From an uncultured Clostridia bacterium (GTDB lineage: Bacteria > Bacillota > Clostridia > Christensenellales > UBA1242), in contig CALWDZ010000002.1 in the NCBI GenBank assembly GCA_944376845.1, positions 44,233-108,232 of the forward strand: 64,000 nucleotides of DNA. Reading direction: 5' to 3'. The position numbers and the translations under genes were made by a program. Position 1 is the stretch's first letter, and the number at the start of each line of letters is the position of its first letter. The notes under the pieces were generated by a model that saw nothing but the letters and a program-made list of their open reading frames with translations, did not search any database and had not been told where the DNA came from. This document shows positions 1-64,000 of this stretch, one piece after another.

Positions 1-1118
1 ACGTTTTGTTCTAATAGCTTAGCAATATCCATTCTCTTTTGATGCAATTTAATGCTATTTTTATAAAGTTCACTATTTATATCTTCTTTTTCTTTATCAA
101 GTTTTAAAATAACTTTTTCACTATTTAAAATATTATCATATCTGTTTTGTGCGTTTGAAAGAAAAGTCAAAATTCCTTCTATAGTTGAGCCATACTTTCG
201 TTTTAAAGACTTTATTCGTTCCTGCCTTTCAACAAGGTCATCAAGATCATTTTGAGAAAACTCTAAAGACAAAAGCAGTTCCTTTAAATCACTTTGTATA
301 TCTTCAAGTTCAATCTCTATACTTTCTAGTCTATCATGAATTTTTGAAACTTTGTCATTATATTGTGAGATAGTTGCCAAAGCACTTAAAGCAACTCCCA
401 ATCGGTTTGCAGTCAAATTTTCAAGCGAAGAACTCAAGGCGGATGATATTTTCTCAGCATTAGATAATGTAACAATTTGAGAATCAAGTTTTTCATCTTC
501 TCCAATATATAAATTACTATTTTCAATCTCATCAATCTGATATTTTAGCAAATCTAATGTACGCTCTCTATCTTCACCCTTTCCACCAATTTGTGCCATT
601 TGTTCATTTACTTTTTTAAGCGAATCAAGTAAAGATTTAATTCGTTCTTTTTCGGGAACCAAATTTTGACTATCATAACCATCTAAAAGTTTTAAATGAT
701 TTTTAGTATTTAAAAGTTCTACGTTGTCATGTTGACCATACATATCATATAATGTTTCACCAAATTGCCTAACCATTGAAACGCTTACAATTTCTCCGTT
801 GATTTTACAAGACGATTTCCCGTCCATATTATAACTACGGCTGATAATAAGCACATCATCACATTCAATATCAAAGGCACATAATGATTTTATAGTCGAT
901 TCTTGCAAATCTATAAATGTAGCCTTAACAAAAAGTTCTTCTTCGCCATTTCTTATATCTTCTTTCTGAGCCTTAGCACCAAGAACAAACTTCAATGCAT
1001 CCAAAATTATACTTTTACCAGCACCAGTTTCACCAATCAAAACATTGAAGCCTCTATTAAACTCGAGGCTTGAATTTTCAATAATAGCAAAATTTTTAAT
1101 AGTTAACTTCTGTAACAT
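1..1118 (-). CDS. recN: DNA repair protein RecN (5' part; runs off the left edge)
   Basis: Hand translation from ATG at 1118: MLQKLTIKNFAIIENSSLEFNRGFNVLIGETGAGKSIILDAL (Walker A GETGAGKS); follows argR. Confidence 0.95.
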   Translation of the reverse strand, partial: MLQKLTIKNFAIIENSSLEFNRGFNVLIGETGAGKSIILDALKFVLGAKAQKEDIRNGEEELFVKATFIDLQESTIKSLCAFDIECDDVLIISRSYNMDGKSSCKINGEIVSVSMVRQFGETLYDMYGQHDNVELLNTKNHLKLLDGYDSQNLVPEKERIKSLLDSLKKVNEQMAQIGGKGEDRERTLDLLKYQIDEIENSNLYIGEDEKLDSQIVTLSNAEKISSALSSSLENLTANRLGVALSALATISQYNDKVSKIHDRLESIEIELEDIQSDLKELLLSLEFSQNDLDDLVERQERIKSLKRKYGSTIEGILTFLSNAQNRYDNILNSEKVILKLDKEKEDINSELYKNSIKLHQKRMDIAKLLEQN

Positions 1119-1124
1119 AATTAC

Positions 1125-1577
1125 CTATCTTATAAATTGTTCAAGAGTTGTGCTTGCCTTTTGAGCAGAAAGTGTTGTTGGCATAATAACCATAACTGTA
1201 TCGTCACCATAGACAGAACCCATAACATCTTCTACATTCAATTTGTCAATAATTGCACAAATACCACTAGCCAGACCTTTCACTGTTTTTATAACACATA
1301 AATTGCCGGCAGGTTTTATGGATATAACAGACTCACGGAATATAGAGATATTTTTATTTGAAACACTTTGGTCAGTGGAATCCATAAGAGCATATTTATA
1401 TTTTCCATCCGGTGTTTGAATTTTGATAAGACCTAGTTCTTTTATATCACGCGAAATTGTTGCTTGTGTTATATCAAAATTCGCCGCTTTCAAACATGCA
1501 ACCAGTTCGTCTTGGGATGCAATTTCTCTTGTAGAAATAAGTTCTAGGATTTTTGATTGTCTTGATGACCTTGCCAC
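1125..1577 (-). CDS. argR: Arginine repressor ArgR/AhrC
   Basis: TQATISRDIKELGLIK HTH, GDDT arginine-binding motif; GTG start with AAGGAG RBS. Confidence 0.96.
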   Translation of the reverse strand: MARSSRQSKILELISTREIASQDELVACLKAANFDITQATISRDIKELGLIKIQTPDGKYKYALMDSTDQSVSNKNISIFRESVISIKPAGNLCVIKTVKGLASGICAIIDKLNVEDVMGSVYGDDTVMVIMPTTLSAQKASTTLEQFIR

Positions 1578-1631
1578 TTTTAACTCCTTTGCAAACGCTA
1601 CAACCCTTATAAATAAAGGGTTTTAAGCCCT

Positions 1632-1800
1632 TATGAATAATTATGCACGCATATTTATTCATGTTGTTTGGAATTATTATACAATGTAATTTATAATTAT
1701 GCAAGCAAATTTTGCATAATTATTCATTCGATTTTTTATGAATATTCATAACTTTTATAATTATCAAAAAGCCAATGTTTAATTATGCATAAGTGCATAA
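1632..1800. promoter_or_regulatory. Cluster of ARG-box-like operators upstream of argR
   Basis: ATGAATAATTATGCA (1633-1647), GCATATTTATTCAT (1649-1662), TTATAATTATGCAA (1691-1704), TTGCATAATTATTCAT (1712-1727), weaker copies near 1738 and 1776-1800; fit Firmicute TGMATA-WW-TATKCA. Confidence 0.75.
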
Positions 1801-1813
1801 AAAAAAGAATGCT

Positions 1814-2533
1814 TTAATCTGCATCCTTTTTATTTACTTCAGCTTGTTCTATGTTTGTACTATGTTCTGTATTCGTTTGTGTTAATACTTCCTCAGTACT
1901 CATTTCCTCTTGTTGAATTAACTGCCCTTCTTCTTGTTTTGTCTTCTTAGATTTTTTACCCTGAGGAGTAAACCAACTTATAACCTTACCAACAGCAAGC
2001 ATAATTTTGTTACAATTTTTCATGGCATATTTTTTACCAAGCGACTTTCCAAAGATTGTCATACTCGCTATCACTGCACTAACTAAAGAAGCAATTATAA
2101 TTCCCAAAGCGGATTCCGAATCTATCGCAATTTTAACAATGATACTTGCTCCTGCAGCACCAGACAAAATTCCACAAACGTCACCCACAACATCGGCAAT
2201 AATACTTGTAAATTTATCAGCGTTCTTTATCAGCCTAATCGCTTCTTTGGCTCCTCTAATTTTTTTTGAAGCCATAGCTCTAAATGGTTGTATATCTGCA
2301 GCAGTTACCGCAACACCAATCATGTCCGTCAGAATTGATATACTCATAAATACAACAATGACTAGAATTGCAATTACAACGCCAGTGCCACTTAAGAAAA
2401 ATTCACTCAGCACACCAAAGCACATTGAAAGTGCAAACGATAGTACTAGAACTTTAAGTGACCATATTAGTTGTTTATGATTTTGATTTTGTTTTTTTAC
2501 CGTTTTATTTTTCGGGTTTGGTTTCGTTTTCAC
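1814..2533 (-). CDS. oapA: OLE-associated protein A (CNNM/DUF21-like membrane protein)
   Basis: Hydrophobic helices, PFRAMASKKIRGAKEAIRLIKNADK and DVVGDVCGILSGAAG (DxxxD) motifs; directly downstream of the OLE RNA. Confidence 0.88.
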   Translation of the reverse strand: MKTKPNPKNKTVKKQNQNHKQLIWSLKVLVLSFALSMCFGVLSEFFLSGTGVVIAILVIVVFMSISILTDMIGVAVTAADIQPFRAMASKKIRGAKEAIRLIKNADKFTSIIADVVGDVCGILSGAAGASIIVKIAIDSESALGIIIASLVSAVIASMTIFGKSLGKKYAMKNCNKIMLAVGKVISWFTPQGKKSKKTKQEEGQLIQQEEMSTEEVLTQTNTEHSTNIEQAEVNKKDAD

Positions 2534-2619
2534 TATCTTTCCTTTATTTATATATATATGTATTTTTTAAAAACATAACAAATTTTGTTTTTAAACAAAA
2601 CTTGAGATTATACAAAAAA

Positions 2620-3186
2620 ATGAAGGTAACATTTTGAGTAAACCTTGTGGCATAGGTTCGGTAGGATTTCCCCAAACTTCGCACCCACCGTCACCGCATG
2701 GGCAGTTTCCTTTTAAGCGAAGGCTGACACCGAATCGCCACTAAGACCACACTATAATCCCCAAAATGTTCGACTAAAAGTCACAGTCTAGAAGTTTTCC
2801 TTAGCAGTCTGAACCATTCTTAGCTTTTTTTGCAAACTTGATTTCAAACACAAAGTAGATTTATTGATTGGCCGGTCTTTAAATTACCTTAACGCATTAT
2901 CCCTACAAGTTCACTCAAAGCAGGCTACTCTGCACACAGCCATTTTTGTTTAACCGCAATGCAGGTTCTCCCCAAACAGTACCACTTTGGTGGCACCATT
3001 TTGGGTCTCCGCGAAAATTGGGTCGGGGGTTATATGCCGTTATAACTCGCCCAATAATCTTAACTTCCAGCACGCACCCCAATTTGGGCAATCGAAGCAC
3101 GCACCAGAAACTTCACAGTTGTGCCCTTCGTTGCTTTTGTATCAACTTCCAAATAGTTCAGCCTGACTAGAATACTGCACCTTCAT
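2620..3186 (-). ncRNA. ole: OLE RNA (ornate, large, extremophilic RNA), ~565 nt
   Basis: Minus strand has OLE hallmark blocks GGUGCAGUAUUCUAGUCAGG, AAGGGCACA, GUAGCCUGCUUUGAGUG, GAAAACUUCUAGACUG, UGGGGAAAUCCUACCGAACCUAUGCC; ends pair (UGAAGGUG / UACCUUCA); GC-rich relative to flanks; xseB-ole-oapA-argR-recN synteny. Confidence 0.92.
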
Positions 3187-3190
3187 ATAT

Positions 3191-3219
3191 ATTATATCAT
3201 ACATATGTAAAAAATACAA
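3191..3219 (-). promoter_or_regulatory. Sigma-A promoter of ole
   Basis: TTGTAT (3219-3214), 17-nt spacer, extended TG-n-TATAAT (3196-3191) a few nt before the RNA 5' end. Confidence 0.75.
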
Positions 3220-3228
3220 CAATTTTAT

Positions 3229-3435
3229 TTACTTCATTTCTCGTTCAATTACAGCATCAAGTTCAGATACAAGTTCAGTTATCTTTCCCTTGCTCTCATC
3301 CAAAATTTGACAACAACTCTTCGCAATTTGTTTTCCTTCATCAAACAATTCTATTGCTTGATTAAAAGAGCATTCACCGCTTTCAAGTGCAGAAACAATT
3401 TCTTCTAATCTTTTTAATTTTTCTTCAAAAGTCAT
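3229..3435 (-). CDS. xseB: Exodeoxyribonuclease VII small subunit
   Basis: MTFEEKLKRLEEIVSALESG; follows xseA. Confidence 0.95.
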   Translation of the reverse strand: MTFEEKLKRLEEIVSALESGECSFNQAIELFDEGKQIAKSCCQILDESKGKITELVSELDAVIEREMK

Positions 3436-3438
3436 ACT

Positions 3439-4614
3439 TTACTCCTTATCATTAACTTTCGCATAAATTTTACCATCCGACATCTCAACAACTATGTCGT
3501 CACCTATGTTTACATTTCTTACAGAATTAATTTGTTCACTATCCTTTTTAACTACAGCAAAGCCTAGTTTTAGTACTTCGCTTGGATTAAGCTTTTGTAA
3601 TTTGTTTTCCAAAAGTTTAAACTTGTTATCAAGAGAACTATAAAAGTTATTAGCAGCATATTTTAACCGAATTACAAGTTTAGAAAGTAAATTCGCATTC
3701 AAAACATTTTTAGAATTAAAAGCATCAATCAAATTTCTAGACAATGTAGTGAATAAACCATGTTTTTCAATATAGATAGTTTGTATTGATTGTCTTAGGC
3801 GTGGCAAAAGAGAATAAAATTTTGAAATTTGTTCCCCCATATCACTACACAGAAGTTCTGCAGCCACACTAGGCGTAGGTGCTCTAAGGTCACTGCAAAA
3901 ATCACAAATAGTGTAGTCTGTCTCATGTCCAACTGCAGATAAAATAAATTTATTAGCACCAAATACAGCGTCCGCTACGACTTCAGTGTTAAAGGGAGCC
4001 AGGTCTTCTAGTGAGCCACCACCTCGCGCAACAATTATTACATCTACATTGTAATTGTCCAAAAATTTAATACCCTTGGCGATTTCATACTCTGCACCAA
4101 TTCCTTGAACTCGAACAGGATATAAAACTATATCTATATAAGGATTTCGCCTTGTACGCACATTTATTATGTCCTGAATTACCGCCCCTTCTTTGCTAGT
4201 AACGACCCCTATTCGTTTTATAATCTTTGGCATAGGTATTTTATGAGATTCATCAAAATAACCTTTCGCTTCTAAGTCAGCCTTTAACTTTAAGAATTGC
4301 TGATACAACTCTCCAAGTCCAAACTTTTCTACTTTTTGAACATTAAAATTGAGTTTGCCACCTTTTACATAATATCTCGGAGTACCAGTCAATATTACTT
4401 TATCACCATTTTGATATGAAAAATTTGAAATATCAAAACACACGCAAGACATTGTAGCACCTTCATCTTTCAATACAAAATAAGCCACATTCCTTACAAT
4501 GCTAAGCCCTGATATTTCGCCCACCACACGGACATTAAACAACAATTCTTCAGCATCAAATATTTGCTTAAAATAAGTAGATATTTGAGTGACTGTTAAA
4601 GGCCTTTGCTCCAC
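3439..4614 (-). CDS. xseA: Exodeoxyribonuclease VII large subunit
   Basis: VVGEIS, ARGGGSLEDL, AVGHETD, RAPTPS motifs. Confidence 0.97.
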   Translation of the reverse strand: MEQRPLTVTQISTYFKQIFDAEELLFNVRVVGEISGLSIVRNVAYFVLKDEGATMSCVCFDISNFSYQNGDKVILTGTPRYYVKGGKLNFNVQKVEKFGLGELYQQFLKLKADLEAKGYFDESHKIPMPKIIKRIGVVTSKEGAVIQDIINVRTRRNPYIDIVLYPVRVQGIGAEYEIAKGIKFLDNYNVDVIIVARGGGSLEDLAPFNTEVVADAVFGANKFILSAVGHETDYTICDFCSDLRAPTPSVAAELLCSDMGEQISKFYSLLPRLRQSIQTIYIEKHGLFTTLSRNLIDAFNSKNVLNANLLSKLVIRLKYAANNFYSSLDNKFKLLENKLQKLNPSEVLKLGFAVVKKDSEQINSVRNVNIGDDIVVEMSDGKIYAKVNDKE

Positions 4615-5003
4615 TATTTCTCCTCTAGTATAGTTTTTAATATACCGTTCACAAAAGCATAACTTTTTTCAGTTCCGTATTTTTTAGCGAGATTGACCGC
4701 TTCATTTATAACAACTTTTTGAGGTGTTTGCCCATAAAATTTTAATTCTGCCACCGCAACTATGATAATTGCTTTATCTACCCTGTATAGTCTTTCTAAA
4801 CTATAATCTTTTAAATGCGAAGAAATTAAGTTTTCAATTTCATTCAAATTATCAATTGAAAGTTTTACAAGTGTTGTCGCAAACTCAACATCTTCAGGTT
4901 TTGTCAAATCCTCAAAATCAAAAATTCCATCCATATTTGTGGTGGAATTAAACAATGTTTCAAACACTTTACAAAACGCTACTTCTCTTGCATATGCACG
5001 CAT
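4614..5003 (-). CDS. nusB: Transcription antitermination factor NusB
   Basis: VVINEAVNLAKKY...FVNGIL; ATG at 5003 preferred (GAGG upstream) over GTG 5015. Confidence 0.93.
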   Translation of the reverse strand: MRAYAREVAFCKVFETLFNSTTNMDGIFDFEDLTKPEDVEFATTLVKLSIDNLNEIENLISSHLKDYSLERLYRVDKAIIIVAVAELKFYGQTPQKVVINEAVNLAKKYGTEKSYAFVNGILKTILEEK

Positions 5004-5018
5004 ATTAACCCTCACTAT

Positions 5019-5043
5019 AAAAAATCCACTTAAAAGTGGATTT
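5019..5043 (-). terminator. Intrinsic terminator-like hairpin between Asp23 gene and nusB
   Basis: AAATCCACT-TAAA-AGTGGATTT with U-tract on the minus strand. Confidence 0.6.
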
Positions 5044-5047
5044 AATT

Positions 5048-5428
5048 TTACTCTTCTGCTCTAAAATCAACACCCACGATATGGATATTTATTTTATTCA
5101 CCCTCATCTCTACCATAGAAACAATATTGTTTTTTATGTTCTCTTGAACTCTATAAGCAATATCAGGAACACTGTTTCCGCTATAAATCCTAATGTAAAC
5201 ATCAATAATAAGTTGTCCGTTCTGCGCAATCTTTAGTTTGACACCAGTTGAATCTGATTTTGAAAACATCTTTTTTAGTTTCATAGAAAAACTATCTTGC
5301 AGGCTGGACACACCACTTATCTCTTTTGTTGCCAATGAGATGATGGATAATAAAATATTTCTATCGCAAGTTATTTTACCTTTATCTTCTTGAAGTTGAC
5401 TGTATGGCTGTGACACTAGTATCCTCAC
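5048..5428 (-). CDS. Asp23/Gls24 family protein (YqhY-like)
   Basis: VPDIAYRVQENIK...INIHIVGV; position before nusB. Confidence 0.85.
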   Translation of the reverse strand: MRILVSQPYSQLQEDKGKITCDRNILLSIISLATKEISGVSSLQDSFSMKLKKMFSKSDSTGVKLKIAQNGQLIIDVYIRIYSGNSVPDIAYRVQENIKNNIVSMVEMRVNKINIHIVGVDFRAEE

Positions 5429-5493
5429 TTTGTTATATTATTTAGGTTTACACCATTTTTTATTAATATAACACACCTTCAAAAGTTTTGCAA

Positions 5494-5967
5494 TTATTCT
5501 ACAGGAATTATTTTAATATTATCTATTGATTTTTGTGTTTGTTCTTGAACTATAGCGACAATCTGAGCAACTTGTGAACTTTCAAGACTTGCACATTTAA
5601 CAATGACATTTATATTATTAGCAGAATTTGTTACAATTGCGTCTTCAAAACCTTTTGCCTTAATTAACCCTTCCATGACAAGTTCTGATTCCATTTGATC
5701 AACTATTTCAAGTTTCATTGCTTCTGCATTTGCCTTTGCTTCGGCAGTTGAATCTTCAGAATTTATAATTGCATCATAATATAAAAGTTCTTGATCACGT
5801 GTTGTTTGTCTATCTTGTCTGTATGTATCAAAATAATTCATCTGTGTAACTGTTCCCGTAGTTGGTGTTGTTGCATTATTATTGAGTGCAATATTTAAAT
5901 ATCCAGTAACTCCAAGTAATAAAACCATAGCAACCAAAATAATAATTTTTGTTCTCTTTTTTAACAT
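5494..5967 (-). CDS. spoIIIAH: Stage III sporulation protein AH
   Basis: N-terminal TM with GYLN, EGLIKAKGFEDA; operon order. Confidence 0.9.
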   Translation of the reverse strand: MLKKRTKIIILVAMVLLLGVTGYLNIALNNNATTPTTGTVTQMNYFDTYRQDRQTTRDQELLYYDAIINSEDSTAEAKANAEAMKLEIVDQMESELVMEGLIKAKGFEDAIVTNSANNINVIVKCASLESSQVAQIVAIVQEQTQKSIDNIKIIPVE

Positions 5968-5979
5968 AATAAACTCCTT

Positions 5980-6534
5980 TTATTTCCCTACTAATATTTC
6001 TATATCTTCTGCATTAATCTCAAGTAATGCCATTACTGCTTTTTGCAGTTCGAGCATTACACTTATGTTACTTGCCCCACTACTTACCACCAAAACTCCA
6101 CTGACCTTTGGTAAATTTTCTCTGATTATTATAGGAGAATCTCTACCTGATTGCGAAACCAAAATCAATTCCTCAGTGGTTGTTGTTTGAGTGGTCGTTG
6201 TTCCACCAACAGTTTGAGAAGTGGTTTCCTCTGTTGTATTTGTCGCATAAACATACTCTACACCACAACTTAAGGTTACCATTACGCTAACATTTCCTGC
6301 CCCATTTATTTGCGAGAGTACATTTGATAATTTATTCTCAAGGTACTGTGCATATTCCTCTGTTGTAAGTGCTGTTAATGTATTTTCTTCGCTTTTTGTA
6401 GAAGAAAAAGTCGAACTATATATGAGTAACAATATTGCACAAAACACTACTACTATAATAATTTCAAAATGTTTAATATTTTTGATCTTATCCCAAAATG
6501 CAATCTTTTTTTGTTTAGTTTCCACTAAAAACAA
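5980..6534 (-). CDS. spoIIIAG: Stage III sporulation protein AG
   Basis: LENKLSNVLSQINGAGNVSVMVT, PKVSGVLVVSSGA. Confidence 0.9.
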   Translation of the reverse strand: MFLVETKQKKIAFWDKIKNIKHFEIIIVVVFCAILLLIYSSTFSSTKSEENTLTALTTEEYAQYLENKLSNVLSQINGAGNVSVMVTLSCGVEYVYATNTTEETTSQTVGGTTTTQTTTTEELILVSQSGRDSPIIIRENLPKVSGVLVVSSGASNISVMLELQKAVMALLEINAEDIEILVGK

Positions 6535-7003
6535 TATTCTCCTTTTCCAAACTTACAAATGAAGTAATTACATCAACCGCCTCATTCTCTATATCTATAT
6601 GCTCGTTCCCATCGACTATAACTAAATTACTAAAATCGACATAAATCGTTTCAATTTGCATAACTGTAGTAAAAATATCCGCCGAAATTGATATATCAAC
6701 ATTTTTAAGACCTCTTGCATCAAGCGTACTTTCGATGCCAGTTTCAAGCATAGTAAGTTTATCTCTATTAAGTTGATAAATATAATCTTCTTGAAGCACT
6801 ATTTCAGTTTCTGTAAATATAGATGAAGCGTTAAAATCAGATTTTATAAGAGCCGGCAATGGCGCAATTATTACAAATACAATAACGTAGTTAAAAACAG
6901 TTTTAATATGTCCATTTGTTTGTCCGTTTGGTAAAAATAAATCTATCAATATTGAAAGCACACTCACACCGGCTATAGACAAAATCCAAGCAGAAATACT
7001 CAT
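6515..7003 (-). CDS. spoIIIAF: Stage III sporulation protein AF
   Basis: Two N-terminal TMs (DLFLP...IIAP); operon order. Confidence 0.8.
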   Translation of the reverse strand: MSISAWILSIAGVSVLSILIDLFLPNGQTNGHIKTVFNYVIVFVIIAPLPALIKSDFNASSIFTETEIVLQEDYIYQLNRDKLTMLETGIESTLDARGLKNVDISISADIFTTVMQIETIYVDFSNLVIVDGNEHIDIENEAVDVITSFVSLEKENIVFSGN

Positions 7004-7015
7004 CTCCCTCTCCTT

Positions 7016-8221
7016 TTAAAAAAAGTTCGCACTAAGCATTATCATCCCTGTCATAAGTAAATACATAAATGCACAACCAAGAATCAATACAATAAGCAAT
7101 GAAATACTTTTGGCAAGCATGGATATAAAATTAGATATCCTAGAATCAGTGATAGGCTCCAAGACTGCCGCTACCAATTTTAAAGAAAGCATAAACACAA
7201 CAAGATTTAAAACAGGCACAATAATTGTTGCAAATAACAAGACTAGTCCGGCAGCACCAACTGCATTTTTTATAAGTACGCTACTTGCAACTATTAAATT
7301 CAACCCATCTGACAAATATGATCCAACAAGAGGGATAGAATTTTTTATTGCATACTTTGCCGTTCTAAAAGATATACCATCAACACTACCAGCAGTAATA
7401 CCTTGTATAGCCAAAAATGCAGAAAATACTGTAAATACTCCACCAACTATCCATTTAAACAAACTTGAAAAAAATGATGCGAATTTATCCAGTTTAACAT
7501 TATTTGAAAGGTTTCCAACAATCGAAAACACTAGTTTAAAAATAAATATTGGCATCAAGATGTTAGTAAAGATATTTATAATTGTTCCACTAAGAACAGC
7601 CACAGCGGGTTGATATACACTCACAGAAGTAACACCACCTATAGCGGTCAATACTGTCAATAAAATAGGAAATGCAACATCCATTTGCGCTTTAATATTT
7701 TGTAAAGTGTCCGATGTTAAAGTCAGCATATTAACGCTATATCCAACAAGTACAACTATAATAGCACCAAAACAGACAAAATGAATAACATCACCAATTG
7801 ATTTATTTTTGGAACTTGGACGCGACGCGTTTACCAAACTAAATGTAACCGCAATTGCAATTACTAATGAGAGTATTGGCAAAAATGATAACACATCTTC
7901 AAAGAATAAATTCAGTATACTTGTCCAAATAGAATTTCCGTTTTCCGTAAATTCTCCGCTTATGATTTGTTTTATTTTATCTAAGAAAGAATCATTACCA
8001 AAGATTTCTTTCCCTTCCCCAGTTAATGAATTTAACGCGTCTTCAAGTTCACTAAAATCCAAATCACCAAGCTGTGACCCTATGCTATCTTCAATTATAT
8101 CTTCTATTTCAGAAGATGTTAACTCATCGTCACAATAAACAACCTCTTTTGCATTTCCTGCAAATATAAATGGTATAAACACAATCAAAAAAACAAATAC
8201 AAGTGTAAGATATTTTTTCAT
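7016..8221 (-). CDS. spoIIIAE: Stage III sporulation protein AE
   Basis: Polytopic; RTAKY...IPLVG...SD...IKNAVG. Confidence 0.92.
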   Translation of the reverse strand: MKKYLTLVFVFLIVFIPFIFAGNAKEVVYCDDELTSSEIEDIIEDSIGSQLGDLDFSELEDALNSLTGEGKEIFGNDSFLDKIKQIISGEFTENGNSIWTSILNLFFEDVLSFLPILSLVIAIAVTFSLVNASRPSSKNKSIGDVIHFVCFGAIIVVLVGYSVNMLTLTSDTLQNIKAQMDVAFPILLTVLTAIGGVTSVSVYQPAVAVLSGTIINIFTNILMPIFIFKLVFSIVGNLSNNVKLDKFASFFSSLFKWIVGGVFTVFSAFLAIQGITAGSVDGISFRTAKYAIKNSIPLVGSYLSDGLNLIVASSVLIKNAVGAAGLVLLFATIIVPVLNLVVFMLSLKLVAAVLEPITDSRISNFISMLAKSISLLIVLILGCAFMYLLMTGMIMLSANFF

Positions 8222-8604
8222 GGCAATATCTCCACTATGATTTCTATTATGCTTGTAACTATTGGCAATGCCATTACAAGAATTATAATCTTACCTGCAA
8301 AAAGAATTTTATCTGCAACACTGCTAGAGCCAGCATCATTGCATAAGTTTGCTGAAAATTCTGTTAAATAGCCCACTCCGATAATTTTTAATAATGTTTT
8401 TAATAATCCCGCATCAAGTCCCGTCTTATCAACAATACTTGAAAATGCATCAATTATATCAACGACATAATTGATAGTTTGAATCAATATAAGGACTCCA
8501 CCACAAAGGCCTATAATTATACTAACTTCTGGTTTAATAGGTTTTACAAGAATTGAGGCAATAACTGTAATAAGACCAATGCCAACGATCTTTATTATAT
8601 CCAT
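8218..8604 (-). CDS. spoIIIAD: Stage III sporulation protein AD
   Basis: LLKIIGVGYLTEFSANLCNDAG. Confidence 0.93.
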   Translation of the reverse strand: MDIIKIVGIGLITVIASILVKPIKPEVSIIIGLCGGVLILIQTINYVVDIIDAFSSIVDKTGLDAGLLKTLLKIIGVGYLTEFSANLCNDAGSSSVADKILFAGKIIILVMALPIVTSIIEIIVEILP

Positions 8605-8613
8605 ATCACCTCC

Positions 8614-8808
8614 TTAAAGGCCAAACAAATTCCTAACCGTGTCAAATAATGTGCTTATAAGATCCAAAACCATTAGTAAAACAATTATGAGCCCTGCCAG
8701 TGTTGAAAATGTCGCAATTTCTTCTTTGCCACTTTGTTTGAGTATTTGACCCACCACTGTTGTGAGTATTCCTACAGCGGCGATTTTGAATATAACTTCA
8801 ACACCCAT
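8614..8808 (-). CDS. spoIIIAC: Stage III sporulation protein AC
   Basis: IFKIAAVGIL...LKQSGKEE. Confidence 0.93.
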   Translation of the reverse strand: MGVEVIFKIAAVGILTTVVGQILKQSGKEEIATFSTLAGLIIVLLMVLDLISTLFDTVRNLFGL

Positions 8809-8817
8809 AAACTTCTC

Positions 8818-9312
8818 CTATATAATCAGCAAACAGACAAGTATACCAACAATGATTCCCAACTTTATAAATAGTCCTGAATATTTCTTGCAGTCTTCCT
8901 GAGCCTGAGTGCTATAATTATTGATTGATATTTGATAAGTTTTAATCTCTTTGCTTTGCGCAATTACGTCATACTTACCAAGAGATGAAAAAAATTTGTA
9001 TAATAATTGACGTTCGTCATTTTTTAATATTTTTACATCATCAAACATCTTTTCGGTTATCGCTTGCTTATTCTCTATTGCAAAAATTATATTTTGACAC
9101 AAATCACAAAGTTCTCGACTTGCACACACTTCCACATTTTTCTTTAATATGTTGGCAAGTTTATCTCTACTAAATACAACATCGGCTTCTAGATTTGAAA
9201 GCATAAGCACTAGTGAACCAAAGAACTTTTTCCTGTTTACGTAATACGATGATAATTTAAATCCTATTAAAGCAAAGCAAACAATTATAATTACTATTAA
9301 TATAATCGTCAT
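8818..9312 (-). CDS. spoIIIAB: Stage III sporulation protein AB
   Basis: N- and C-terminal TMs, LGKYDVIAQ, KLG motif; operon order. Confidence 0.85.
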   Translation of the reverse strand: MTIILIVIIIVCFALIGFKLSSYYVNRKKFFGSLVLMLSNLEADVVFSRDKLANILKKNVEVCASRELCDLCQNIIFAIENKQAITEKMFDDVKILKNDERQLLYKFFSSLGKYDVIAQSKEIKTYQISINNYSTQAQEDCKKYSGLFIKLGIIVGILVCLLII

Positions 9313-9315
9313 AAT

Positions 9316-10227
9316 TCACCACTTTACAATCTTAGCAAATTTCTCATTGTATGTACCTTCATATGTCCCTGGCCCCTCACGTTTTGAAAGAAATACATAT
9401 CTCTGAAAATATTGAGATGGTAAATTAACAAAAAAGTCTTTACGCCTAAGCTCTTCAATGCTAGAAGCATGAGCAGTAGCCATAACCTTAACACCACAAT
9501 TCATTGCATCAATTAAGCACTTTGCGTCTTCTTTATCTCCAATTTCATCAGTAACAATTAGTCCCGGGTTCATTGACCTAATGCATTGCATAAAACCTAT
9601 TTGTTTACTACAAAAACTTACAATATCACAGAAATTACCAAGGTCTAATTTACTATCAATTCCACCAGCAATCTCGCCTCGTTCATCAACAACCGATACA
9701 TTTAAGCAATAGTTATGTTCTGAAAGTTGAAATAAAAAATCTCGCAAAAACGTAGTTTTGCCCGCACCAGGAGGAGAAACTATAAGGCAATTCTTTATGC
9801 CAGTTTCATCAACAATATCATCAAATGCACAAAGCGACATATTTTTGATTTGGTGAGGAATACGAATATTTATGCTAGTCCAGTTTGTTATGGTTTTTAC
9901 TTGTCCATTTTCTTCAACAACATTGCCACAAAGCCCTATTCTTACACCATTAGACATCGTAATATAGCCATTCTTTATTTGCTCATTGACTGAATAAATT
10001 GAATAATCACTGGCTTTGTAGACAATGTCCGCTATCATTTCCTGTGTGCAAAACATTGCACTATTCAAATCGCAACATAGCCCTTTGTCACTTATATAAT
10101 ATGGTTGACCTTTAACAAATACAACAATAGGTTTATTAGCCCTAAGCCTAATTTCAGATAAGGTCGATAATGCTATTTTATAATTAATTATATTTGCAAG
10201 AGGCTCCGAAAGTATTTCTTGTAACAT
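9316..10227 (-). CDS. spoIIIAA: Stage III sporulation ATPase AA
   Basis: EIRLR, SPPGAGKTT Walker A, VDERGEIA, RSMNP...DEIG. Confidence 0.95.
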   Translation of the reverse strand: MLQEILSEPLANIINYKIALSTLSEIRLRANKPIVVFVKGQPYYISDKGLCCDLNSAMFCTQEMIADIVYKASDYSIYSVNEQIKNGYITMSNGVRIGLCGNVVEENGQVKTITNWTSINIRIPHQIKNMSLCAFDDIVDETGIKNCLIVSPPGAGKTTFLRDFLFQLSEHNYCLNVSVVDERGEIAGGIDSKLDLGNFCDIVSFCSKQIGFMQCIRSMNPGLIVTDEIGDKEDAKCLIDAMNCGVKVMATAHASSIEELRRKDFFVNLPSQYFQRYVFLSKREGPGTYEGTYNEKFAKIVKW

Positions 10228-10282
10228 ATTTTTCTCCTATTACAATGTATAATGTGAGAAAAATTAAATCATAACTAAACAC

Positions 10283-10319
10283 AAAAAAAATATGCAATAT
10301 TATAAAATACTGCATATTT
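10283..10319 (-). terminator. Terminator after efp
   Basis: AAATATGCA...TGCATATTT inverted repeat plus poly-U on the minus strand. Confidence 0.55.
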
Positions 10320-10336
10320 CGACAAATTTTTAAATT

Positions 10337-10897
10337 TTACTTTACACGTTCCATATAACTGCCATCACGAGTATCAACACGTATTTTTTCACCATTGTTA
10401 ACAAAAAGTGGAACACCAATTACATAACCAGTTTCAAGAGTTGCTGGTTTGTAACTAGATTTTGCTGTATCCCCTTGAATACCAGGCTCACAATCAACAA
10501 TTGTAAGTTCAACAAATGTTGGTGGTTCAACTGAAAATGCTGTGCCTTTATAAAATTGAACTGTTGCCATCATATTTTCTGTAATAAAATTCATAGCATC
10601 TGCAACTTGCGATTTGTTAAAAGGAATTTGATCATATGTTTCCATATCCATAAAGTAATAAAGGTCACCTTCATGGTATAAATACTGCATTTCCTTTCTT
10701 TCGATGACTGCAACTTGGAATTTGTCAGTTGGATTAAAAGTTCTTTCTATAACCTGTCCTGTTATTACATTCTTTAACTTTGTTCTTACAAATGGGGAAC
10801 CTTTTCCTGGTTTTACATGCATAAATTCAACGACAGTGTAAACATTGCCCTCCATTTCAAAAGTAACGCCTTTTCTAAAATCTCCTGCTGTTATCAT
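10337..10897 (-). CDS. efp: Elongation factor P
   Basis: VKPGKG loop, [13 protein letters not shown]. Confidence 0.97.
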
Positions 10898-10970
10898 AAA
10901 TTCTCCTTAAAAAAATGTTTATTGTATCATATAAATATTACCATATTTCACAACATAAATGCAACTGTTT

Positions 10971-11534
10971 TTAATGCCCATAACAGAAAATATAAGGTTT
11001 TTTAAAATATGGAGTCAATTTCATCAAACTATTTCTAAGGTCAATAAAACTACTATCATAAAAATCAGTTCTCCCTACACCATCTTTAAAAAATGTATCA
11101 CCACTGAAAAAATAATCATCAATCACATAGCAAACACTACCTCTGCTATGTCCTGGTGTATGGATGACTTCAACTTTAAATTCGCCAATTTCAAAAAATC
11201 CTTCCTCTAATAGATAATCTGCATAAAATACAGGAAAATCAATATTCAGCATTTTTGATAAATTGCCATCAGTGTAAAGTTTATCAGAATCATATTTGTG
11301 AATATATATTGCTATACCATCATCTTGAAAATGTTTACATGATAAGCAGTGATCAAAATGCCCATGAGTCAACAAAACACCAAGTACCTTTAATTTGTTT
11401 TGTTTTAAAAAACTAACAATATCGTTGTATACATTTCCAGGATCAATAACTAGTGCATGCACATCATTATATAAAACATATCCATTCTCAATGAGAACAT
11501 TTGAAACAAACTTTTGTATTTTAAGTTGATTCAT
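10971..11534 (-). CDS. MBL-fold metallo-hydrolase (glyoxalase II-like)
   Basis: THGHFDH, HTPGH, SGD. Confidence 0.9.
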   Translation of the reverse strand: MNQLKIQKFVSNVLIENGYVLYNDVHALVIDPGNVYNDIVSFLKQNKLKVLGVLLTHGHFDHCLSCKHFQDDGIAIYIHKYDSDKLYTDGNLSKMLNIDFPVFYADYLLEEGFFEIGEFKVEVIHTPGHSRGSVCYVIDDYFFSGDTFFKDGVGRTDFYDSSFIDLRNSLMKLTPYFKKPYIFCYGH

Positions 11535-12378
11535 ATATCTCCTTCAAAATTAGACTATCTGTAGCCATATTATCTTTCGATTCACAAATAATAGTTGGCG
11601 TAAGATTTAAATCTTTTATAACTTTTGCAAGCGGTGCAAAATCAGGACCATAAATTTCATCATCGTAATTCAAGTGTCTAATTTCACCTTTATCTTTATA
11701 TTCAATTTTTGAAAAATGAATATGACAACTTTTCGCACGTTCACCCAGTTTGGAAATTGCCAAATCTAAAATTTTTTTATAATCATCATAACCTTTTAAA
11801 CTTCCACCAGTTAAGGCATTTATATGACCAAAATCAAAAGTAGGAACCAGACACTCATCAAGTGTACAAAGGTCGATAATTTCCTCATAAGTACCTATTT
11901 GTTGTGGTTTACCCATAGTTTCAAGGCAAAGTCTTTTCCCACCTCTTAAAAAATCTCCATTTTTTAAAATAATCAAAAGGTTTTTTAAATTAGTTTTTAT
12001 ATTACATAGTGCTTCTTGTCTAGAAAGTTTACCACAAGAACCTATATGAACTACATAATCTACACCACCAAAACAATCTAAGAGTGTTAGACCGCGAGTT
12101 ATATATCCAAACGACTTTTCAATCATAGTCGAATCAGGATTGGCAAGATTGATATAATATGGAGCGTGACAAGAAATCAATACATCATTTTTCTTTGCTT
12201 CTTCACCAATTTTGATAGCAGTGTCCTCTTTTATTGTAAACCCCCTGCCAAAAGAAAACTCATATGCGTCAAGTCCCAAACTTCTAAGCCAAGCAGGTGC
12301 TTCGATGCTATGTTTATGACCTTGCTCATAAAATAGTTTTTGATTGCCTGATGGACCAAATCTAACTTTATTTATCAT
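11521..12378 (-). CDS. Endonuclease IV-like TIM-barrel protein
   Basis: HAPYYINLA, LETMGK, DFGH, HFSKIEY, IICES. Confidence 0.85.
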   Translation of the reverse strand: MINKVRFGPSGNQKLFYEQGHKHSIEAPAWLRSLGLDAYEFSFGRGFTIKEDTAIKIGEEAKKNDVLISCHAPYYINLANPDSTMIEKSFGYITRGLTLLDCFGGVDYVVHIGSCGKLSRQEALCNIKTNLKNLLIILKNGDFLRGGKRLCLETMGKPQQIGTYEEIIDLCTLDECLVPTFDFGHINALTGGSLKGYDDYKKILDLAISKLGERAKSCHIHFSKIEYKDKGEIRHLNYDDEIYGPDFAPLAKVIKDLNLTPTIICESKDNMATDSLILKEIYEST

Positions 12379-13079
12379 AAAATCTCACCTTCTTTTGCAT
12401 TTAACAATTTAAAATTATCATTTTTTATATCTTCAATAGTACAACTTTCAGAAATATCATATTTGCCACATCTTGTGCGTACAATTGCAAGCATAGTACC
12501 ACATGTAGATAATTCTGTAGCCATATCTCTACAAATACTACGAATATATGTACCGCCAGAACATGTTATTTCAAACATAAAAGTATTTCTTTTTATTTCG
12601 TTAATACATTTAATATCATATATCTCTATAAGTCGGGTTTTTAATTTAACGTATTCACCTTTTCGTGCTAGTTCATATGCCTTTTTGCCATTTACTTTTT
12701 TTGCAGAATATAGTGGAGGCATTTGTTCAAATTTACCTATAAACTTTTTACATACTGCATTTACTTGGTCTATTGTAATATCACAATCAATAGTTTTGAT
12801 TATCATACCCTCACTATCAAGAGTGTCCGTTTCTTTTCCAAAATAAAATATTGCTCTGTAAGTTTTTGTTTCACTTAAAAATTTATCAAACAATTTTGTT
12901 GATTTATTTATACCCAATATCAACACTCCACTACCAAGTGGATCAAGTGTTCCCATATGACCAATTTTATTTGGTTTTAAAATATGCTTTACAATTTGAA
13001 CTGCCTTATTACTAGACATTTGCGTAGGTTTATTCAGTACAATAATTCCATCATCAGTTAACATTGACATTATCTCCAT
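12375..13079 (-). CDS. truB: tRNA pseudouridine-55 synthase (short form)
   Basis: GHMGTLDP, PPLYSAKKVNGKKAYELAR, GTYIRS. Confidence 0.95.
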   Translation of the reverse strand: MEIMSMLTDDGIIVLNKPTQMSSNKAVQIVKHILKPNKIGHMGTLDPLGSGVLILGINKSTKLFDKFLSETKTYRAIFYFGKETDTLDSEGMIIKTIDCDITIDQVNAVCKKFIGKFEQMPPLYSAKKVNGKKAYELARKGEYVKLKTRLIEIYDIKCINEIKRNTFMFEITCSGGTYIRSICRDMATELSTCGTMLAIVRTRCGKYDISESCTIEDIKNDNFKLLNAKEGEIL

Positions 13080-14043
13080 TTTTTATTTCAGCCTCAACGC
13101 AGTTCAAAACTTTTTCAAGACATTTCTTCACATTCCCCCCAATTCTTCCTCCAGCCGCTTGTTTATGTCCGCCACCACCAAAATTCGATGCAACCTTTGC
13201 GACATCATATTCCTTTAGCGATCTAAAACTCAAAGAAAAAATTCCTTGCTGTTTTTCTATCATAGTAAAAGAAATTTTTGTTCCTTCAAAATTTAATAAT
13301 GTATTTACATAGTCACCAAAATCAGATTTTTGACAATTGTTATCTTGCATAAATTTTTGGTCAACAACAACAAACCTTATACTTTCTCTTTCTTGAATTA
13401 TTGCATCAAGTTTTTTAGTTAATTCATAGGTTCTTTTTGTAACAAGTTTAAATAAATTATAATTGACCAATTCATAATCTGCACCATTCTCAATAAGTTT
13501 TCCTGCAACATAATGTGAATTACTGGTTGTGTTATCATGCATAAAACAACCTGTATCATCAGATACACCCATATACAAAAAAGTGGAAACACTTTTATTT
13601 AATTTTATTCTAGAAATGGTTATCAATTTATATAACAACTCAGAGCAAGACGAAGTTTTATCAACATATGTTATATCACTGACTAAATCTCTTATAGAAT
13701 GATGATCAATTGAAATAGTGTTTTTATTTTCGTTAAATACGGTTTCATACTTACCAAGTTGATGCTTATCCGCAACGTCAACTGATATAAATAAATCATA
13801 ACTATCTTTATTAAATTCAATACTATTTATAAAACTGATATCTAAAAAAGAATACCTGGTTGGAATGTCATCATCAATAAAAGCATAGACTTCCTTATTT
13901 AACGCTTTACATAAAAAAGAAATGGCAGATAAACAGCCAAGACAATCACCATCTGGTGATTGATGACCAAAAACTGCCACCTTTGTACTTTTTTTAATCT
14001 TTTTCAGTATTGTCCTCATCCATAACCTCATCAGGAATGTCAA
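13054..14043 (-). CDS. nrnA: DHH/DHHA1 nanoRNase NrnA-like (true start probably slightly downstream)
   Basis: PDGDC, IDHH, DTG, GGGGHKQAAG. Confidence 0.88.
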   Translation of the reverse strand: MTFLMRLWMRTILKKIKKSTKVAVFGHQSPDGDCLGCLSAISFLCKALNKEVYAFIDDDIPTRYSFLDISFINSIEFNKDSYDLFISVDVADKHQLGKYETVFNENKNTISIDHHSIRDLVSDITYVDKTSSCSELLYKLITISRIKLNKSVSTFLYMGVSDDTGCFMHDNTTSNSHYVAGKLIENGADYELVNYNLFKLVTKRTYELTKKLDAIIQERESIRFVVVDQKFMQDNNCQKSDFGDYVNTLLNFEGTKISFTMIEKQQGIFSLSFRSLKEYDVAKVASNFGGGGHKQAAGGRIGGNVKKCLEKVLNCVEAEIKNGDNVNVN

Positions 14044-14371
14044 GCGTACTCAAAATTTCATTTATTTTGTCAGCATGCTTTGCCCCTTCGTCTAAAACAA
14101 ATGTAAGTTCTGGAGTATATGGCAATTTCACTTCTTTTACAAGTTCACGCTTTATATATCCTTCACTTTTTCGTAGTTGTTTTATAACAACATTTTCATT
14201 ACCTGTATAAACACTTATTCCAACCTTACAGTGTCTAAAATCCACAGAAAGATGAGCATATGTTACAGTAATGAATTCGCTAAGTCTAGGATCATTTAAT
14301 CTATTTTGAATAATATCTGCAAGAACTTTTTCTACTTCAGAATTTGCACGTTCTGTTCTTATACTGCTCAC
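13994..14371 (-). CDS. rbfA: Ribosome-binding factor A
   Basis: LNDPRL, YTPELTFVLD; follows infB. Confidence 0.92.
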   Translation of the reverse strand: MSSIRTERANSEVEKVLADIIQNRLNDPRLSEFITVTYAHLSVDFRHCKVGISVYTGNENVVIKQLRKSEGYIKRELVKEVKLPYTPELTFVLDEGAKHADKINEILSTLDIPDEVMDEDNTEKD

Positions 14372-14373
14372 AA

Positions 14374-16833
14374 TTAACCTCTTTTAATTTCAACTTTTTG
14401 ATAAACTTCCAAAACATCACCAACTTTGACATCTTGGCTATCTTTCAGTTTAATTCCACATTCATAACCATATGGAACTTCCGCTTTGTCATCTTTTTGT
14501 ATTCGAAGTGCAACTATGCTCGTTTCTAGAACTTTATCTTTTCCTCTGTATACATTTACAAACGCATTTCTAGCAACTTTTCCATCAGTCACATAACTTC
14601 CACAAACAACGCCACTTGTTGAAAGTTTGAACATCATTCTAACTTCTGCATGCCCAATAATCTGCTCTTCATATTTAATGCTAAGCATACCATTAAGTGC
14701 CTTAGATATTTCATCTACTACTTCATAAATAATCTTATATGACTTGATTTGAACCGACATTGAATCCGCCAGTTGTTCAATTTTTGATGAAATTTTTAAA
14801 TTGAAATTTATGATAACGGCACCACAAGCCTGAGCAAGTAAAAGGTCCGATTCTGTAACAGGTCCCGCTCCACTATGGATACAAACAACTCTTGCTTCTT
14901 CGTTTTTAAGTGCAACCAATGATTGTTTTAGCGCTTCAACAGAACCTTGAACATCAGCCTTAATAATGATATTTAACGCTTTAAGTTTGCCTTCGTTTAC
15001 TTTATCCATAAAATCTTCAAGTGAAACACCGCTGGTTGAATGAGAGCGAAGTTCTTTTGCTTTAGCAATACGTTCATCAATTACTTGTTTAGATAACTTT
15101 TCATCTACTGCAAATACTCTATCTCCTGAATTAGGAACGCTATCAAGGCCAAGGACTGCAACTGGTGTGCTAGGTCCAGCAGATTTAACTGGTTTACCAT
15201 TTTCATCAAACATTGCCCTAACTTTACCAAATGATGTACCGCTGATGATTGAATCTCCAATGTGGAGTGTACCATTTTGTACAAGCACTGTAGCAACAGC
15301 ACCACGATTTTTATCTAATTCCGCTTCGAGAACTGAACCTGTCGCACTAGATTTAGGATTTGCTTTAAGTTCAGAAACTTCTGCAACAAGTAATATTGTT
15401 TTAAGCAGTTCGTCAAGCCCTAAACCTTGCTTTGCCGAAACTGGCACCAAAATTGCATCTCCACCCCATTCTTCAGGCAAAACTCCATTTTCAGCCAACT
15501 GTTGTTTAACTCTTTCAATATTCGCTTCAGGCTTATCTATTTTGTTAATTGCCACAATCATAGGAACCTCTGCTGCTTTGATATGGTTAATCGCTTCTAC
15601 AGTTTGTGGCATAATTCCATCGTCGGCTGCAACCACTAATATAGCAATGTCAGTAACTTTTGCACCACGAGCACGCATAGCGGTAAAAGCAGCGTGACCT
15701 GGTGTATCTATAAAGGTAATTTTTTCTCCATTGTAGTCAATTTGATATGCGCCAATCTTTTGCGTAATTCCACCTGCTTCACCAGCAACAACATTGGTCT
15801 TTCTTATAGCGTCTAGAAGCGATGTCTTACCATGGTCAACATGTCCCATAACTGCCACAACTGGTGGACGTTTTACCATATCTTTTTCGTCGTGTTCATG
15901 TTCTTTGACATCATCCAAAAGTTGCTCTTCGTAAGTTTTTTCAATTTTTTGTTCAAGTTTTACACCAAGTTCACTTGCAACAAGTTCGGCTGTCATAAAG
16001 TCAATCGAACTATTGATATTAGCCATTATACCAAGCATCATTAATTGCTTTATAATCTCAGTGACAGGTCTTCCAGTTTTTTCTGAAAGTGTTTTTACTG
16101 TTACATCTTCAGTTGTTATAACCGCATTTTCAACCTTTGGAGCAACAAAAGTTTTTTGTTCTTTTTTCTTATGAGCAAGTTTTCTGTTACCCATTCTCTC
16201 GCCATCAAAGTCCACACTATCATCTACAATGAAGTTTTTACGCAAAAGTGCCCGCTTGTTGGTTTGACGTTTTTCTTCCGGTGCTCTATTAGACTTGTTT
16301 TTATTTCCATAGTTGCGTTCTGGTTGAGATAGTACGCTACTACTTTCTAAAGGCTCAAAAACCTTAAACGAATTGGCTTTAGAACTAACAAAATTATTTC
16401 CTTTAGGACGATTTCCAAATGGTTTATTTTGCTGACCAAAACGATTGTTTTGAGATGGTCTTTGATTTTGAAAACCAGGTTTTTTAAAATCACGATTATT
16501 TTGCTTTTGTGGAAATTCTCGTCTTTTATCGTAATTTATTTTATTTTGGTTTGTTTTTGTCTGTTGAGTTTGTCCCATATGATTTTGACTTTCTGTTTTA
16601 TTTACTACTGTTTGAGTTTGAGAAGTTTCTTTTGTTTGTGCCTCTTGAACTGTTAAACGTGTTTGTTTTTCTGCTTGGAATGTTCTTAGAACATCGTCAA
16701 GTTGAGATTTTGACGCCCTTAAATCACGAAGCAGTATTTGAACTGTTCCGTTTCTTTGAAGGCCAAATATAGATTTCAAGTTGTTTAATCCGTTTTGTTG
16801 TTTTTCTGCTTGTTTATTTATCAATGTTTTCAC
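14374..16833 (-). CDS. infB: Translation initiation factor IF-2
   Basis: RPPVVAVMGHVDHGKTSLLD, DTPGHAAF, NKID; exact start uncertain. Confidence 0.97.
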   Translation of the reverse strand: MKTLINKQAEKQQNGLNNLKSIFGLQRNGTVQILLRDLRASKSQLDDVLRTFQAEKQTRLTVQEAQTKETSQTQTVVNKTESQNHMGQTQQTKTNQNKINYDKRREFPQKQNNRDFKKPGFQNQRPSQNNRFGQQNKPFGNRPKGNNFVSSKANSFKVFEPLESSSVLSQPERNYGNKNKSNRAPEEKRQTNKRALLRKNFIVDDSVDFDGERMGNRKLAHKKKEQKTFVAPKVENAVITTEDVTVKTLSEKTGRPVTEIIKQLMMLGIMANINSSIDFMTAELVASELGVKLEQKIEKTYEEQLLDDVKEHEHDEKDMVKRPPVVAVMGHVDHGKTSLLDAIRKTNVVAGEAGGITQKIGAYQIDYNGEKITFIDTPGHAAFTAMRARGAKVTDIAILVVAADDGIMPQTVEAINHIKAAEVPMIVAINKIDKPEANIERVKQQLAENGVLPEEWGGDAILVPVSAKQGLGLDELLKTILLVAEVSELKANPKSSATGSVLEAELDKNRGAVATVLVQNGTLHIGDSIISGTSFGKVRAMFDENGKPVKSAGPSTPVAVLGLDSVPNSGDRVFAVDEKLSKQVIDERIAKAKELRSHSTSGVSLEDFMDKVNEGKLKALNIIIKADVQGSVEALKQSLVALKNEEARVVCIHSGAGPVTESDLLLAQACGAVIINFNLKISSKIEQLADSMSVQIKSYKIIYEVVDEISKALNGMLSIKYEEQIIGHAEVRMMFKLSTSGVVCGSYVTDGKVARNAFVNVYRGKDKVLETSIVALRIQKDDKAEVPYGYECGIKLKDSQDVKVGDVLEVYQKVEIKRG

Positions 16834-17131
16834 CTCTCATACTCTCTAATATTTTATCTGAAATTGCTTTATTTTTAAAGGCAATAATTTTGCAATTTTT
16901 TATACTAATTATTGATAAAAACTCTTCTTCATTCAGTTTTACTACCTTATAATCAGTAGTACTTTTTATACTTTTTAAAATTCCCAGTAAATTGTTTGAA
17001 GGGTTTGTATATAAAACTAAATATAACTTTTTTGAATAGTTTTTTAAATTATCTTGTCCTATTATTGCAAAACCGCCTTTTCTTGCAATATCAACATACC
17101 TTTTAACTTCATTTTGTTGTTTTGGTGTCAA
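16814..17131 (-). CDS. L7Ae-family protein (YlxQ position), divergent
   Basis: IARKGG...G pattern; lies between ylxR and infB. Confidence 0.6.
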   Translation of the reverse strand: MTPKQQNEVKRYVDIARKGGFAIIGQDNLKNYSKKLYLVLYTNPSNNLLGILKSIKSTTDYKVVKLNEEEFLSIISIKNCKIIAFKNKAISDKILESMRGENIDK

Positions 17132-17363
17132 TCATACCCTCTTTAATTGATTTTAAATTTTCTTCACATACTGCAGTTTTAAAAACTTTGCTAAGTGACT
17201 TTGAATTTAATGTGGTCACGCAGTTTTTGCATACATAAACGCCACGACCAGAATGTTTTCGCTTATTGTCAATAATTATTGCATCCTCTAATTTTGCAAG
17301 TCGCAAAAGTTCATTTTGAGGCAGACGATTTCTGCATGCAATGCACATTCTTAAAACTTCCAT
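17109..17363 (-). CDS. ylxR: YlxR/DUF448 family protein (RnpM)
   Basis: RMCIACR, GRGVYVC. Confidence 0.88.
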   Translation of the reverse strand: MEVLRMCIACRNRLPQNELLRLAKLEDAIIIDNKRKHSGRGVYVCKNCVTTLNSKSLSKVFKTAVCEENLKSIKEGMIDTKTTK

Positions 17364-17366
17364 ATT

Positions 17367-18539
17367 TTAATCACCGTTTTCTTCTATGTCATCAATGTCT
17401 TCTAAAGTTGCAAAACTATCTTCATCAACTCCAAGGTCAGTAAGTTCATACTCAACTTCTTTAACATCTGAATCTGATTTAACTGAACTCTCTGGTTTAA
17501 CATCTATCTTCCAGCCAGTAAGTCTAGCGGCAAGTCTGACATTTTGTCCACCTTTTCCTATTGCTAATGAAAGTTTGTCATCTGGAACAATAACTCTTGA
17601 AGATTTTAAACTTTCATTTATTTCAACGCTAATAACTTTTGCTGGACTTAATGCATTTGCAATATATTCAAGCGGATCTTCAGAATATGGAACAAGGTCT
17701 ATTTTCTCACCATTGATTTCATTCATTATAGTATTTATTCTGACTCCACGATTACCTACACAAGCACCAAGTGCATCAATGTGAGGTTTTGTTGCCATTA
17801 TTGCCACTTTACTACGATTACCAGGATCTCTTGCTATATTTTTAATGACTACTTCTCCAGTCTCAATTTCAGGAACTTCGATTTCAAAAAGTTTTCTTAA
17901 GAAACCAATATTGCTTCTTGAAACTTGGATTTGAACGCCTTTGAAACTATCCTTTATTTTTTTAACATATACTTTAACTCTGTCATTAACATGGAAAGTT
18001 TCTCCTGGAATTTGATCTTGTTCAAGCATGACACCTTCAGTGTGTGAACCTGCAATTTGCACATATACAACACCTTGCTCAATTCTCTTAACAACGGTGG
18101 TTAAAAGTTCATCCTCTTTTTCACTCAATTCTCCAAGCGTTATTTGTTTTTCAATTTCTTTCAATTTTTGCATTACAACTTGTTTCGCTGTTTGCGCTGC
18201 AATTCTTCCAAAGTCTTTAGTATTTTCTTCTTGCGTTACTGTATCTCCAATTTTATAACTTGACTTTATTTTTTTTGCATCTTCTAAAGAAATTTCTTTA
18301 TCAGGATTTTCAACTTCCTCAACTACTGTCTTATAACTATAAATTTTTATTGTATTTCTCTCAGGAATGAGTTTAACTTGAGCACTTTTTGCTTCACCAT
18401 ACATCTTTTTGTATGCCGAAGTAAGTGCTGATTCAAGCGCTTCTATAAGTTGATCAGCGTTGATTTTTTTTGTTGTTTCAAGTTCTTCTAATGCTTGAAA
18501 AAAATCTTTGTTTATCATTTTGTTCTCCTTAAAATTCAA
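17367..18539 (-). CDS. nusA: Transcription elongation factor NusA
   Basis: FGRIAAQTAKQV, LSLAIGKGGQNVRLAARLTGWKID. Confidence 0.97.
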   Translation of the reverse strand: MNFKENKMINKDFFQALEELETTKKINADQLIEALESALTSAYKKMYGEAKSAQVKLIPERNTIKIYSYKTVVEEVENPDKEISLEDAKKIKSSYKIGDTVTQEENTKDFGRIAAQTAKQVVMQKLKEIEKQITLGELSEKEDELLTTVVKRIEQGVVYVQIAGSHTEGVMLEQDQIPGETFHVNDRVKVYVKKIKDSFKGVQIQVSRSNIGFLRKLFEIEVPEIETGEVVIKNIARDPGNRSKVAIMATKPHIDALGACVGNRGVRINTIMNEINGEKIDLVPYSEDPLEYIANALSPAKVISVEINESLKSSRVIVPDDKLSLAIGKGGQNVRLAARLTGWKIDVKPESSVKSDSDVKEVEYELTDLGVDEDSFATLEDIDDIEENGD

Positions 18540-18990
18540 TAACTGGACTAATTTGTGCTATTTCGCTGTGTTTTAAAACGACGAGTTTATCATCGACTGC
18601 TACTGTAACATCATTTTCGGTATAGTCCTTTAATAAACCGATGTAGTTCTTAATGCCATCAATTTGCTTGTAAAGAGTTACTTTTACTTTTTTATCCTTA
18701 TTTCGTAGAAAATCTTTATAGTTCTTGATTGGTCTATCAAGTCCAGGTGAACTAATATTTAATAAATATGGTTCTCCTTGAGTTGGGTCAAGTTCATCCA
18801 GTGCGTCGGAGATTGCATCATTAACCTTTTCACAATCATCTACCGTTACACCATTTTCTTTATCAATGTAAAAAGTCAAATTCATTCCGTCAACTTTTTT
18901 TTGATACTCCACCTCAACAACTTCATATCCAAGTTTTTCAATGATTGGACATATTTTTTCATTGCAAAGGCCAACAACTTTACTTGCCAT
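18529..18990 (-). CDS. rimP: Ribosome maturation factor RimP
   Basis: DDCE, YLLNISSPGLDRP. Confidence 0.95.
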   Translation of the reverse strand: MASKVVGLCNEKICPIIEKLGYEVVEVEYQKKVDGMNLTFYIDKENGVTVDDCEKVNDAISDALDELDPTQGEPYLLNISSPGLDRPIKNYKDFLRNKDKKVKVTLYKQIDGIKNYIGLLKDYTENDVTVAVDDKLVVLKHSEIAQISPVIEF

Positions 18991-19012
18991 AAATTACTCC
19001 TTTACTACAAGT

Positions 19013-19083
19013 AAGAGTGGGCAAGATTTTGCCCACTCTTAGTCTAGCATATATAGTCTATCACAACATTTTGTTTTAATCAA
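19013..19083 (-). promoter_or_regulatory. rimP-nusA promoter and leader hairpin
   Basis: TTGATT-17-TAGACT with extended TG (19083-19055), then perfect 12-bp stem AAGAGTGGGCAA/TTGCCCACTCTT (19013-19040), the GAGTGGG...CCCACTC element typical upstream of Firmicute rimP. Confidence 0.7.
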
Positions 19084-19120
19084 TTGTTTTTGTAAAAAAA
19101 TTTATATAAAATAATATTAC

Positions 19121-20698
19121 TTAGATTTCATTAAGTTTCAAAAATACCTCTGCAGTAGCAATGGCATCAGCAATTGCCCTATGTGCATTTTTAAGCGTTA
19201 AACCTAAAGCATCAACAACATTTATAAGTTTATATCTTGATAGGTACATTTTTTTTCTTACAACATCCATTGCATCGATACTTTCATTAGAAAAATATAA
19301 CTTTGCTTTTTTTGCTGTATTTTGAATAAACCCTAAGTCAAAAGAAACATTATATCCAACAAGCACACTACCCTCACAGAATTTATAAAAATCTGTAATC
19401 GCTTGATTTCCGTTTGGTGCATCTTTTACCATATCATTTGTAATAGTCGTCAATCTTGTAATTTCTTCAGGAATTTCATTCTCTGGACATATGAAAGTTT
19501 GAAACTGTTCTTTGATGAGTCCATTTTCAATTTTCACTGCACCAATTTCAATTATTTCATTATATTCAGCACTAAGCCCCGTTGTTTCACAATCGAATAC
19601 AACAAATGTATGTGTTTTTACATAATCTGAGTAGTTTGGTTTTACATCAAACAAATTTTCTTGTCTATCCAGTATGTATGGTGCAGGTTTGACATATTTA
19701 TATTCGTCAATATGTACATTTTTTATTATAGGTTCTTCAATCTCAGGTTCTTGCTTGTCTTCTGCCACAAGTGATGTATCTATTTCACAAAAAGATATGC
19801 TTTTAATATAAAGCCTTTTCTTTTCATAATCTTTTTTTATATCACCTACAACCAAAATACTGTCACCATCTTTCAAAACATTAACTTTTTTATATGATGT
19901 CTTATGTGCAAAATAAATTGCATCAATACTGCCAGTATGGTCAGTGATTGTAAAAGTAAGATAATGACTTGGTTCATCAATTCCCTTTTGCTTGTTTCGT
20001 TTTGAAATATATGTTTTATCTACAAAATTAGAAATTTTACCTGCCAAGATAACCGACATTTTTATATCTGTTTGATTTTTTATTGGCTCAGGCATAGGTG
20101 TTATTTCTTGTCCGCAAAGAAGTTCTGGCATAAATACTGGATACCTTTCAACCTCTTTTTGTTTAGGCAAATTTTCATAAACATTTTTTTCATGTATAGC
20201 AAGCGACTCCTCATCCAAATTTTCATCGCTTTTAATTAAATTTACAACAAAATTGGCTATGAAATTTGTATTTAAATGTTTTAAAATTTTGTCTTTGACC
20301 TTATTATCAATAAAATACTGATAAACAACATCTAAAAGTGTAATGTTTACATCTATAAAATCATTATTTTTTACTATGGAAATATTTTTGTCATCATAAT
20401 ATGCAAACATTGATGGATAAGTAGATTGCAAAAATTCAAAAAGATTTTTCTTAATAAGATTTTCATCAAGATAACTTTTTTTATATTTAATTTTAACTTC
20501 ACATCCAAGAGAAAGTTCTTTCTTTACAAAATCAGATATTTCAAGTTTCTGTGTATCATCAAAATTTTGGCAACTTTCTGGATATAAAAATACTATTTGT
20601 GCAGAAAAAGAATGGGTGCTATAAGTCACACTTTGCACCCTAAGAAAATCATATTTCCCACCAAATTCGGTGTTTATCCTATCAAGAATCTCCATCAA
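19121..20698 (-). CDS. PolC-derived protein: N-terminal domain + OB fold + DEDDh 3'-5' exonuclease, lacking PHP and polymerase domains
   Basis: OB-like FTITDHTGSI...LKDGDSILVVG; exonuclease VVFDCETTG / YNVSFD / HRAIADA; polC position between rseP and rimP. Confidence 0.85.
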   Translation of the reverse strand: MMEILDRINTEFGGKYDFLRVQSVTYSTHSFSAQIVFLYPESCQNFDDTQKLEISDFVKKELSLGCEVKIKYKKSYLDENLIKKNLFEFLQSTYPSMFAYYDDKNISIVKNNDFIDVNITLLDVVYQYFIDNKVKDKILKHLNTNFIANFVVNLIKSDENLDEESLAIHEKNVYENLPKQKEVERYPVFMPELLCGQEITPMPEPIKNQTDIKMSVILAGKISNFVDKTYISKRNKQKGIDEPSHYLTFTITDHTGSIDAIYFAHKTSYKKVNVLKDGDSILVVGDIKKDYEKKRLYIKSISFCEIDTSLVAEDKQEPEIEEPIIKNVHIDEYKYVKPAPYILDRQENLFDVKPNYSDYVKTHTFVVFDCETTGLSAEYNEIIEIGAVKIENGLIKEQFQTFICPENEIPEEITRLTTITNDMVKDAPNGNQAITDFYKFCEGSVLVGYNVSFDLGFIQNTAKKAKLYFSNESIDAMDVVRKKMYLSRYKLINVVDALGLTLKNAHRAIADAIATAEVFLKLNEI

Positions 20699-22005
20699 AG
20701 CCCCACAACTGCTATATGCACAATATCTACGACAACTACAAATAGTAGCAAAATTATCAGCCCATAGAAGTGAATATAGTTTTCCACCTTTCGACTAACT
20801 ACAGGTTTTCTAAAAATCCATTCCAGGAGTGTAAATACCGCGTGACCTCCATCTAATGCTGGAATTGGCAAGAAATTGAAAACCGCCAAGTTAGATGCCA
20901 GTAGTGGCAATAGAATAAGGAAGTTTGCAAAACTTGTTTGCATAATCTCAGACATCATACCTATTGTTGAAATAGAACCGCCTAGTTCTGAGAATGCAAT
21001 TTGTCCTGTTATTATCTGCCAGAAGCCTTTCAAAACAACCCAAGCAAAACCAAATGCTAGTTCAAAACTACGCCGAAGTGCTTCCCAAAAATTGTGTACA
21101 TATGCTTCAGTTGAAAACCCAGCAACAAGTCTTCGTTCTTCTTCGCCTTGTTCATTGGTTACAGTTTCCTCTGCAAGCCTAATTACAACTTGTATTCTTT
21201 GGTTATCTCTTTCTACATCAAGAGTAATATCAGTATCTGTACCCGCCTCACTCAAAAGTTGTGAAAGTGTTCCAGAAAATGCAAAACTAATGCGTGTTCC
21301 ATTTACTCCCCAGATAATATCGCCCTCTTGCAACTCTCCATACAAATTTGAATAATTGGTATCAAGTGTTGCAACACGTGGAATGTCATAACCATAAGAT
21401 ATTAAAAGAATAAAAGAAAATATTATAGCACTAAGGAAGTTAAAAGTTACGCCCGCCATATAAACAAGTAATCTTTTCCAAGGTTTTTGATTTATAAAAT
21501 CACCGCTATGGTCAACTTTTTTAGCATCTGTTTTTTCTTTGCCTTCAGTTATATCATTTATTTGTTTAATTATTTCAGTGGTTTGTTCATTTTTTGTAAC
21601 TTTTTTTTCTTCTTTTGTCGTTTCTACTATTTCTGATTTCTTCTCGTTATCATTATTGTCATTTTTTACAACAGTATCTTGTTTGCTGTCAATATTTTTA
21701 TCAGTCGATTTATCTTTTTCAGCATCATTTTTTTCAATATTCTTGTCTTTATCATCTAGCTCATCGTCATCACCTTCGCCAGCAAAAGCGCAATAACCAC
21801 CTAGTGGAAATATACGCAAGGAAATTTTTTCTCCACGCTTATTTACTTTGCTAAAAATTGCTTTACCAAAGCCTATAGAAAATTCTGTTATTTTAAAACC
21901 TAGCCATCTACCAACACAGTAGTGACCAAACTCATGAATTAAAACCATTAAAAGCAAAACACATATTGCAAGAATTACATAACCTATTGTGGTTAAAATA
22001 CCCAT
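20695..22005 (-). CDS. rseP: Site-2 protease RseP/RasP (M50) with PDZ
   Basis: HEFGH, PLGGYC, NFLPIPALDGG. Confidence 0.92.
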   Translation of the reverse strand: MGILTTIGYVILAICVLLLMVLIHEFGHYCVGRWLGFKITEFSIGFGKAIFSKVNKRGEKISLRIFPLGGYCAFAGEGDDDELDDKDKNIEKNDAEKDKSTDKNIDSKQDTVVKNDNNDNEKKSEIVETTKEEKKVTKNEQTTEIIKQINDITEGKEKTDAKKVDHSGDFINQKPWKRLLVYMAGVTFNFLSAIIFSFILLISYGYDIPRVATLDTNYSNLYGELQEGDIIWGVNGTRISFAFSGTLSQLLSEAGTDTDITLDVERDNQRIQVVIRLAEETVTNEQGEEERRLVAGFSTEAYVHNFWEALRRSFELAFGFAWVVLKGFWQIITGQIAFSELGGSISTIGMMSEIMQTSFANFLILLPLLASNLAVFNFLPIPALDGGHAVFTLLEWIFRKPVVSRKVENYIHFYGLIILLLFVVVVDIVHIAVVGL

Positions 22006-22015
22006 TTTATCTCCT

Positions 22016-22966
22016 TTATAAAAGTATTACCAAAAATATAAATATAAGCGGAGCACAAACAATATGACTGTCCATTCTATCCAAAATTCCGCCGTGACCA
22101 GGCAAAATGTCACCAGAATCTTTTACATTTGCTTTACGTTTTATATAACTTTCAAGCAAATCTCCAAGTTCACATACAACCGATGCAATAAAGCCAATTA
22201 TGATGAAATGCCAAAATGCAAACCCTACTTGAGTAAATACTTCAGCATACATATCAAAAGCATTGAAGATTAGGTACAATAGAACTGCTGAAATAGTACC
22301 CCAAAATACTCCGCCAACTGCACCCGAAATTGTTTTATTTGGACTGATTTTTGGACAAAGTTTTCTGCCTTTAAACAATGAACCTGTAAGATAGGCAAAA
22401 GTATCTGTAAAGATTGGAATTATAAATGTTAATATAAGTCCAAAGGTACTTATTAAAAATAATGCATTTGATGTATATGTTGTAAAGTAGTCAGACATTA
22501 CAGCAATATCATTTATAAACACAAAGAAAAGCATTAAAATTGCAGGATATAAGTAAATGTACATAGTCTGAATTGCTTTATAAATAGAAAAAGATTCAAC
22601 TCTAAGTTTTAGGTTTCTAGTCGCAATTTCATTTTTTGTAGACTTATACATTATAAGACTCAAGAACCACTGAGCCATAACAAAAACTATAATAAGTGCT
22701 AGTTCCATTAAAATTAGCATATACCAACGCATATCAAGATTTAAGCATAAAACAAACAAACCATATGCGAATAATGGATATGCTATTGCAAAATATTTAT
22801 TATTATAAACACCCATTTTGGCAAATAGACGGCTTGTCTCATAACATGCATACATAGCAATTATCACCATAAAAGCATCAAAAATATATGTTGATAATTG
22901 TCGTGCAAGCAATACAAGCACAAGTATAGCAACAAGCGTTGCTCCTGTTATAATTCTTTGTTTCAT
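22016..22966 (-). CDS. cdsA: Phosphatidate cytidylyltransferase
   Basis: ISPNKT, GDLLESYIKRKANVKDSG..LPGHGGILDRMDS. Confidence 0.96.
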   Translation of the reverse strand: MKQRIITGATLVAILVLVLLARQLSTYIFDAFMVIIAMYACYETSRLFAKMGVYNNKYFAIAYPLFAYGLFVLCLNLDMRWYMLILMELALIIVFVMAQWFLSLIMYKSTKNEIATRNLKLRVESFSIYKAIQTMYIYLYPAILMLFFVFINDIAVMSDYFTTYTSNALFLISTFGLILTFIIPIFTDTFAYLTGSLFKGRKLCPKISPNKTISGAVGGVFWGTISAVLLYLIFNAFDMYAEVFTQVGFAFWHFIIIGFIASVVCELGDLLESYIKRKANVKDSGDILPGHGGILDRMDSHIVCAPLIFIFLVILL

Positions 22967-23688
22967 TTATTTTTCTCCTGTTTTACATTACCAAAGCGCC
23001 TATCACGGCTTTGATATTCTATAATTGCTTTTCTAAGATGTTTTTCATCAAAATCTGGCCAATGAATTTTTGGAAAATACAGCTCGCTGTAAGCACTTTG
23101 AAATAACATAAAGTTTGAAAGCCTCATCTCTCCGCTTGTACGAATAATAAGGTCTGGATCAGGCAATTCGCTTGTGTAAAGTTCACTTTTTATATCGTCT
23201 TCTGTTATTTCAACCTTGCCCTTTTTTGCAAGATTTGTAAATGCACGAGCAAGCTCACTTCTTGAACCGTAATTTAGTGCTATGTTTACAATAAATTCTG
23301 TGTTATGCTTTGTTTTCTCAGTGACATCAAGCAATAGTTCATAAAGTTCTTTTGGGAGTTTTGAAATGTCTCCCATGGTCATTATTTTTGTTTTACCATT
23401 AACAAACCTATCATAATTTTCTTTTAAATGTGTTAGCACTAAATCAAATATGCCATCAACTTCTTCTTTGCTACGTTTCCAATTTTCAGTAGAAAAAGCA
23501 AAATATGACATAACTTTTATTCCAATTTTTTGTGCAGCCTCAGTCACCCGTTTTAATGCATCGACTCCTGCCCTGTGACCAAGGAGCCTCGGAAGCATAC
23601 GTTTTTTTGCCCACCTACCGTTACCATCCATAATAATGCCTATATGCACAGGCAAAGCGTGCTCATCAATCTTTTTGTACATCGCCAT
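22963..23688 (-). CDS. uppS: Undecaprenyl diphosphate synthase
   Basis: IMDGNGRWA, AFSTENWKR, RTSGEMRLSNF. Confidence 0.97.
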   Translation of the reverse strand: MAMYKKIDEHALPVHIGIIMDGNGRWAKKRMLPRLLGHRAGVDALKRVTEAAQKIGIKVMSYFAFSTENWKRSKEEVDGIFDLVLTHLKENYDRFVNGKTKIMTMGDISKLPKELYELLLDVTEKTKHNTEFIVNIALNYGSRSELARAFTNLAKKGKVEITEDDIKSELYTSELPDPDLIIRTSGEMRLSNFMLFQSAYSELYFPKIHWPDFDEKHLRKAIIEYQSRDRRFGNVKQEKNK

Positions 23689-23869
23689 CCTTTAAATTAA
23701 ACAAAAACTCGCCATAAGTTATAGTTGCACTACCATTTTGTATAATAACATTTGTCACAAGTTTGGTATCGCCTAGCGTGCCATAATTGTTGCACACTAA
23801 ATTACATTTAATACCTTTTTGTGTCAAAGTATTAACAACCTCGTCAAGTGGCATAAGAATGTAGTCCAT
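23666..23869 (-). CDS. Small hypothetical protein between frr and uppS
   Basis: 67 aa ORF overlapping both neighbours on the same strand. Confidence 0.6.
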   Translation of the reverse strand: MDYILMPLDEVVNTLTQKGIKCNLVCNNYGTLGDTKLVTNVIIQNGSATITYGEFLFNLKDGDVQKD

Positions 23870-24441
23870 TAAATTTCCATAACCTCTTTTTCTTTTGCAT
23901 CGCTAGATTTATCACACAATTCAATATATCTATCTTGACGCTTCTGAACATCATCTTCAAGATTATTATATTCATCTTCGCTAAGCATGTTGTCTTTTTT
24001 CATTTGTTTGTACATATCCAAGCAATCACGCCTTGCGCCACGCATAGCCACCTTTGTGTCTTCACAAAGTTTTTTAACCTGTTTTACTATTTCACGTCTA
24101 CGTTCTTCTGTTAATGCTGGGAAAATTAGTCTTATAGTCTTTCCATCATCAGTTGGTTGAACACCAAGGTCAGCAAGTTGAATTGCTTTTTCTACATTTT
24201 TTAGTTGTGACTGATCCCAAACATTTATAGCCAAAACACGAGCCTCTTGTACTTGAATATTTGCCATTTGATTTAGTGGTGTCATAGCACCATAGTAATC
24301 TACCATAACTCTATCTAGTATATGCGGATTAGCTCTGCCAGCACGAATAACTTGATATTCATTTAGCAAATGTTCATGTGCTTTTTTTAGGTCACTTTCA
24401 TAACCTTCCATAACATCTTTTACCATTGTTTCGTCTTGCAT
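23869..24441 (-). CDS. frr: Ribosome recycling factor
   Basis: IRAGRANP, VDYYG, PALTEERRRE. Confidence 0.97.
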   Translation of the reverse strand: MQDETMVKDVMEGYESDLKKAHEHLLNEYQVIRAGRANPHILDRVMVDYYGAMTPLNQMANIQVQEARVLAINVWDQSQLKNVEKAIQLADLGVQPTDDGKTIRLIFPALTEERRREIVKQVKKLCEDTKVAMRGARRDCLDMYKQMKKDNMLSEDEYNNLEDDVQKRQDRYIELCDKSSDAKEKEVMEI

Positions 24442-24527
24442 AAAAACTCCTTAATTTATTAAACTAAAAAATATAATACATTAAAATGCTAATAAAATCA
24501 AATGAAATAACGCAATTATACATAATG

Positions 24528-24553
24528 AAAAAATCCACCGAAGTGGATTTTTT
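24528..24553. terminator. Terminator after tsf
   Basis: AAAAAATCCAC-CGAA-GTGGATTTTTT. Confidence 0.75.
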
Positions 24554-24562
24554 AAGTTTGAT

Positions 24563-25210
24563 TTATTTTTTTGTCATCTTTGCAATTTCTTCAGCAAGGT
24601 TATCTTGACGTTTTTCAAGTCCCTCACCCATTTCATAACGAACAAATCTACGAACATTTATTTTTTCACCAATTGCAAGGATGGCTTCATTTATAACTTC
24701 TTTAACTGTTTTTGAAGTATCTTTTACAAACTCTTGTTCAAGAAGACAAATTTCTTTATAGAATTTATGAATTCTACCTTCAACCATTTTTTCAACGACG
24801 TTTGCTGGTTTACCTTCATTTAATGATTGTTGAGTAAGAATTTCTTTTTCTTTTTCAACTTCATCCGCTGGGACATCTTCAATACGTACATATTTTGGAT
24901 TAGCGGCTGCTATTTGCATAGCAATGTCTTTTAAAAGAGTTAAAAATTGTTCACTACGTGCAACAAAATCTGTTTCACAGTTAATTTCGACCAAAACGCC
25001 AATTTTACCGCCCATGTGAATATATGAACCAACAGCACCTTCTGCGGCTATTCTATCCGCTTTTTTCGCTGCTGCAGCAATACCTTTTTCTCTAAGCCAA
25101 ATTACTGCTTTATCAAAATCTCCATCACTTTCTGTTAGTGCTTTTTTGCAATCCATCATGCCTGCACCTGTGCTGGCACGAAGTTTAACAACATCTTGTG
25201 CTGTAAACAT
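24563..25210 (-). CDS. tsf: Elongation factor Ts (short 215-aa type)
   Basis: [19 protein letters not shown]. Confidence 0.97.
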
Positions 25211-25212
25211 AT

Positions 25213-26124
25213 TTATTCTCCTTTTTCCTGTTTTTCTTCTTGTTTTGTTTCTTCTTTTGACTCTGTTTCTTTCTTTAATTTATCTTCTTTTTGTTCTTTT
25301 TCTACTTTTTTAGTAGACTTTTTAGCCTTTGATTTTTTTGGCTTTTCTTCGTCTTCTTCTTTAACCTCTGTTGGTTTAACTTCTGCGAGCACTGCACTTA
25401 TATCCACATCTTCTTCTTCCTGTGGTTCTTTGCTTACAGAAACGCCTTCACGTGCTTCAATTACTGCATCTGCAATTGCACTTGCAATAAGTTTAACAGA
25501 ACGAATAGCATCATCATTTCCAGGAATGACATAGTCAATATCAGATGGGTCACAATTTGTATCAATAAGCCCAACCATAGGAATATGAAGCGCTTTTGCT
25601 TCTTTAACACAAATGTGCTCTTTTGTAGAGTCTACAATAAATATTGCACCTGGCATTTCGTGCATATCTTTAATACCGCCAAGATTTGCTTCAAGTTTTT
25701 CTCTCTCTTTCTTCAAAATGGCAACTTCTTTCTTTGGCAAAAGTTCAAATTCGCCAACTTTTTCCATCTGATTAAGTTTGTTTAATCTTTCAATTCTTTG
25801 CCTAATAGTTTTGAAGTTTGTAAGTGTACCACCCAACCAACGATTGTTAACATAGTACATTCCGCAACGAAGAGCCTCCTCTTTTATTGCCTCTTGTGCT
25901 TGTTTTTTTGTGCCTACAAAAAGCACTGACCTACCTGAAGCAACAACATCTCTGATAAAGCTATATGCTTTGTCAATAAGTTCTGAAGTTTGCTCAAGGT
26001 TAATAATGTGGATATCATTTCTAGCAGTGAAAATATATTTAGCCATTTTTGGATTCCACTTTCTTGTCTGATGACCAAAATGAACACCAGCTTCAAGAAG
26101 TTGTTTCATTGAAATAACTGACAT
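25213..26124 (-). CDS. rpsB: 30S ribosomal protein S2 with charged C-terminal tail
   Basis: [29 protein letters not shown]. Confidence 0.98.
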
Positions 26125-26232
26125 AAATTTTTTATCCTCCTTGTTTTTAGTCTTCCCCAGCGTTTTAAAACTCCTTTTGCAACCTGCAAAAATGCATCGG
26201 CAACCACAAAAAAATGTTCACTGGGTGTTAAT
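26125..26232 (-). promoter_or_regulatory. rpsB 5' leader (S2 autoregulatory RNA)
   Basis: Minus strand ACACCCAG...GUGGUUGCC...CUGGGGAAGAC: long-range CCCAG/CUGGG pairing and ACAC start as in rpsB leaders; AAGGAGG RBS. Confidence 0.6.
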
Positions 26233-26334
26233 TTGCCAATGAATGACTTTAATAAAATATCATACTATAACAAAATTTGCAAGCGTTTTTTGCTATCAAT
26301 TACCATTTTCACTTATTTCTAGGTATATTTAGAT

Positions 26335-26580
26335 TTTTATTGGTTTTTTTGGTTAAATGACGCTTTATATTGTTTTTAATTGTTAATTTATAGTTTTTGT
26401 TTTAAATTTATACTTTTTATTATATAATATTATATTTTTTAGTTTTTAAATTTTTTTATTGTTTTTACTTATATTATCTTTGTTTTTATTAGTTTATATT
26501 AGATTTGTATCTTTTTTATTTTATTTTATTATTTTGTTTTAGTTTTTTTTATTTTTTCTTTATTTTTATTATATATTGTC
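26335..26580. other. Extremely AT-rich, T-skewed non-coding tract
   Basis: 15 G/C in 180 nt (26401-26580); recurring TTTTTATT; no plausible ORF. Confidence 0.8.
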
Positions 26581-26594
26581 GAGTTGATAAATTT

Positions 26595-26620
26595 AAAAAA
26601 CCTTATCATTTTTGATAAGG
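26595..26620 (-). terminator. Terminator after the DAK2 gene
   Basis: CCTTATCA-TTTT-TGATAAGG plus U6 on the minus strand. Confidence 0.7.
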
Positions 26621-26626
26621 CATTAT

Positions 26627-28267
26627 TTATTCCATTGAAATTATATAGTAATAAACAGGTTGTCCCCCGTCGATAACAGTAACTTCACATTCTGGATATT
26701 TATTTGCAAGTGTATCACGAAGTGCTTCTGCATCTTGCTGGTTTACATCTTCTCCATAGAATAAAGTTATACTTACAACACTTTCATCTATCATTTTACT
26801 AATCAAATCTTCTGTTGTTGGATTGACAAGGTCACCTTTTGCCAATATGGTTTTATCGTCTAAGCCAATAATTTCGCCAACCGACAAATCAAATCCATCA
26901 ACATGAGTTGAACGCACTGCATATGTCACAGAAGCACTTTTTACATTTTTATAAGCACTATTCATATTCTCAGTATTTTCTTCAACTGTACCCTCTGGAT
27001 TAAACGCAAGTGATGCAGAAATACCTTCTGGAATATTTTTAGTTGGTATTACAACAAGATTTTTTGTTGTTAAACCTTTAGCCTGTTCACAAGCAAGTGT
27101 TATATTCTTATTGTTTGGGAAAACAAACACTGTTTTTGCTGGAACTTTATCAACTGCCTGAGCGATGTCAGCAGCACTTGGGTTCATAGTTTGACCACCT
27201 TGAATAATCTCATCAATCATGAGGTCTTTCATAAGATCCGCTATACCCTTTCCAGGAGCAACCGAAACCATACCAAGTTCTTTTAGGTTTTCTTGCTTTT
27301 GCCCTGCTTTCTTTTTAAGTTGACGATTTTGTTCACGCATATTCTCAATCTTGAGATTATAAAGTTCACCAAGTTCCAATGCATAACCAAGTGCAAGGTT
27401 TGGTTGATTTGTATGAACATGCACTTTAACAAGAAGTAAGTCACCTATACAAAGAACAGAATCACCAATGGCCATAAGTTTTTCTTTCAACTTCTCAATA
27501 TCTGCCTCAGTGGTCTTTTTGTTCATATTTATAATCATATATTCTGTGCAGTAACCATATTCGATTTCTGCCAAATTGTTTATATCAGCAATAACATCAT
27601 CAGCAGTTTGTACTGGTTGTCCATCATTAAATGTGATATTTGAAAAATCAGTTTCACCAATGAGTGCTTTGTAAAAACCTGTAAATATAACTATAAGTCC
27701 TCTACCACCAGAATCTACAACACCTGCTTTCTTTAATACTGGCAACATTTCTGGTGTTTGTTGAAGTGTTTCTTCACCCTTTTCTAAAACTCGTTTGAAA
27801 AATTCTTCAAGGTCACTAACTTTTTTAGCAATCTCTACTGCTTGTTCGCTCATAACTCTAATTACAGTAAGGATGGTACCTTCCTTAGGTTTTGTAACAG
27901 CCTTATAAGCAATTTTTGTTCCCTCTGACATTGCTTTAGCAAAATTTTTTGTTGTTATTGTTTCTACATTTGCAAGAACTGAGCACATACCTTTTACAAT
28001 CTGAGATGTTATTACACCAGAGTTACCTCTCGCTCCACGCAAAGCACCTTTTGAAAATGCTCCACAAAGACTTTGAAATGTATTATCAGGACAATTATTT
28101 ACCTCATTGCCTGCCGATTTCATTGTAAGAAACATATTTGTACCCGTGTCACCATCTGGAACTGGAAACACGTTAAGTGAATCTACTAATTGTTTATTCT
28201 GATCAAGTAACGAAACGCCACCGAATATCATTTTTCTAAAAGTTGCGCCGTTTATGGACTTTTGCAT
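26627..28267 (-). CDS. fakA: DAK2-domain fatty acid kinase subunit A (YloV/FakA)
   Basis: LNVFPVPDGDTGTNM, GARGNSG, YGYCTE, KVHVHT, GGQPVY. Confidence 0.93.
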   Translation of the reverse strand: MQKSINGATFRKMIFGGVSLLDQNKQLVDSLNVFPVPDGDTGTNMFLTMKSAGNEVNNCPDNTFQSLCGAFSKGALRGARGNSGVITSQIVKGMCSVLANVETITTKNFAKAMSEGTKIAYKAVTKPKEGTILTVIRVMSEQAVEIAKKVSDLEEFFKRVLEKGEETLQQTPEMLPVLKKAGVVDSGGRGLIVIFTGFYKALIGETDFSNITFNDGQPVQTADDVIADINNLAEIEYGYCTEYMIINMNKKTTEADIEKLKEKLMAIGDSVLCIGDLLLVKVHVHTNQPNLALGYALELGELYNLKIENMREQNRQLKKKAGQKQENLKELGMVSVAPGKGIADLMKDLMIDEIIQGGQTMNPSAADIAQAVDKVPAKTVFVFPNNKNITLACEQAKGLTTKNLVVIPTKNIPEGISASLAFNPEGTVEENTENMNSAYKNVKSASVTYAVRSTHVDGFDLSVGEIIGLDDKTILAKGDLVNPTTEDLISKMIDESVVSITLFYGEDVNQQDAEALRDTLANKYPECEVTVIDGGQPVYYYIISME

Positions 28268-28276
28268 TTTTATCTC

Positions 28277-28645
28277 CTAAACTCTAACACCAACGACATG
28301 GATATTGACAGCATCAACAATCATACCGGTAAAGTCTTCAACGCTATATTTTATAGTCTTTTTTAAACTTTCAGCAACAGCGCTGACAGAAATACCGTAT
28401 TTCAAGATACAGTAAATGTCGATTGATATTCTATTTTCTACATTTGATATTTTTATTCCACGTGAATATGGTTGTTTTACTAATAACTCTCGAATGCCAT
28501 CTTTAAGATTTCGTGATACTAAATCAACGACACCATAGGAATCAAGTGTGACAAAACCAGCGACTGATGCAATCGCCTCGTCAGAAATGGTGATTTTGCC
28601 ATAGAAATTATTTGTTTCTACCAAGTTTTGCTTCCTTTTAAGCAT
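28277..28645 (-). CDS. Asp23/Gls24 family protein (YloU)
   Basis: YGVVDL, YGISVSAV, VNIHVVGV; precedes DAK2 gene. Confidence 0.88.
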   Translation of the reverse strand: MLKRKQNLVETNNFYGKITISDEAIASVAGFVTLDSYGVVDLVSRNLKDGIRELLVKQPYSRGIKISNVENRISIDIYCILKYGISVSAVAESLKKTIKYSVEDFTGMIVDAVNIHVVGVRV

Positions 28646-28727
28646 ACGAACGCAAAATAAATATACAACAAACTTTGAAATACTTCAAGTATTTTTTACT
28701 ATTTTTTAGAAAATTGAGACAAAACTC

Positions 28728-28756
28728 TTGATTTGTTTAAAAAAAAATGATAACAT
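28728..28756 (+). promoter_or_regulatory. Putative sigma-A promoter of rpmB
   Basis: TTGATT-17-TAACAT with extended TG. Confidence 0.5.
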
Positions 28757-28788
28757 ATGCGATGTAAATTTAGAAAGCGGAGGAAATT

Positions 28789-28971
28789 ATGAGCAGAGTT
28801 TGTGAAATTTGTGGAAAAGGAAAAATGTCCGGTCATAATGTAAGCCACAGTAATCGTAAATCAAACAGAACATATGAAGTTAATTTACAGAAAACAACAA
28901 TTACTGTAGATGGTCAAGAAAAAAATGTCAAGGCTTGCACAAAATGCATTAAAACAGCAAAAAAGGCCTAG
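28789..28971 (+). CDS. rpmB: 50S ribosomal protein L28
   Basis: MSRVCEICGKG..GHNVSHSNRK...NLQ..CTKC; GGAGG RBS. Confidence 0.97.
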   Translation: MSRVCEICGKGKMSGHNVSHSNRKSNRTYEVNLQKTTITVDGQEKNVKACTKCIKTAKKA

Positions 28972-28978
28972 TAATATT

Positions 28979-29003
28979 CTCACCTTTATGGTGAGTTTTT
29001 TTT
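28979..29003 (+). terminator. Terminator after rpmB
   Basis: CTCACC-TTTAT-GGTGAG followed by T8. Confidence 0.8.
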
Positions 29004-29017
29004 ATGATATATAGTTA

Positions 29018-29098
29018 TTATTTTATAACTGACTTTCTAAATATTATCTTAACAATTCCAGATAAGAACTTTGGCATTTTGAAACAGAATATTTTCAT
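29018..29098 (-). CDS. spoVM: Stage V sporulation protein M (26 aa; not in ORF track)
   Basis: Hand translation MKIFCFKMPKFLSGIVKIIFRKSVIK; Pro9 and PKFL.GIV as in B. subtilis SpoVM; GAGGAG RBS; convergent with rpmB as in Bacillus. Confidence 0.9.
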   Translation of the reverse strand: MKIFCFKMPKFLSGIVKIIFRKSVIK

Positions 29099-29143
29099 AC
29101 TTTTCTCCTCGTATAATAATATGCCAAAGTTTGTAATGTGGTG

Positions 29144-29803
29144 TCATCTAAGATTTGAAATCGCAACTAACCTATCATCGCTTTTATAAATATAACTACC
29201 ACTAACTAAAATATCTACACCATACTTCTTTAATTTGGCACTTATATTAGGATTTACTCCACCATCAACTTCAATTTTAAAATCAACATTATAATCTGTT
29301 TTTATTTTATTTAACTGTACAACTTTTTGATAGGTATCCTCAATAAATTGTTGACCACTTTTCCCCGGTTCTACACTCATAACCAAAACAACGTCAGTGT
29401 AACTAAGGTATGACAAAATTTCACTTACTGGCGTCTTCGGCTTGATACTAAGCCCAGATAATGTTCCCGACTCCCTAATATGTTCTAAATCTTTTATAAG
29501 TTTCTTTTTATTTTTGTATGCCTCATAGTGTACGGTTAAAATATTAGCACCCGCTTGTAAAAATTTATCGATATACTTTGACGGATTGCTTATCATCAAA
29601 TGAACATCTAAAGGAAGTAATGTCTTTTCGTTGATTAAACCTAATGTCGTATAAGAATAAGTTCTATTTTCAACGAAAGAACCATCCATTATATCGCAAT
29701 GCAAAAAATCAGCATTATGCTTAATGCTTTCAGCATAATCAATAATTTCATGAACTGTCTTAACTGGATCTGTAGATGGTGCAATTAAAATTTTTTTATC
29801 CAT
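29144..29803 (-). CDS. rpe: Ribulose-phosphate 3-epimerase
   Basis: HCDIMDG, DVHLM, MSVEPG, EVDGG. Confidence 0.95.
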   Translation of the reverse strand: MDKKILIAPSTDPVKTVHEIIDYAESIKHNADFLHCDIMDGSFVENRTYSYTTLGLINEKTLLPLDVHLMISNPSKYIDKFLQAGANILTVHYEAYKNKKKLIKDLEHIRESGTLSGLSIKPKTPVSEILSYLSYTDVVLVMSVEPGKSGQQFIEDTYQKVVQLNKIKTDYNVDFKIEVDGGVNPNISAKLKKYGVDILVSGSYIYKSDDRLVAISNLR

Positions 29804-30668
29804 GCGTTTTTACCCACTTTTGTTCTAAAGTTTTATAAATTTCAGTGTATCGTTTGTATCGCTCATTGTCAAGTGCTCCATTTTTAACCGCACTTTTGAC
29901 AGCACAATCGCAGACACTTTCACTTACATGCTTACAATCGGAATATTTGCATTTTGGCATATATGAAATATAATCTTTATAATATAACGGGAGTTCAAAA
30001 TATGGAATTGGAAGCAATGTCTCATCAAGTGCAGTAAATCCAGCAGTATCCGCAATTAAAATTTCGCCGTATGTAAAAATTTCACAATGTCTAGTAGTAT
30101 TTTTACCACGATTTATTTTTTTACTAAGATCTCCAACTTTTGCAACATCAAAGTTAAAAAGTTGGTTTATAATTGCACTTTTCCCAACCGCGGACTGTCC
30201 TGCCAAAGCATTGACTTTATTATTTAATATATTTTTTAATTGTTCAAAACCTTGTCCTGTTTTTGCTGATACATAGACTACTTTTATTATGGGTTCATAA
30301 ACTTTTTTTACATATTCATTTATATTAGTGCTTTGGTCCTGCTTATTCACAACTAGAAGTGGCTCTATTCCATATGAATAAGAAAATAGTATTAGTTTGT
30401 CTACAATATAAAAATCAGGTTTAGGTACTGTGGCAATAACAATAATAAGTTGGTCTAAATTGGCAAGCGGTGGCCTTATAAGTAAATTTTTCCGTGGAAG
30501 AATTTTTTCAATTACATACTCATTCGTTACCTTATTAACGCTAACTTTATCTCCAACAAAAATGCCACGCGTTTTATGAGTTCCGCGAGGTTTTGCCGAA
30601 ATTATTGTGCCATTTGATAACCTTATCCAAAAGTTATCTGCCATTTTCTTTATTACTATATTTTCCAT
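29796..30668 (-). CDS. rsgA: Ribosome small-subunit-dependent GTPase RsgA/CpgA
   Basis: NKQD, GQSAVGKS, RGKNTT, DTAGF, C-terminal Cys/His zinc site; ATG 30668 preferred to 30752. Confidence 0.93.
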   Translation of the reverse strand: MENIVIKKMADNFWIRLSNGTIISAKPRGTHKTRGIFVGDKVSVNKVTNEYVIEKILPRKNLLIRPPLANLDQLIIVIATVPKPDFYIVDKLILFSYSYGIEPLLVVNKQDQSTNINEYVKKVYEPIIKVVYVSAKTGQGFEQLKNILNNKVNALAGQSAVGKSAIINQLFNFDVAKVGDLSKKINRGKNTTRHCEIFTYGEILIADTAGFTALDETLLPIPYFELPLYYKDYISYMPKCKYSDCKHVSESVCDCAVKSAVKNGALDNERYKRYTEIYKTLEQKWVKTHG

Positions 30669-30711
30669 ATCTCTACTATATAATGTGTTATGCTTTAAAA
30701 CATAATACTTT

Positions 30712-31752
30712 TTATTGTGTATCAGACAAAACTTTTGCTCGCAATTGTCCACATGCGCCTTCTATATCTTCACCCATAGTTCTTCTAACTGTTGCGCTTA
30801 TGCCATTGTCTTGTAATTTTTTCATAAAGGCATATGCACGGTGTCTTGTTGTGCCTTTAAGTCCCCTTTCCTTTACTTCATTTAAAGGTATCAAGTTGAT
30901 ATGATTTGAAAAACCGTGCATTAAACCGCATAGCATTTCAGCACATTCAAAACTATCATTTTTCCCCTCAATAAGAGCGTATTCAAATACCACTCTTCTC
31001 TTGGTTTTATTAAAATATCTTTTTGCACTGTCAATTATTTCTTTAATCGAATATTTGTTTGCAATTGGCATTGTTTGTCTTCTAATTTCATCATTTGGTG
31101 CATGTAAAGATATTGTAAGTGTTATTTGTAAATTTTTATCTTTTAATTTGTCAATTTTATCAACCAGCCCACAAGTCGATAAAGATATATTTCGTTGGCT
31201 TATACCAATACCTCGAACATCTGAAACACATCGCAAAAATTTGACAACATTATCATAGTTATCAAGTGGCTCACCACTCCCCATAAGCACAACATTTGTA
31301 ATTTGTCTTTTAGCCTTTGTTCCACCAAGATAAGCATTAACACATAGCACTTGAGCCAATATCTCCCCACTTGTCAGATTTCTAACAAGCCCGCCAAGTG
31401 TGGAAGCACAGAATTTACATCCCATTCTACAACCAACCTGAGTTGACACACAAAGAGTGTTGCCATACTTATATTTCATAAGTACACCTTCAATCAAATT
31501 GCCATCTAGTAACTTATATAAAAATTTTATAGTACCATCTTTACTTTTTCTCTCTTGATATATAGAAAGTGGTTGAAAACTATATTTAGTCGAAAGGTCT
31601 GCAATAAGTGATTTTGGTATATTTGTTACTTCATCAGGTGATTTATATGAAACTAATGCATCATAAAGTTGAGTGACCCTATACTTTGGCTGATCTAAGT
31701 CACCAAGCAACTTTTCAAGTTCTTCATATGAAAAATCTAATAAACTAAGCAT
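30712..31752 (-). CDS. rlmN: 23S rRNA m2A2503 methyltransferase
   Basis: STQVGCRMGCKFC, MGSGEP, ACGQL. Confidence 0.96.
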   Translation of the reverse strand: MLSLLDFSYEELEKLLGDLDQPKYRVTQLYDALVSYKSPDEVTNIPKSLIADLSTKYSFQPLSIYQERKSKDGTIKFLYKLLDGNLIEGVLMKYKYGNTLCVSTQVGCRMGCKFCASTLGGLVRNLTSGEILAQVLCVNAYLGGTKAKRQITNVVLMGSGEPLDNYDNVVKFLRCVSDVRGIGISQRNISLSTCGLVDKIDKLKDKNLQITLTISLHAPNDEIRRQTMPIANKYSIKEIIDSAKRYFNKTKRRVVFEYALIEGKNDSFECAEMLCGLMHGFSNHINLIPLNEVKERGLKGTTRHRAYAFMKKLQDNGISATVRRTMGEDIEGACGQLRAKVLSDTQ

Positions 31753-32677
31753 TCACGATTATTCCTGTTTCAATTTTTTTGCCATTTAAGAAACTTTTTG
31801 CTGTCATTATTTTTCCGCCTGGTGCTTGTAGTTCTTCAACTTCAACCGCACCATTCTGGCACTTGATAACAAGACCTTTCTTTGGAGAGGATTCAATTAT
31901 TGTGCCATTTGGAACTTGTAATTGTGAAATGGTTTCACTAAGTTTAAAAACCTTGTATGTTATTTCTCCTATATTAAACTTTGCACCAAGGTTTGGAGAA
32001 AGTGCACGAGTTAGATTTACAAGTTGTTTTGCCGATTTGTTAAAATCTAAAATTGTATCTTCGATTTTAATCATCTTTGTAAATGTTGCTTCTTTCTCGT
32101 TTTGAGGTATCCAAACAACATTACCTTCTTGTATCATATCAAGTGCTTTAACTGCCAGTTGACCACCTTCATGTGCAAGTTTTTGCGTCAATGTTTCAAA
32201 GTTATCATCGTCATCAATTTGTACTTTACTAGAAATAAGCATATCTCCAGTATCAATTCCCGCCTCTGTACGCATTATCGTAACGCCAGTGACCTTATCT
32301 CCGTTCATAAGAGCATATTGAATTGGTGATGCTCCACGGTATTTAGGTAGTAATGATGCATGGACATTTATTATTTTATGTGGACATATGTCTATAATCT
32401 CTTGACTAAGTATTTGTCCATATGAAGCAGTTACCATAATATCAGCATCAATCTTTTTTAAGTCTTCCACTCCGTCACGCCTTATTTTTTCAAACTGGTA
32501 TACAGGAATATTGTTTTGCTTAGCAATTGCTTTTATCTTTGGTTCAACAAGTTTATGCCCTCTGCCTGATGGTTTATCAGGTTGAGTTACAACTGCTACA
32601 ACTTTGTGTTTTGATTTTAAAATATACTCAAGGCAAATACAAGAAAATTCTTGAGTTCCAAGAAATATTACTTTCAC
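31745..32677 (-). CDS. fmt: Methionyl-tRNA formyltransferase
   Basis: VTQPDKPSGRG, NVHASLLPKYRGASP; GTG 32677 with AAGGAG RBS preferred. Confidence 0.96.
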   Translation of the reverse strand: MKVIFLGTQEFSCICLEYILKSKHKVVAVVTQPDKPSGRGHKLVEPKIKAIAKQNNIPVYQFEKIRRDGVEDLKKIDADIMVTASYGQILSQEIIDICPHKIINVHASLLPKYRGASPIQYALMNGDKVTGVTIMRTEAGIDTGDMLISSKVQIDDDDNFETLTQKLAHEGGQLAVKALDMIQEGNVVWIPQNEKEATFTKMIKIEDTILDFNKSAKQLVNLTRALSPNLGAKFNIGEITYKVFKLSETISQLQVPNGTIIESSPKKGLVIKCQNGAVEVEELQAPGGKIMTAKSFLNGKKIETGIIVNA

Positions 32678-32681
32678 TTTT

Positions 32682-33125
32682 TTACTCCTTTTCCATCTTG
32701 TCAATGAAAAGTATGCCATTTAAATGATCAATTTCATGACAAAGACATCTTGCCAAATATTTCTCTCCAGTTATCTGGAAATGATAACCATATCTGTCTT
32801 GTGCTCTAACAGTTACTACCATTGGGCGTTTTACTTTACCTCGAATTTTACCACAACTTAGGCACCCTTCTTCTTCAATATCACAACCACTTTGGTTAAT
32901 AATTTCTGGATTGACAAGTTCAAGTTTCATATTATTAACATCCATAACTATAACACGCTTTAATATTCCAACCTGAACAGCCGCTAAACCCATACCATCA
33001 TTTGTGTACATGGTTTCCCACATATCGTCAATCAGTTCTTCCAATTTCTTATCAAAATTTTTAACCTCTTTACTAGTCTTTCTTAATAGATCATCTGACT
33101 TTTGAATAACTTCTCTTACTGCCAT
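32682..33125 (-). CDS. def: Peptide deformylase
   Basis: GMGLAAVQ, EGCLS, HEIDHLNG. Confidence 0.97.
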   Translation of the reverse strand: MAVREVIQKSDDLLRKTSKEVKNFDKKLEELIDDMWETMYTNDGMGLAAVQVGILKRVIVMDVNNMKLELVNPEIINQSGCDIEEEGCLSCGKIRGKVKRPMVVTVRAQDRYGYHFQITGEKYLARCLCHEIDHLNGILFIDKMEKE

Positions 33126-33135
33126 ATATACTCCT

Positions 33136-35340
33136 TTAACTTAAATTTTGTGGATTTATCTCTACAAACATACTAACTTTTGCATTAGTATGTTTATCAC
33201 ATATTTCGTATAGTTTTTGAATTATTTCATCTTCATGCTCGTGCTTGATACGCATAAGAATTTGATATCTTATCTTATTCTTAATTTTAGTAATTGGACT
33301 TTTCATTGCATCAAGATATACAAAGTCATCTAAATAAATATCACGAAGGTGTTTTATATTAGTATAACACAATTTTGTTATTTCGCGAACTATTTCTTCA
33401 CTTTGCGATGAAAATAAAAGTCTAAGTATTGTCGTAAATGGTGGAAACATTGTATTTTTACGAATACTAAGTTCTTTATCAAAAAAACTTTTATAATCAT
33501 AGTTTGCAATAAATCTATAAGCATAGTGTCTTGGTGCATATGTTTGTAAAATTACTTTACCTTCAGCCTTATCACGTCCAGCACGACCCGCCATTTGTGT
33601 TATAAGTTCAAATGTTTTTTCGGTGCTTTTATAATCACTATGATACAAACTTTGGTCAGCATCAATTATTCCAACGAGTGTGACATCTGAAAAATCATGA
33701 CCTTTTGCAATCATTTGAGTTCCCACCAAAATACCAGGCTTAGACTTACCAAACTGAGAAAGAATTTTTTGATATGCATTTTTTGTACGCGTGGTGTCAT
33801 TGTCCATTTGATATATTGGAACTTGTGGATACATTTCGTGAAGTTGTGCCACAACTTGTTCTGTGCCAATTGCCCCATTTCTTATTGCAGTGCTTTTACA
33901 CTGCGGACAAATAGTTAATGCTTTAAAGCGTTTGCCACAATAATGACATTTAAGTTTATTTTCCTTTTTGTGATAGACAAGCGTGACATCACAATCGGTA
34001 CATTTTGGTATGTATCCACAGTTTGTGCAACGCATAAATGAACTATATCCACGGCGGTTTATAAAAAACATTGCCTGATGTTTTTCTTTTATACACTTAT
34101 CAAGTTCATAAAGTAGTGCACTTGAAAACATTCCGGTATTGCCATTTCGAATTTCGCTAAGCATATCAACTATTTGAATTTTAGGCATAGGTTTATCATT
34201 TATTCTTGTTGGCAAGGTCAATAGTTTATATTCTCCATCTATTGCCTTTTGGTAACTATCAATATCAGGAGTTGCACTTGCAAGTACTAAAGAACATTTG
34301 TTATATTCACTTCTAAATTTTGCAATATCAAATGTATTATAGCGTGGATTTGATTCACTAATATAACTTGTTTCATGTTCTTCATCAATGATAATTATTC
34401 CCAAGTTCTGAATTGGTGCAAAAATCGCAGAACGTGCACCAACAACTATTCTTGCTTCACCTAAGAGTACTCTTCTCCATTCATCAAAACGCTCACCTAC
34501 ACTAAGTCCACTATGGAGTATGGCAACATTGTTACCAAATCTTGCACGAAAATGAGCAAGAACTTGCGGAGTAAGAGAAATTTCCGGTACAAGCATTATT
34601 GCATTTTTTCCTGAATTGACGATATTTTCAATAACTGACATATAAACTTCAGTTTTTCCACTGCCCGTTACGCCAAATAGTAAATAAGTATCATTTTTGT
34701 TTAAAATAGCATCTACAGCACGTTTTTGCATTGGTGTAAGTTTGTGCTTTTGCTCCGACATTTCATATGACTTTGGCGTACGATTTTGCTGTACTTGTTC
34801 AATTTGTAATATACCACTTTCAATCAATTTACTTACTGCACTTTGAGAATATTTTTTTGTTAATTCACTTTTAAGATATCTTTCACCTTTTACCAAAAAG
34901 TTACATAGTGCAATTATATTTTTAGCATTTTTTCTTACAGATTTAGCGTATTCTTGTGTATTACATTGCACATAGACGTACGTTTTTATAAGCGGTTTTA
35001 CATCATCGCTCCTAAGTTCAGAAGGAATAAATAGCCTTAAACAATCTACGAACCTTAAATGATATTTTTTTACCATAAAGTGCATTAGTTCTATGTGCTC
35101 AGGAAGTATCACAGGATAGTCATCTATGGCATATAAAATTGTTTTAAGTTTATCATCAGTCAAATCGGAAAATTGTTTTAAAGCAATAACAAAGCCCTGA
35201 ATATTTCGCCTACCAAAAGGGACCATAACCCTTTGACCAACAATTGTGTCATCTAAAGCCACATAGTCAAATACTTTGTCCACTGTACTATTTGTAATGT
35301 CAACAATTACTTCTGCAATCATATTTTTATGATAACACAA
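33136..35340 (-). CDS. priA: Primosomal protein N'
   Basis: GVTGSGKTE, DEEH, CxxC zinc region, QMAGRAGR. Confidence 0.97.
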   Translation of the reverse strand: MCYHKNMIAEVIVDITNSTVDKVFDYVALDDTIVGQRVMVPFGRRNIQGFVIALKQFSDLTDDKLKTILYAIDDYPVILPEHIELMHFMVKKYHLRFVDCLRLFIPSELRSDDVKPLIKTYVYVQCNTQEYAKSVRKNAKNIIALCNFLVKGERYLKSELTKKYSQSAVSKLIESGILQIEQVQQNRTPKSYEMSEQKHKLTPMQKRAVDAILNKNDTYLLFGVTGSGKTEVYMSVIENIVNSGKNAIMLVPEISLTPQVLAHFRARFGNNVAILHSGLSVGERFDEWRRVLLGEARIVVGARSAIFAPIQNLGIIIIDEEHETSYISESNPRYNTFDIAKFRSEYNKCSLVLASATPDIDSYQKAIDGEYKLLTLPTRINDKPMPKIQIVDMLSEIRNGNTGMFSSALLYELDKCIKEKHQAMFFINRRGYSSFMRCTNCGYIPKCTDCDVTLVYHKKENKLKCHYCGKRFKALTICPQCKSTAIRNGAIGTEQVVAQLHEMYPQVPIYQMDNDTTRTKNAYQKILSQFGKSKPGILVGTQMIAKGHDFSDVTLVGIIDADQSLYHSDYKSTEKTFELITQMAGRAGRDKAEGKVILQTYAPRHYAYRFIANYDYKSFFDKELSIRKNTMFPPFTTILRLLFSSQSEEIVREITKLCYTNIKHLRDIYLDDFVYLDAMKSPITKIKNKIRYQILMRIKHEHEDEIIQKLYEICDKHTNAKVSMFVEINPQNLS

Positions 35341-35430
35341 TTATAAATGAAAATAAAGTATTTTTAAGTTAAGTTTGTTCATAAAAAAAGACCACACAAC
35401 GTGTAGTCATAATTAAAATAGCAAAATTTA

Positions 35431-35634
35431 TTACTTTACATCATCGCTTGAGATTACTGAACCTTCATAAATTTCATCAGCAGCAAGACTAATTGCCTTT
35501 TTTTCACTTTTTTCAATTTCGGCTGGAATACGCTTTTCAAGCTCTTTAGCACGTTTTTCCATTATAATGCAAAGTTTATATTTATTGCCATCCATCTTTT
35601 TTACCAATTTATCGATTGGTGGTTCGTTCATCAT
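35431..35634 (-). CDS. rpoZ: RNA polymerase omega subunit
   Basis: PPIDKL...NKYKL...KRAKEL; upstream of priA. Confidence 0.85.
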   Translation of the reverse strand: MMNEPPIDKLVKKMDGNKYKLCIIMEKRAKELEKRIPAEIEKSEKKAISLAADEIYEGSVISSDDVK

Positions 35635-35703
35635 ATCAAAATACCTCGCTTTCTATAATCTTTTTGATTGTAACATAAAATAAATATTTTGTGAATACAT
35701 TTT

Positions 35704-37665
35704 TTATATTTTTAATAATTTTTTAAAAGTCTGTTCGTCAAGTATTTGTATACCCAAGTCTTTTGCCTTTATCAATTTACTTCCCGCTTCCTTACCTACT
35801 AATACATAATCTGTATTTTTACTTACCGATGATGATGTTTGCCCTCCGTTTTGTTCAATAAGAGCTGTTGCTTCTGCTCGAGTAAAACTTTCAAGAGTTC
35901 CAGTTAAAACAAATGTTTTCCCTTTAAAAATACCTTCGCTATTTCCAGTTTGGCTACTGTTTTTAATTTTTATGCCATAATCAAGAAGTTTATCAATCAA
36001 TGTTATATTTTTTGAATTATTAAAATAACTAGCAATGCTGTCTGCCACCACTTCGCCTATATCTCTGATTTTTGCAAGGTCATCTTTTTTTGCAACCTTT
36101 AATTCATCAAGTGTACGATAGTATTTTGATAAATCTTTGGCGGTCTTTGTTCCAACATTTTGAATGCTGAGAGCATATATAAAATTACTTAGTTCAACGT
36201 CTTTACTTTTTTCAATCGCATTTAGAAGATTTCTTGCTTTTTTTTCTTTAAACAATGGCAATTTTAATAAGTCTTCCTCTTTTAAAACATACAAGTCCGC
36301 AACATCTTTAACTATACCGCTCTCGTATAATAATTTAGATGTACTATCTCTAAACCCTTCTATATCCATAGCATTTCGACTAGCAAAATGAGTTATTTTG
36401 TCAATTATTTGTTCTGGACAAGACTCGGAATTTGGACAAAAATCAAGTGCACCTATTTGAACAAGGCGTGTTCCACAACTTGGACAAAATTGTGGTTTCT
36501 CTATTGGTTTTGCGCCTTCTAGTTCTTCCGCTAGTCCCATTATTTCTGGTATAACTTCATTACTTCTTCTAACAAAGACACGTGAGCCAATAGAAATATG
36601 TTTGCGCAATATATCCATATAGTTATTGAGCGTAGCACGATATATAGTAGCGCCACTTAGATTAACTGGTTCTATTATCGCAATAGGAGTAACTTTCCCA
36701 GTGCGCCCCACTTGCCAAATTACGTCTTTGAGTATTGTAGAAAGTTCTTGTGCCTCAAACTTATAAGCCATTGCCCATTTAGGAAATTTTGATGTATAGC
36801 CAAACTCATCACGAAGGTTAAGTTGATTGATTTTTACCACCATTCCATCTATTAAAATGTCTAGTGTGGTTTTCTGCTTGTCTACACTTTCAATCTCTAA
36901 TAATATATCATCAGGAGATTTAAAATGTTTGTATGGAGAGATTAAAAAGCCATTCTGTTTCAGAAACTCAAACATCTCCACTTGCGTTGCAAACGTCTTC
37001 CCTTCTGCATATAAAACATTATAGCAAAACCAATCTAGATTACGCTTTGCGGTTTGCTTTGGATCAAGGTTACGAATAGCACCACTTACAGCATTTCGAG
37101 CATTTTTTAATGCTTCATCGGGATATTTTTGATTAAATTTTTTTAAGTTTGAAAGTGTTATCATGCCCTCGCCTTGTACTATGAGTTCACCTTTAAACGG
37201 AATAGAAAGTGGAACACTTTTTATAGTTTTTACTTGAGGCGTCACATCTTCACCAACCACACCATTGCCTCTTGTGGCACAAGACTTTAAAAATCCTTTA
37301 TCGTATGTACATACAATTGTTAAGCCATCAAATTTATATTCAAGAGTAAAGTCAACATTTTCTTCTTTTTCACGAACATCTTGCATCCATGAAAAAAGCG
37401 CTTCCTTTGATTGACATTTATCAAGGCTATATAAACGCATTTTATGAGTGACTTTTTTAAAGTTGGATAAAACAGTATCTCCAACCCTTTGTGTTGGAGA
37501 ATTTGGGAGTACTATTCCCGTTGCTTTTTCTAATTCAAGCAATTTATCATACAACCTATCGTATTCTGCATCAGAAACAATTGGTGCATCAAGCACATAA
37601 TAATGGTAGGCATAATCATTTAATTTTTCTACCAATTTTTTCATTTCATCCATAACAAACCTCAT
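35704..37665 (-). CDS. ligA: NAD-dependent DNA ligase
   Basis: EYKFDG, TRGNG, zinc finger, C-terminal BRCT. Confidence 0.97.
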   Translation of the reverse strand: MRFVMDEMKKLVEKLNDYAYHYYVLDAPIVSDAEYDRLYDKLLELEKATGIVLPNSPTQRVGDTVLSNFKKVTHKMRLYSLDKCQSKEALFSWMQDVREKEENVDFTLEYKFDGLTIVCTYDKGFLKSCATRGNGVVGEDVTPQVKTIKSVPLSIPFKGELIVQGEGMITLSNLKKFNQKYPDEALKNARNAVSGAIRNLDPKQTAKRNLDWFCYNVLYAEGKTFATQVEMFEFLKQNGFLISPYKHFKSPDDILLEIESVDKQKTTLDILIDGMVVKINQLNLRDEFGYTSKFPKWAMAYKFEAQELSTILKDVIWQVGRTGKVTPIAIIEPVNLSGATIYRATLNNYMDILRKHISIGSRVFVRRSNEVIPEIMGLAEELEGAKPIEKPQFCPSCGTRLVQIGALDFCPNSESCPEQIIDKITHFASRNAMDIEGFRDSTSKLLYESGIVKDVADLYVLKEEDLLKLPLFKEKKARNLLNAIEKSKDVELSNFIYALSIQNVGTKTAKDLSKYYRTLDELKVAKKDDLAKIRDIGEVVADSIASYFNNSKNITLIDKLLDYGIKIKNSSQTGNSEGIFKGKTFVLTGTLESFTRAEATALIEQNGGQTSSSVSKNTDYVLVGKEAGSKLIKAKDLGIQILDEQTFKKLLKI

Positions 37666-39878
37666 GATAAAATTTCAAGTGGGGCGATTTCCAGTATAAG
37701 TGTCTTTTTACCAACATTTTCAAAAACTATATCTGCGCACACTCCATTGTCAATTATATCAACTATTTCTCCTTTTCCAAACTTTGGATGGTTGACTTTT
37801 TGCCCTACTTTATAAATAGAAATATCTTTTTTCTCTTTCTCGTTTTTATCTGCAACTGTATAAGAATCCATTGAAGAATGAGTTGTAACCGCTTGTTTTA
37901 TAAAAATATTATTCTCCAAATTTCTATGGATAAAACTAGTATAATCAAACTTTCTTTGTTTTTGACTAGCATCTAAGCCCATTTCATCCAAAAATTTACT
38001 TGGAGTAGTGTAAGACCTTTTACCATGCAAATATCTACTTTGAGCATATGATAAAAATAAACGTTCTTTTGCGCGTGTTACAGCCACATACATAAGTCTG
38101 CGTTCTTCTTCAGTTTCTTTTTGACTGTATGAACTACGTGATAATGGAAATATGCCCTCTTCAACCCCAACAACAAATACAACTTTAAATTCTAGACCTT
38201 TTACTGAATGAACTGTTGAAAGCGTCAATGTTTCATCACCAATGTAATCTATATCTGCTTCTAGAGTGATGCTTTCAAGATAATCAGAAAGAGTAGCATT
38301 TCCGTTTGCCTTTTCAAATTCATCTACTGAGTTTACAAATACATCAATATTCATAAGTTTTTCCATATTTTCATCAGTAGAATCAAGATAAGCACTTCTA
38401 ATAGCATATTCATCTATTACTGCCGTAACAAATTCATGAAGTGACATATTAGGTCTTTGTTCTTCAAGTTTTATGTACGATGAAATAAATGGTTTCACTT
38501 TTTGAGTAAGTTGTGAGTATCCATCCACGCCATTTGCTAAATTTTTCATTGCGTTTAATAGAGATAAATTGTTGTCTAAAGCATATTGCCTTAATCTAAG
38601 TATTGCACCATCACCTATACCGCGTTTTGGAAAATTGATAATTCTTAAAAGTGCAGTTTCATCACTTGGATTAGTAAAAATTCTAAGATAGCTTATCAAG
38701 TTTTTTATTTCTTGTCTTTCATAAAATTTAAATCCACCATAAATCCTATAAGGTATATTATAATTGAGCAATTTTTGTTCAAAAGGAAGTGAAAGTGCAT
38801 TTATTCTCATAAGTATTGCTATGTCGCTAAGTTTATACTCACCTTTATTTGTCATAGCCCATATTTTTGCAACAATTGACTCTGCCTCATTTTGTTCATC
38901 ATAATATTTATTGCACTCTATATCTTTGCCTTGTTCATTTTCTGTCCACAATACCTTATCAAACCTTTCAAAGTTGTTTGAAATCAATTTATTTGCAGTA
39001 TCTATTATTGTTTTTGTACTACGATAATTTTGCTCAAGTTTATAAACTTTTACTGGTGCAAAATCAGTTTTAAAATTAAATATGTTTTGAAAGTTTGCTC
39101 CACGCCACGTATAAATACACTGGTCTTCATCACCTACCACAAAGATATTTTTATGAACTTGTGATAAAAGCCTTACAATATCATACTGAATGGTATTAGT
39201 ATCTTGAAATTCGTCTACAAAAATATATTCAAAGCGTTCTTGATATTTTCGCAAAACCTCTGGATAACTACCTAGTAATTTATAAGCATTAGATAAAAGA
39301 TGATCAAAATCCATTGCATTATTTTTTATAAGTGCTTCTTCATAAGACTCATAAACTTTTATAGAATCATCTTCATCTCTTCTTGAATTTTTAGCGTAGG
39401 TATAAACATCGATATTATGGTTCTGACAAAAACTTATTACTGTAGCATAATGTTTTACATTATCTAATGGTAGTGACAAATCTTTAACTACTTGTTTCAA
39501 TAATTTTTCACTATCACTTTCACTGTAAACGGAAAACTCTGATGTATAATCAGCAAGTTTTCCAATATTTTGCCTAAGCATTCTAAGGCACATGGAATGA
39601 AATGTAGAAATCCAAATATCACTAATCGACCCGACCAGTTGGAATATTCTGTTTTTCATCTCGTTTGCTGCCTTATTTGTAAACGTTATTGCAAGTATGT
39701 TTTCTGGCAAAATGCCTTGCTCTTTAATTAAATATGCAATGGTATGAGTTAAAAGTTTTGTTTTTCCGCTACCTGCTCCTGCTGTTACCAAAACAGCACC
39801 CTTAGCGTTTAAGAGTGCTTGTTTTTGTGATTCATTTAATTGATTTAAAATGTCCATATGTTTAGTATAACATATCAA
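37662..39878 (-). CDS. pcrA: UvrD/PcrA DNA helicase
   Basis: AGAGSGKT, VDEFQDTN, NYRST, EERRLMYVAVTRA. Confidence 0.95.
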   Translation of the reverse strand: MICYTKHMDILNQLNESQKQALLNAKGAVLVTAGAGSGKTKLLTHTIAYLIKEQGILPENILAITFTNKAANEMKNRIFQLVGSISDIWISTFHSMCLRMLRQNIGKLADYTSEFSVYSESDSEKLLKQVVKDLSLPLDNVKHYATVISFCQNHNIDVYTYAKNSRRDEDDSIKVYESYEEALIKNNAMDFDHLLSNAYKLLGSYPEVLRKYQERFEYIFVDEFQDTNTIQYDIVRLLSQVHKNIFVVGDEDQCIYTWRGANFQNIFNFKTDFAPVKVYKLEQNYRSTKTIIDTANKLISNNFERFDKVLWTENEQGKDIECNKYYDEQNEAESIVAKIWAMTNKGEYKLSDIAILMRINALSLPFEQKLLNYNIPYRIYGGFKFYERQEIKNLISYLRIFTNPSDETALLRIINFPKRGIGDGAILRLRQYALDNNLSLLNAMKNLANGVDGYSQLTQKVKPFISSYIKLEEQRPNMSLHEFVTAVIDEYAIRSAYLDSTDENMEKLMNIDVFVNSVDEFEKANGNATLSDYLESITLEADIDYIGDETLTLSTVHSVKGLEFKVVFVVGVEEGIFPLSRSSYSQKETEEERRLMYVAVTRAKERLFLSYAQSRYLHGKRSYTTPSKFLDEMGLDASQKQRKFDYTSFIHRNLENNIFIKQAVTTHSSMDSYTVADKNEKEKKDISIYKVGQKVNHPKFGKGEIVDIIDNGVCADIVFENVGKKTLILEIAPLEILS

Positions 39879-39897
39879 AAATAATATGCAAAGTTTT

Positions 39898-40200
39898 TCA
39901 ATTAACTTGCTTTAATTTTTCATGTTCATACCTTTGTTTTAATTCTCTATATTTGTCTGCGAGATTAAAGAAATATCTTTCCTTTTGATCACTAGAAAGA
40001 GTTTTATAATATTTTATATCTATAAGTTCAGCAAGCGGGTTTATACAATTGTCATCCACAGTTTTTTTAACAATACAATATAACTTTTCATCGTCTTTTA
40101 CATCAATAGTTTTTACATTTGGTCTAAGATTTTTATCTTTACCCCTAAGCCTGTTTTTTGCTTGTTGAGCCATAAATTTTAAAATATCGCGTCCTTCCAT
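39898..40200 (-). CDS. Hypothetical protein
   Basis: 100-aa ORF with AAGGAG RBS; no family recognised. Confidence 0.7.
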   Translation of the reverse strand: MEGRDILKFMAQQAKNRLRGKDKNLRPNVKTIDVKDDEKLYCIVKKTVDDNCINPLAELIDIKYYKTLSSDQKERYFFNLADKYRELKQRYEHEKLKQVN

Positions 40201-40253
40201 AATATCTCCTTAAACAAAGATATTATAACAAATTTTTATGACCAATTCCTATT

Positions 40254-40287
40254 AAAAAAATTGACCAAAAAACACTTTTTTGGTCGA
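40254..40287 (-). terminator. Terminator after the 710-aa gene
   Basis: GACCAAAAAA-CAC-TTTTTTGGTC plus U-tract on the minus strand. Confidence 0.6.
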
Positions 40288-40293
40288 AAAACA

Positions 40294-42426
40294 TCAATTC
40301 TTTATAAGCGACAAAATATAATCAAAATATCTTTCTTCAACTCCACCCAAACTTAAACTTTGTGATTTCATAGTCAAATATTTTTGTTGATCACGCATAA
40401 CTTCACTTAACCTATAAAATCTTATGCTATCAAGAGTTGCCACAGGCGAAATTGTTGTAATTGGTTTTTGAAATGATATTTCAACCAAAATGTTTAATAT
40501 CTTATTTTCACAAACCATTGACATAAATTGTACTTCACCTTCTTTCACATTTGGTACAAAGTCATATTTTTTTAAATGATTAACAAACTCTCCACCATTT
40601 ACTATAGTCCCATAAAAATTGCTAACAGACATACTTGCCCGATTGAAATCTCGAACATCAATTTTACTTTGACGAAATTGTTCAAACAATGCATTAGGAA
40701 GTTTTAAATCCACTTTTTCGAATCTGTCATCTAAATCAAGCGTATGTACTAAACTTATAACTACATCTCCGCCTTCCTGCCTATTTCCATAAATATATAC
40801 AATTTCTTGACCTTTTACTAGAAATATTGAATAAAGTTTATTTTGCTTATATTCTCCAAAAACAAGTCTATTGGCAAATTTATTAAAAATGGAATGATGT
40901 ATAAATAGTTTTGAAAACAAATCACGCGTATAAGTCCTATGCGAGATAAAATTTAGATGTAAACGACTTATCTCTTTTTGGACTTCTTCATCGGTAAGTG
41001 TTTGAGGCAAAATCAAATCTTTAACTTCTTCAACCTGTTGTTTATTCTGCGTTGCAAATATTTCAATGTATTCTTCAATATTTTCTTTAAAGTTTTTAAA
41101 CTGACTAAGTCTGTTAAACATTTGAATAAATGCTGGTTTTTCACTATACATAAGGCACAATGTCAAATACCTACCTTCTTTGTTCCTGTTAAGTCTATAG
41201 AGTACAAACAAAAATTCATAAATTTTTCTTTCAAAAAGACCTTCTGATAATAGCGAGAACATTCTGACGCACCATTTACTGGCAAGAATATCTTGAGTTT
41301 GACTATGTTTATCAAACAATTTTTCAGCAAAATTATTTAAACTTTCTTTATTGAAAACATCATAAAGTGATTTTAAACTTGCAAGATTTAATAGATTTTT
41401 TTCTTGCTTAAAAACTTCAATTAAAAAGGTTTTTTCAGTTGCGTTTGCTTGTTTGCCACTTTTAAATTCTAAAGGCAAATTCTCAAATGCTATACCAAGA
41501 ATCCTCTCTTGAGGCTGTGCAACTTTCTTTCTTGCAAGGACACCAAAATGCGCTTCACTTCCAAAACTTAAGGTTTCACTTATACCTAACCTTTTTGATA
41601 GGTATTCTTTTATCTGTGTATCATTTTCGCTATCATATAATTTTTCAAGCCTGCTTTCAACTTCTACATTGTTCTTTATAGCGGAAAGTACCTTTATATA
41701 ATGAAAACGCGATTCCTTTTCATTAGGTAAATATTTATCAAAAAATGCCAAAGTATCGTTAATATACTTTTTTAAGAAGTATTCAGCATTTTCTTCACTT
41801 ACATTTTTATGTGATAGGTCATTAAAAATGATGCTTATACCTTTTTGTGTATCAAAATTTAAAATCAATGTCAAATACATCAACTCATATTGGCTATTGT
41901 TTAAAATATAATCACCTAGTTGATCTTCATGTTCACGCATATAATTTTGCATGTATTCCATTGCAATATCATGCCAATAATAAATTTTGTTTTTTTCTTC
42001 AAATATGGCACAAAGCACTAGTGGCATATAAAGTTCTACTGACAAATTCCCCACTTCAACAACTTCTATAAACCTATCAAAAAGTCTTTCCTTTATATTA
42101 TAATCTTTTCCCCTACTTACATATGATGCTCCATTTATATGACCAGCATATAACTTGGATATAAATTCCATTACTTCATAATATCTATGTGCATACAAAA
42201 ATATAGTGACATAATTTACCACCGCTGATGTATAATCATTTAACTGAAAAACCAATTCTCCAAGTTCACCAACAAGTTTTATATCATCAGTTATATTACT
42301 GTGATTTGCTATGTATTCAAGGTCTGCGTCTGGCATTTTATCAAGCATAGGTGTCTCAGAAATATCATATGACAGAACAGATTTTGTTTTATTTACAAGT
42401 TGAGAATATTCTCTTAGTACTTCCAT
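40294..42426 (-). CDS. Large helical protein with degenerate DUF4132-like C-terminal region
   Basis: SRLHLNFISHRTY...HHSIFNKFANRLVFG and ISLVHTLDL...LFEQF resemble DUF4132 RLE.AM...R.W / HP...LVW / HP..L...PF.Q. Confidence 0.5.
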   Translation of the reverse strand: MEVLREYSQLVNKTKSVLSYDISETPMLDKMPDADLEYIANHSNITDDIKLVGELGELVFQLNDYTSAVVNYVTIFLYAHRYYEVMEFISKLYAGHINGASYVSRGKDYNIKERLFDRFIEVVEVGNLSVELYMPLVLCAIFEEKNKIYYWHDIAMEYMQNYMREHEDQLGDYILNNSQYELMYLTLILNFDTQKGISIIFNDLSHKNVSEENAEYFLKKYINDTLAFFDKYLPNEKESRFHYIKVLSAIKNNVEVESRLEKLYDSENDTQIKEYLSKRLGISETLSFGSEAHFGVLARKKVAQPQERILGIAFENLPLEFKSGKQANATEKTFLIEVFKQEKNLLNLASLKSLYDVFNKESLNNFAEKLFDKHSQTQDILASKWCVRMFSLLSEGLFERKIYEFLFVLYRLNRNKEGRYLTLCLMYSEKPAFIQMFNRLSQFKNFKENIEEYIEIFATQNKQQVEEVKDLILPQTLTDEEVQKEISRLHLNFISHRTYTRDLFSKLFIHHSIFNKFANRLVFGEYKQNKLYSIFLVKGQEIVYIYGNRQEGGDVVISLVHTLDLDDRFEKVDLKLPNALFEQFRQSKIDVRDFNRASMSVSNFYGTIVNGGEFVNHLKKYDFVPNVKEGEVQFMSMVCENKILNILVEISFQKPITTISPVATLDSIRFYRLSEVMRDQQKYLTMKSQSLSLGGVEERYFDYILSLIKN

Positions 42427-42481
42427 AAATTTCTCCGTTTATATTTTAGCAAAAATTTATAAAAAGTACAAACACTTTATT

Positions 42482-42841
42482 TCATTTAACAGTGAATAAA
42501 TATTTTAATTTATCTTTGTATTCACCAAAGTATATCTTCCTGCCATAGAATTCCTTTTTGAGCATATCATTTGCAAAACTTTCATCAATGAGATCACATA
42601 TAATTTTATCATAATAATTTGTATTTAAAAATTTATCTAATTGTTTAGAGTTAAAGAATTGCGCTTCAAGTGGGAAATAGTCAAATAGATAATTTAACTT
42701 TGGAGCATATTCACATCCCCCCATAAAAAGAGTCTTTGCTTCGCCATTTTGTGTATAGCAAAAACATATGTTTGAGATTTCATAAGGAATTGGATCATCT
42801 TCTACTATACTTAAAAGCCAAAATACAAACTCTTCAATCAT
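42482..42841 (-). CDS. Hypothetical acidic protein (119 aa)
   Basis: ATG at 42841 overlaps upstream TGA (ATGA); AAGGGG RBS. Confidence 0.7.
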   Translation of the reverse strand: MIEEFVFWLLSIVEDDPIPYEISNICFCYTQNGEAKTLFMGGCEYAPKLNYLFDYFPLEAQFFNSKQLDKFLNTNYYDKIICDLIDESFANDMLKKEFYGRKIYFGEYKDKLKYLFTVK

Positions 42842-43344
42842 ATTAAATTCCCCCTTATACAAACAGCAACAATAGTACAAAGTATGCTCAAAAATAAGAA
42901 GAAAAGTGCATAGTTAAAATAACTAAATTTTATACTAACTAATTTTGCTACTGAAATTACTTCTCTGGCTAAATCAAGGTCCATTTCATCGATGTTATAG
43001 TTAGGTGGAAGATTGTATTCCTTTTTTATCTTTTTTGCATACCCTATATCAGTGTAATTACTGATAGTCCTATAACTCATAAGATTTTTGTTTTCAATGT
43101 GAGTATCTTTCTTAGGCAATTTTACATTTCTTGAAAGAAGAGCAACAAAGGAATAGATTATTGAAATAAGTGCAAGCATAATTGTTGCACTTGCTAAAAT
43201 ATTTATCAATTTATTATCAGAAAAATAAATACTTGCAAAAGCAATGACGGCTGATGCGATTGTCATTGTAATACTGTGCTTTGTTTCTGCATATTTAAGA
43301 TTTTCAAATAATGTTTGATAAATGTATTTAAGTGTTTGTTTCAT
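42838..43344 (-). CDS. Pycsar-effector-like (DUF5706/PycTM) membrane protein
   Basis: LKYAETK + 2 TM + soluble loop + DLAREVISVAKLVSIKFSYF + TM, the PycTM pattern (ADxK...Q...S.I...K); start 43344 or 43380. Confidence 0.7.
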   Translation of the reverse strand: MKQTLKYIYQTLFENLKYAETKHSITMTIASAVIAFASIYFSDNKLINILASATIMLALISIIYSFVALLSRNVKLPKKDTHIENKNLMSYRTISNYTDIGYAKKIKKEYNLPPNYNIDEMDLDLAREVISVAKLVSIKFSYFNYALFFLFLSILCTIVAVCIRGNLI

Positions 43345-43363
43345 GCTTGTATTTTGTGCATTT

Positions 43364-44200
43364 TTACTTAAATATTTCACCTACTTTTGTTGTCGGTCCA
43401 TATTTTAATGCAAAATTATTAAGAGTTATTTCAGATATTATTTTCATTTTTTTATCTTCTAGTAAAACATAAAAAACATTAAATTTAAATTTCGACATTT
43501 TTGCCATTATTTTATAAATAGGTTCATCACCAAATACCAATGTAAATTTAATTTGATTTCCTTTTTTATAAACATTTTTTCTATCAGAATATAAGCTTAA
43601 ATATCCATAGGAAGTTGACTTTTGTGGCTCCAAAATTCCCAAGAATAAAAATACGCACATTATTAAAATATTTGTATTTATTACACCAAAAAATAATCCT
43701 GAAATAAAAGTTAAAATAAACACTAAACAAATCAACAAATTAAATGTAACTGTCACTTTAATTGCCAATTTTCTATCATATTTTTTTGTTATTATTCCTG
43801 CAAGCACTCTGCCCCCATCAAGAGGATAACAAGGAAGTAAATTAAAAACAAACATTACTATATTTGCATAACAAAATTGTTTAGTATATATTTGTGAAAC
43901 TGGAAAAATCCACCAAAGTGCAATAGTCACAATAGAAAGCAAAAGATTTACTAAAGGTCCGCTTATTGCAATTAAAATCTCATCTTTAGGTAAAAAATTA
44001 TTAGTTTTATAGTTCAAACAAACACCATAAGGCATAAGAAGTAATTTGTCTAATTTATAGCCTAATTTTAGAGCGGTATAACTATGAGCGAATTCGTGAA
44101 GTGAAACAACCAAAATATAGACAAGCACACCTTCAAATTGCCCCATTATAAGCAAAAAAATAAGATATAATACAAAAAGTGGATGTAATTTGTATTTCAT
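43364..44200 (-). CDS. spoIVFB: M50 site-2 protease, SpoIVFB-like
   Basis: LHPLF start, HEFAH, SGPLVN, FNLLPCYPLDGGR; downstream of minD. Confidence 0.8.
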   Translation of the reverse strand: MKYKLHPLFVLYLIFLLIMGQFEGVLVYILVVSLHEFAHSYTALKLGYKLDKLLLMPYGVCLNYKTNNFLPKDEILIAISGPLVNLLLSIVTIALWWIFPVSQIYTKQFCYANIVMFVFNLLPCYPLDGGRVLAGIITKKYDRKLAIKVTVTFNLLICLVFILTFISGLFFGVINTNILIMCVFLFLGILEPQKSTSYGYLSLYSDRKNVYKKGNQIKFTLVFGDEPIYKIMAKMSKFKFNVFYVLLEDKKMKIISEITLNNFALKYGPTTKVGEIFK

Positions 44201-44376
44201 ATTAGCACCACTTTTAATATATTATAAACATTAACACAAACATAAAACATAGCAACAAAAATAGCCAAACTTAAACACTTTGACCAAAAAACTTCTGCGT
44301 TTATTTTATGCCTATAAACTATTGGATAAACAGATTCGGCATCTGTTATTTGTATATCCTTGCCAAAGTTTTCCAC
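44197..44376 (-). CDS. 59-aa single-TM protein in the spoIVFA position (not in ORF track)
   Basis: GTG start, VENFGKDIQ...FWSKCLSLAIFVAMFYVCVNVYNILKVVLI; stop overlaps spoIVFB ATG (ATGA); no clear RBS. Confidence 0.45.
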   Translation of the reverse strand: MENFGKDIQITDAESVYPIVYRHKINAEVFWSKCLSLAIFVAMFYVCVNVYNILKVVLI

Positions 44377-44396
44377 GATATATTGTATTTTTATTT

Positions 44397-44636
44397 TTAA
44401 ACAGTTAGAACACCTATTGATTTAACTCGTTTTGCTGTTACATGTGCATTAAACTCAATTCCATCGTCTGTGATGTCTGCTGTAATAACCACATTAGGTT
44501 CATCCATATAACATTCACATACATTTTTAAAGTCGCTTGATAGCACTTCGCAAAGTTTTTCTGGACTGTTTTCTTTGTCATCCACCAAAACACGTTTTAA
44601 TCTATTTTCTCCTATTTGAGCAATAGTAACTTTCAA
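44397..44636 (-). CDS. minE: MinE-like cell division topological specificity factor
   Basis: TTG start just after the minD stop with AGGAAGG RBS; GENRLKRVLVDDK matches MinE RLK.VL..DR. Confidence 0.7.
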   Translation of the reverse strand: MKVTIAQIGENRLKRVLVDDKENSPEKLCEVLSSDFKNVCECYMDEPNVVITADITDDGIEFNAHVTAKRVKSIGVLTV

Positions 44637-44637
44637 A

Positions 44638-45426
44638 TTACACCTTCCTTTTAATATTTCTCCTAAAAGAGCCAAATAATCCTCGATACTTTTGTTTACA
44701 ATCATATACTTTTTGAGTACCATTATGTAAATTTTCTGCAAGCAACATCCATGCTCTATTTGATTCCCTACCACCCAAAGCACCAATGCTTGAAAGTGCT
44801 GTTATATCGTCGTCTTCTGGAATGACGCCAAGCACCGGAATATGCAAAAATCTTATAATTTCATCAACGTCAATCATTTCGCCATTCATCATAAGATCGC
44901 CCCTTACACGATTAACAACTAAATATTTTTGATTTAAATTATATGTAGCAAGTATTGAAAGCACCTTATCAGCATCTCTTATGCTTGATATGTGTGGTGT
45001 GACCACAACCACTGCCTCACTTGCACAAGAAACTGCACGCTTAAACCCTTGCTCCACCCCGGCAGGACAATCTATAAATATATAATCAAAACTGTTTTCT
45101 AGGCTTTTTACAACGCTCTGTATATCGCTTGCCGACACTTCTTCCCCGCGATAAGAATGTGCTGAAGGAAGAATATATAGGTTTTCAAAATTCTTGTCCT
45201 GAACAAGTGCTTGACTTGCACGGCATCTGCTTTCAATAACATCTATTATGTCAAAAACCACCTTGTTTTCTATCCCCATCACAACATCAAGATTATTCAA
45301 TCCTATGTCTACGTCTAAAATGCAAACTCTAAATCCTAAATTTGATAAAGTGGCTCCAAGATTAGCACAAACCGTGGTTTTACCCACTCCTCCTTTGCCA
45401 CTCGTAAACACTATTTTCCTTGCCAT
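44638..45426 (-). CDS. minD: Septum site-determining ATPase MinD
   Basis: SGKGGVGKTT, GLNNLDVVMG, IDCPAG, C-terminal amphipathic helix. Confidence 0.95.
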   Translation of the reverse strand: MARKIVFTSGKGGVGKTTVCANLGATLSNLGFRVCILDVDIGLNNLDVVMGIENKVVFDIIDVIESRCRASQALVQDKNFENLYILPSAHSYRGEEVSASDIQSVVKSLENSFDYIFIDCPAGVEQGFKRAVSCASEAVVVVTPHISSIRDADKVLSILATYNLNQKYLVVNRVRGDLMMNGEMIDVDEIIRFLHIPVLGVIPEDDDITALSSIGALGGRESNRAWMLLAENLHNGTQKVYDCKQKYRGLFGSFRRNIKRKV

Positions 45427-45515
45427 TTTAACCTCAAATTTAGTTTAATAAGTATATAAAAAAAAGCAAAGGAACATTTTGTACATTTATGTCCCTTTTG
45501 TGCTATTTTTGCATT

Positions 45516-46520
45516 TCAATTTTGAGCAACTTGATCTAACAAAGTTGAATTATTTACAAGTTTAATAAGTCCGTTCAAAGTCGCTTCACTGCTTTCATCG
45601 CTAATAAGTACATTGATTTTAAGGCGAGTTCTTAAATATTTTTCAAGGCCAACCATCTTTGAATATCCGCCTGTTATCGTTATACCATTTCTTGTAACAT
45701 CTCCTGCAAGATCAGAAGGAAGAGTTGATATAGTCGCTTCTATTACACGCACCAATTCATCTAAGAAAAACGATGTTGCTTCATAAATGTCGTGTGCTGA
45801 AATAACGACAGTATCCACTAAATTTGTACCATTATTTATACATGAAACTTCTTCTGTTGAAGTATCACTTTCATACAAACTACCAATACTTTCCTTGAGA
45901 TGCTGTGCAGTTTTTAAGCCTATTGTTACACCATATTTCTTTTGAATGTATTCCACAATAGAACTATCAAGTGTTCTTCCACCAAGTGCAAGTGTAGAAC
46001 CACAAACTATATGATTTAAATTTATAACTGCACAATCTATTGTACCACCCCCGATGTCTACTATCATTTTGGCACTATTAGCACTGATGTTTATATTTTC
46101 ACCTATTGCTGCAGAAATCACACTTGGAATTAAAATTATATCTTTTATTTTTACAGAATTACAAAGGTCAATGTATTTTTGTTTTACATCATCAGTTAAA
46201 CCGACCGGTATTAAAAGTACAAGTTTAATAGGATTAAACAAACTTGGTTTAATTTGAACGCTTTCAAAAAGTTGTTTAAGTAAAATTGTTGCATACTCTG
46301 GGCTGACTATCTCACCAAACCCTACAGGACTAAAAGTCATAACATTATCATAATTTTTACCTAAAAGTTTATACGACTCGTTTCCAACGCACTGTAAAAC
46401 ATATCCATCTTCTGCACGTTTGACAGAAACTAAATTGGCTTGTTTTAATATTAGCCCTTCATTTTGTTTAACTAAATTTACGTAACTACTACCAAAATCT
46501 AATCCTAAAATTGTTTGCAT
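45516..46520 (-). CDS. Divergent MreB/Mbl-family actin homolog
   Basis: GLDFGS, MIVDIGGGT, ITGG motifs; mreB position upstream of minD. Confidence 0.8.
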   Translation of the reverse strand: MQTILGLDFGSSYVNLVKQNEGLILKQANLVSVKRAEDGYVLQCVGNESYKLLGKNYDNVMTFSPVGFGEIVSPEYATILLKQLFESVQIKPSLFNPIKLVLLIPVGLTDDVKQKYIDLCNSVKIKDIILIPSVISAAIGENINISANSAKMIVDIGGGTIDCAVINLNHIVCGSTLALGGRTLDSSIVEYIQKKYGVTIGLKTAQHLKESIGSLYESDTSTEEVSCINNGTNLVDTVVISAHDIYEATSFFLDELVRVIEATISTLPSDLAGDVTRNGITITGGYSKMVGLEKYLRTRLKINVLISDESSEATLNGLIKLVNNSTLLDQVAQN

Positions 46521-46532
46521 TTTTTCCTCTCA

Positions 46533-47594
46533 TTAAGTCAAAGTAACTTCAACATCTATCTTTTCATTATTTCTTAAAATTTCAATCGTTACAACTTCTC
46601 CGCTTGACATTTGCATAAGTGCATATATAAGGTCATTTCGACAAGAAATATCAAAACTACTATTAGAAGCATTCATAGCGACAATAATATCGTCTACTTG
46701 TATTATGCCCTCTGAATTACCACTTACTTCTGTTACATGCAGACCGTCTTGTTGTATGATATCATAGTTATAAATATCACAAATTATACTATCAACTACA
46801 CTTACACCAAGCGATGGTAAAATATACTGCGTTCCATTGTTATCACACTCAACAATATCATCTAACACCAACAAAACAGGATAAATAGGTACTGCAAAAT
46901 ACATTTCATTCCCACTATTTGAGCCTAAAGTGTTTAAACCAATAAGATAACCATTCATATCAAACAAACCACCACCACTATTTCCATTGGAAATTGAAGC
47001 GGTATGCTGAATAAGGTTTTCATAAACATTTTGACTAAGTCCATTTGAAGCCGATGATAATGAATACCTATTAAGCCCACTTACATAACCGAATGTACAA
47101 GAATTTTGATATGCAAAATCAAGTGGTGTACCTATAGCGATTACTGGTTCCAAAATGCTTAATCTATTAGTATCAGAAATAACTCTATCAACTGCATTAA
47201 CATATGGAATATCGGTTTTTTCACAACGTAAAATAGCAACATCAAGATTAGAATTCGACCACAAAAGTTGTGATTCGTACCCTACATTTCCAACATTTAG
47301 ATAAATTTCTATTTTTAAGTTGTCATTTTGTAATACTCTATATATAACATGATAGTTTGTGACTATATAGCCGCCGTCACGAATACAAACTCCACTACCC
47401 ATATTTATTTGGCTTTCTGTTTGTCCGTCAACGACAAAAACTGTAACTACACTGTCTATGACTTCTTCTGCAACCTCTGATGGTGATTGAGTATACACTC
47501 CACTACCATCTTGCGAAGTTACTATATCTAAACATCCACTAAACATAAAAGCAGAAACCAAAAGCAATGATAGAGCGAACAATCTTTTTTTCAT
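46533..47594 (-). CDS. HtrA/S1C serine protease lipoprotein with PDZ
   Basis: Lipobox FSGC, TNYHV, DVAIL, GNSGG. Confidence 0.9.
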   Translation of the reverse strand: MKKRLFALSLLLVSAFMFSGCLDIVTSQDGSGVYTQSPSEVAEEVIDSVVTVFVVDGQTESQINMGSGVCIRDGGYIVTNYHVIYRVLQNDNLKIEIYLNVGNVGYESQLLWSNSNLDVAILRCEKTDIPYVNAVDRVISDTNRLSILEPVIAIGTPLDFAYQNSCTFGYVSGLNRYSLSSASNGLSQNVYENLIQHTASISNGNSGGGLFDMNGYLIGLNTLGSNSGNEMYFAVPIYPVLLVLDDIVECDNNGTQYILPSLGVSVVDSIICDIYNYDIIQQDGLHVTEVSGNSEGIIQVDDIIVAMNASNSSFDISCRNDLIYALMQMSSGEVVTIEILRNNEKIDVEVTLT

Positions 47595-47614
47595 ACTCTC
47601 TCCTTATTAAGAAT

Positions 47615-47638
47615 AAAAACTCATATCAGCGATATGAG
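47615..47638 (-). terminator. Terminator after the Ppx/GppA-like gene
   Basis: CTCATATC-AGC-GATATGAG plus U5 on the minus strand. Confidence 0.65.
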
Positions 47639-47640
47639 AT

Positions 47641-49131
47641 TTAAATTATTTGTAAATTCTTTTTAAGTATTTTCTTAAACACAGGGGCAAGTTTCATTGC
47701 CTGCCTTATATCAAAACTTGCATCATTTTTAACAATTGTTTTCATAATTATTGAATCGCCTAAAATATCGCAACTTATATCATAAACATTGCCACTTTTT
47801 GAACTATCAAGTTTGGAAGCAAGATTTATTATAATGCCAAGTTTTCTTACTGCATCAAGGTCATCTTCATTCAAAATATCTTTATATCTTACCCAATCAG
47901 ATAAAGAAAGATTATCTAAATTTTGACATTTACATGCAAAGCCAGCAAGTAATAGGTCTTTATGAGATACACCATTAAGTCTTGAATTTATTATAACATC
48001 AAAACTATATTTTGAATTGTTTTCAAAGTTGATGCGTTTGCCGCAATCATACATTGATGATGCTATTCTGAGTGGTTTTACATAGGCTCTTGGAAGTTTG
48101 TGCATAACTTTTAACTGCTTAAAAAGCACCAATGCTAAATTGTAAACATTCTGTGTGTTGCTATTTGGTGTATCATAAAATGTTCTTATGCTATCTAGGC
48201 TATATGCAAGCATATCGCTTAAAGGTTTATCGTTGGTTTCTGGGACTACATAACTATAGATAAGTCCTTCATCCAGTCCGCCTGAAGATATTGAAAAGTT
48301 TTGAATACCTAATGCTTCTACAATACCTTTTACAATTGCCATACCTGATACAAGATAATCTGCTCTATCTTCACTTACACCTTTAAGTTTTATAGTTTGG
48401 TCAAGATCCAAATCTTTAACCTTGTCAAAAACTGCATCAAAAACCTCTGTTGAAACAACATAGTTATTATCTATATCAAGTGGATAGTGTGCAACACGCT
48501 TTGCAAGTTTGCCAATACTTACCATAGTTTGTCCCGTACCGACGAACATTAAATCCTGGTCTGGCGAAATAAGCAATTCACTTGGATGATAATTTTGTTT
48601 TACTTTTTCAATTATTTCATTATATGGAACTTTATCATCAGCCAAACTTACAGCACCGAAAGATAGTGTTGCTATATTTAAGATAGTTCTTCTATTGTAA
48701 TGAATTACATGAGTGTTATTCGCTTCGACATCCACAATGACACCTTTTGGAACATCGATAAAATTGACTATACCATTATAAATGGCTTTGATTTCCTCAT
48801 CAAGTGTTAAGATTGAGAATGTGAATGATGTATTATTATAGATTTCATCAAAAAAGCTTTTCTGATTTTTGGCATCTTTTATAAAACTTGTTGAAACGCT
48901 AACTACTTTAGTGATGCCATTATTTTCACAAACCTTTCGAAACATCTTTAAAATATTTAATGTTTCAGTGATTTTTGCTGTAGAAACTAAACCTTCATTT
49001 ACAATTGTTTGACCAAGGCGGATATTTTCATCAATCCTATCAAAGACATTAAAATATCCTCCTGGTGCAACATTCATCATTACAAGTTTTAATTCAATCT
49101 CATTAAGTTCAATAAGTGCAACTTTTTCCAT
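47641..49131 (-). CDS. Ppx/GppA-family protein with HD-like C-domain, catalytic motifs degenerate
   Basis: IRLG, FGAVSL, GVSEDRAD, SSGGLDEG and overall length fit Ppx/GppA. Confidence 0.8.
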   Translation of the reverse strand: MEKVALIELNEIELKLVMMNVAPGGYFNVFDRIDENIRLGQTIVNEGLVSTAKITETLNILKMFRKVCENNGITKVVSVSTSFIKDAKNQKSFFDEIYNNTSFTFSILTLDEEIKAIYNGIVNFIDVPKGVIVDVEANNTHVIHYNRRTILNIATLSFGAVSLADDKVPYNEIIEKVKQNYHPSELLISPDQDLMFVGTGQTMVSIGKLAKRVAHYPLDIDNNYVVSTEVFDAVFDKVKDLDLDQTIKLKGVSEDRADYLVSGMAIVKGIVEALGIQNFSISSGGLDEGLIYSYVVPETNDKPLSDMLAYSLDSIRTFYDTPNSNTQNVYNLALVLFKQLKVMHKLPRAYVKPLRIASSMYDCGKRINFENNSKYSFDVIINSRLNGVSHKDLLLAGFACKCQNLDNLSLSDWVRYKDILNEDDLDAVRKLGIIINLASKLDSSKSGNVYDISCDILGDSIIMKTIVKNDASFDIRQAMKLAPVFKKILKKNLQII

Positions 49132-49152
49132 TTTTCCCTCTATTATAATTTA

Positions 49153-49320
49153 TTATCTTTCAATTTTAATTGCATTGACTGGACAAACTGCTTCACATGT
49201 TCCACATTTTATACAGATATTTGGATCAATCCATGCTTTACCGTCTTTAAAAGAGATAGCCTCAACTGGACACATATTTATGCAAGTGCCACAAGAAATA
49301 CATTTTTTTGGGTCAACCAT
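49153..49320 (-). CDS. 2[4Fe-4S] ferredoxin (55 aa; not in ORF track)
   Basis: MVDPKKCISCGTCINMCPVEAI...CIKCGTCEAVCPVNAIKIER; two CxxCxxCxxxCP motifs; AGGAG RBS. Confidence 0.93.
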   Translation of the reverse strand: MVDPKKCISCGTCINMCPVEAISFKDGKAWIDPNICIKCGTCEAVCPVNAIKIER

Positions 49321-49391
49321 ACAAAAAACTCCTTTTTCTTCATGCGGAATTTAGTTTAACATAATATTAATATTTTGTCCACTAGAAAAGA

Positions 49392-49751
49392 TTATTTTTT
49401 GAATATTTTAACGAACTCAAAAATACTTAAAATTATTAAAAAAACTCCAAATAGTATTTTTAAAACTCCGCCGTCTATTAAATTTGCCAAGATACTCCCC
49501 ACCACTGCAAAAACAATACCGGACGGAATAAGTATAAAAAGATATTTAGGCACAATCAATTTGTTTTTTATGTGAATTAGTATTGCAATGACGCTCATCG
49601 GCAAAAACGCTATTAAATTATATCCCTGAGCAAGAATTTGACTAACATCGGAAAATATTGTCAATAATGGTATAAGAAGCGTACCACCTCCCATTCCCAT
49701 AGCCCCAACTATACCAGAAAGAAAACCAAAGATAATAAATAAATACCACAT
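49392..49751 (-). CDS. TauE/SafE (TSUP) transporter half-protein
   Basis: GAMGMGGGTLLIP; 4 TM. Confidence 0.85.
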   Translation of the reverse strand: MWYLFIIFGFLSGIVGAMGMGGGTLLIPLLTIFSDVSQILAQGYNLIAFLPMSVIAILIHIKNKLIVPKYLFILIPSGIVFAVVGSILANLIDGGVLKILFGVFLIILSIFEFVKIFKK

Positions 49752-49752
49752 T

Positions 49753-50142
49753 TTATATCACCATTTTAACCCCAACTCCAAGCATCAAAATTGCAAAAAT
49801 TACCCTAAGCCATTTGCTATTTATTTTACTTAAAAAAATAGCACCAATGATTCCGCCGGTAATTGCTCCCAAACTGACCCAAGATAAATTGACAAAGTCT
49901 ATATTATTGTTGTATATGTAAACTAAGGCACTTACCATGCACAATGGCAAAATTACACAAAGGGTGGTTGCATGCGCCTTTTTGCTTTCAAGTCCAATTA
50001 TTTTTTCAAGTATTGGTACACAAAGCATTCCTCCCCCACCACCAAAAAATCCATTCACAAGCCCAATTAGTGCTCCACAAAGTATGAGAATTAATATTTG
50101 TTTTTTTGAAAATTGGTTTTTCATAAAAATATTGTTGCACAA
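49753..50142 (-). CDS. TauE/SafE (TSUP) transporter half-protein
   Basis: NGFFGGGGGMLCVP, KKAHAT. Confidence 0.85.
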   Translation of the reverse strand: MCNNIFMKNQFSKKQILILILCGALIGLVNGFFGGGGGMLCVPILEKIIGLESKKAHATTLCVILPLCMVSALVYIYNNNIDFVNLSWVSLGAITGGIIGAIFLSKINSKWLRVIFAILMLGVGVKMVI

Positions 50143-50222
50143 TTGTCAAAAAATATTTGCAAATATTGCCGATATGCTCTATACTAATTGGGTTAATTAT
50201 TTAAATAAAAAAAAGGTGTTAT

Positions 50223-53200
50223 ATGATTACTGCTAATAAAAAATTCAGTTATTTATCAATTATTATTGTCTCTTTGATTTTGGCTATATGCCTAAGTTTC
50301 TATCCATCGGTAAATAATGGCTTTGCCTTAGCCGAAGATATGGCTTCTACGGAAATTACAATCACGAATAGTGATTTTGACTCGTCTAGTACGGCATCAT
50401 TACAATCAACACCAACTGGTTGGTCACGAGTTGGTTCTTCAAGTGGAACAAACGGGGTTATAAGTGTTAACCCTGACACTTTTTCGAATCGTGCTTCAAG
50501 TTATGCCCTTACTAGTTCTCAAAATCCAAGTAAACCATATACACAATCTGGTCATGAACTTGATAACCATATACTTATGATAAATGCCAAAAGCGGAACT
50601 GATTCAAACGAGTCAAACCATCTTGGATATGAATCTAACGATATCACACTTAGTGCATATTCATATTATCGTTTTAGCATATGGACATTAACGCAGACTA
50701 ATGCACGTGCATCTATATATATTGATGGACTTGGTGATGATGTTGAAAATACAAGTTTTGAATCATATACAACAAATGGTTGGACTGAATATAGATTTTA
50801 TATTGCGACAGGTATAAATGAAGAAACTATAACAATTCAGTTGTGGCTTGGAACAAAAACAAGTGATAGCACAAATGCGGTATTTTTTGACCACATAACT
50901 GCTAGACAACTTTCTGGTAACTATTTTTATGATGAAGCAGGTCAATATGTTGGCACAGACAATGTTGTTTTAAATAGAACAAATATTATTGACCTTAGAG
51001 ACACATTAGATGGTATGATTGAAAACGCTAACTTTGAACTTGGCAACTTCACAGGTTGGACAGTGGAAAATTATCTTCCAATTGGTGGAGACGCAAAAAT
51101 TGTTAGCATTCAAAATCGTGCCAGTATGGAAAGTTTAGGGCTAGACTATATGGGCTCTTCGCTCAGTGAACAAAATAAATATGCTCTAGTTATGTACTCA
51201 ACAACAAATAATGCTGTTACAGTTGAATATGAAAGCACATCATTTGAAGTCTTACCTTACGAAACCTATAAAATAACTATTTGGGCTAAAGTGAGTGATG
51301 ATTTCAATGGAACAGCATATGTTACCCTTCGTGAAGGGACAGATGTTTCAAACTTCTATGGCGAAGATTATTCAGAAGATTTCTACACACCTGTAGAACA
51401 ATCGGTATCAATAACTTCCAACACCGCAAACACTTTAACCAATGACTATACACCTTATTATATTTATGTTAAAGGCCATGACCTTTATAGAACATCATTT
51501 TCTCTTGTCCTTGGCTTTGGAAATTCAGAAGCCGGAGCAACAGGATGTGTTATATTTGATGACATTACTTTTGAAAGTATTTCACATGAACAATTTGATA
51601 GTGCATCAACTACAAACTCAACTTCTGTAGAACCAAGCATTTTAACTGGTTCACCAACAGTGGAAAATGGAACTTTCAACTCTTCTGACACTCTTGACAA
51701 AAATTTTGAATATCCAGTAAAACCTGCAAGTTGGACAAGTCAAACAGAAAATGACACATCAAGTATGTATGGTATAGTAAATACCTACTCACCTTTATAT
51801 GAAGAAAACAGAGCAACATATGGAAATGCTAGAAACCCTGGAAATCCATCAACAACTAATCTTGGTACAAATAGTGATGTAAACAATGTGCTAATGCTAT
51901 ACAATTACCAAGAAACATATCAATCTGTAACCAGTGCTGATATTTCTACAACTGCTAATAGTTATCAACTTTTGTCTTTTGATTATAAAACAGTTGCACA
52001 AAGTTTAAACAATGCCCTACTAAGCGTTTATATTACTGATAGTGATGGCAACATACTTTATGCTGATGAAGGAATAAGCAGTTCAGAGTGGACAAATTAC
52101 TCTGTAATGATAAACACTGACACATACTCAACTACCCTACGTTTAATGCTTGCACTTGGGACAGAAGATGCTCCAGTTACTGGTTATTTATATGTCGACA
52201 ATGTTAGATTTGAAACAAGTAATCTTGTAACAGATGACACTTATGAAGATTACGCAAACTCACATAATACCCTTGACTTCTCGCTTACAAACTTTGGCTT
52301 TGTTTCAAACGAAACAGTAAACGGCATTCATACGCCTTACATGTACGAACAAAACCTTGAAGATGGAGAAGATTCAACTCAAGGAAACCCCGTTGCATAT
52401 GGTGGAATGATTAACGCTGAAGATAATATTTTTAGGATAACTCATAGCAACTCAGATGAGACAAATGAAACTTATATGCCAGCATTTATATCTAATTCAA
52501 TTGCAAGATATACCCTAACAGGCAAAGAATCATTAACATTAAGTGCTGACACATATTACAAAATTTCTATTGATGTATATACTAGATTTACTGGTGATAC
52601 ATTTCAAGAAGGCGTAGAAGAAGATGAAAAACTAAAATTTGGTGCCATCTTTGGTCTTGTTGGAATGGATAGAAACTTTGAAGAAATTGTATCAAATGAC
52701 GAATGGACAACTTATACTATATATGTCACAGTAAATGAAGACACATCTGTACAACTTCAATTTGGAATTTTAAGTGAAAGTGCAAAAATTCAAGGACAGG
52801 CTTTCTTTGATAACTTAACACTTGAAACAATTGAACAATCTGAATATGACCACGCAGTAGAAAGATATGCAGATGATGATACAGTACTTTTACTCACAAC
52901 AGAAGACACAACTACAGAAGACAATGGTGACAATAATACCGATAATGATGATAATCAAACTGATGGACTTATATGGTATGTAATTCCAACCGCAATATTG
53001 TTTGTTGCTCTTGTAATCGCATTATGTGCATACTTTATGAAAAAAGTAACCATTAAAAAGTGGGAAAGAAAAAAAGCCAGCGAATATGATAGAGAGTCTA
53101 CCCTATACCGCGATGTTGTAAGACGTGAAGCAGAACAAATTAGAGATGCAAAAATTAAAGAATATCAAGATAAGATTGATGAAATTAAAACAGAACTTAC

Positions 53201-53513
53201 AAGAATTGAAGAAGTTCATCAAGAAATTCTTAAAAAACAAAGAACAACATCTGGACAACAGGAAATTACAAAAGCAATGGAACGTGACTTTAAAGCATAC
53301 GCAAGCAAACATACCAAACTTGAAAATCAGATTGAAGCGTTAAATGCTAAGATTGAAAGTTTCAAACTTCCTGAATACTTGATTTCAATACAACGTGGAA
53401 TAATAATAGAAAAAGTTAAAAAAGAAAAACAAGAAAAAGAAAGAAAAATTAAAGAACAAAAAGCACAAAAGAAAGCAGAGAAACAAAAATCTAGGCAAGA
53501 AAAATCTGAATAA
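50223..53513 (+). CDS. Large single-pass surface protein with four CBM-like beta-sandwich repeats and a cytoplasmic coiled coil
   Basis: Signal peptide; repeats N-x-x-F ... W-T-x-Y ... F-D-x-I/V/L; TM near aa 920-945; Lys/Glu-rich helical C-terminus. Confidence 0.75.
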   Translation: MITANKKFSYLSIIIVSLILAICLSFYPSVNNGFALAEDMASTEITITNSDFDSSSTASLQSTPTGWSRVGSSSGTNGVISVNPDTFSNRASSYALTSSQNPSKPYTQSGHELDNHILMINAKSGTDSNESNHLGYESNDITLSAYSYYRFSIWTLTQTNARASIYIDGLGDDVENTSFESYTTNGWTEYRFYIATGINEETITIQLWLGTKTSDSTNAVFFDHITARQLSGNYFYDEAGQYVGTDNVVLNRTNIIDLRDTLDGMIENANFELGNFTGWTVENYLPIGGDAKIVSIQNRASMESLGLDYMGSSLSEQNKYALVMYSTTNNAVTVEYESTSFEVLPYETYKITIWAKVSDDFNGTAYVTLREGTDVSNFYGEDYSEDFYTPVEQSVSITSNTANTLTNDYTPYYIYVKGHDLYRTSFSLVLGFGNSEAGATGCVIFDDITFESISHEQFDSASTTNSTSVEPSILTGSPTVENGTFNSSDTLDKNFEYPVKPASWTSQTENDTSSMYGIVNTYSPLYEENRATYGNARNPGNPSTTNLGTNSDVNNVLMLYNYQETYQSVTSADISTTANSYQLLSFDYKTVAQSLNNALLSVYITDSDGNILYADEGISSSEWTNYSVMINTDTYSTTLRLMLALGTEDAPVTGYLYVDNVRFETSNLVTDDTYEDYANSHNTLDFSLTNFGFVSNETVNGIHTPYMYEQNLEDGEDSTQGNPVAYGGMINAEDNIFRITHSNSDETNETYMPAFISNSIARYTLTGKESLTLSADTYYKISIDVYTRFTGDTFQEGVEEDEKLKFGAIFGLVGMDRNFEEIVSNDEWTTYTIYVTVNEDTSVQLQFGILSESAKIQGQAFFDNLTLETIEQSEYDHAVERYADDDTVLLLTTEDTTTEDNGDNNTDNDDNQTDGLIWYVIPTAILFVALVIALCAYFMKKVTIKKWERKKASEYDRESTLYRDVVRREAEQIRDAKIKEYQDKIDEIKTELTRIEEVHQEILKKQRTTSGQQEITKAMERDFKAYASKHTKLENQIEALNAKIESFKLPEYLISIQRGIIIEKVKKEKQEKERKIKEQKAQKKAEKQKSRQEKSE

Positions 53514-53540
53514 AAAAAACTGACCTTATGTCAGTTTTTT
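53514..53540. terminator. Bidirectional terminator
   Basis: AAAAAACTGAC-CTTAT-GTCAGTTTTTT between convergent genes. Confidence 0.8.
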
Positions 53541-54106
53541 TATAAAGTAGTTAAAATATTATTTAATGTTTCTAAGTGTCCTTGTTCTGCATTTCGAATA
53601 TGTCTTATAATATCTATAACAGTAGCATTTGTTAACCTATCTAACATTCTATCATATTGTTTTATTGCACACTGCTCATCACATATTGCTGACCTAATTA
53701 TAGTTTTTGGATCAGTAAGATAATTTATGTATCTTGTAGTAAAATATGCATCTCGCTGTGGCGGAAATGCAGTATAAATAGGGTCTATTCCAAGTCTTAT
53801 TAGCGTTTGAGCCAAAAGACGCAAATGATGCATCTCAGCCTCACCAATATCAAGAAGTTGTCTTGAAATATCAGTATAGCCCAAATTCTCTAGCACTGTA
53901 GCATAATAAACATATTGCAATATGGCTGCAAGTTCGCTACATCTAGAACTATATGCTGGAGAAATTATTCTTGCACTTACAGCATCTTGCGAAAGTGCTG
54001 AAAGATCATACGATGATGTTGGTCTAGGCGTTGTGGTTTGAGGCTCCTCTACTATTGGCGGACTTGATATATTTTCTTGTGTGCCGTTTTGAATATTTTC
54101 TTCCAT
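53540..54106 (-). CDS. Ferritin-like / Mn-catalase (CotJC-like) protein
   Basis: SELAAILQY, EMHH, DEQCA, EQGH di-metal ExxH motifs. Confidence 0.8.
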   Translation of the reverse strand: MEENIQNGTQENISSPPIVEEPQTTTPRPTSSYDLSALSQDAVSARIISPAYSSRCSELAAILQYVYYATVLENLGYTDISRQLLDIGEAEMHHLRLLAQTLIRLGIDPIYTAFPPQRDAYFTTRYINYLTDPKTIIRSAICDEQCAIKQYDRMLDRLTNATVIDIIRHIRNAEQGHLETLNNILTTL

Positions 54107-54156
54107 AAAAAAACAACTCCTAGTAAATATCTATTCTATGGAGTTATTTTTTGTTA

Positions 54157-55248
54157 CTATACATTAAATCTAAATAACATTACGTCACCATCTTGCACTA
54201 CATAATCTTTACCTTCAATGCGAACTTTGCCCTTTTCTTTTGCAGCATTATAACTTCCGCATTCAATTAGGTCATTATATTTTACAACCTCGGCTTTTAT
54301 AAAGCCTTTTTCAAAATCAGTGTGAATTTTCCCTGCTGCCTGAGGTGCCTTTGTACCCTTTTTGATCGTCCAAGCACGACACTCAGTTTCACCTGCCGTA
54401 AGAAAACTCATAAGCCCAAGAAGGTCATAACTTGCAGTTACAAGTTGATCAAGTCCGCTTTCTTTAATGCCCAATTCCTCTTTAAACATTTCGCGGTCTT
54501 CCTTATCTAATTTGGTTAGTTCCTCTTCAATTTTAGCACAAAGTGCAATAGTTTTTGCTCCTTCTTTTTGCGCATATTCTTTAACCGCATCAACATATTT
54601 ATTTGGTTTCCCTATATCATTCTCACCTATATTTGCACAATAGATTACAGGCTTTGTTGTTAAAAGGAAAAATGAGTTTATAATCTTTTGTTCATCTTCA
54701 TCATTTGCTTTTACTGTACGTGCATTTTGTCCATTTTCAAGAGCAGATTTTATCTTAACTAAAATTTCCAATTCTTTTTCTGACTGTTTTTCACCAACTC
54801 TTGCAAGTTTATATAATTTATCATATCGCTTTGTAACTGTTTCAAGATCAGCAAGAATAAGTTCCAAATTTATTATTTCTATATCTCGCACAGGGTCAAC
54901 TGATGAATTTACATTTATTATATTTTCATCATCAAAACATCTTACAACGTGGCAAATTGCATCAACCTCACGAATATGGCTTAAAAACTTGTTGCCAAGT
55001 CCTTCGCCCTGACTTGCACCTTTTACAAGCCCTGCTATATCCACAAATTCAATTGATGCTGGTGTTATTTTTCTTGTATTGTACATTTTTGCCAGCATAT
55101 TTAATCTTTCGTCTTTTACATCAACGACGCCAACATTTGGTTCAATTGTGCAAAATGGATAGTTTGCACTTTCTGCACCCGCCTCTGTTATTGCATTAAA
55201 AAGCGTGCTTTTGCCAACATTTGGCAAACCTACTACACCTATTTTCAT
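54157..55248 (-). CDS. ychF: Redox-regulated ATPase YchF
   Basis: GLPNVGKSTLFN, NYPFCTIEPN, DIAGLVKGAS, TGS domain. Confidence 0.97.
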   Translation of the reverse strand: MKIGVVGLPNVGKSTLFNAITEAGAESANYPFCTIEPNVGVVDVKDERLNMLAKMYNTRKITPASIEFVDIAGLVKGASQGEGLGNKFLSHIREVDAICHVVRCFDDENIINVNSSVDPVRDIEIINLELILADLETVTKRYDKLYKLARVGEKQSEKELEILVKIKSALENGQNARTVKANDEDEQKIINSFFLLTTKPVIYCANIGENDIGKPNKYVDAVKEYAQKEGAKTIALCAKIEEELTKLDKEDREMFKEELGIKESGLDQLVTASYDLLGLMSFLTAGETECRAWTIKKGTKAPQAAGKIHTDFEKGFIKAEVVKYNDLIECGSYNAAKEKGKVRIEGKDYVVQDGDVMLFRFNV

Positions 55249-55261
55249 ATATTTTTTCCTT

Positions 55262-56662
55262 TTAATATAATTGTTTTATGTCCCAAATTGTACCGTCTTT
55301 GGTATCCTTAAGCATTATTCCTCGATTATCCAAATTATTTCTTAAACTATCTGCAAGTATATAATTTTTTTGTTTTTTTGCTTCAAGTCTTGTATTTATT
55401 ATTTCTTCAATTTCTTTCTCTGTTATATTTAAAATTTTTAAATACTTTTGTTGTACATTATTTATAAATTGTTTTGGCTCATGTTTTAAAATTCCCAAGA
55501 TTTGTTGTACAAGTGGAAGAGAGTTTACAATTGCTCCAGCGACTTTTTCACTTTTTGTTTTTGCATAATTTGTAAATTCAACAAAAAGGTCTGCAATAAC
55601 TTTTGCACTATTGAAATCATCATCCATACTCTCATAAAATTTATCTACAAGCATATCATTTGCTTCATAATTTTCTAATGTGCTTAAACTGTTATAAAAA
55701 TAATACAAACTTTTTTCGGCATTTTTTAGTGCTTCATTGCCAAGGTCTTGAGTTGATGTGTAATGATTTACTAGTATGGCGTATCTTATAACTTCACTAT
55801 CATAATTTTCAAGCACTTCATCTGCAAGCATAAAATTACCTAAACTTTTACTCATCTTTTGACCATTTATTGTTATAAGTCCATTATGAAGCCAATATTT
55901 TGCAAGGTCACAACCGTTTTCACAATAACTTTGTGCAATCTCATTTTCATGATGCGGAAAGATTAAGTCTTTTCCTCCACCATGGATATCAATTTGGTCA
56001 CCAAGATATGTCTTTATCATAGTCGAACATTCTATATGCCAGCCTGGCCTACCTTGCCCCCAAGGCGAATCAAAGCCAAATTCATCGTTTTCTGTATGTT
56101 TCCAAAGTGCGAAATCTAAATTATCATGCTTATTACTTGCATTTTCAATTCTAACAGAATCCATAAGTTCATCTATTTTTCTATTGGAGAGTGAGCCATA
56201 TGCAGGAAATTTTTTCACATCAAAATAAACATCACCATCTGGAGTTTCATAGGCATAACCCTTTGTTATTAAGTCATAAATAAATTTTATAATCTCTGGA
56301 ATACATTTTGTAACTCTAGGCCTAAAATCCGGCTCCAAAACGTCAAGATTTTTCCATGTTTTATTTATTTTCTCAATTCTTTCATCTGCTAACTTTAATG
56401 GTGAAATATTAAGTTGCTTTGCCTGTGTAATAAGTCTATCATCAATATCTGTATAATTTGAAACATATTTGACTGTATAACCTTTAAGTTTCAAATATTT
56501 ATATATCATGTCAAAAGTAATGGCTTGCCTAGCATGACCAAGATGAACAAGTCCATTTGTTGTCATTCCACATACATACATTTTGACAGTGTTTTTTTCA
56601 AGTGGAATAAATTCTTCTTTTTTTCTGTGTAATACATTATATACTCTCATGTCATTCCTCAA
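55262..56662 (-). CDS. cysS: Cysteine--tRNA ligase
   Basis: MYVCG, HLGH, GRPGWHIECS, FPHHENE, KMSKS. Confidence 0.96.
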   Translation of the reverse strand: MRNDMRVYNVLHRKKEEFIPLEKNTVKMYVCGMTTNGLVHLGHARQAITFDMIYKYLKLKGYTVKYVSNYTDIDDRLITQAKQLNISPLKLADERIEKINKTWKNLDVLEPDFRPRVTKCIPEIIKFIYDLITKGYAYETPDGDVYFDVKKFPAYGSLSNRKIDELMDSVRIENASNKHDNLDFALWKHTENDEFGFDSPWGQGRPGWHIECSTMIKTYLGDQIDIHGGGKDLIFPHHENEIAQSYCENGCDLAKYWLHNGLITINGQKMSKSLGNFMLADEVLENYDSEVIRYAILVNHYTSTQDLGNEALKNAEKSLYYFYNSLSTLENYEANDMLVDKFYESMDDDFNSAKVIADLFVEFTNYAKTKSEKVAGAIVNSLPLVQQILGILKHEPKQFINNVQQKYLKILNITEKEIEEIINTRLEAKKQKNYILADSLRNNLDNRGIMLKDTKDGTIWDIKQLY

Positions 56663-57359
56663 TTTGCGAAATTTTATTTTTCTTTATTTTTGCAACACGA
56701 AATTGCAAAACGAAATTTTTATCTTTATATGTCAAAACGGCACAACAAAGTGCAGAAATTATAGCACCCAATGTACTTGAAATCAAATCAAACATTGTGT
56801 CAAACAATGCACTCTGCCCAACCAGTTCACCAGCATGTTGCATATCCATATCAAGAATTACATCAACCATAAACTCATAAATTTCCCAAATCCCCGCAAG
56901 CGCCACTGAAAAACAAAATACAAACAAGAAAACATATATTGGTGAATTGGCACCTTTTTTTGCCAAGTGATTTACAAAAAACATTGCCAAAAATCCAAGT
57001 AATAAGCCACTAGAAAAATGGACTAAAAGATCCCACCACCAAAACTTATTAAATAAATCAATAAAATTGCCAAGATAAATACTTAAAAATAAAAATAGAT
57101 AAAATAAACTTGTTGCTGTACGCGGAAATTGAATTTTGAATATAAGTCTTAAATATAAAGGTAAAAAAAGCAAAACTATAGCAAGCAACCTTTCAATTAA
57201 AGGTATAGCACTAGTTTCAGTCCCGTCTACCAAGTCTACTATACAAAAAACTGCTGAAATTATAAAAGCAACTAATACCCCCATTAAAAGCATAATGTTT
57301 ATGACATTAAATGCATCAAAATTTCGTTCTTTTTGCCTACGTTCCAAAAAACTTTTCAT
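56652..57359 (-). CDS. Membrane protein, DUF2238/VanZ-like
   Basis: WWDLLVH, WEIYEF, DTMFDL; ATG 57359 preferred because 57419 lies in a terminator. Confidence 0.7.
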   Translation of the reverse strand: MKSFLERRQKERNFDAFNVINIMLLMGVLVAFIISAVFCIVDLVDGTETSAIPLIERLLAIVLLFLPLYLRLIFKIQFPRTATSLFYLFLFLSIYLGNFIDLFNKFWWWDLLVHFSSGLLLGFLAMFFVNHLAKKGANSPIYVFLFVFCFSVALAGIWEIYEFMVDVILDMDMQHAGELVGQSALFDTMFDLISSTLGAIISALCCAVLTYKDKNFVLQFRVAKIKKNKISQIEE

Positions 57360-57407
57360 ATTTTTTATTATGGCATATTGAGTTAAATAAATCAACCTTT
57401 TATACAC

Positions 57408-57437
57408 AAAAAAACTCACCTTTTATTGTGAGTTTTT
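57408..57437. terminator. Terminator after the two small membrane-protein genes
   Basis: AAAAACTCAC...GTGAGTTTTT. Confidence 0.65.
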
Positions 57438-57443
57438 AATAAT

Positions 57444-57857
57444 TTATTGAACAAAATCTTGTTCATCTGTAACTCTTATATTATCAAAATCAGAAACCGA
57501 TTTTAGTTGTTGTTTCTCAAAAATTTTAGTAACATAATTCGACCGCTCATTATCTTTACTATAGATTTCGTTCAAACAATTTTTTGCTTCTAGTGACTTT
57601 GAACAATAATTTTTAATTTTATTATTCAACTTTTTTACCAATTGATATGCACCTGGCAAAACTATCATTGGAGATAATAGCAACAAGTAAATAAATGGTT
57701 TAATCATAATGCCGAGTATTATACCAAGTATAATAGTACTTACACAAGCAATACCAGCGAGTATCTTGACTAATGCCTTATATAAACCACACATTGTCGC
57801 TTTGGAGTTACAATCAAGCATTTGTTTAAATAACTTGCGTTCCTCGTTCGAAACCAC
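57444..57857 (-). CDS. Hypothetical 2-TM protein
   Basis: GTG start with AGGAG RBS; hydrophobic hairpin and charged tail. Confidence 0.65.
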   Translation of the reverse strand: MVSNEERKLFKQMLDCNSKATMCGLYKALVKILAGIACVSTIILGIILGIMIKPFIYLLLLSPMIVLPGAYQLVKKLNNKIKNYCSKSLEAKNCLNEIYSKDNERSNYVTKIFEKQQLKSVSDFDNIRVTDEQDFVQ

Positions 57858-57869
57858 TTTTTGCTCCTA

Positions 57870-58223
57870 TTATAAAGTTAAGTCCTCTTCTTTTTTTACT
57901 TGTTTTTCATCTGTCAATTGTTGTTCGTTGATTTGTATTTGTTTATGTTCTTTTTCAGAATGATATTCTTTTACTTCATATTCTTTTTGAGATTCATCTG
58001 TATAAACCATTCTTTGTGCACTACTCTCAATCATAACACCAGCAGTTATGCTTAATGCACCCAAAGCCAAACCACCTGCGAGCATGCCAAGTAATGCTCC
58101 AGTACTTCCAAGTGTAAAACCAACACAAATTACTAAAACACTAAGTGCCAAACCACAATACATTGCGACTTTTGATAATGTCAATAATCTCTTTTGTTTT
58201 CTCTTAAATTCTCTCTTATTCAT
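57870..58223 (-). CDS. Hypothetical 2-TM protein
   Basis: AGGAG RBS; basic N-terminus, Gly-rich hydrophobic hairpin, charged tail. Confidence 0.7.
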   Translation of the reverse strand: MNKREFKRKQKRLLTLSKVAMYCGLALSVLVICVGFTLGSTGALLGMLAGGLALGALSITAGVMIESSAQRMVYTDESQKEYEVKEYHSEKEHKQIQINEQQLTDEKQVKKEEDLTL

Positions 58224-58241
58224 AAAATCTCCTACCTGATT

Positions 58242-58269
58242 AGTATATCACATCAAGTTATATTGTCAA
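58242..58269 (-). promoter_or_regulatory. Near-consensus sigma-A promoter
   Basis: TTGACA-16-TATACT with extended TG. Confidence 0.65.
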
Positions 58270-58281
58270 TAGTGATTTTAC

Positions 58282-60432
58282 TTATTCTACATCTTTCATA
58301 GTAAGAGAAATGCGTTTTTTGTCAACATCTACTGAAAGCACTTTTACAGTCACAACATCACCAACCTTTAATACTTCACTTGGATGTTTTATATACCTAT
58401 CACAAATTTGAGAAATATGGACTAGTCCATCCTGATGCACACCAATGTCTACAAATGCACCAAAATCTATTACATTGCGAACAGTACCGGTTAAGACCAT
58501 ACCTTCTTTTAAGTCTTCTAGCGATAAGATATCACTTCTAAGTACTGGTTTTGGCATAGTTTCACGAATATCCCTACCTGGTTTTAAAAGTTCTTCAACA
58601 ATGTCATTTAGTGTTGGCACACCAACACCAATGAGTGACGATACTTTTTCTTCACCTTCTGTTTTTATCATATCTTTTATTGCTTTAACATTGCCGTTTT
58701 TAACATCATCACTTGTTAAATTGTAATGTGCAAGTAATTTGTTAACCGCGTCATAACTTTCTGGATGCACAGCAGTATTGTCGAGCACATTGTCGCCGTC
58801 AGTAATACGCAAGAAACCAGCACATTGCTCAAACGCTTTTTGACCTAAACCCGAAACCTTTAAAAGTTGTTCCCTATTTTTGAAATGCACTATTTCTTGT
58901 CTAAACTTGACAATGTTTTGAGCAGTTTTTGTATTCAATCCCGAAACAAATTCAAGTAGTCTTGGTGATGCTGTATTCAAGTCAACGCCCACACTATTGA
59001 CACAATCTTCAACCACTCCTGTCAAAACTTCTGTAAGTCTTGCTTGTGGCATATCGTGCTGATATTGCCCTACACCTATTGATTTTACATCTATTTTTAT
59101 AAGTTCGCTAAGTGGGTCTTGAAGTCTACGTGCAATACTTACGGCACTCCTTAGGTTTACGTCAAAATCTGGAAATTCTTGTGCTCCGAGTTTTGAAGCA
59201 CTATATACCGACGCTCCTGCTTCATTTACCATTGCATAACTTACTGGTCGTGAAATGTGTTTTAAAAGTTCAGCAACAAAAATTTCACTTTCCTTACTTG
59301 CGGTTCCATTACCTATGGCAATAATATCAACTTTATCTTTATTTATAAGGTTTGTAAGTATCTCCATACTTTCTTCAATCTGAGATTTTGGTGGTGTTGG
59401 ATAAACAACTGCGGTATCGAGAACATCACCTTTTTGGTCAATAACTGCAATTTTGCAGCCCATTCTATATCCAGGGTCAAAACCCATTATGACATTGTTT
59501 TTTAATGGTGCTTGAAGTAGTAGTGGACGAAGATTTACATCAAACATCTTGATTGCCTGTTCATTTGCCCTATCTGTGAGTGTTGTACGAAGTTCTCTTT
59601 CAAGTGAAGGAAACAAAAGCCTATCATAACTATCTAAAATAGTGTCTTTTATTATGTCATATGTTGTTTGATTTTCTTTCAAATATACTTTTTCAATCTC
59701 TTTTAATGGCAATTTCTCGTCAATTATGACACTTACTTTTAAACAGTCTTCATTCTCACCACGATTTATTGCTAAAATTCTATGGCTTGGCATTTTTAGA
59801 ACTGGTTCGGTATAATCCTTATACATTTCATAGGTTTTATTTTTTTCGTTGTCTAGAAGTTCAGTTTTTATACTAGCCTTATCCATCAAAAGTTCACGGA
59901 GTGTTTTTCTAAGTTCGCTATCATCACTTATTCTTTCTGCGATAATATCTTTTGCTCCACTAAGTGCTTCCTGACTGGTCTTTACACCCTTTTCTTCATT
60001 TATATATTCACTGCAAAGGGCGTCAATGTCGCCGTCAAATTCTTGTTTAATCAAAATATCCGCAAGTGGTTCCAGCCCTTTGGCAATAGCCACAGAAGCA
60101 CGAGTTTTACGCTTTGGCTTGTATGGTCTATAGATATCTTCAACTTCTGTAAGTGTTTTTGCATCACTTAATTTTTGAGCAAGTTCATCTGTCCACTTTT
60201 CTTGCTCACGAATACTATTTTCCACTTCTGTTTTGCGTTTTTCAAGATTGCGAAGATAATTTAACCTATCATTCATTTCACGCAAAATTTGGTCATCTAG
60301 GCTTCCTGTAAGTTCTTTACGATATCTTGCAATAAAAGGAATAGTATCTCCTTCATCTATCATCTTAACTATATTTTCTACCCTATCTAGTCTTACATTA
60401 AACTCTTTTGACAATGTTTCATTTATATTCAT
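58282..60432 (-). CDS. tex: Tex/YhgF RNA-binding transcriptional accessory protein
   Basis: PFIARYRKE, DPG, EAGASVYSAS, IGVGQYQHD, C-terminal S1 domain. Confidence 0.95.
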   Translation of the reverse strand: MNINETLSKEFNVRLDRVENIVKMIDEGDTIPFIARYRKELTGSLDDQILREMNDRLNYLRNLEKRKTEVENSIREQEKWTDELAQKLSDAKTLTEVEDIYRPYKPKRKTRASVAIAKGLEPLADILIKQEFDGDIDALCSEYINEEKGVKTSQEALSGAKDIIAERISDDSELRKTLRELLMDKASIKTELLDNEKNKTYEMYKDYTEPVLKMPSHRILAINRGENEDCLKVSVIIDEKLPLKEIEKVYLKENQTTYDIIKDTILDSYDRLLFPSLERELRTTLTDRANEQAIKMFDVNLRPLLLQAPLKNNVIMGFDPGYRMGCKIAVIDQKGDVLDTAVVYPTPPKSQIEESMEILTNLINKDKVDIIAIGNGTASKESEIFVAELLKHISRPVSYAMVNEAGASVYSASKLGAQEFPDFDVNLRSAVSIARRLQDPLSELIKIDVKSIGVGQYQHDMPQARLTEVLTGVVEDCVNSVGVDLNTASPRLLEFVSGLNTKTAQNIVKFRQEIVHFKNREQLLKVSGLGQKAFEQCAGFLRITDGDNVLDNTAVHPESYDAVNKLLAHYNLTSDDVKNGNVKAIKDMIKTEGEEKVSSLIGVGVPTLNDIVEELLKPGRDIRETMPKPVLRSDILSLEDLKEGMVLTGTVRNVIDFGAFVDIGVHQDGLVHISQICDRYIKHPSEVLKVGDVVTVKVLSVDVDKKRISLTMKDVE

Positions 60433-61723
60433 TTTTTAACCTCTCTCTAATTTCGTTTACTTTTTTATAAATTAACTGAGTATCTTCGTTTATATATTTG
60501 CCATCACGATATAATATTTCCCCATTACACATAGTGAGCATTACATCTGAAGATTTCGCGGAATAAACAAGATGCGAAATTAAGTTATCATGCGGATACA
60601 TATGTGGTTTATGAATATCAACAAGTATTATATCTGCCTTTTTACCCACTGCTATTTCTCCACTATCAAAGCCAAGTGCTTTTGCTCCGTTTTTTGTAGC
60701 CATTTTTAAAACATCTTTGGCTTTTATCACACTTGCATCACATATACTTACCTTTGAAAGTGTAGCCACCAAAAACATCTCTTTAAACATATCAAGACTA
60801 TTGTTTGAAGCCACACCATCAGTGCCAATCGTGATGTTTATACTTTTATTTTGCATGGCATACACTGGGGCAATGCCACTTGCAAGTTTTATGTTTGATG
60901 ACGGACAAGTGCAAATACTTGCGTTATAATCTGCCAAAATCTGCAAATCATCTTTGTCCATATGCACGCAGTGATAGCAAAGCGAATTTCTATCAAAAAA
61001 TCCTAAACTTTCTAAGTACTGTGGCGGTGTCAGTCCACCATTTTGTACTGTACAATTCCCTACTTCTTCAAGTGTTTCACAAAGATGAATACTCATAGGC
61101 AAATTATTTTTGGCAGAAAAATCTACACATTTTTCAATATCATCGTAAGTGGATGAATAAATTGAATGGACATATACACAAGGTTTAATAAGTGTATTGT
61201 CAACATTTGTAAACAAACCAAGTTGTTGTGATAAAAATTTATTTAAATCTTTATTTTCTTTTCTTGTTGATGGGCCAAACCCAACTCTTGCACGCAAACC
61301 AGACTGGGATAATGCTTTTATTATTTGATCATTATCAAAGTAGCATTCTTCAACTGTTGTAATTCCGTTTGCAAGATATTCTAGCACCGCAAGTTTTTCA
61401 CCCCAATAGATATCTTGTGGAGTTAATTTATTTTCAAGAGGAATAATATTGTCATAAAGCCAAGTGCTTAATGATGTATCATCACCAACACCCCTTAATA
61501 TTGTCATAGGAGAATGACAGTGTGCATCAACAAACCCTGGCATTAGAATATTTTGATTACAGTCGATTATTTCATCAAAATTTTCTTTTGGCAATGCACA
61601 GCCAACATAACTAATTATATCATTGGAAACAACAACATTACCAAGAAAAAGTTCACCTTTTTCAACATCCAAAATATTTGCGTTTTTAAATAAAATTTTC
61701 ATAAAAGCCTTTAATTTTGTCAT
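60419..61723 (-). CDS. Amidohydrolase, MTA/SAH deaminase (MtaD)-like
   Basis: PGFVDAHCH, HLCET, GTDG..SNN.LDMF. Confidence 0.85.
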   Translation of the reverse strand: MTKLKAFMKILFKNANILDVEKGELFLGNVVVSNDIISYVGCALPKENFDEIIDCNQNILMPGFVDAHCHSPMTILRGVGDDTSLSTWLYDNIIPLENKLTPQDIYWGEKLAVLEYLANGITTVEECYFDNDQIIKALSQSGLRARVGFGPSTRKENKDLNKFLSQQLGLFTNVDNTLIKPCVYVHSIYSSTYDDIEKCVDFSAKNNLPMSIHLCETLEEVGNCTVQNGGLTPPQYLESLGFFDRNSLCYHCVHMDKDDLQILADYNASICTCPSSNIKLASGIAPVYAMQNKSINITIGTDGVASNNSLDMFKEMFLVATLSKVSICDASVIKAKDVLKMATKNGAKALGFDSGEIAVGKKADIILVDIHKPHMYPHDNLISHLVYSAKSSDVMLTMCNGEILYRDGKYINEDTQLIYKKVNEIRERLKNEYK

Positions 61724-61760
61724 ATTAAAATTAATATAATTATACCAAAAGGAGGATAAA

Positions 61761-63005
61761 ATGCAAACAAAAAAGATAATTCTTCATTGCGATGTCAACA
61801 ATTTTTTTGCATCGTGTGAATGTGCACTTAATCCTTCTATTAAAGACCAACCTGTCGCCGTCACTGGAGAAGTTACCAAACGAAATGGCATAGTACTTGC
61901 AAAAAATGAGATTGCAAAACGGTTTGGTGTTAAAACTGGTGATGTTATATTTGAAGCAAAAAGAAAATGCCCTGATCTTGTGTGCGTTAGACCTCACCAC
62001 AAAATTTATGAAAGATATTCTAGACAAATAAGGGCTATTTACGAGGAATATACAGACAAAGTTGAGCCATTTGGAATAGACGAGTGTTGGCTAGATATAA
62101 CCGACACAGTCAAATTTTTCGGAAGCGCCTTAGATGTGGCAAATACACTTAGAGAGCGTATTAAAAAGGAAATTGGAGTAACTATTTCGGTTGGAATAAG
62201 TTTTTCAAAGACATTTGCAAAACTTGGTAGTGATATGAAAAAGCCCGATGCGGTGACCGTGCTTTCAAAAGAGAATTTTAAACAAAAGACCTATCATTTA
62301 CCACTTGGAAGCATTATAGGTATAGGAAAAAAATTAGAAACAAAACTAAATAAATTAAACATATTTACACTTGGCGACCTTGCAGAATATGACGAGAATA
62401 TCATAAAAAAGAAATTTGGAATTGTTGGAGAAAGACTTCAAAAAAATGTACAAGGTATTGACGATGATGATGTACAAAACGTTGACGATAGAAAAATTGT
62501 AAAAAGTGTTGGCAACGGAACTACAACACTTGTAGATGTAAAAAACAAAAAAGAACTTAGAAGTGTAGTTATGTTTTTGTGTGACGAGATTGCAACAAGG
62601 CTGAGAGCAAAACATTTGACTGGGTCAACAATATCGGTATCACTTAGACGCAACGACCTTATTTGGCTTTCTAAAAGCCATACAATTTTAAAAAATACAA
62701 ACTCCGCAAAAGATATTTACCATACAGCAATGGATATTATAGACCAAATTTGGAATGAAGTTTGTCCACTTAGAAGTATAAGAATAAGCGTTTCAAATTT
62801 GGACAACGATGATATGTCGCAACTTGACTTATTTAATACTGATAGAAATAGAAAAAATCTTGAAAATGCTATAGATAAAATTAGGCAAAAATATGGTTAT
62901 GACAGTATAAGACCATTGCTTAGCAAAGACGATAGACTTATAAATTCTCAAGCACTCAGAATTGAAGATGATGAAAATGAAAACCCTGATGACGACTTAT
63001 CTTAA
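61761..63005 (+). CDS. dinB: DNA polymerase IV (Y family)
   Basis: HCDVNNFFASCE, GIDEC, AKLGSDMKKP, clamp motif QLDLF. Confidence 0.95.
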   Translation: MQTKKIILHCDVNNFFASCECALNPSIKDQPVAVTGEVTKRNGIVLAKNEIAKRFGVKTGDVIFEAKRKCPDLVCVRPHHKIYERYSRQIRAIYEEYTDKVEPFGIDECWLDITDTVKFFGSALDVANTLRERIKKEIGVTISVGISFSKTFAKLGSDMKKPDAVTVLSKENFKQKTYHLPLGSIIGIGKKLETKLNKLNIFTLGDLAEYDENIIKKKFGIVGERLQKNVQGIDDDDVQNVDDRKIVKSVGNGTTTLVDVKNKKELRSVVMFLCDEIATRLRAKHLTGSTISVSLRRNDLIWLSKSHTILKNTNSAKDIYHTAMDIIDQIWNEVCPLRSIRISVSNLDNDDMSQLDLFNTDRNRKNLENAIDKIRQKYGYDSIRPLLSKDDRLINSQALRIEDDENENPDDDLS

Positions 63006-63539
63006 CTTCTTTTCATAGATTTTTAGACCTTTTTCAACTTTTTCTACATGTGCTTTTGTTTCGGCGTATGGGATTACATCTAGTGTCTTACCGTCAGAAG
63101 AATATTCGCTGTTTTTAAGCCAACCTCTGACAACTCCTTCACCTGCATTATAGGCACAAAGTATTGTGCGAGTATCTCCAAATTTTTCACTGAGATATGA
63201 TAGATAATAAACTCCTAATCTAATATTATATTCTGGGTCAAAAAGTTTATCATCAGTGTAATCTATTCCGAGTTGCTCGGCTAGCCATTTCGCCGTTTGA
63301 GGCATAAGTTGCATTAAACCAATTGCACCTTTGTTTGAAATTGCATCAGCATTAAAACTACTTTCTGCGTTGATTAAACTTGCAATGAGATTGCTCTCAA
63401 TATTATATTCTTCGCTATATAGCAAAATTGTATCTTTGTATTTAATCGGATAAAAGATATAACTTAGGCACAAAAAAAGATATATCCCAACAATGGCAAT
63501 TGTAACAAATATTATGGATATAATGCCCGCTTTTTTCAT
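62997..63539 (-). CDS. Lytic transglycosylase (SLT domain)
   Basis: AESSF, GLMQL, AYNAG, ET; ATG 63539 preferred. Confidence 0.92.
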   Translation of the reverse strand: MKKAGIISIIFVTIAIVGIYLFLCLSYIFYPIKYKDTILLYSEEYNIESNLIASLINAESSFNADAISNKGAIGLMQLMPQTAKWLAEQLGIDYTDDKLFDPEYNIRLGVYYLSYLSEKFGDTRTILCAYNAGEGVVRGWLKNSEYSSDGKTLDVIPYAETKAHVEKVEKGLKIYEKKLR

Positions 63540-63580
63540 ATATTTTATTTTATGAAAAAATGATTTTTTTAATTCAAAAA

Positions 63581-64000
63581 TTAAAGAATAAGTTGTTTTT
63601 TTACTAAACTTAGAAGTGTGACACACAAAATAAGTGAAATTAGTATTCCAGATAAAATATCAGTAAAATAATGTTGACCTAAATACATCCTAGATAATGC
63701 AACCAAAATTAAAAATAAAATACATAAAATTATGCTAAGTATTTTTGTCCATTTTTTCTTGCATTTTTGTAGCGTAAATAAAAGTATAAAAAACACCATT
63801 GTCATGGCACAAACCATATGTCCACTAGGAAAACTCTGACCAACGGCTTCTAATTTATTTATTATATTTGCATCCATTTCAAAAGGACGTGGACGATTAA
63901 AAAAGAATTTTAAAATATAATTAAAACTAACATTTATTATTGTTGCCAAAACAAAATAAAAAGAAAATTTTTTATTTGCAAAAAAATAAAAGAAAACAAA
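63581..64000 (-). CDS. PAP2-family phosphatase (start lies beyond the right edge)
   Basis: K..F.RPRP, SFPSGH, SRMYLGQHYFTD; frame stays open to 64000. Confidence 0.88.
   Translation of the reverse strand, partial: FVFFYFFANKKFSFYFVLATIINVSFNYILKFFFNRPRPFEMDANIINKLEAVGQSFPSGHMVCAMTMVFFILLFTLQKCKKKWTKILSIILCILFLILVALSRMYLGQHYFTDILSGILISLILCVTLLSLVKKQLIL

What the first reader, a model, noticed from the sequence alone, without database searches (positions are those of the whole stretch)
1814..3219. OLE RNA + oapA retained as a stand-alone unit in a stripped-down locus
A ~565-nt OLE RNA with paired ends, a dedicated sigma-A promoter and intact oapA (DxxxD) is present. In known carriers ole typically lies between ispA and tlyA/nadK-argR-recN; here ispA, dxs, tlyA and nadK are absent from the locus while ole-oapA is kept. 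That argues for selection on OLE function unrelated to the isoprenoid neighbours (inference). The RNA is somewhat shorter than the ~600-nt norm, and the segment before UUAAAAGGAAAC appears to lack a hairpin I recall from other OLE RNAs, so it may be a natural minimal variant. Automated ORF calling would miss it or call spurious ORFs over it.
Basis: partly seen in the sequence, partly recalled or inferred. Interest (0 to 1): 0.72.

Follow-up and report, generated by a model that had tools for sequence, protein, structure and literature searches.

The report
OLE RNA–OapA unit lacking hairpin P13
This is a genuine OLE RNA gene with its membrane-protein partner gene oapA, of an already described reduced type that lacks the hairpin bound by the partner protein OapB, so it is a correct but fairly ordinary find.

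Summary
Rfam's OLE model (RF01071) matches window 2607-3199 (-) over its full length at 419.9 bits, E 6e-120. An intact oapA with a DVVGD motif follows at 2533-1814.

The gene order is nusB-xseA-xseB-OLE-oapA-argR-recN. No ispA, dxs, tlyA or nadK was found in any of the 66 window ORFs scanned.

The "missing hairpin" is P13, the primary OapB-binding site. Nineteen model positions are replaced by one base.

None of this is unique to the window. Of 67 OLE loci compared, 21 lack P13. Those 21 form one side of a single OapA-tree branch, and none has ispA or dxs nearby. Their fold is kept, with 69 compensated pairs.

A conserved TTGnnn-17-TGnTATAAT promoter sits directly upstream of OLE.

Fernando & Breaker 2024 already describe OLE variants that lack the OapB site, found in reduced gut Clostridia.

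Verdict: a new member of a known kind. It most likely forms a membrane-anchored OLE-OapA particle that works without OapB at P13. Whether oapB, oapC and the MEP-pathway genes are absent from the genome cannot be seen from 64 kb.

The parts
3214..3219 (-). -35 hexamer TTGTAT of the promoter in front of OLE
   Evidence: Sequence. A TTGnnn hexamer sits 17 nt (18 nt in one locus) before the -10 element in all 12 close loci inspected. It matches the consensus at only 3 of 6 positions, so the generic scan did not list it.
3191..3199 (-). Extended -10 element TGA-TATAAT. The transcription start is expected at about 3185-3183.
   Evidence: Sequence. The position is conserved in all 12 close loci inspected. 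Under strict criteria, 12 of 21 P13-less loci and 11 of 46 loci with P13 have such an element 8-14 nt before the GTGCAG motif.
2607..3199 (-). OLE RNA as matched by Rfam RF01071. The RNA proper is probably about 3184 to 2614.
   Evidence: 419.9 bits, E 6.1e-120, model positions 1-616. Covariation within the clade.
3178..3184 (-). 5' strand of P1 (GAAGGUG)
   Evidence: Pairs with 2628-2622. Six of the 8 pairs of this helix show compensatory changes across 21 sequences.
2622..2628 (-). 3' strand of P1 (UACCUUC)
2724..2728 (-). Junction linker GUCAG where hairpin P13 (the primary OapB site) would lie, between the 5' strand of P12.2 (2734-2729) and the 5' strand of P14 (2723-2717)
   Evidence: 19 model positions replaced by 1 base; the anchor-to-anchor segment is 29-31 nt in the window and 20 loci, against 47-49 nt in the P13-bearing loci (anchor slipped in L038, L051, L059; hairpin present). 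The name and role of P13 come from passages of PMC7936274.
2691..2694 (-). GUGA tetraloop closing P14.1. In H. halodurans the corresponding GNRA loop is a weak secondary OapB site.
   Evidence: a G[UC][GA]A loop is present in all 21 P13-less sequences. Its role comes from PMC7936274.
2614..2620 (-). U7 tract, one base after the 3' strand of P1. It is a possible 3' end or a partial terminator.
   Evidence: Sequence. L001 and L002 have the same tract. L003, L004, L006, L009, L012 and L026 instead have a hairpin followed by a U run after OLE. Its function is inferred.
1814..2533 (-). oapA, 239 aa, GTG start preceded by AAAGGAAAG
   Evidence: Pfam CNNM at 2.2e-9. There are 808 homologues, the best at 84% identity. 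OLE lies upstream on the same strand in 76 of 80 oapA loci.
2180..2194 (-). Codons for DVVGD, the DxxxD motif (OapA residues 114-118)
   Evidence: D114, G117 and D118 are invariant in 24 sequences.
3229..3435 (-). xseB, the upstream neighbour. It sits where ispA would otherwise lie next to OLE.
   Evidence: Pfam Exonuc_VII_S at 3.3e-15. Locus comparison.
1125..1577 (-). argR, the downstream neighbour. It follows oapA directly, where dxs-tlyA-nadK would otherwise lie.
   Evidence: Pfam Arg_repressor, N- and C-terminal domains. Locus comparison.
3..1118 (-). recN (runs off the end of the window)
   Evidence: Pfam SMC_N and AAA_23.

Best explanation
The region is a functional ole-oapA module of the P13-less type. 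In print this is part of what Fernando & Breaker call 'variant 1'. It sits in an uncultured, low-GC, spore-forming Clostridia lineage related to the Christensenellales-like gut MAGs.

Shown here:
- A full-length OLE fold, apart from the missing P13.
- An intact OapA.
- A promoter-like element conserved in position directly upstream of OLE.
- Purifying selection on the RNA helices across the clade.
- One clade-level loss of P13, coinciding with loss of ispA, dxs, tlyA and nadK from an ancestral xseAB-ispA-ole-oapA-dxs-tlyA-nadK-argR-recN cluster.

Inferred mechanism:
- OLE is transcribed from its own sigma-A promoter, starting at about 3184. Read-through from xseB is possible, and read-through into oapA is likely.
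- It folds into the usual two-domain RNA.
- OapA, a small CNNM-type membrane protein, anchors it at the membrane.
- It then acts like other OLE particles in stress adaptation.
- Because P13 is gone, P12.2, P14 and P15 meet in a three-way rather than a four-way junction. The particle therefore assembles without high-affinity OapB binding.
For: - Full-length match to the OLE model at 419.9 bits.
- oapA follows directly on the same strand and has invariant D114, G117 and D118.
- OLE lies upstream of oapA in 76 of 80 related loci.
- Across the 21 P13-less sequences, 145 pairs were tested: 96.9% of cells pair and 69 pairs have compensatory changes. No shuffle reached this (0 of 500), and slid controls paired 36-45% of cells with at most 26 compensated pairs.
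- Absence of P13: 19 model positions replaced by 1 base, and a 29-31 nt segment against 47-49 nt in the P13-bearing loci.
- The P13-less state needs one change on the OapA tree, on a branch with SH-aLRT 95. All 21 P13-less rows lack ispA and dxs within 6 ORFs.
- The window's exact gene order recurs in L001, L003, L007 and L010. It probably recurs in L002 too, where my ORF caller missed xseB.
- The promoter is conserved in all 12 close loci inspected, including loci with unrelated or opposite-strand upstream genes.
- Literature: P13 with its GNRA loop and bulge is the primary OapB site (PMC7936274, passages). Variant OLE RNAs that lack this site occur in reduced gut lineages that largely lack OapB and OapC (PMC11332333, section 5).
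Against: - There is no expression, localisation or binding data for this organism.
- The generic promoter scan did not list the OLE promoter and found no excess of promoter-like sites: 15 found against 17.2 expected.
- The -35 hexamer matches the consensus at only 3 of 6 positions.
- Absence of oapB from the genome is not shown, because only 64 kb is visible.
- The P14.1 GNRA loop, a weak secondary OapB site in H. halodurans, is retained in all 21 sequences, so OapB could still take part.
- P8 and P9 are not shortened, and the Rfam score of 419.9 is higher than that of the other P13-less loci tested (344-418). Assignment to the published 'variant 1' class, which was defined by bit score with a different model, is therefore not exact.
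- The OapA tree was built by the quick method on 211 columns. The P13 state was scored with anchor motifs, and 10 loci with cut or unanchored OLE were left out.
Confidence: 0.85

Rival explanations
1. OapB is still a partner. The particle is of the ordinary kind, and OapB binds the retained GNRA tetraloop of P14.1 instead of P13.
For: A G[UC][GA]A tetraloop closes P14.1 in all 21 P13-less sequences, and its stem covaries (helix 24). PMC7936274 (passages) calls the P14.1 GCGA loop a weak secondary OapB site.
Against: In H. halodurans, high-affinity binding needs the P13 loop, its single-base bulge and the P12.2 backbone. PMC11332333 section 5 states that lineages with variant OLE RNAs largely lack OapB and OapC. 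No KOW-type protein other than EF-P appears among the 66 window ORFs scanned, although oapB is not normally linked to ole anyway.
Confidence: 0.2
2. The locus is stripped because this lineage lost the MEP isoprenoid pathway altogether. Under this reading ispA and dxs were deleted rather than moved, and ole-oapA simply stayed where it was.
For: dxs and ispA are absent from the locus. The window has uppS-cdsA-rseP (23688-20695) with no dxr between cdsA and rseP and no ispG after rseP; the expectation that they sit there in Bacillus and Clostridium is recalled, not tested. tblastn with dxs, ispA, tlyA and nadK proteins gave 0 hits in 428,153 bases, made up of the window plus 20 P13-less loci. PMC11332333 section 5 says the lineages with variant OLE RNAs have reduced genomes.
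Against: uppS and cdsA are present, so the cell still needs IPP and FPP. nadK, which is near-universal (recalled), is also missing from the locus and so must have moved, which shows that relocation happens here. Only 64 kb of the genome is visible. No mevalonate-pathway gene was seen in the window either.
Confidence: 0.35
3. The RNA is a decaying relic that no longer functions.
For: It has lost a hairpin that is essential for function in H. halodurans, and the host lineage is reduced.
Against: The bit score is high. Compensatory changes occur in 69 of 145 pairs across 21 species-level genomes. oapA is intact and conserved, and the promoter is conserved.
Confidence: 0.03
4. The 570 nt are a long structured 5' leader that regulates oapA in cis, not a separate RNA.
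For: There is no clear terminator between OLE and oapA in the window. The spacer fold is no better than shuffles (z -1.79, 13 of 200 shuffles fold as well). No good oapA promoter was seen.
Against: Close relatives L003, L004, L006, L009, L012 and L026 have a hairpin followed by a U run directly after OLE. L004 and L006 then have a new promoter-like site before oapA. In H. halodurans OLE is an abundant stable RNA (PMC12265935, section 3).
Confidence: 0.03

Closest known systems
Full-length OLE RNA with OapA (Halalkalibacterium halodurans, Clostridium acetobutylicum, C. botulinum; Rfam RF01071)
   Same: The window RNA matches the model over its full length. P1, P2, P5-P12.2, P14, P14.1 and P15 are kept, with covariation. 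The conserved J4a/5 and J5/6 sequences are near the consensus. oapA lies directly downstream, and the host is in Bacillota.
   Different: There is no P13 hairpin, so P12.2, P14 and P15 form a three-way instead of a four-way junction. The window RNA is about 564 nt, against a median of 617 nt in the 46 loci with P13. ispA, dxs, tlyA and nadK are not adjacent.
'Variant 1' OLE RNAs of Fernando & Breaker 2024 (most common in TANB77; PMC11332333 sections 5 and 12)
   Same: The nucleotides of the OapB site at P13 are missing. The hosts are uncultured gut Clostridia with small genomes. P7 is somewhat shorter, by 9 nt relative to the Rfam consensus.
   Different: P8 and P9 are at consensus length. The published class was defined by bit score (310-390) with a model I do not have; with the Rfam model the window scores 419.9, against 344-361 for five other P13-less loci. 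The one named close relative, L010 (Ca. Caccopulliclostridium), was placed by its authors in order 4C28d-15, family UBA1242, not in TANB77 (PMC8035907, one passage).
'Variant 2' OLE RNAs (commonly RF39), which lack P7 and P8
   Same: It is a reduced OLE RNA in a reduced-genome Bacillota lineage.
   Different: The window RNA keeps P7 and P8.
MpfA / CNNM-family Mg2+ transporters (relatives of OapA)
   Same: OapA matches the CNNM transmembrane domain, PF01595. The relationship is discussed in PMC11332333 (abstract).
   Different: OapA here is 239 aa and has only the transmembrane domain plus a charged tail. No further Pfam domain was found beyond PF01595.

Membership tests
OLE RNA (Rfam RF01071) | Covariance-model score above the gathering score over the whole model | tested here: met
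   419.9 bits against a gathering score of 50, model positions 1-616, E 6.1e-120.
OLE RNA (Rfam RF01071) | Ornate multi-helix fold kept by compensatory changes | tested here: met
   Across 21 clade sequences, 145 pairs were tested: 96.9% of cells pair and 69 pairs have changes on both sides. No shuffle reached this (0 of 500), and slid controls gave at most 26 such pairs. The structure was predicted from these same sequences, which favours it.
OLE RNA (Rfam RF01071) | oapA immediately downstream on the same strand | tested here: met
   oapA is at 2533-1814 (-), 73 nt after the RNA. The same arrangement is seen in 76 of 80 related loci.
OLE RNA (Rfam RF01071) | Host is an anaerobic or extremophilic member of Bacillota | tested here: met
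   The nearest loci are Clostridia MAGs. The window has a spoIIIA operon and 32% GC. The organism itself is not named, and anaerobiosis is inferred.
OLE RNA (Rfam RF01071) | P12.2/P13/P14/P15 four-way junction, with a P13 hairpin carrying a GNRA loop and a single-base bulge (primary OapB site) | tested here: not met
   P13 is absent: 19 model positions are replaced by 1 base, and the segment is 30 nt against 47-49 nt in the P13-bearing loci. This feature defines the full-length form, not the family as a whole.
OLE RNA (Rfam RF01071) | Sequences in J4a/5 and J5/6 that can form the k-turn (OapC site) | tested here: inconclusive
   These stretches match the model consensus almost exactly and are invariant within the clade. 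I did not model the k-turn itself. Its position comes from passages of PMC9723947.
OLE RNA (Rfam RF01071) | Abundant, stable, membrane-localised RNA | not testable with these tools
   Needs RNA-seq and fractionation.
OLE 'variant 1' (Fernando & Breaker 2024) | OapB-binding nucleotides of P13 missing | tested here: met
   The definition comes from PMC11332333 section 5.
OLE 'variant 1' (Fernando & Breaker 2024) | Shorter P7, P8 and P9 | tested here: inconclusive
   P7 has a 9-nt deletion relative to the Rfam consensus, while P8 and P9 are at consensus length. Segment lengths overlap those of loci with P13.
OLE 'variant 1' (Fernando & Breaker 2024) | Infernal score of 310-390 bits with the authors' own model | not testable with these tools
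   Their model is not available here. With the Rfam model the window scores 419.9, and six other P13-less loci score 344-418.
OLE 'variant 1' (Fernando & Breaker 2024) | Genome lacks oapB and oapC | not testable with these tools
   Only 64 kb is visible. No KOW protein other than EF-P and no L7Ae-type protein appears among the 66 ORFs scanned. The ORF in the ylxQ position (16814-17131) has no Pfam, NCBIfam or PDB match.
OapA | Small membrane protein with a CNNM/DUF21-type transmembrane domain only | tested here: met
   PF01595 covers residues 74-188 of 239, and no other domain passes its cut-off.
OapA | Conserved DxxxD motif | tested here: met
   DVVGD at residues 114-118, with D114, G117 and D118 invariant in 24 sequences. 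That this motif matters for function is recalled, not read here.
OapA | Binds OLE RNA and brings it to the membrane | not testable with these tools
   Known for H. halodurans (PMC12265935 section 3). The palindromic CUAG-containing stretches around P2 are invariant in the clade.

The most novel reading that the evidence does not exclude
In this clade, one evolutionary step removed both the P13/OapB arm of the extracytoplasmic domain 2 of OLE and the link between ole and the isoprenoid genes. The MEP genes dxs, dxr, ispG and ispA all seem to be missing from their usual places. If both losses are genome-wide, the P13-OapB arm would be the part of the particle that couples OLE to isoprenoid or envelope-lipid supply, and the remaining RNA plus OapA would be the self-sufficient core.
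Probability: 0.1. Interest if true: 0.6.

Novelty: new member of a known kind. Interest (0 to 1): 0.3.

Why it matters
OLE is one of the largest bacterial non-coding RNAs whose biochemical function is still unknown. Natural reduced forms show which parts can be dispensed with. A clade of at least 21 species-level genomes keeps the whole fold under selection, yet lacks the hairpin that is essential for OapB binding in the model organism, and has no isoprenoid genes nearby. This argues that the RNA plus OapA is the core of the particle, and that gene linkage to ispA and dxs is not needed for its function. The principle is already in print, so this window adds a well-behaved example rather than a new idea.

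For annotation, the practical point is that ORF callers will place false genes over 2915-3170.

Tried and rejected
- The generic promoter and terminator scan of 1000-5200 listed no site for OLE and showed no excess (15 found against 17.2 expected). I relied on positional conservation instead.
- The OLE-oapA spacer (2640-2534) has an AU-only hairpin that folds no better than shuffles (z -1.79, 13 of 200 shuffles fold as well). I make no terminator claim.
- I considered a TATAAT at about 2612-2607 as an oapA promoter. Its -35 is poor and it is not conserved in L001, so I rejected it.
- I tested the ORF in the ylxQ position (16814-17131) as a possible L7Ae/OapC-like protein. It has no Pfam hit at E up to 1, no NCBIfam hit and no PDB sequence hit.
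- NCBIfam has no model that matches OapA.
- tblastn for dxs, ispA, tlyA and nadK in the window plus 20 P13-less loci gave 0 hits in 428,153 bases. This is not a genome-wide test.
- The supplement of PMC11332333 (one docx, searched by term) held only text and figure legends, with no per-genome table. I could not check how the authors classed the relatives.
- Paper searches: 'OLE RNA' + 'ispA' found 0 papers, and 'TANB77' + 'isoprenoid' found 1 unrelated preprint. I found no printed statement linking P13 loss to loss of isoprenoid neighbours. Only the CC-licensed library was searched, and the 2006, 2011, 2012 and 2023 Breaker-lab papers on gene context are not in it.
- Four oapA loci gave no OLE hit by nhmmer: L013, L032, L052 and L070. 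In L032 and L052 oapA lies within 200 nt of the start of the stored locus. L013 and L070 were not followed up.
- Ten loci were dropped from the P13 and tree analysis because OLE was cut or an anchor motif failed: L016, L020, L021, L031, L050, L055, L061, L065, L073 and L074.
Full report
OBSERVATION

A scan of the whole 64-kb window against Rfam gave one match above a gathering score: OLE (RF01071) at 2607-3199 on the minus strand. It scored 419.9 bits, E 6.1e-120, and covered model positions 1-616.

The two ends pair. GAAGGUG (3184-3178) pairs with UACCUUC (2628-2622), which gives about 564 nt from one strand of P1 to the other.

oapA follows 73 nt downstream at 2533-1814 (-) and encodes 239 aa. 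It matches the CNNM transmembrane domain PF01595 at 2.2e-9. It has 808 homologues with E up to 1e-3 among 1685 candidates, the best at 84% identity. It carries DVVGD at residues 114-118, and D114, G117 and D118 are invariant in an alignment of 24 sequences.

Mechanical ORFs lie over the RNA at 2915-3100 (-), 2946-3170 (+) and 2987-3166 (+). The warning about ORF callers is therefore fair.

SURROUNDINGS

Pfam annotation of 66 window ORFs gives this order on the minus strand: efp, spoIIIAA-AH, an Asp23-family gene, nusB, xseA, xseB, OLE, oapA, argR, recN.

None of the 66 ORFs matches a polyprenyl synthase (ispA), DXP synthase (dxs), FtsJ/S4 (tlyA) or NAD kinase family. tblastn with such proteins taken from other OLE loci found nothing in the window.

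COMPARISON WITH RELATED LOCI

An alignment of OapA relatives was used to fetch 80 loci from one-genome-per-species contigs. nhmmer with the window's OLE found the RNA directly upstream of oapA, on the same strand, in 76 of the 80. In two of the four without a hit, oapA lies within 200 nt of the start of the stored locus. The other two, L013 and L070, were not followed up.

I called ORFs with a simple script, clustered them by BLAST and named the clusters with Pfam. The common order is xseA-xseB-ispA | OLE | oapA-dxs-tlyA-nadK-argR-recN, as in L022, L038, L048 and L069.

The window's order, with those four genes excised and both outer flanks kept, recurs in L001, L003, L007 and L010. It probably recurs in L002 too, where my caller missed xseB. 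Other close relatives have OLE-oapA in unrelated settings. For example, it lies near uppP in six loci, which include all four full-length loci titled Candidatus Onthoplasma.

My ORF caller is crude. In GC-rich genomes it sometimes picked antisense ORFs, so a few "no dxs" calls among loci with P13 are probably artefacts.

THE MISSING HAIRPIN

In the model alignment, 19 consensus positions are replaced by one base. They lie between the 5' strand of a 6-bp helix and the helix that holds UUAAAGGGAAAC.

Passages of Yang et al. 2021 (PMC7936274) name these elements. P12.2, P13, P14 and P15 form a four-way junction. P13 is a hairpin with a GNRA loop and a single-base bulge, and it is the primary OapB site. 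The P14.1 GNRA loop is a weak second site.

So the window lacks P13. It keeps P12.2 (UUCGGU at 2734-2729 with ACCGAA at 2662-2657), P14, and P14.1 with a GUGA loop at 2694-2691.

I measured the distance between two anchor motifs in 67 OLE sequences: the window plus 66 loci. Ten loci were dropped because OLE was cut or an anchor failed. The result is bimodal. The segment is 29-31 nt in the window and 20 loci, and 47-49 nt in 43 others; in the remaining three (L038, L051, L059) the 5' anchor slipped (72-80 nt) but the P13 hairpin is visible. The longer form holds a visible stem with G[UC][GA]A loops, apart from one locus whose loop departs from that pattern.

P13-less RNAs have a median length of 565 nt (range 549-582). 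Those with P13 have a median of 617 nt (range 559-651).

IS THE REDUCED RNA STILL UNDER SELECTION?

I aligned the 21 P13-less sequences. RNAalifold predicted 145 pairs, and 69 of them have compensatory changes.

Counting those pairs with controls gave:
- 96.9% of cells paired, against 86.2% in shuffles (0 of 500 shuffles reached the observed value).
- 36-45% of cells paired when the 3' partners were slid by 1-3 columns.
- 69 compensated pairs, against at most 26 in the slid controls.

P1 has 6 of 8 pairs with changes on both sides, P12 has 8 of 11 and P14 has 7 of 7. P12.2 never varies.

The structure was predicted from the same sequences, which flatters the numbers. The margin is nevertheless large.

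ONE EVENT OR MANY?

A quick maximum-likelihood tree of OapA (67 rows, 211 columns) puts all 21 P13-less rows on one side of a branch with SH-aLRT 95. The state needs one change on the tree.

All 21 P13-less rows lack ispA and dxs within six ORFs. Of the 46 rows with P13, 38 have one of these genes nearby and 8 do not. The nearest group outside the clade (L024, L028, L036, L042, L051) keeps both P13 and ispA/dxs.

Loss of P13 and loss of the isoprenoid neighbours therefore map to the same lineage. That is one event, not a repeated correlation. A Bacilli-like group (L025, L053, L064, L071, L076) keeps P13 without such neighbours, so the two traits are separable.

PROMOTER AND ENDS

The window has TTGTAT (3219-3214), a 17-nt spacer, then TGA-TATAAT (3199-3191). 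This predicts a transcription start at about 3185-3183, just before P1.

The generic scan missed it because the -35 matches only 3 of 6 positions, and it found no excess of promoter-like sites in the region. However, all 12 of the closest loci I inspected have TTGnnn and a TG-extended -10 at the same distance from P1 (17-nt spacer; 18 nt in L009). These include loci whose upstream genes are unrelated or on the other strand.

Under strict criteria, the element is found in 12 of 21 P13-less loci and 11 of 46 loci with P13. A promoter before ole is therefore a family habit, not a peculiarity of this window.

After P1 the window has A then U7 (2620-2614). Relatives L003, L004, L006, L009, L012 and L026 instead have a hairpin followed by a U run there. 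In the window, the spacer before oapA folds no better than shuffles, and I saw no good oapA promoter. oapA is therefore probably read through from the ole promoter; this step is inferred.

WHAT IS KNOWN

Fernando & Breaker 2024 (PMC11332333; I read sections 5, 6 and 12) searched all GTDB genomes. They describe "variant 1" OLE RNAs with these features:
- They are most common in TANB77 but occur in many clades.
- P7-P9 are shorter.
- They often lack the OapB-binding nucleotides at P13.
- Their reduced-genome gut hosts largely lack OapB and OapC.

The window fits the P13 part of that description. It fits less well on P8 and P9, which are at consensus length.

The published classes were cut by bit score with a model I do not have. 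With Rfam's model the window scores 419.9. Six other P13-less loci score 344-418, and seven loci with P13 score 361-547.

One named close relative, L010 (Ca. Caccopulliclostridium gallistercoris), was placed by its authors in GTDB order 4C28d-15, family UBA1242 (PMC8035907, one passage).

Lyon & Breaker 2025 (PMC12265935, section 3 and passages) place P10-P15, and hence the OapB site, in "domain 2". They propose that this domain lies on the far side of the membrane.

MECHANISM

Shown:
- The fold.
- The partner gene.
- Selection on the RNA helices.
- Clade-wide absence of P13.
- Positional conservation of the promoter.

Inferred:
- The RNA is made from its own sigma-A promoter.
- OapA anchors it at the membrane.
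- It acts in stress adaptation as in H. halodurans.
- It assembles without high-affinity OapB binding.

Whether OapB still binds the retained P14.1 loop is open.

Whether the missing neighbours were deleted from the genome or moved is also open. In the window, uppS-cdsA-rseP lacks dxr and ispG at the places where I recall them in Bacillus and Clostridium, which hints at loss of the MEP pathway. Against that, uppS still needs its substrates, and nadK, which must exist somewhere, has also left the locus.

VERDICT

The finding is real and was read correctly. It is a new instance of a known RNA family, in a reduced form that is already in print. The added value is modest:
- A clean clade-level picture of P13 loss.
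- The excision of ispA, dxs, tlyA and nadK from an otherwise intact ancestral cluster.
- A conserved promoter directly before OLE.

Noticed in passing
window 20695-23688 (-): uppS, cdsA and rseP are adjacent, with no dxr between cdsA and rseP and no ispG after rseP. I recall both genes at those places in Bacillus and Clostridium. Together with the missing dxs and ispA, this hints that the MEP pathway may be absent.
   Followed up: partly
window 19121-20698 (-): This 525-aa ORF, directly upstream of rimP, matches only the N-terminal OB region and the 3'-5' exonuclease part of PolC (model positions 418-584 of 1445; 183 bits against a cut-off of 873). No polymerase part follows it. It is either a stand-alone PolC-like exonuclease or a split polC.
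   Followed up: partly
window 1633-1805, between oapA and argR: There are five or more copies of a palindromic unit of the type TGCATAATTATTCAT / ATGAATAATTATGCA. They resemble ARG boxes (consensus recalled) and lie upstream of argR. PMC12265935 mentions unpublished evidence that ArgR is an OLE partner.
   Followed up: partly
L008, L015, L017, L019, L045, L057 (upstream of OLE, about 6000-9300 in each): In these six loci, which include all four full-length loci titled Candidatus Onthoplasma, OLE-oapA lies just downstream of, or within a few ORFs of, uppP (BacA, undecaprenyl-diphosphatase). A metallo-beta-lactamase-fold gene follows in four of them. This is another neighbour from isoprenoid-lipid metabolism, in a clade that has lost ispA and dxs linkage.
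   Followed up: no
window about 3050-3005 (-), alignment A2 columns 135-181: The P6 helix is AU-rich in this clade (GAUUAUUGGG...CCCAAUUUUC in the window), with no CCUCC-like stretch. In H. halodurans, P6 carries an anti-Shine-Dalgarno mimic that is needed for bS21 binding (PMC12054373 passages; alignment).
   Followed up: no
window 49392-50142 (-): Two adjacent half-size ORFs of 129 and 119 aa each match one half of the TauE/SafE sulfite-exporter profile (positions 123-237 and 2-109 of 237). This is either a natural two-gene form or a split gene.
   Followed up: no
window 50223-53513 (+): A 1096-aa ORF with no Pfam or NCBIfam match is one of only two plus-strand genes in the window. The other is dinB at 61761-63005.
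   Followed up: no
L013 (oapA at 5578-6141) and L070 (oapA at 10001-10561): These are oapA relatives with several kb of upstream DNA but no OLE hit by nhmmer at E up to 1e-5. They may hold a very divergent OLE (for instance the RF39-type variant) or none.
   Followed up: no

Follow-up and report, generated by a model that had tools for sequence, protein, structure and literature searches.

What becomes of PolC when its polymerase is lost, and what the remainder might do, is the question raised by one gene of an uncultured Clostridia bacterium. The gene lies in the 64,000-nucleotide stretch of DNA that we analysed as a whole (the window) and occupies the polC locus, at X in the order rseP-X-rimP-nusA, where it encodes a short protein that we call mini-PolC (Table 1). 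Its ATG overlaps the stop codon of rseP by one base (TGATG), and most relatives start at the equivalent ATG; an alternative TTG start at 20698 would give a protein of 525 amino acids, and all residue numbers used here are those of the 524-residue form. About 130 bp separate mini-PolC from the start of rimP, and rimP-nusA lies directly downstream at 7 mini-PolC loci as well as at 6 of the 12 full-length polC loci of relatives. Between 18400 and 22200, promoter-like sites occur at chance level (20 versus 18.1 expected), and a scan of the same interval returned no terminators.

Table 1. Positions of the features of the mini-PolC locus in the window
Feature	Position	Strand	Remarks
nusA	17367-18539		follows rimP
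rimP	18529..18990	(-)	adjoins mini-PolC downstream
mini-PolC ORF	19121..20695	(-)	524 aa from ATG at 20695; stop codon 19121-19123
PolC-type N-terminal domain (NTD)	20171..20695	(-)	residues 1-175; hhalign to PolC NTD
OB fold	19781..20137	(-)	residues 187-305; Pfam PF01336 at 244-301, E 1e-7
linker	19628..19780	(-)	residues 306-356; replaces N-terminal part of PHP domain
conserved island Y332-x-x-[VI]-x-P337-x-P-Y340	19676..19702	(-)	in linker
QENLF, candidate beta-clamp-binding motif	19649..19663	(-)	family consensus Q-x-[NDS]-[LIF]-[FL]
DEDDh (DnaQ-like) 3'-5' exonuclease domain, PolC type	19124..19627	(-)	residues 357-524
catalytic residues	D368 19592-19594; E370 19586-19588; D453 19337-19339; H505 19181-19183; D510 19166-19168
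rseP-like site-2 protease gene	20695..22005	(-)	adjoins mini-PolC upstream; name from synteny and sequence features

The open reading frame, Pfam and hhalign agree on the layout that the preliminary description had given for a gene of 525 amino acids, namely NTD, OB fold, linker and an intact DEDDh exonuclease. The NTD is made of two KH-like alpha/beta subdomains (residues 1-75 and 76-158) followed by a helix, and is modelled with a pLDDT of 92-97 in the whole AF2 model and of 85.6 when modelled alone. A fold search with the NTD yielded KH-like matches that are middling only (VIA Z 6-9.7, with the best at 9.7 and the others below 8.2), and we therefore drew no function from them. A structure alignment that includes the OB fold pairs residues 191..524 of the model with residues 218..589 of E. 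faecium PolC (9qpc_A) at Z 23.1. In the linker, pLDDT is 53 at residues 311-320 and 85-98 at residues 321-360 (AF2), and the conserved island is kept by most family members (Y332 in 123/134, P337 in 127/133 and Y340 in 97/134). The exonuclease matches Pfam RNase_T (PF00929) at residues 366-519 with E 1.2e-37 and 130.4 bits against a cut-off of 24, and also passes TIGR00573, the dnaq subfamily-domain model (116.9 bits, cut-off 71.5). Its fold begins at residue 357-363 in the structure alignment, and its five catalytic residues are invariant in all 134 aligned family members. The best solved relative by sequence is the PolC exonuclease of T. maritima (2p1j, E 6.9e-29); by structure, the matches are DinG-exo, epsilon and PolC exo (VIA Z 22-25). 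Beyond the OB fold and RNase_T, Pfam found nothing above threshold in mini-PolC; there was no match to PHP or to the polymerase (PF07733 core, finger domain included), and none to BRCT at E up to 1.

Mini-PolC is an orthologous, in-place remnant of polC. When the 134 family members were aligned by hhalign with full-length PolCs from the order (12 sequences), the probability was 100% and E 8.9e-77 over 491 columns, and the path was collinear, with mini-PolC 18-525 on PolC 22-582; within this alignment, the PolC-type NTD and OB fold occupy columns 18-305 on PolC 22-325. The NCBIfam PolC model aligns with mini-PolC over model positions 418-584 and, weakly, over 41-336, but nowhere else; the whole-protein cut-offs are missed (183.5 bits versus 873 and 154.1 versus 1043; NF001688 / TIGR01405). 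Where full-length relatives carry RVELHLHT...AITDHGVVQAFP...GVEGYL before the exonuclease, mini-PolC has a linker of roughly 50 residues. The two linker segments Y..V.P.PY and Q.NLF are placed by hhalign on the PHP-N strands VVQAFPDAY and GMEGYL, and part of the linker may thus be a degenerate PHP remnant. The preliminary description had both polymerase and PHP halves missing; the former holds, and no PHP match was found, but the N-terminal PHP half is not cleanly gone. Among PolC N-terminal parts, 19 mini sequences form one clade (SH-aLRT 100), and in the DnaE tree one branch parts 12 from 10 genomes with support of 100/100; the genomes that bear mini-PolC all fall on one side of one branch in both trees. 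The polymerase core disappeared in one ancestor of a large clade in the order, together with the C-terminal half of the PHP domain and most of its N-terminal half; NTD, OB fold, linker and DEDDh exonuclease were retained as a separate protein.

The retained architecture is widespread in the order and is under purifying selection. At least 85 of the 201 sampled genomes of the order have short frames (363-596 aa) that match at E 9.2e-72 or better, and these genomes likewise possess one DnaE only; the lengths of the top 150 cluster representatives all fall within 313-589 aa, and dN/dS of mini-PolC is 0.056 at dS 0.18. In a class-wide sample of 400 genomes searched at E <=1e-68, a threshold at which more divergent mini forms would be missed, short frames matching the whole profile came only from the order itself (16 genomes); the 13 matches in other orders covered the exonuclease alone, with frame lengths of 1280-1520 aa for 12 of them and 684 aa for the thirteenth. 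Five states are found within the order: full PolC, exonuclease-less PolC, the polymerase-less remnant, a remnant with a dead exonuclease, and NTD-OB alone. The bearers of mini-PolC are uncultured gut Clostridia with small genomes.

The genome, which is 99.4% complete, contains one C-family polymerase, a DnaE on contig C5 that is the sole match to PF07733. No match to a PolC model exceeded the cut-off, and the single PF07733 match excludes a split polymerase half elsewhere; neither a full-length polC nor a complementary PHP-Pol half is therefore present in this assembly. Of the three PHP matches in the genome, one is DnaE and the other two are frames of 259 and 448 aa that do not encode a polymerase, and mini-PolC is the only RNase_T match, leaving it as the genome's sole DEDDh exonuclease, with no other dnaQ. 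Similarly, among 41 relatives, a single alpha subunit is present in 30/30 genomes of mini-bearing families, and DnaE occurs together with PolC in the 10 genomes whose PolC is full-length. On this gene inventory, chromosome replication must rest on DnaE. This DnaE has a DnaE1-like layout and an internal QxSLF clamp motif of its own; its clade-specific changes, one 11-residue insertion and three fixed differences, led us to no conclusion. The PHP metal-site signature HHDHEHCDH is whole in this DnaE and in 21 of the 22 DnaE sequences examined, the 22nd being shortened by choice of start. With the PHP site intact, a DEDDh proofreader is not strictly needed, and the mini-PolC exonuclease would be a second proofreader rather than the only one.

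How such a protein might reach the fork is suggested by the QENLF motif, which the preliminary description had picked out in the linker and which is indeed found there. The window holds nine occurrences of Qxx[LIM]F in frames of at least 100 aa; a single occurrence is thus not significant, and it is conservation that counts. Q345 is kept in 130/134 and F349 in 109/134 family members, with variable flanking positions, and 238 of 249 family members have a Qxx[LIF][FL] motif ~23 residues ahead of the exonuclease (shuffled control: mean 17.9, maximum 30 in 200 shuffles). The motif is new at this position: none of 11 full-length PolCs has it, or a Q, at the corresponding place, and 8 of 12 full-length PolCs end in QxxLF. 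The beta-clamp pentapeptide consensus is said to be QL[SD]LF, reportedly after Dalrymple in 2001. QENLF fits this class and lies in an accessible segment, which on sequence grounds makes it a candidate binding motif. A predicted complex of mini-PolC with the DnaN dimer scored ipSAE 0.42, compared to 0.15 for the best of 3 controls, but this is a weak score without an interface: 58 of 80 solved complexes reach the mark for such scores, as do 2 of 110 mismatches, and at scores <=0.60 it is reached by only 7 of those 80 solved complexes and by both passing mismatches. The runs agree in >=91% of contacts with a partner pLDDT of >=78; since clamp-peptide complexes have already been solved, the score may reflect likeness to them.

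Taking these observations together, we consider it fairly probable that mini-PolC is a clamp-tethered second proofreader beside a sole DnaE, which is our best explanation of the whole. The remnant would have gained the Qxx[LIF][FL] motif in replacement of the C-terminal clamp motif that was lost with the polymerase, and of the two pockets of the DnaN dimer, DnaE would hold the first while this motif would dock mini-PolC on the second. The OB fold and the KH-like NTD would keep the protein at the fork by contacting ssDNA and possibly the clamp loader; the latter contact has been proposed for the PolC NTD in the available part of one survey (PMC3919608). The DEDDh site would then remove mismatched 3' ends released by DnaE, beside the PHP nuclease of DnaE itself. 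DnaX in this genus has 364 aa and is without the tau C-terminal part, and the proposed partner of the NTD may therefore differ.

The sublineages in which the exonuclease is dead or absent indicate that proofreading may not be the core function. It is conceivable, although we think it unlikely, that the core function is non-catalytic, with the NTD-OB and the linker motifs forming a replisome scaffold or ssDNA-handling factor; NTD-OB might, for example, bridge clamp, clamp loader, helicase or template strand. In that case the exonuclease would be a dispensable addition, with its activity retained in this genus. Indeed, no part other than NTD-OB is common to all the forms seen: two sister genera have nothing but NTD-OB, with G024 (91% complete) keeping NTD-OB alone and giving no RNase_T match, and G021, its sister, having a matching OB frame. 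In family f39, all three genomes examined keep a protein of 546-552 aa in which the ExoI and ExoIII residues are replaced, so that the protein survives without nuclease activity. The OB fold also has the lowest regional dN/dS (0.018, compared to 0.084 for the NTD), the KH-like folds of the NTD resemble those of DnaA domain I and DciA (Z 7.3 each, middling), and the NTD-clamp loader contact proposed for PolC (PMC3919608, available part) would suit a scaffold. However, these NTD fold matches are weak, the DEDDh residues are invariant in this genome and throughout the alignment (134/134), and dN is lower in the exonuclease (0.039-0.102, with dS saturated) than in the other three regions when the protein is compared with four relatives, G015, G009, G007 and G004. 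The epsilon-like proofreader envisaged in the preliminary description is supported in part: the checks named there as able to refute it all turned out in its support, weakly so for the DnaN complex, but it is qualified by the intact PHP site of DnaE and by the sublineages without an active exonuclease.

A second alternative concerns a single step, clamp binding, and is compatible with either a scaffold or a repair exonuclease. The Qxx[LIF][FL] island might have a structural role instead of binding the clamp, as a degenerate PHP strand now packed against the exonuclease domain, a possibility that we regard as rather doubtful. It would account for the placement of the motif on the PHP-N strand GMEGYL by hhalign, for the near-fixed distance of the motif to ExoI (23 residues in 142/215) and for a pLDDT of 90-98 in the motif region (AF2), a value seldom seen in a free linear motif and perhaps a sign of packing on the exonuclease domain; the weak DnaN score without an interface is also in its favour. 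It explains less readily why Q-x-[NDS]-[LIF]-[FL], the family consensus, agrees with the clamp pentapeptide, why the flanks vary and full-length PolCs have no Q there, and why the motif sits just outside the exonuclease fold, ~10 residues before the fold start. The DnaN score, moreover, is above those of all three controls. The complex prediction gives weak support to the DnaN binding that had been suggested at the outset.

If mini-PolC were merely derived from PolC and its role at the fork were gone, it might be an exonuclease of repair or recombination, or of RNA processing. Relatives are named generically in the databases ('exonuclease domain-containing protein', '3'-5' exoribonuclease', 'ribonuclease H-like'), the nearest DEDDh structures include DinG-exo, ExoX and RNase T (Z 19-25), and as the genome's only DEDDh enzyme mini-PolC may have taken over general duties. 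This seems improbable to us, however, as the nearest relatives by sequence and profile are PolC exonuclease domains, the PolC-specific NTD and OB fold are kept, a clamp-type motif has been gained and the gene still occupies the polC locus. Nothing was found to suggest that the short gene results from misassembly, from a frameshift in polC or from pseudogene decay, and all three are ruled out by the same architecture in at least 85 genomes, by the dN/dS of 0.056 and by independent contigs from three other studies. These contigs span 18900-19459, with the stop codon and the junction to rimP included; they contain no frameshift, differ by substitutions only, plus one 6-nt intergenic deletion, and end the gene at the point that the preliminary description had argued to be genuine.

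A clamp-tethered second proofreader can be extended to a more general reading of the clade, which we put forward tentatively as possible. Deletion of the polymerase may have freed a cis proofreading domain together with its NTD and OB anchoring modules; rewired to the clamp through a newly evolved motif, it would serve DnaE1, and later the nuclease would have died in some descendants while NTD-OB stayed. The N-terminal region of PolC would then be essential at the fork independently of the polymerase. If this is true, mini-PolC represents a replisome subunit of a new class, the clade shows the origin of a trans-acting replisome subunit and provides a natural deletion series for dissecting PolC, and the job of the PolC N-terminal region at the fork has escaped notice in model Firmicutes.

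The division of work between PolC and DnaE1 in Clostridia is described as experimentally uncharacterised in the available part of the survey (PMC3919608). That a large uncultured gut clade without the PolC polymerase still replicates speaks for the ability of DnaE1 to act as sole replicase in Clostridia, and the long retention of NTD-OB-Exo under purifying selection points to polymerase-independent functions of the PolC N-terminal region. The five-state series of the order offers testable material on the split of proofreading between PHP and DEDDh and on the gain of clamp-binding motifs. In practical terms, annotation pipelines label these proteins as generic exonucleases, and antibiotics that target PolC would presumably find no polymerase target in these organisms.

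Clostridia with DnaE1 only, and like this genome with a single DnaE1-like alpha subunit, are already described in the available part of Timinskas et al. 2014 (PMC3919608). The replisome unlike the PolC plus DnaE model that the preliminary description had foreseen is consequently borne out by the single DnaE but is not a new type; only the retained remnant is new. The available parts of two surveys (PMC3919608 and PMC12926913, 2026), whose supplementary tables may list it, make no mention of a retained NTD-OB-Exo remnant. Literature searches found no published description of a polymerase-less or truncated PolC (by title and abstract) and nothing relevant on polC in Christensenellales (by title), and for PolC NTD, OB fold and clamp loader only the 2014 survey PMC3919608.

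Compared to PolC itself, mini-PolC has a homologous and collinear NTD, OB fold and DEDDh exonuclease at an orthologous locus, but it is without the Pol3 core, the HhH domain and a functional PHP domain and cannot polymerise; the clamp motif is at the C-terminus in PolC and in the linker between OB fold and exonuclease in mini-PolC. Like E. coli Pol III epsilon (DnaQ), it is a stand-alone DEDDh nuclease (VIA Z 22-23 to epsilon structures) with a clamp-type motif beside the nuclease fold, although on the N-terminal side of the fold rather than the C-terminal side. Unlike epsilon, it carries NTD and OB fold and has no C-terminal alpha-binding tail, ending at residue 524 with the last exonuclease helix, and it scores far below the cut-off of the proteobacterial epsilon equivalog TIGR01406 (78.3 bits versus 222.7). 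As reported in the available part of PMC11348249, E. coli-type DnaQ and an active PHP are mutually exclusive, whereas the DnaE partner of mini-PolC has an intact PHP site. The same source, in its available part, describes a mycobacterial DnaQ that binds the clamp via a C-terminal Q[Y/L]ALF and acts with a PHP proofreader (PMC11348249). On that description, this non-canonical DnaQ resembles mini-PolC more than E. coli epsilon does: both have a DEDDh nuclease, a Qxx[L]F clamp motif (a candidate in mini-PolC) and a PHP-proficient DnaE1 present. Mini-PolC differs in being derived from PolC, in carrying NTD and OB fold rather than BRCT and in the position of the motif, and the mycobacterial DnaQ is, as far as it is described there, its closest functional analogy.

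The open reading frame that the preliminary description had placed at the polC locus is present, and we number residues from an ATG one codon inside its TTG, because this ATG overlaps the stop codon of the rseP-like gene by one base (TGATG) and lies at the start position of most relatives. The gene is X in the order frr - uppS - cdsA - rseP - X - rimP - nusA - ylxR - ylxQ - infB (neighbours named from translations and synteny, without a library scan), which is the polC neighbourhood; rimP-nusA lies directly 3' of 6 of the 12 full-length polC genes fetched from the same order, and of 7 short genes too.

Features of the mini-PolC gene and of the loci compared with it
Feature	Position	Strand	Details
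mini-PolC frame from TTG	19121..20698	(-)	525 aa
Preferred start, ATG	20695	(-)	gives 524 aa
NTD as modelled	20171-20695
First linker island			Y332-x-x-[VI]-x-P337-x-P-Y340 (134-sequence alignment)
Second linker island			Q345 130/134, x, N/D/S 119/134, L/I/F 117/134, F/L 128/134
QENLF	19649-19663		residues 345-349
Comparison motif QLDLF	62820-62834	(+)	frame 61740-63002, 421 aa; 56 residues from end
Spacer deletion, run X6	19112-19117		6 bases
NTD-OB-only gene of G024	L032:6074-7024
DnaX, own genome	L072:1474-2568		364 aa
DnaE with 11-residue insertion	L108:1-3606		residues 488-498
PolC of G027	L043:900-5126		without ExoI motif

The Pfam matches in mini-PolC are an OB fold and an RNase_T (DEDDh) domain, and nothing else. 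Against the NCBIfam PolC model, whose cut-off is 873 bits, the protein scores 183.5 bits; the alignment covers just the exonuclease, apart from a second, weak stretch at model positions 41-336. In a profile-profile comparison of 134 family members with 12 full-length PolCs of the order, the two align with a probability of 100% (E 8.9e-77) over 491 collinear columns, residues 18-525 falling onto PolC 22-582 (hhalign); thus the NTD, OB fold and exonuclease are each of PolC type. In full-length PolCs the start of the PHP domain precedes the exonuclease (RVELHLHT...AITDHGVVQAFP...GVEGYL), and in its place mini-PolC has a linker of ∼50 residues, variable apart from two conserved islands. Both PHP halves had been described as absent, and Pfam indeed finds no PHP match, but hhalign places both islands over the last two of these motifs, of which the linker may be a leftover.

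A search of the window's own genome (1,024,132 bases, 19 contigs, 99.4% complete, 0.25% contamination) found no full-length polC (no match to the PolC model above the cut-off) and no DEDDh match other than the mini-PolC gene; its one Pol III alpha core match is a DnaE of 1201 aa, with the layout PHP - Pol3 - fingers - HhH - OB followed by ∼80 residues. A frameshift, already discounted in the preliminary description, and an assembly error can both be set aside: four runs, belonging to three other studies, supplied Logan contigs for comparison over 18900-20900, and one independent contig of 5420 bases spans 18900-19459, including the stop codon and the rimP junction, with 8 substitutions and no gap. 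The sole indel seen, in the spacer between stop codon and rimP, is a strain difference outside the reading frame. Mini-PolC and its closest relative are 98% identical as proteins; across the 414 codons aligned between the two, dN/dS comes to 0.056 with dS at 0.18. Regional values are 0.084 (NTD), 0.018 (OB fold) and 0.036 (linker); the exonuclease offers just 55 codons for comparison in this pair, and dS is saturated in farther ones. We conclude that mini-PolC is almost certainly a conserved, functional remnant of PolC in a lineage without the PolC polymerase.

A protein search over 41 relatives found the full-length short form (frames of 511-567 aa) in most members of the own genus (51-83% identity), outside the genus but within the family (33-39%), and in five further families of the order (31-32%). 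Eleven other families gave an exonuclease match only, which lies within frames of 1416-1474 aa in ten of them and within a 312-aa frame in the eleventh (G035, 51% complete). The alpha-subunit counts agree with this distribution, since all 30 genomes from short-form families have one alpha subunit, while the 10 genomes with a full-length PolC each have DnaE plus PolC; one genome, 51% complete, gave a messy count. Among 201 genomes of the order, each at least 90% complete, 85 have a frame of 363-596 aa matching the profile at E 9.2e-72 or better, ∼105 have exonuclease-only matches, chiefly in frames of 1239-1560 aa, and 6 have no profile match at 1e-10; three additional genomes with weaker scores carry a divergent version of the short form. 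Among 400 genomes sampled across the class, short-frame whole-profile matches at the threshold used came from the own order alone. When the profile was run against 1.84 billion cluster representatives, the best 150 matches were all 313-589 aa long (E ≤1e-111). Database names for the relatives, all from Clostridia MAGs, are generic (‘exonuclease domain-containing protein’, ‘3'-5' exoribonuclease’, ‘ribonuclease H-like’), and related loci are titled as uncultured Clostridia, Christensenellaceae or Christensenella MAGs, Candidatus Scatosoma and Candidatus Neoclostridium roslinense, the last two being placed by NCBI in Clostridia incertae sedis; no cultured strain is among the whole-length matches of 80 loci.

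The loss of the polymerase appears to have happened once. DnaE sequences from 22 genomes, aligned over 1192 columns, give a tree in which one branch with full support (ultrafast bootstrap 100, SH-aLRT 100) parts the 12 genomes without the PolC polymerase from the 10 with it, and 200 of 200 bootstrap trees require just one change; being unrooted, this tree reveals a single transition but not which way it went. For the direction we rely on a tree of the PolC part, obtained by a quick search from 38 rows and 507 columns (the NTD-OB-only protein of genome G024 and one near-duplicate were left out). It unites the 19 short forms as one clade (SH-aLRT 100) whose stem is long, at 0.98 changes per column, and which adjoins full-length PolCs from the own and other orders.

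The candidate clamp motif QENLF, found exactly where it had been reported, belongs to the second linker island. A pattern Q..[LIMVF][FLM] occurs within the 37 residues preceding the exonuclease in 238 of the 249 family proteins with a recognisable ExoI motif, whereas 200 shuffles of these windows gave 17.9 on average and never more than 30. None of the 11 full-length PolCs from the order has it there, which points to a conserved, putative clamp-type motif that is new at this position. Eight of 12 full-length PolCs (L034-L045) have QxxLF within their last 5-15 residues, presumably their own clamp motif, and 21 of 22 DnaEs have an internal Q[FMVIL]S[LI]F; the QLDLF that had been ascribed to DinB for comparison is also found. 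The motif lies just outside the exonuclease fold, which starts at residue 357-363 in structure alignments. Two findings call for caution: in the AF2 model (whole-protein pLDDT 93.9, pTM 0.54) residues 331-350 have a pLDDT of 90-98, high for a free motif, and the distance from the motif to ExoI is almost constant. For a predicted complex of a DnaN dimer (22-row alignment) with residues 306-524 (134-row alignment), ipSAE is 0.42, a score without an interface, and 0.15 for the best of 3 controls. Of 80 solved complexes, 58 attain the mark that this score passes, as do 2 of 110 mismatched pairs, although only 7 of the 80, plus both passing mismatches, do so with scores ≤0.60. The runs share at least 91% of contacts, with a partner pLDDT of at least 78, and the model weakly supports binding of residues 306-524 to DnaN; the pass may stem from likeness to clamp-peptide complexes already solved.

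The main alternative is that mini-PolC is a scaffold first and a nuclease second, with its primary role in the NTD and OB fold. These are the part always kept: the gene of G024 (genus g6; 316-338 aa, ending ...ISFCELAD) stops directly after the OB fold, in a genome (91% complete) where no RNase_T (DEDDh) match was found, and genome G021, of the sister genus, has a 217-aa frame matching the OB part. In family f39 (genera g46 and g75; L195, L196, L197), all three genomes examined have a single DnaE each and encode a mini-PolC of 546-552 aa in which ExoI reads VLHVNSTG, VLHYNGTG or VLYLTTTG instead of V-F-D-x-E-T-T-G and HRAxxD is absent; with the ExoI and ExoIII catalytic residues replaced, this nuclease is probably dead. 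The PolC NTD has been proposed to contact the clamp loader (PMC3919608), and the cryo-EM structures of E. faecium PolC leave this domain, which is flexible, unresolved (PMC12592400). Our NTD model has two KH-like subdomains with middling structural matches; those at Z 6-7.3, to KH-like domains with roles in replication (DciA complexed with DnaB, the C-terminal domain of E. coli tau and a SirA-DnaA domain I entry), can serve as a lead only.

The reading that we prefer is that mini-PolC would act as a clamp-tethered 3'-5' exonuclease, working at the fork beside DnaE, and we regard such a second proofreader as a reasonably probable mechanism. It draws on the PolC origin of the protein, by its sequence a stand-alone DEDDh nuclease whose catalytic residues are intact, on the NTD and OB fold, on the new motif, and on the fact that DnaE is the only C-family polymerase in mini-PolC genomes. 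The earlier proposal of a clamp-binding proofreader is supported in part, but mini-PolC is unlikely to be the sole proofreader, since 21 of 22 DnaEs examined, from both groups, have the whole PHP signature HHDHEHCDH, and a complete signature denotes an ‘active’ PHP by the criterion of a 2026 survey (PMC12926913).

An 11-residue insertion (YYFGKTGKKEN here) is common to the DnaEs of the clade without the PolC polymerase and absent from those of full-PolC genomes, besides three fixed substitutions. DnaX, on contig C5 of the own genome, has ATPase, lid and domain III without the tau C-terminal part; if it is truly this short, the usual tau link from polymerase to clamp loader would be missing here. 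DnaX frames are 364-391 aa in the own genus and G022. The remaining genomes that lack the PolC polymerase have frames of 388-592 aa, except G021 and G024 (314 aa, matching part of the model only), and full-PolC genomes have 524-706 aa. GC skew is -0.12 to -0.25 throughout window positions 1-50000, where the listed genes are on the minus strand, so strong strand asymmetry and co-orientation persist without the PolC polymerase; this bears on a link between PolC and purine asymmetry that one study reportedly proposed.

None of the three defining PolC features tested was found in mini-PolC; judged on these it is not a PolC, and it belongs to the DEDDh/DnaQ superfamily. Unlike E. coli epsilon it has no alpha-binding tail, and unlike mycobacterial DnaQ no BRCT domain. 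The latter is by analogy the nearest functional precedent, as it binds the clamp via a C-terminal Q[Y/L]ALF and acts alongside a PHP proofreader, with a clamp motif dispensable for its antimutator effect (PMC11348249). DnaE1-only Clostridia, and PolCs without an exonuclease in Clostridia, were reported in 2014 (PMC3919608); the latter match those seen here in family f21 and genome G027, and genomes G126 and G163, from families of the order other than the own, have PolCs of 1404-1434 aa in which no exonuclease is detectable. For the converse form, an exonuclease and N-terminal modules without the polymerase, we found no description in the literature, including both surveys without their supplements. 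We therefore rate mini-PolC as a putative new, PolC-derived type of stand-alone replisome exonuclease, and one order holds a natural series of PolC reductions.
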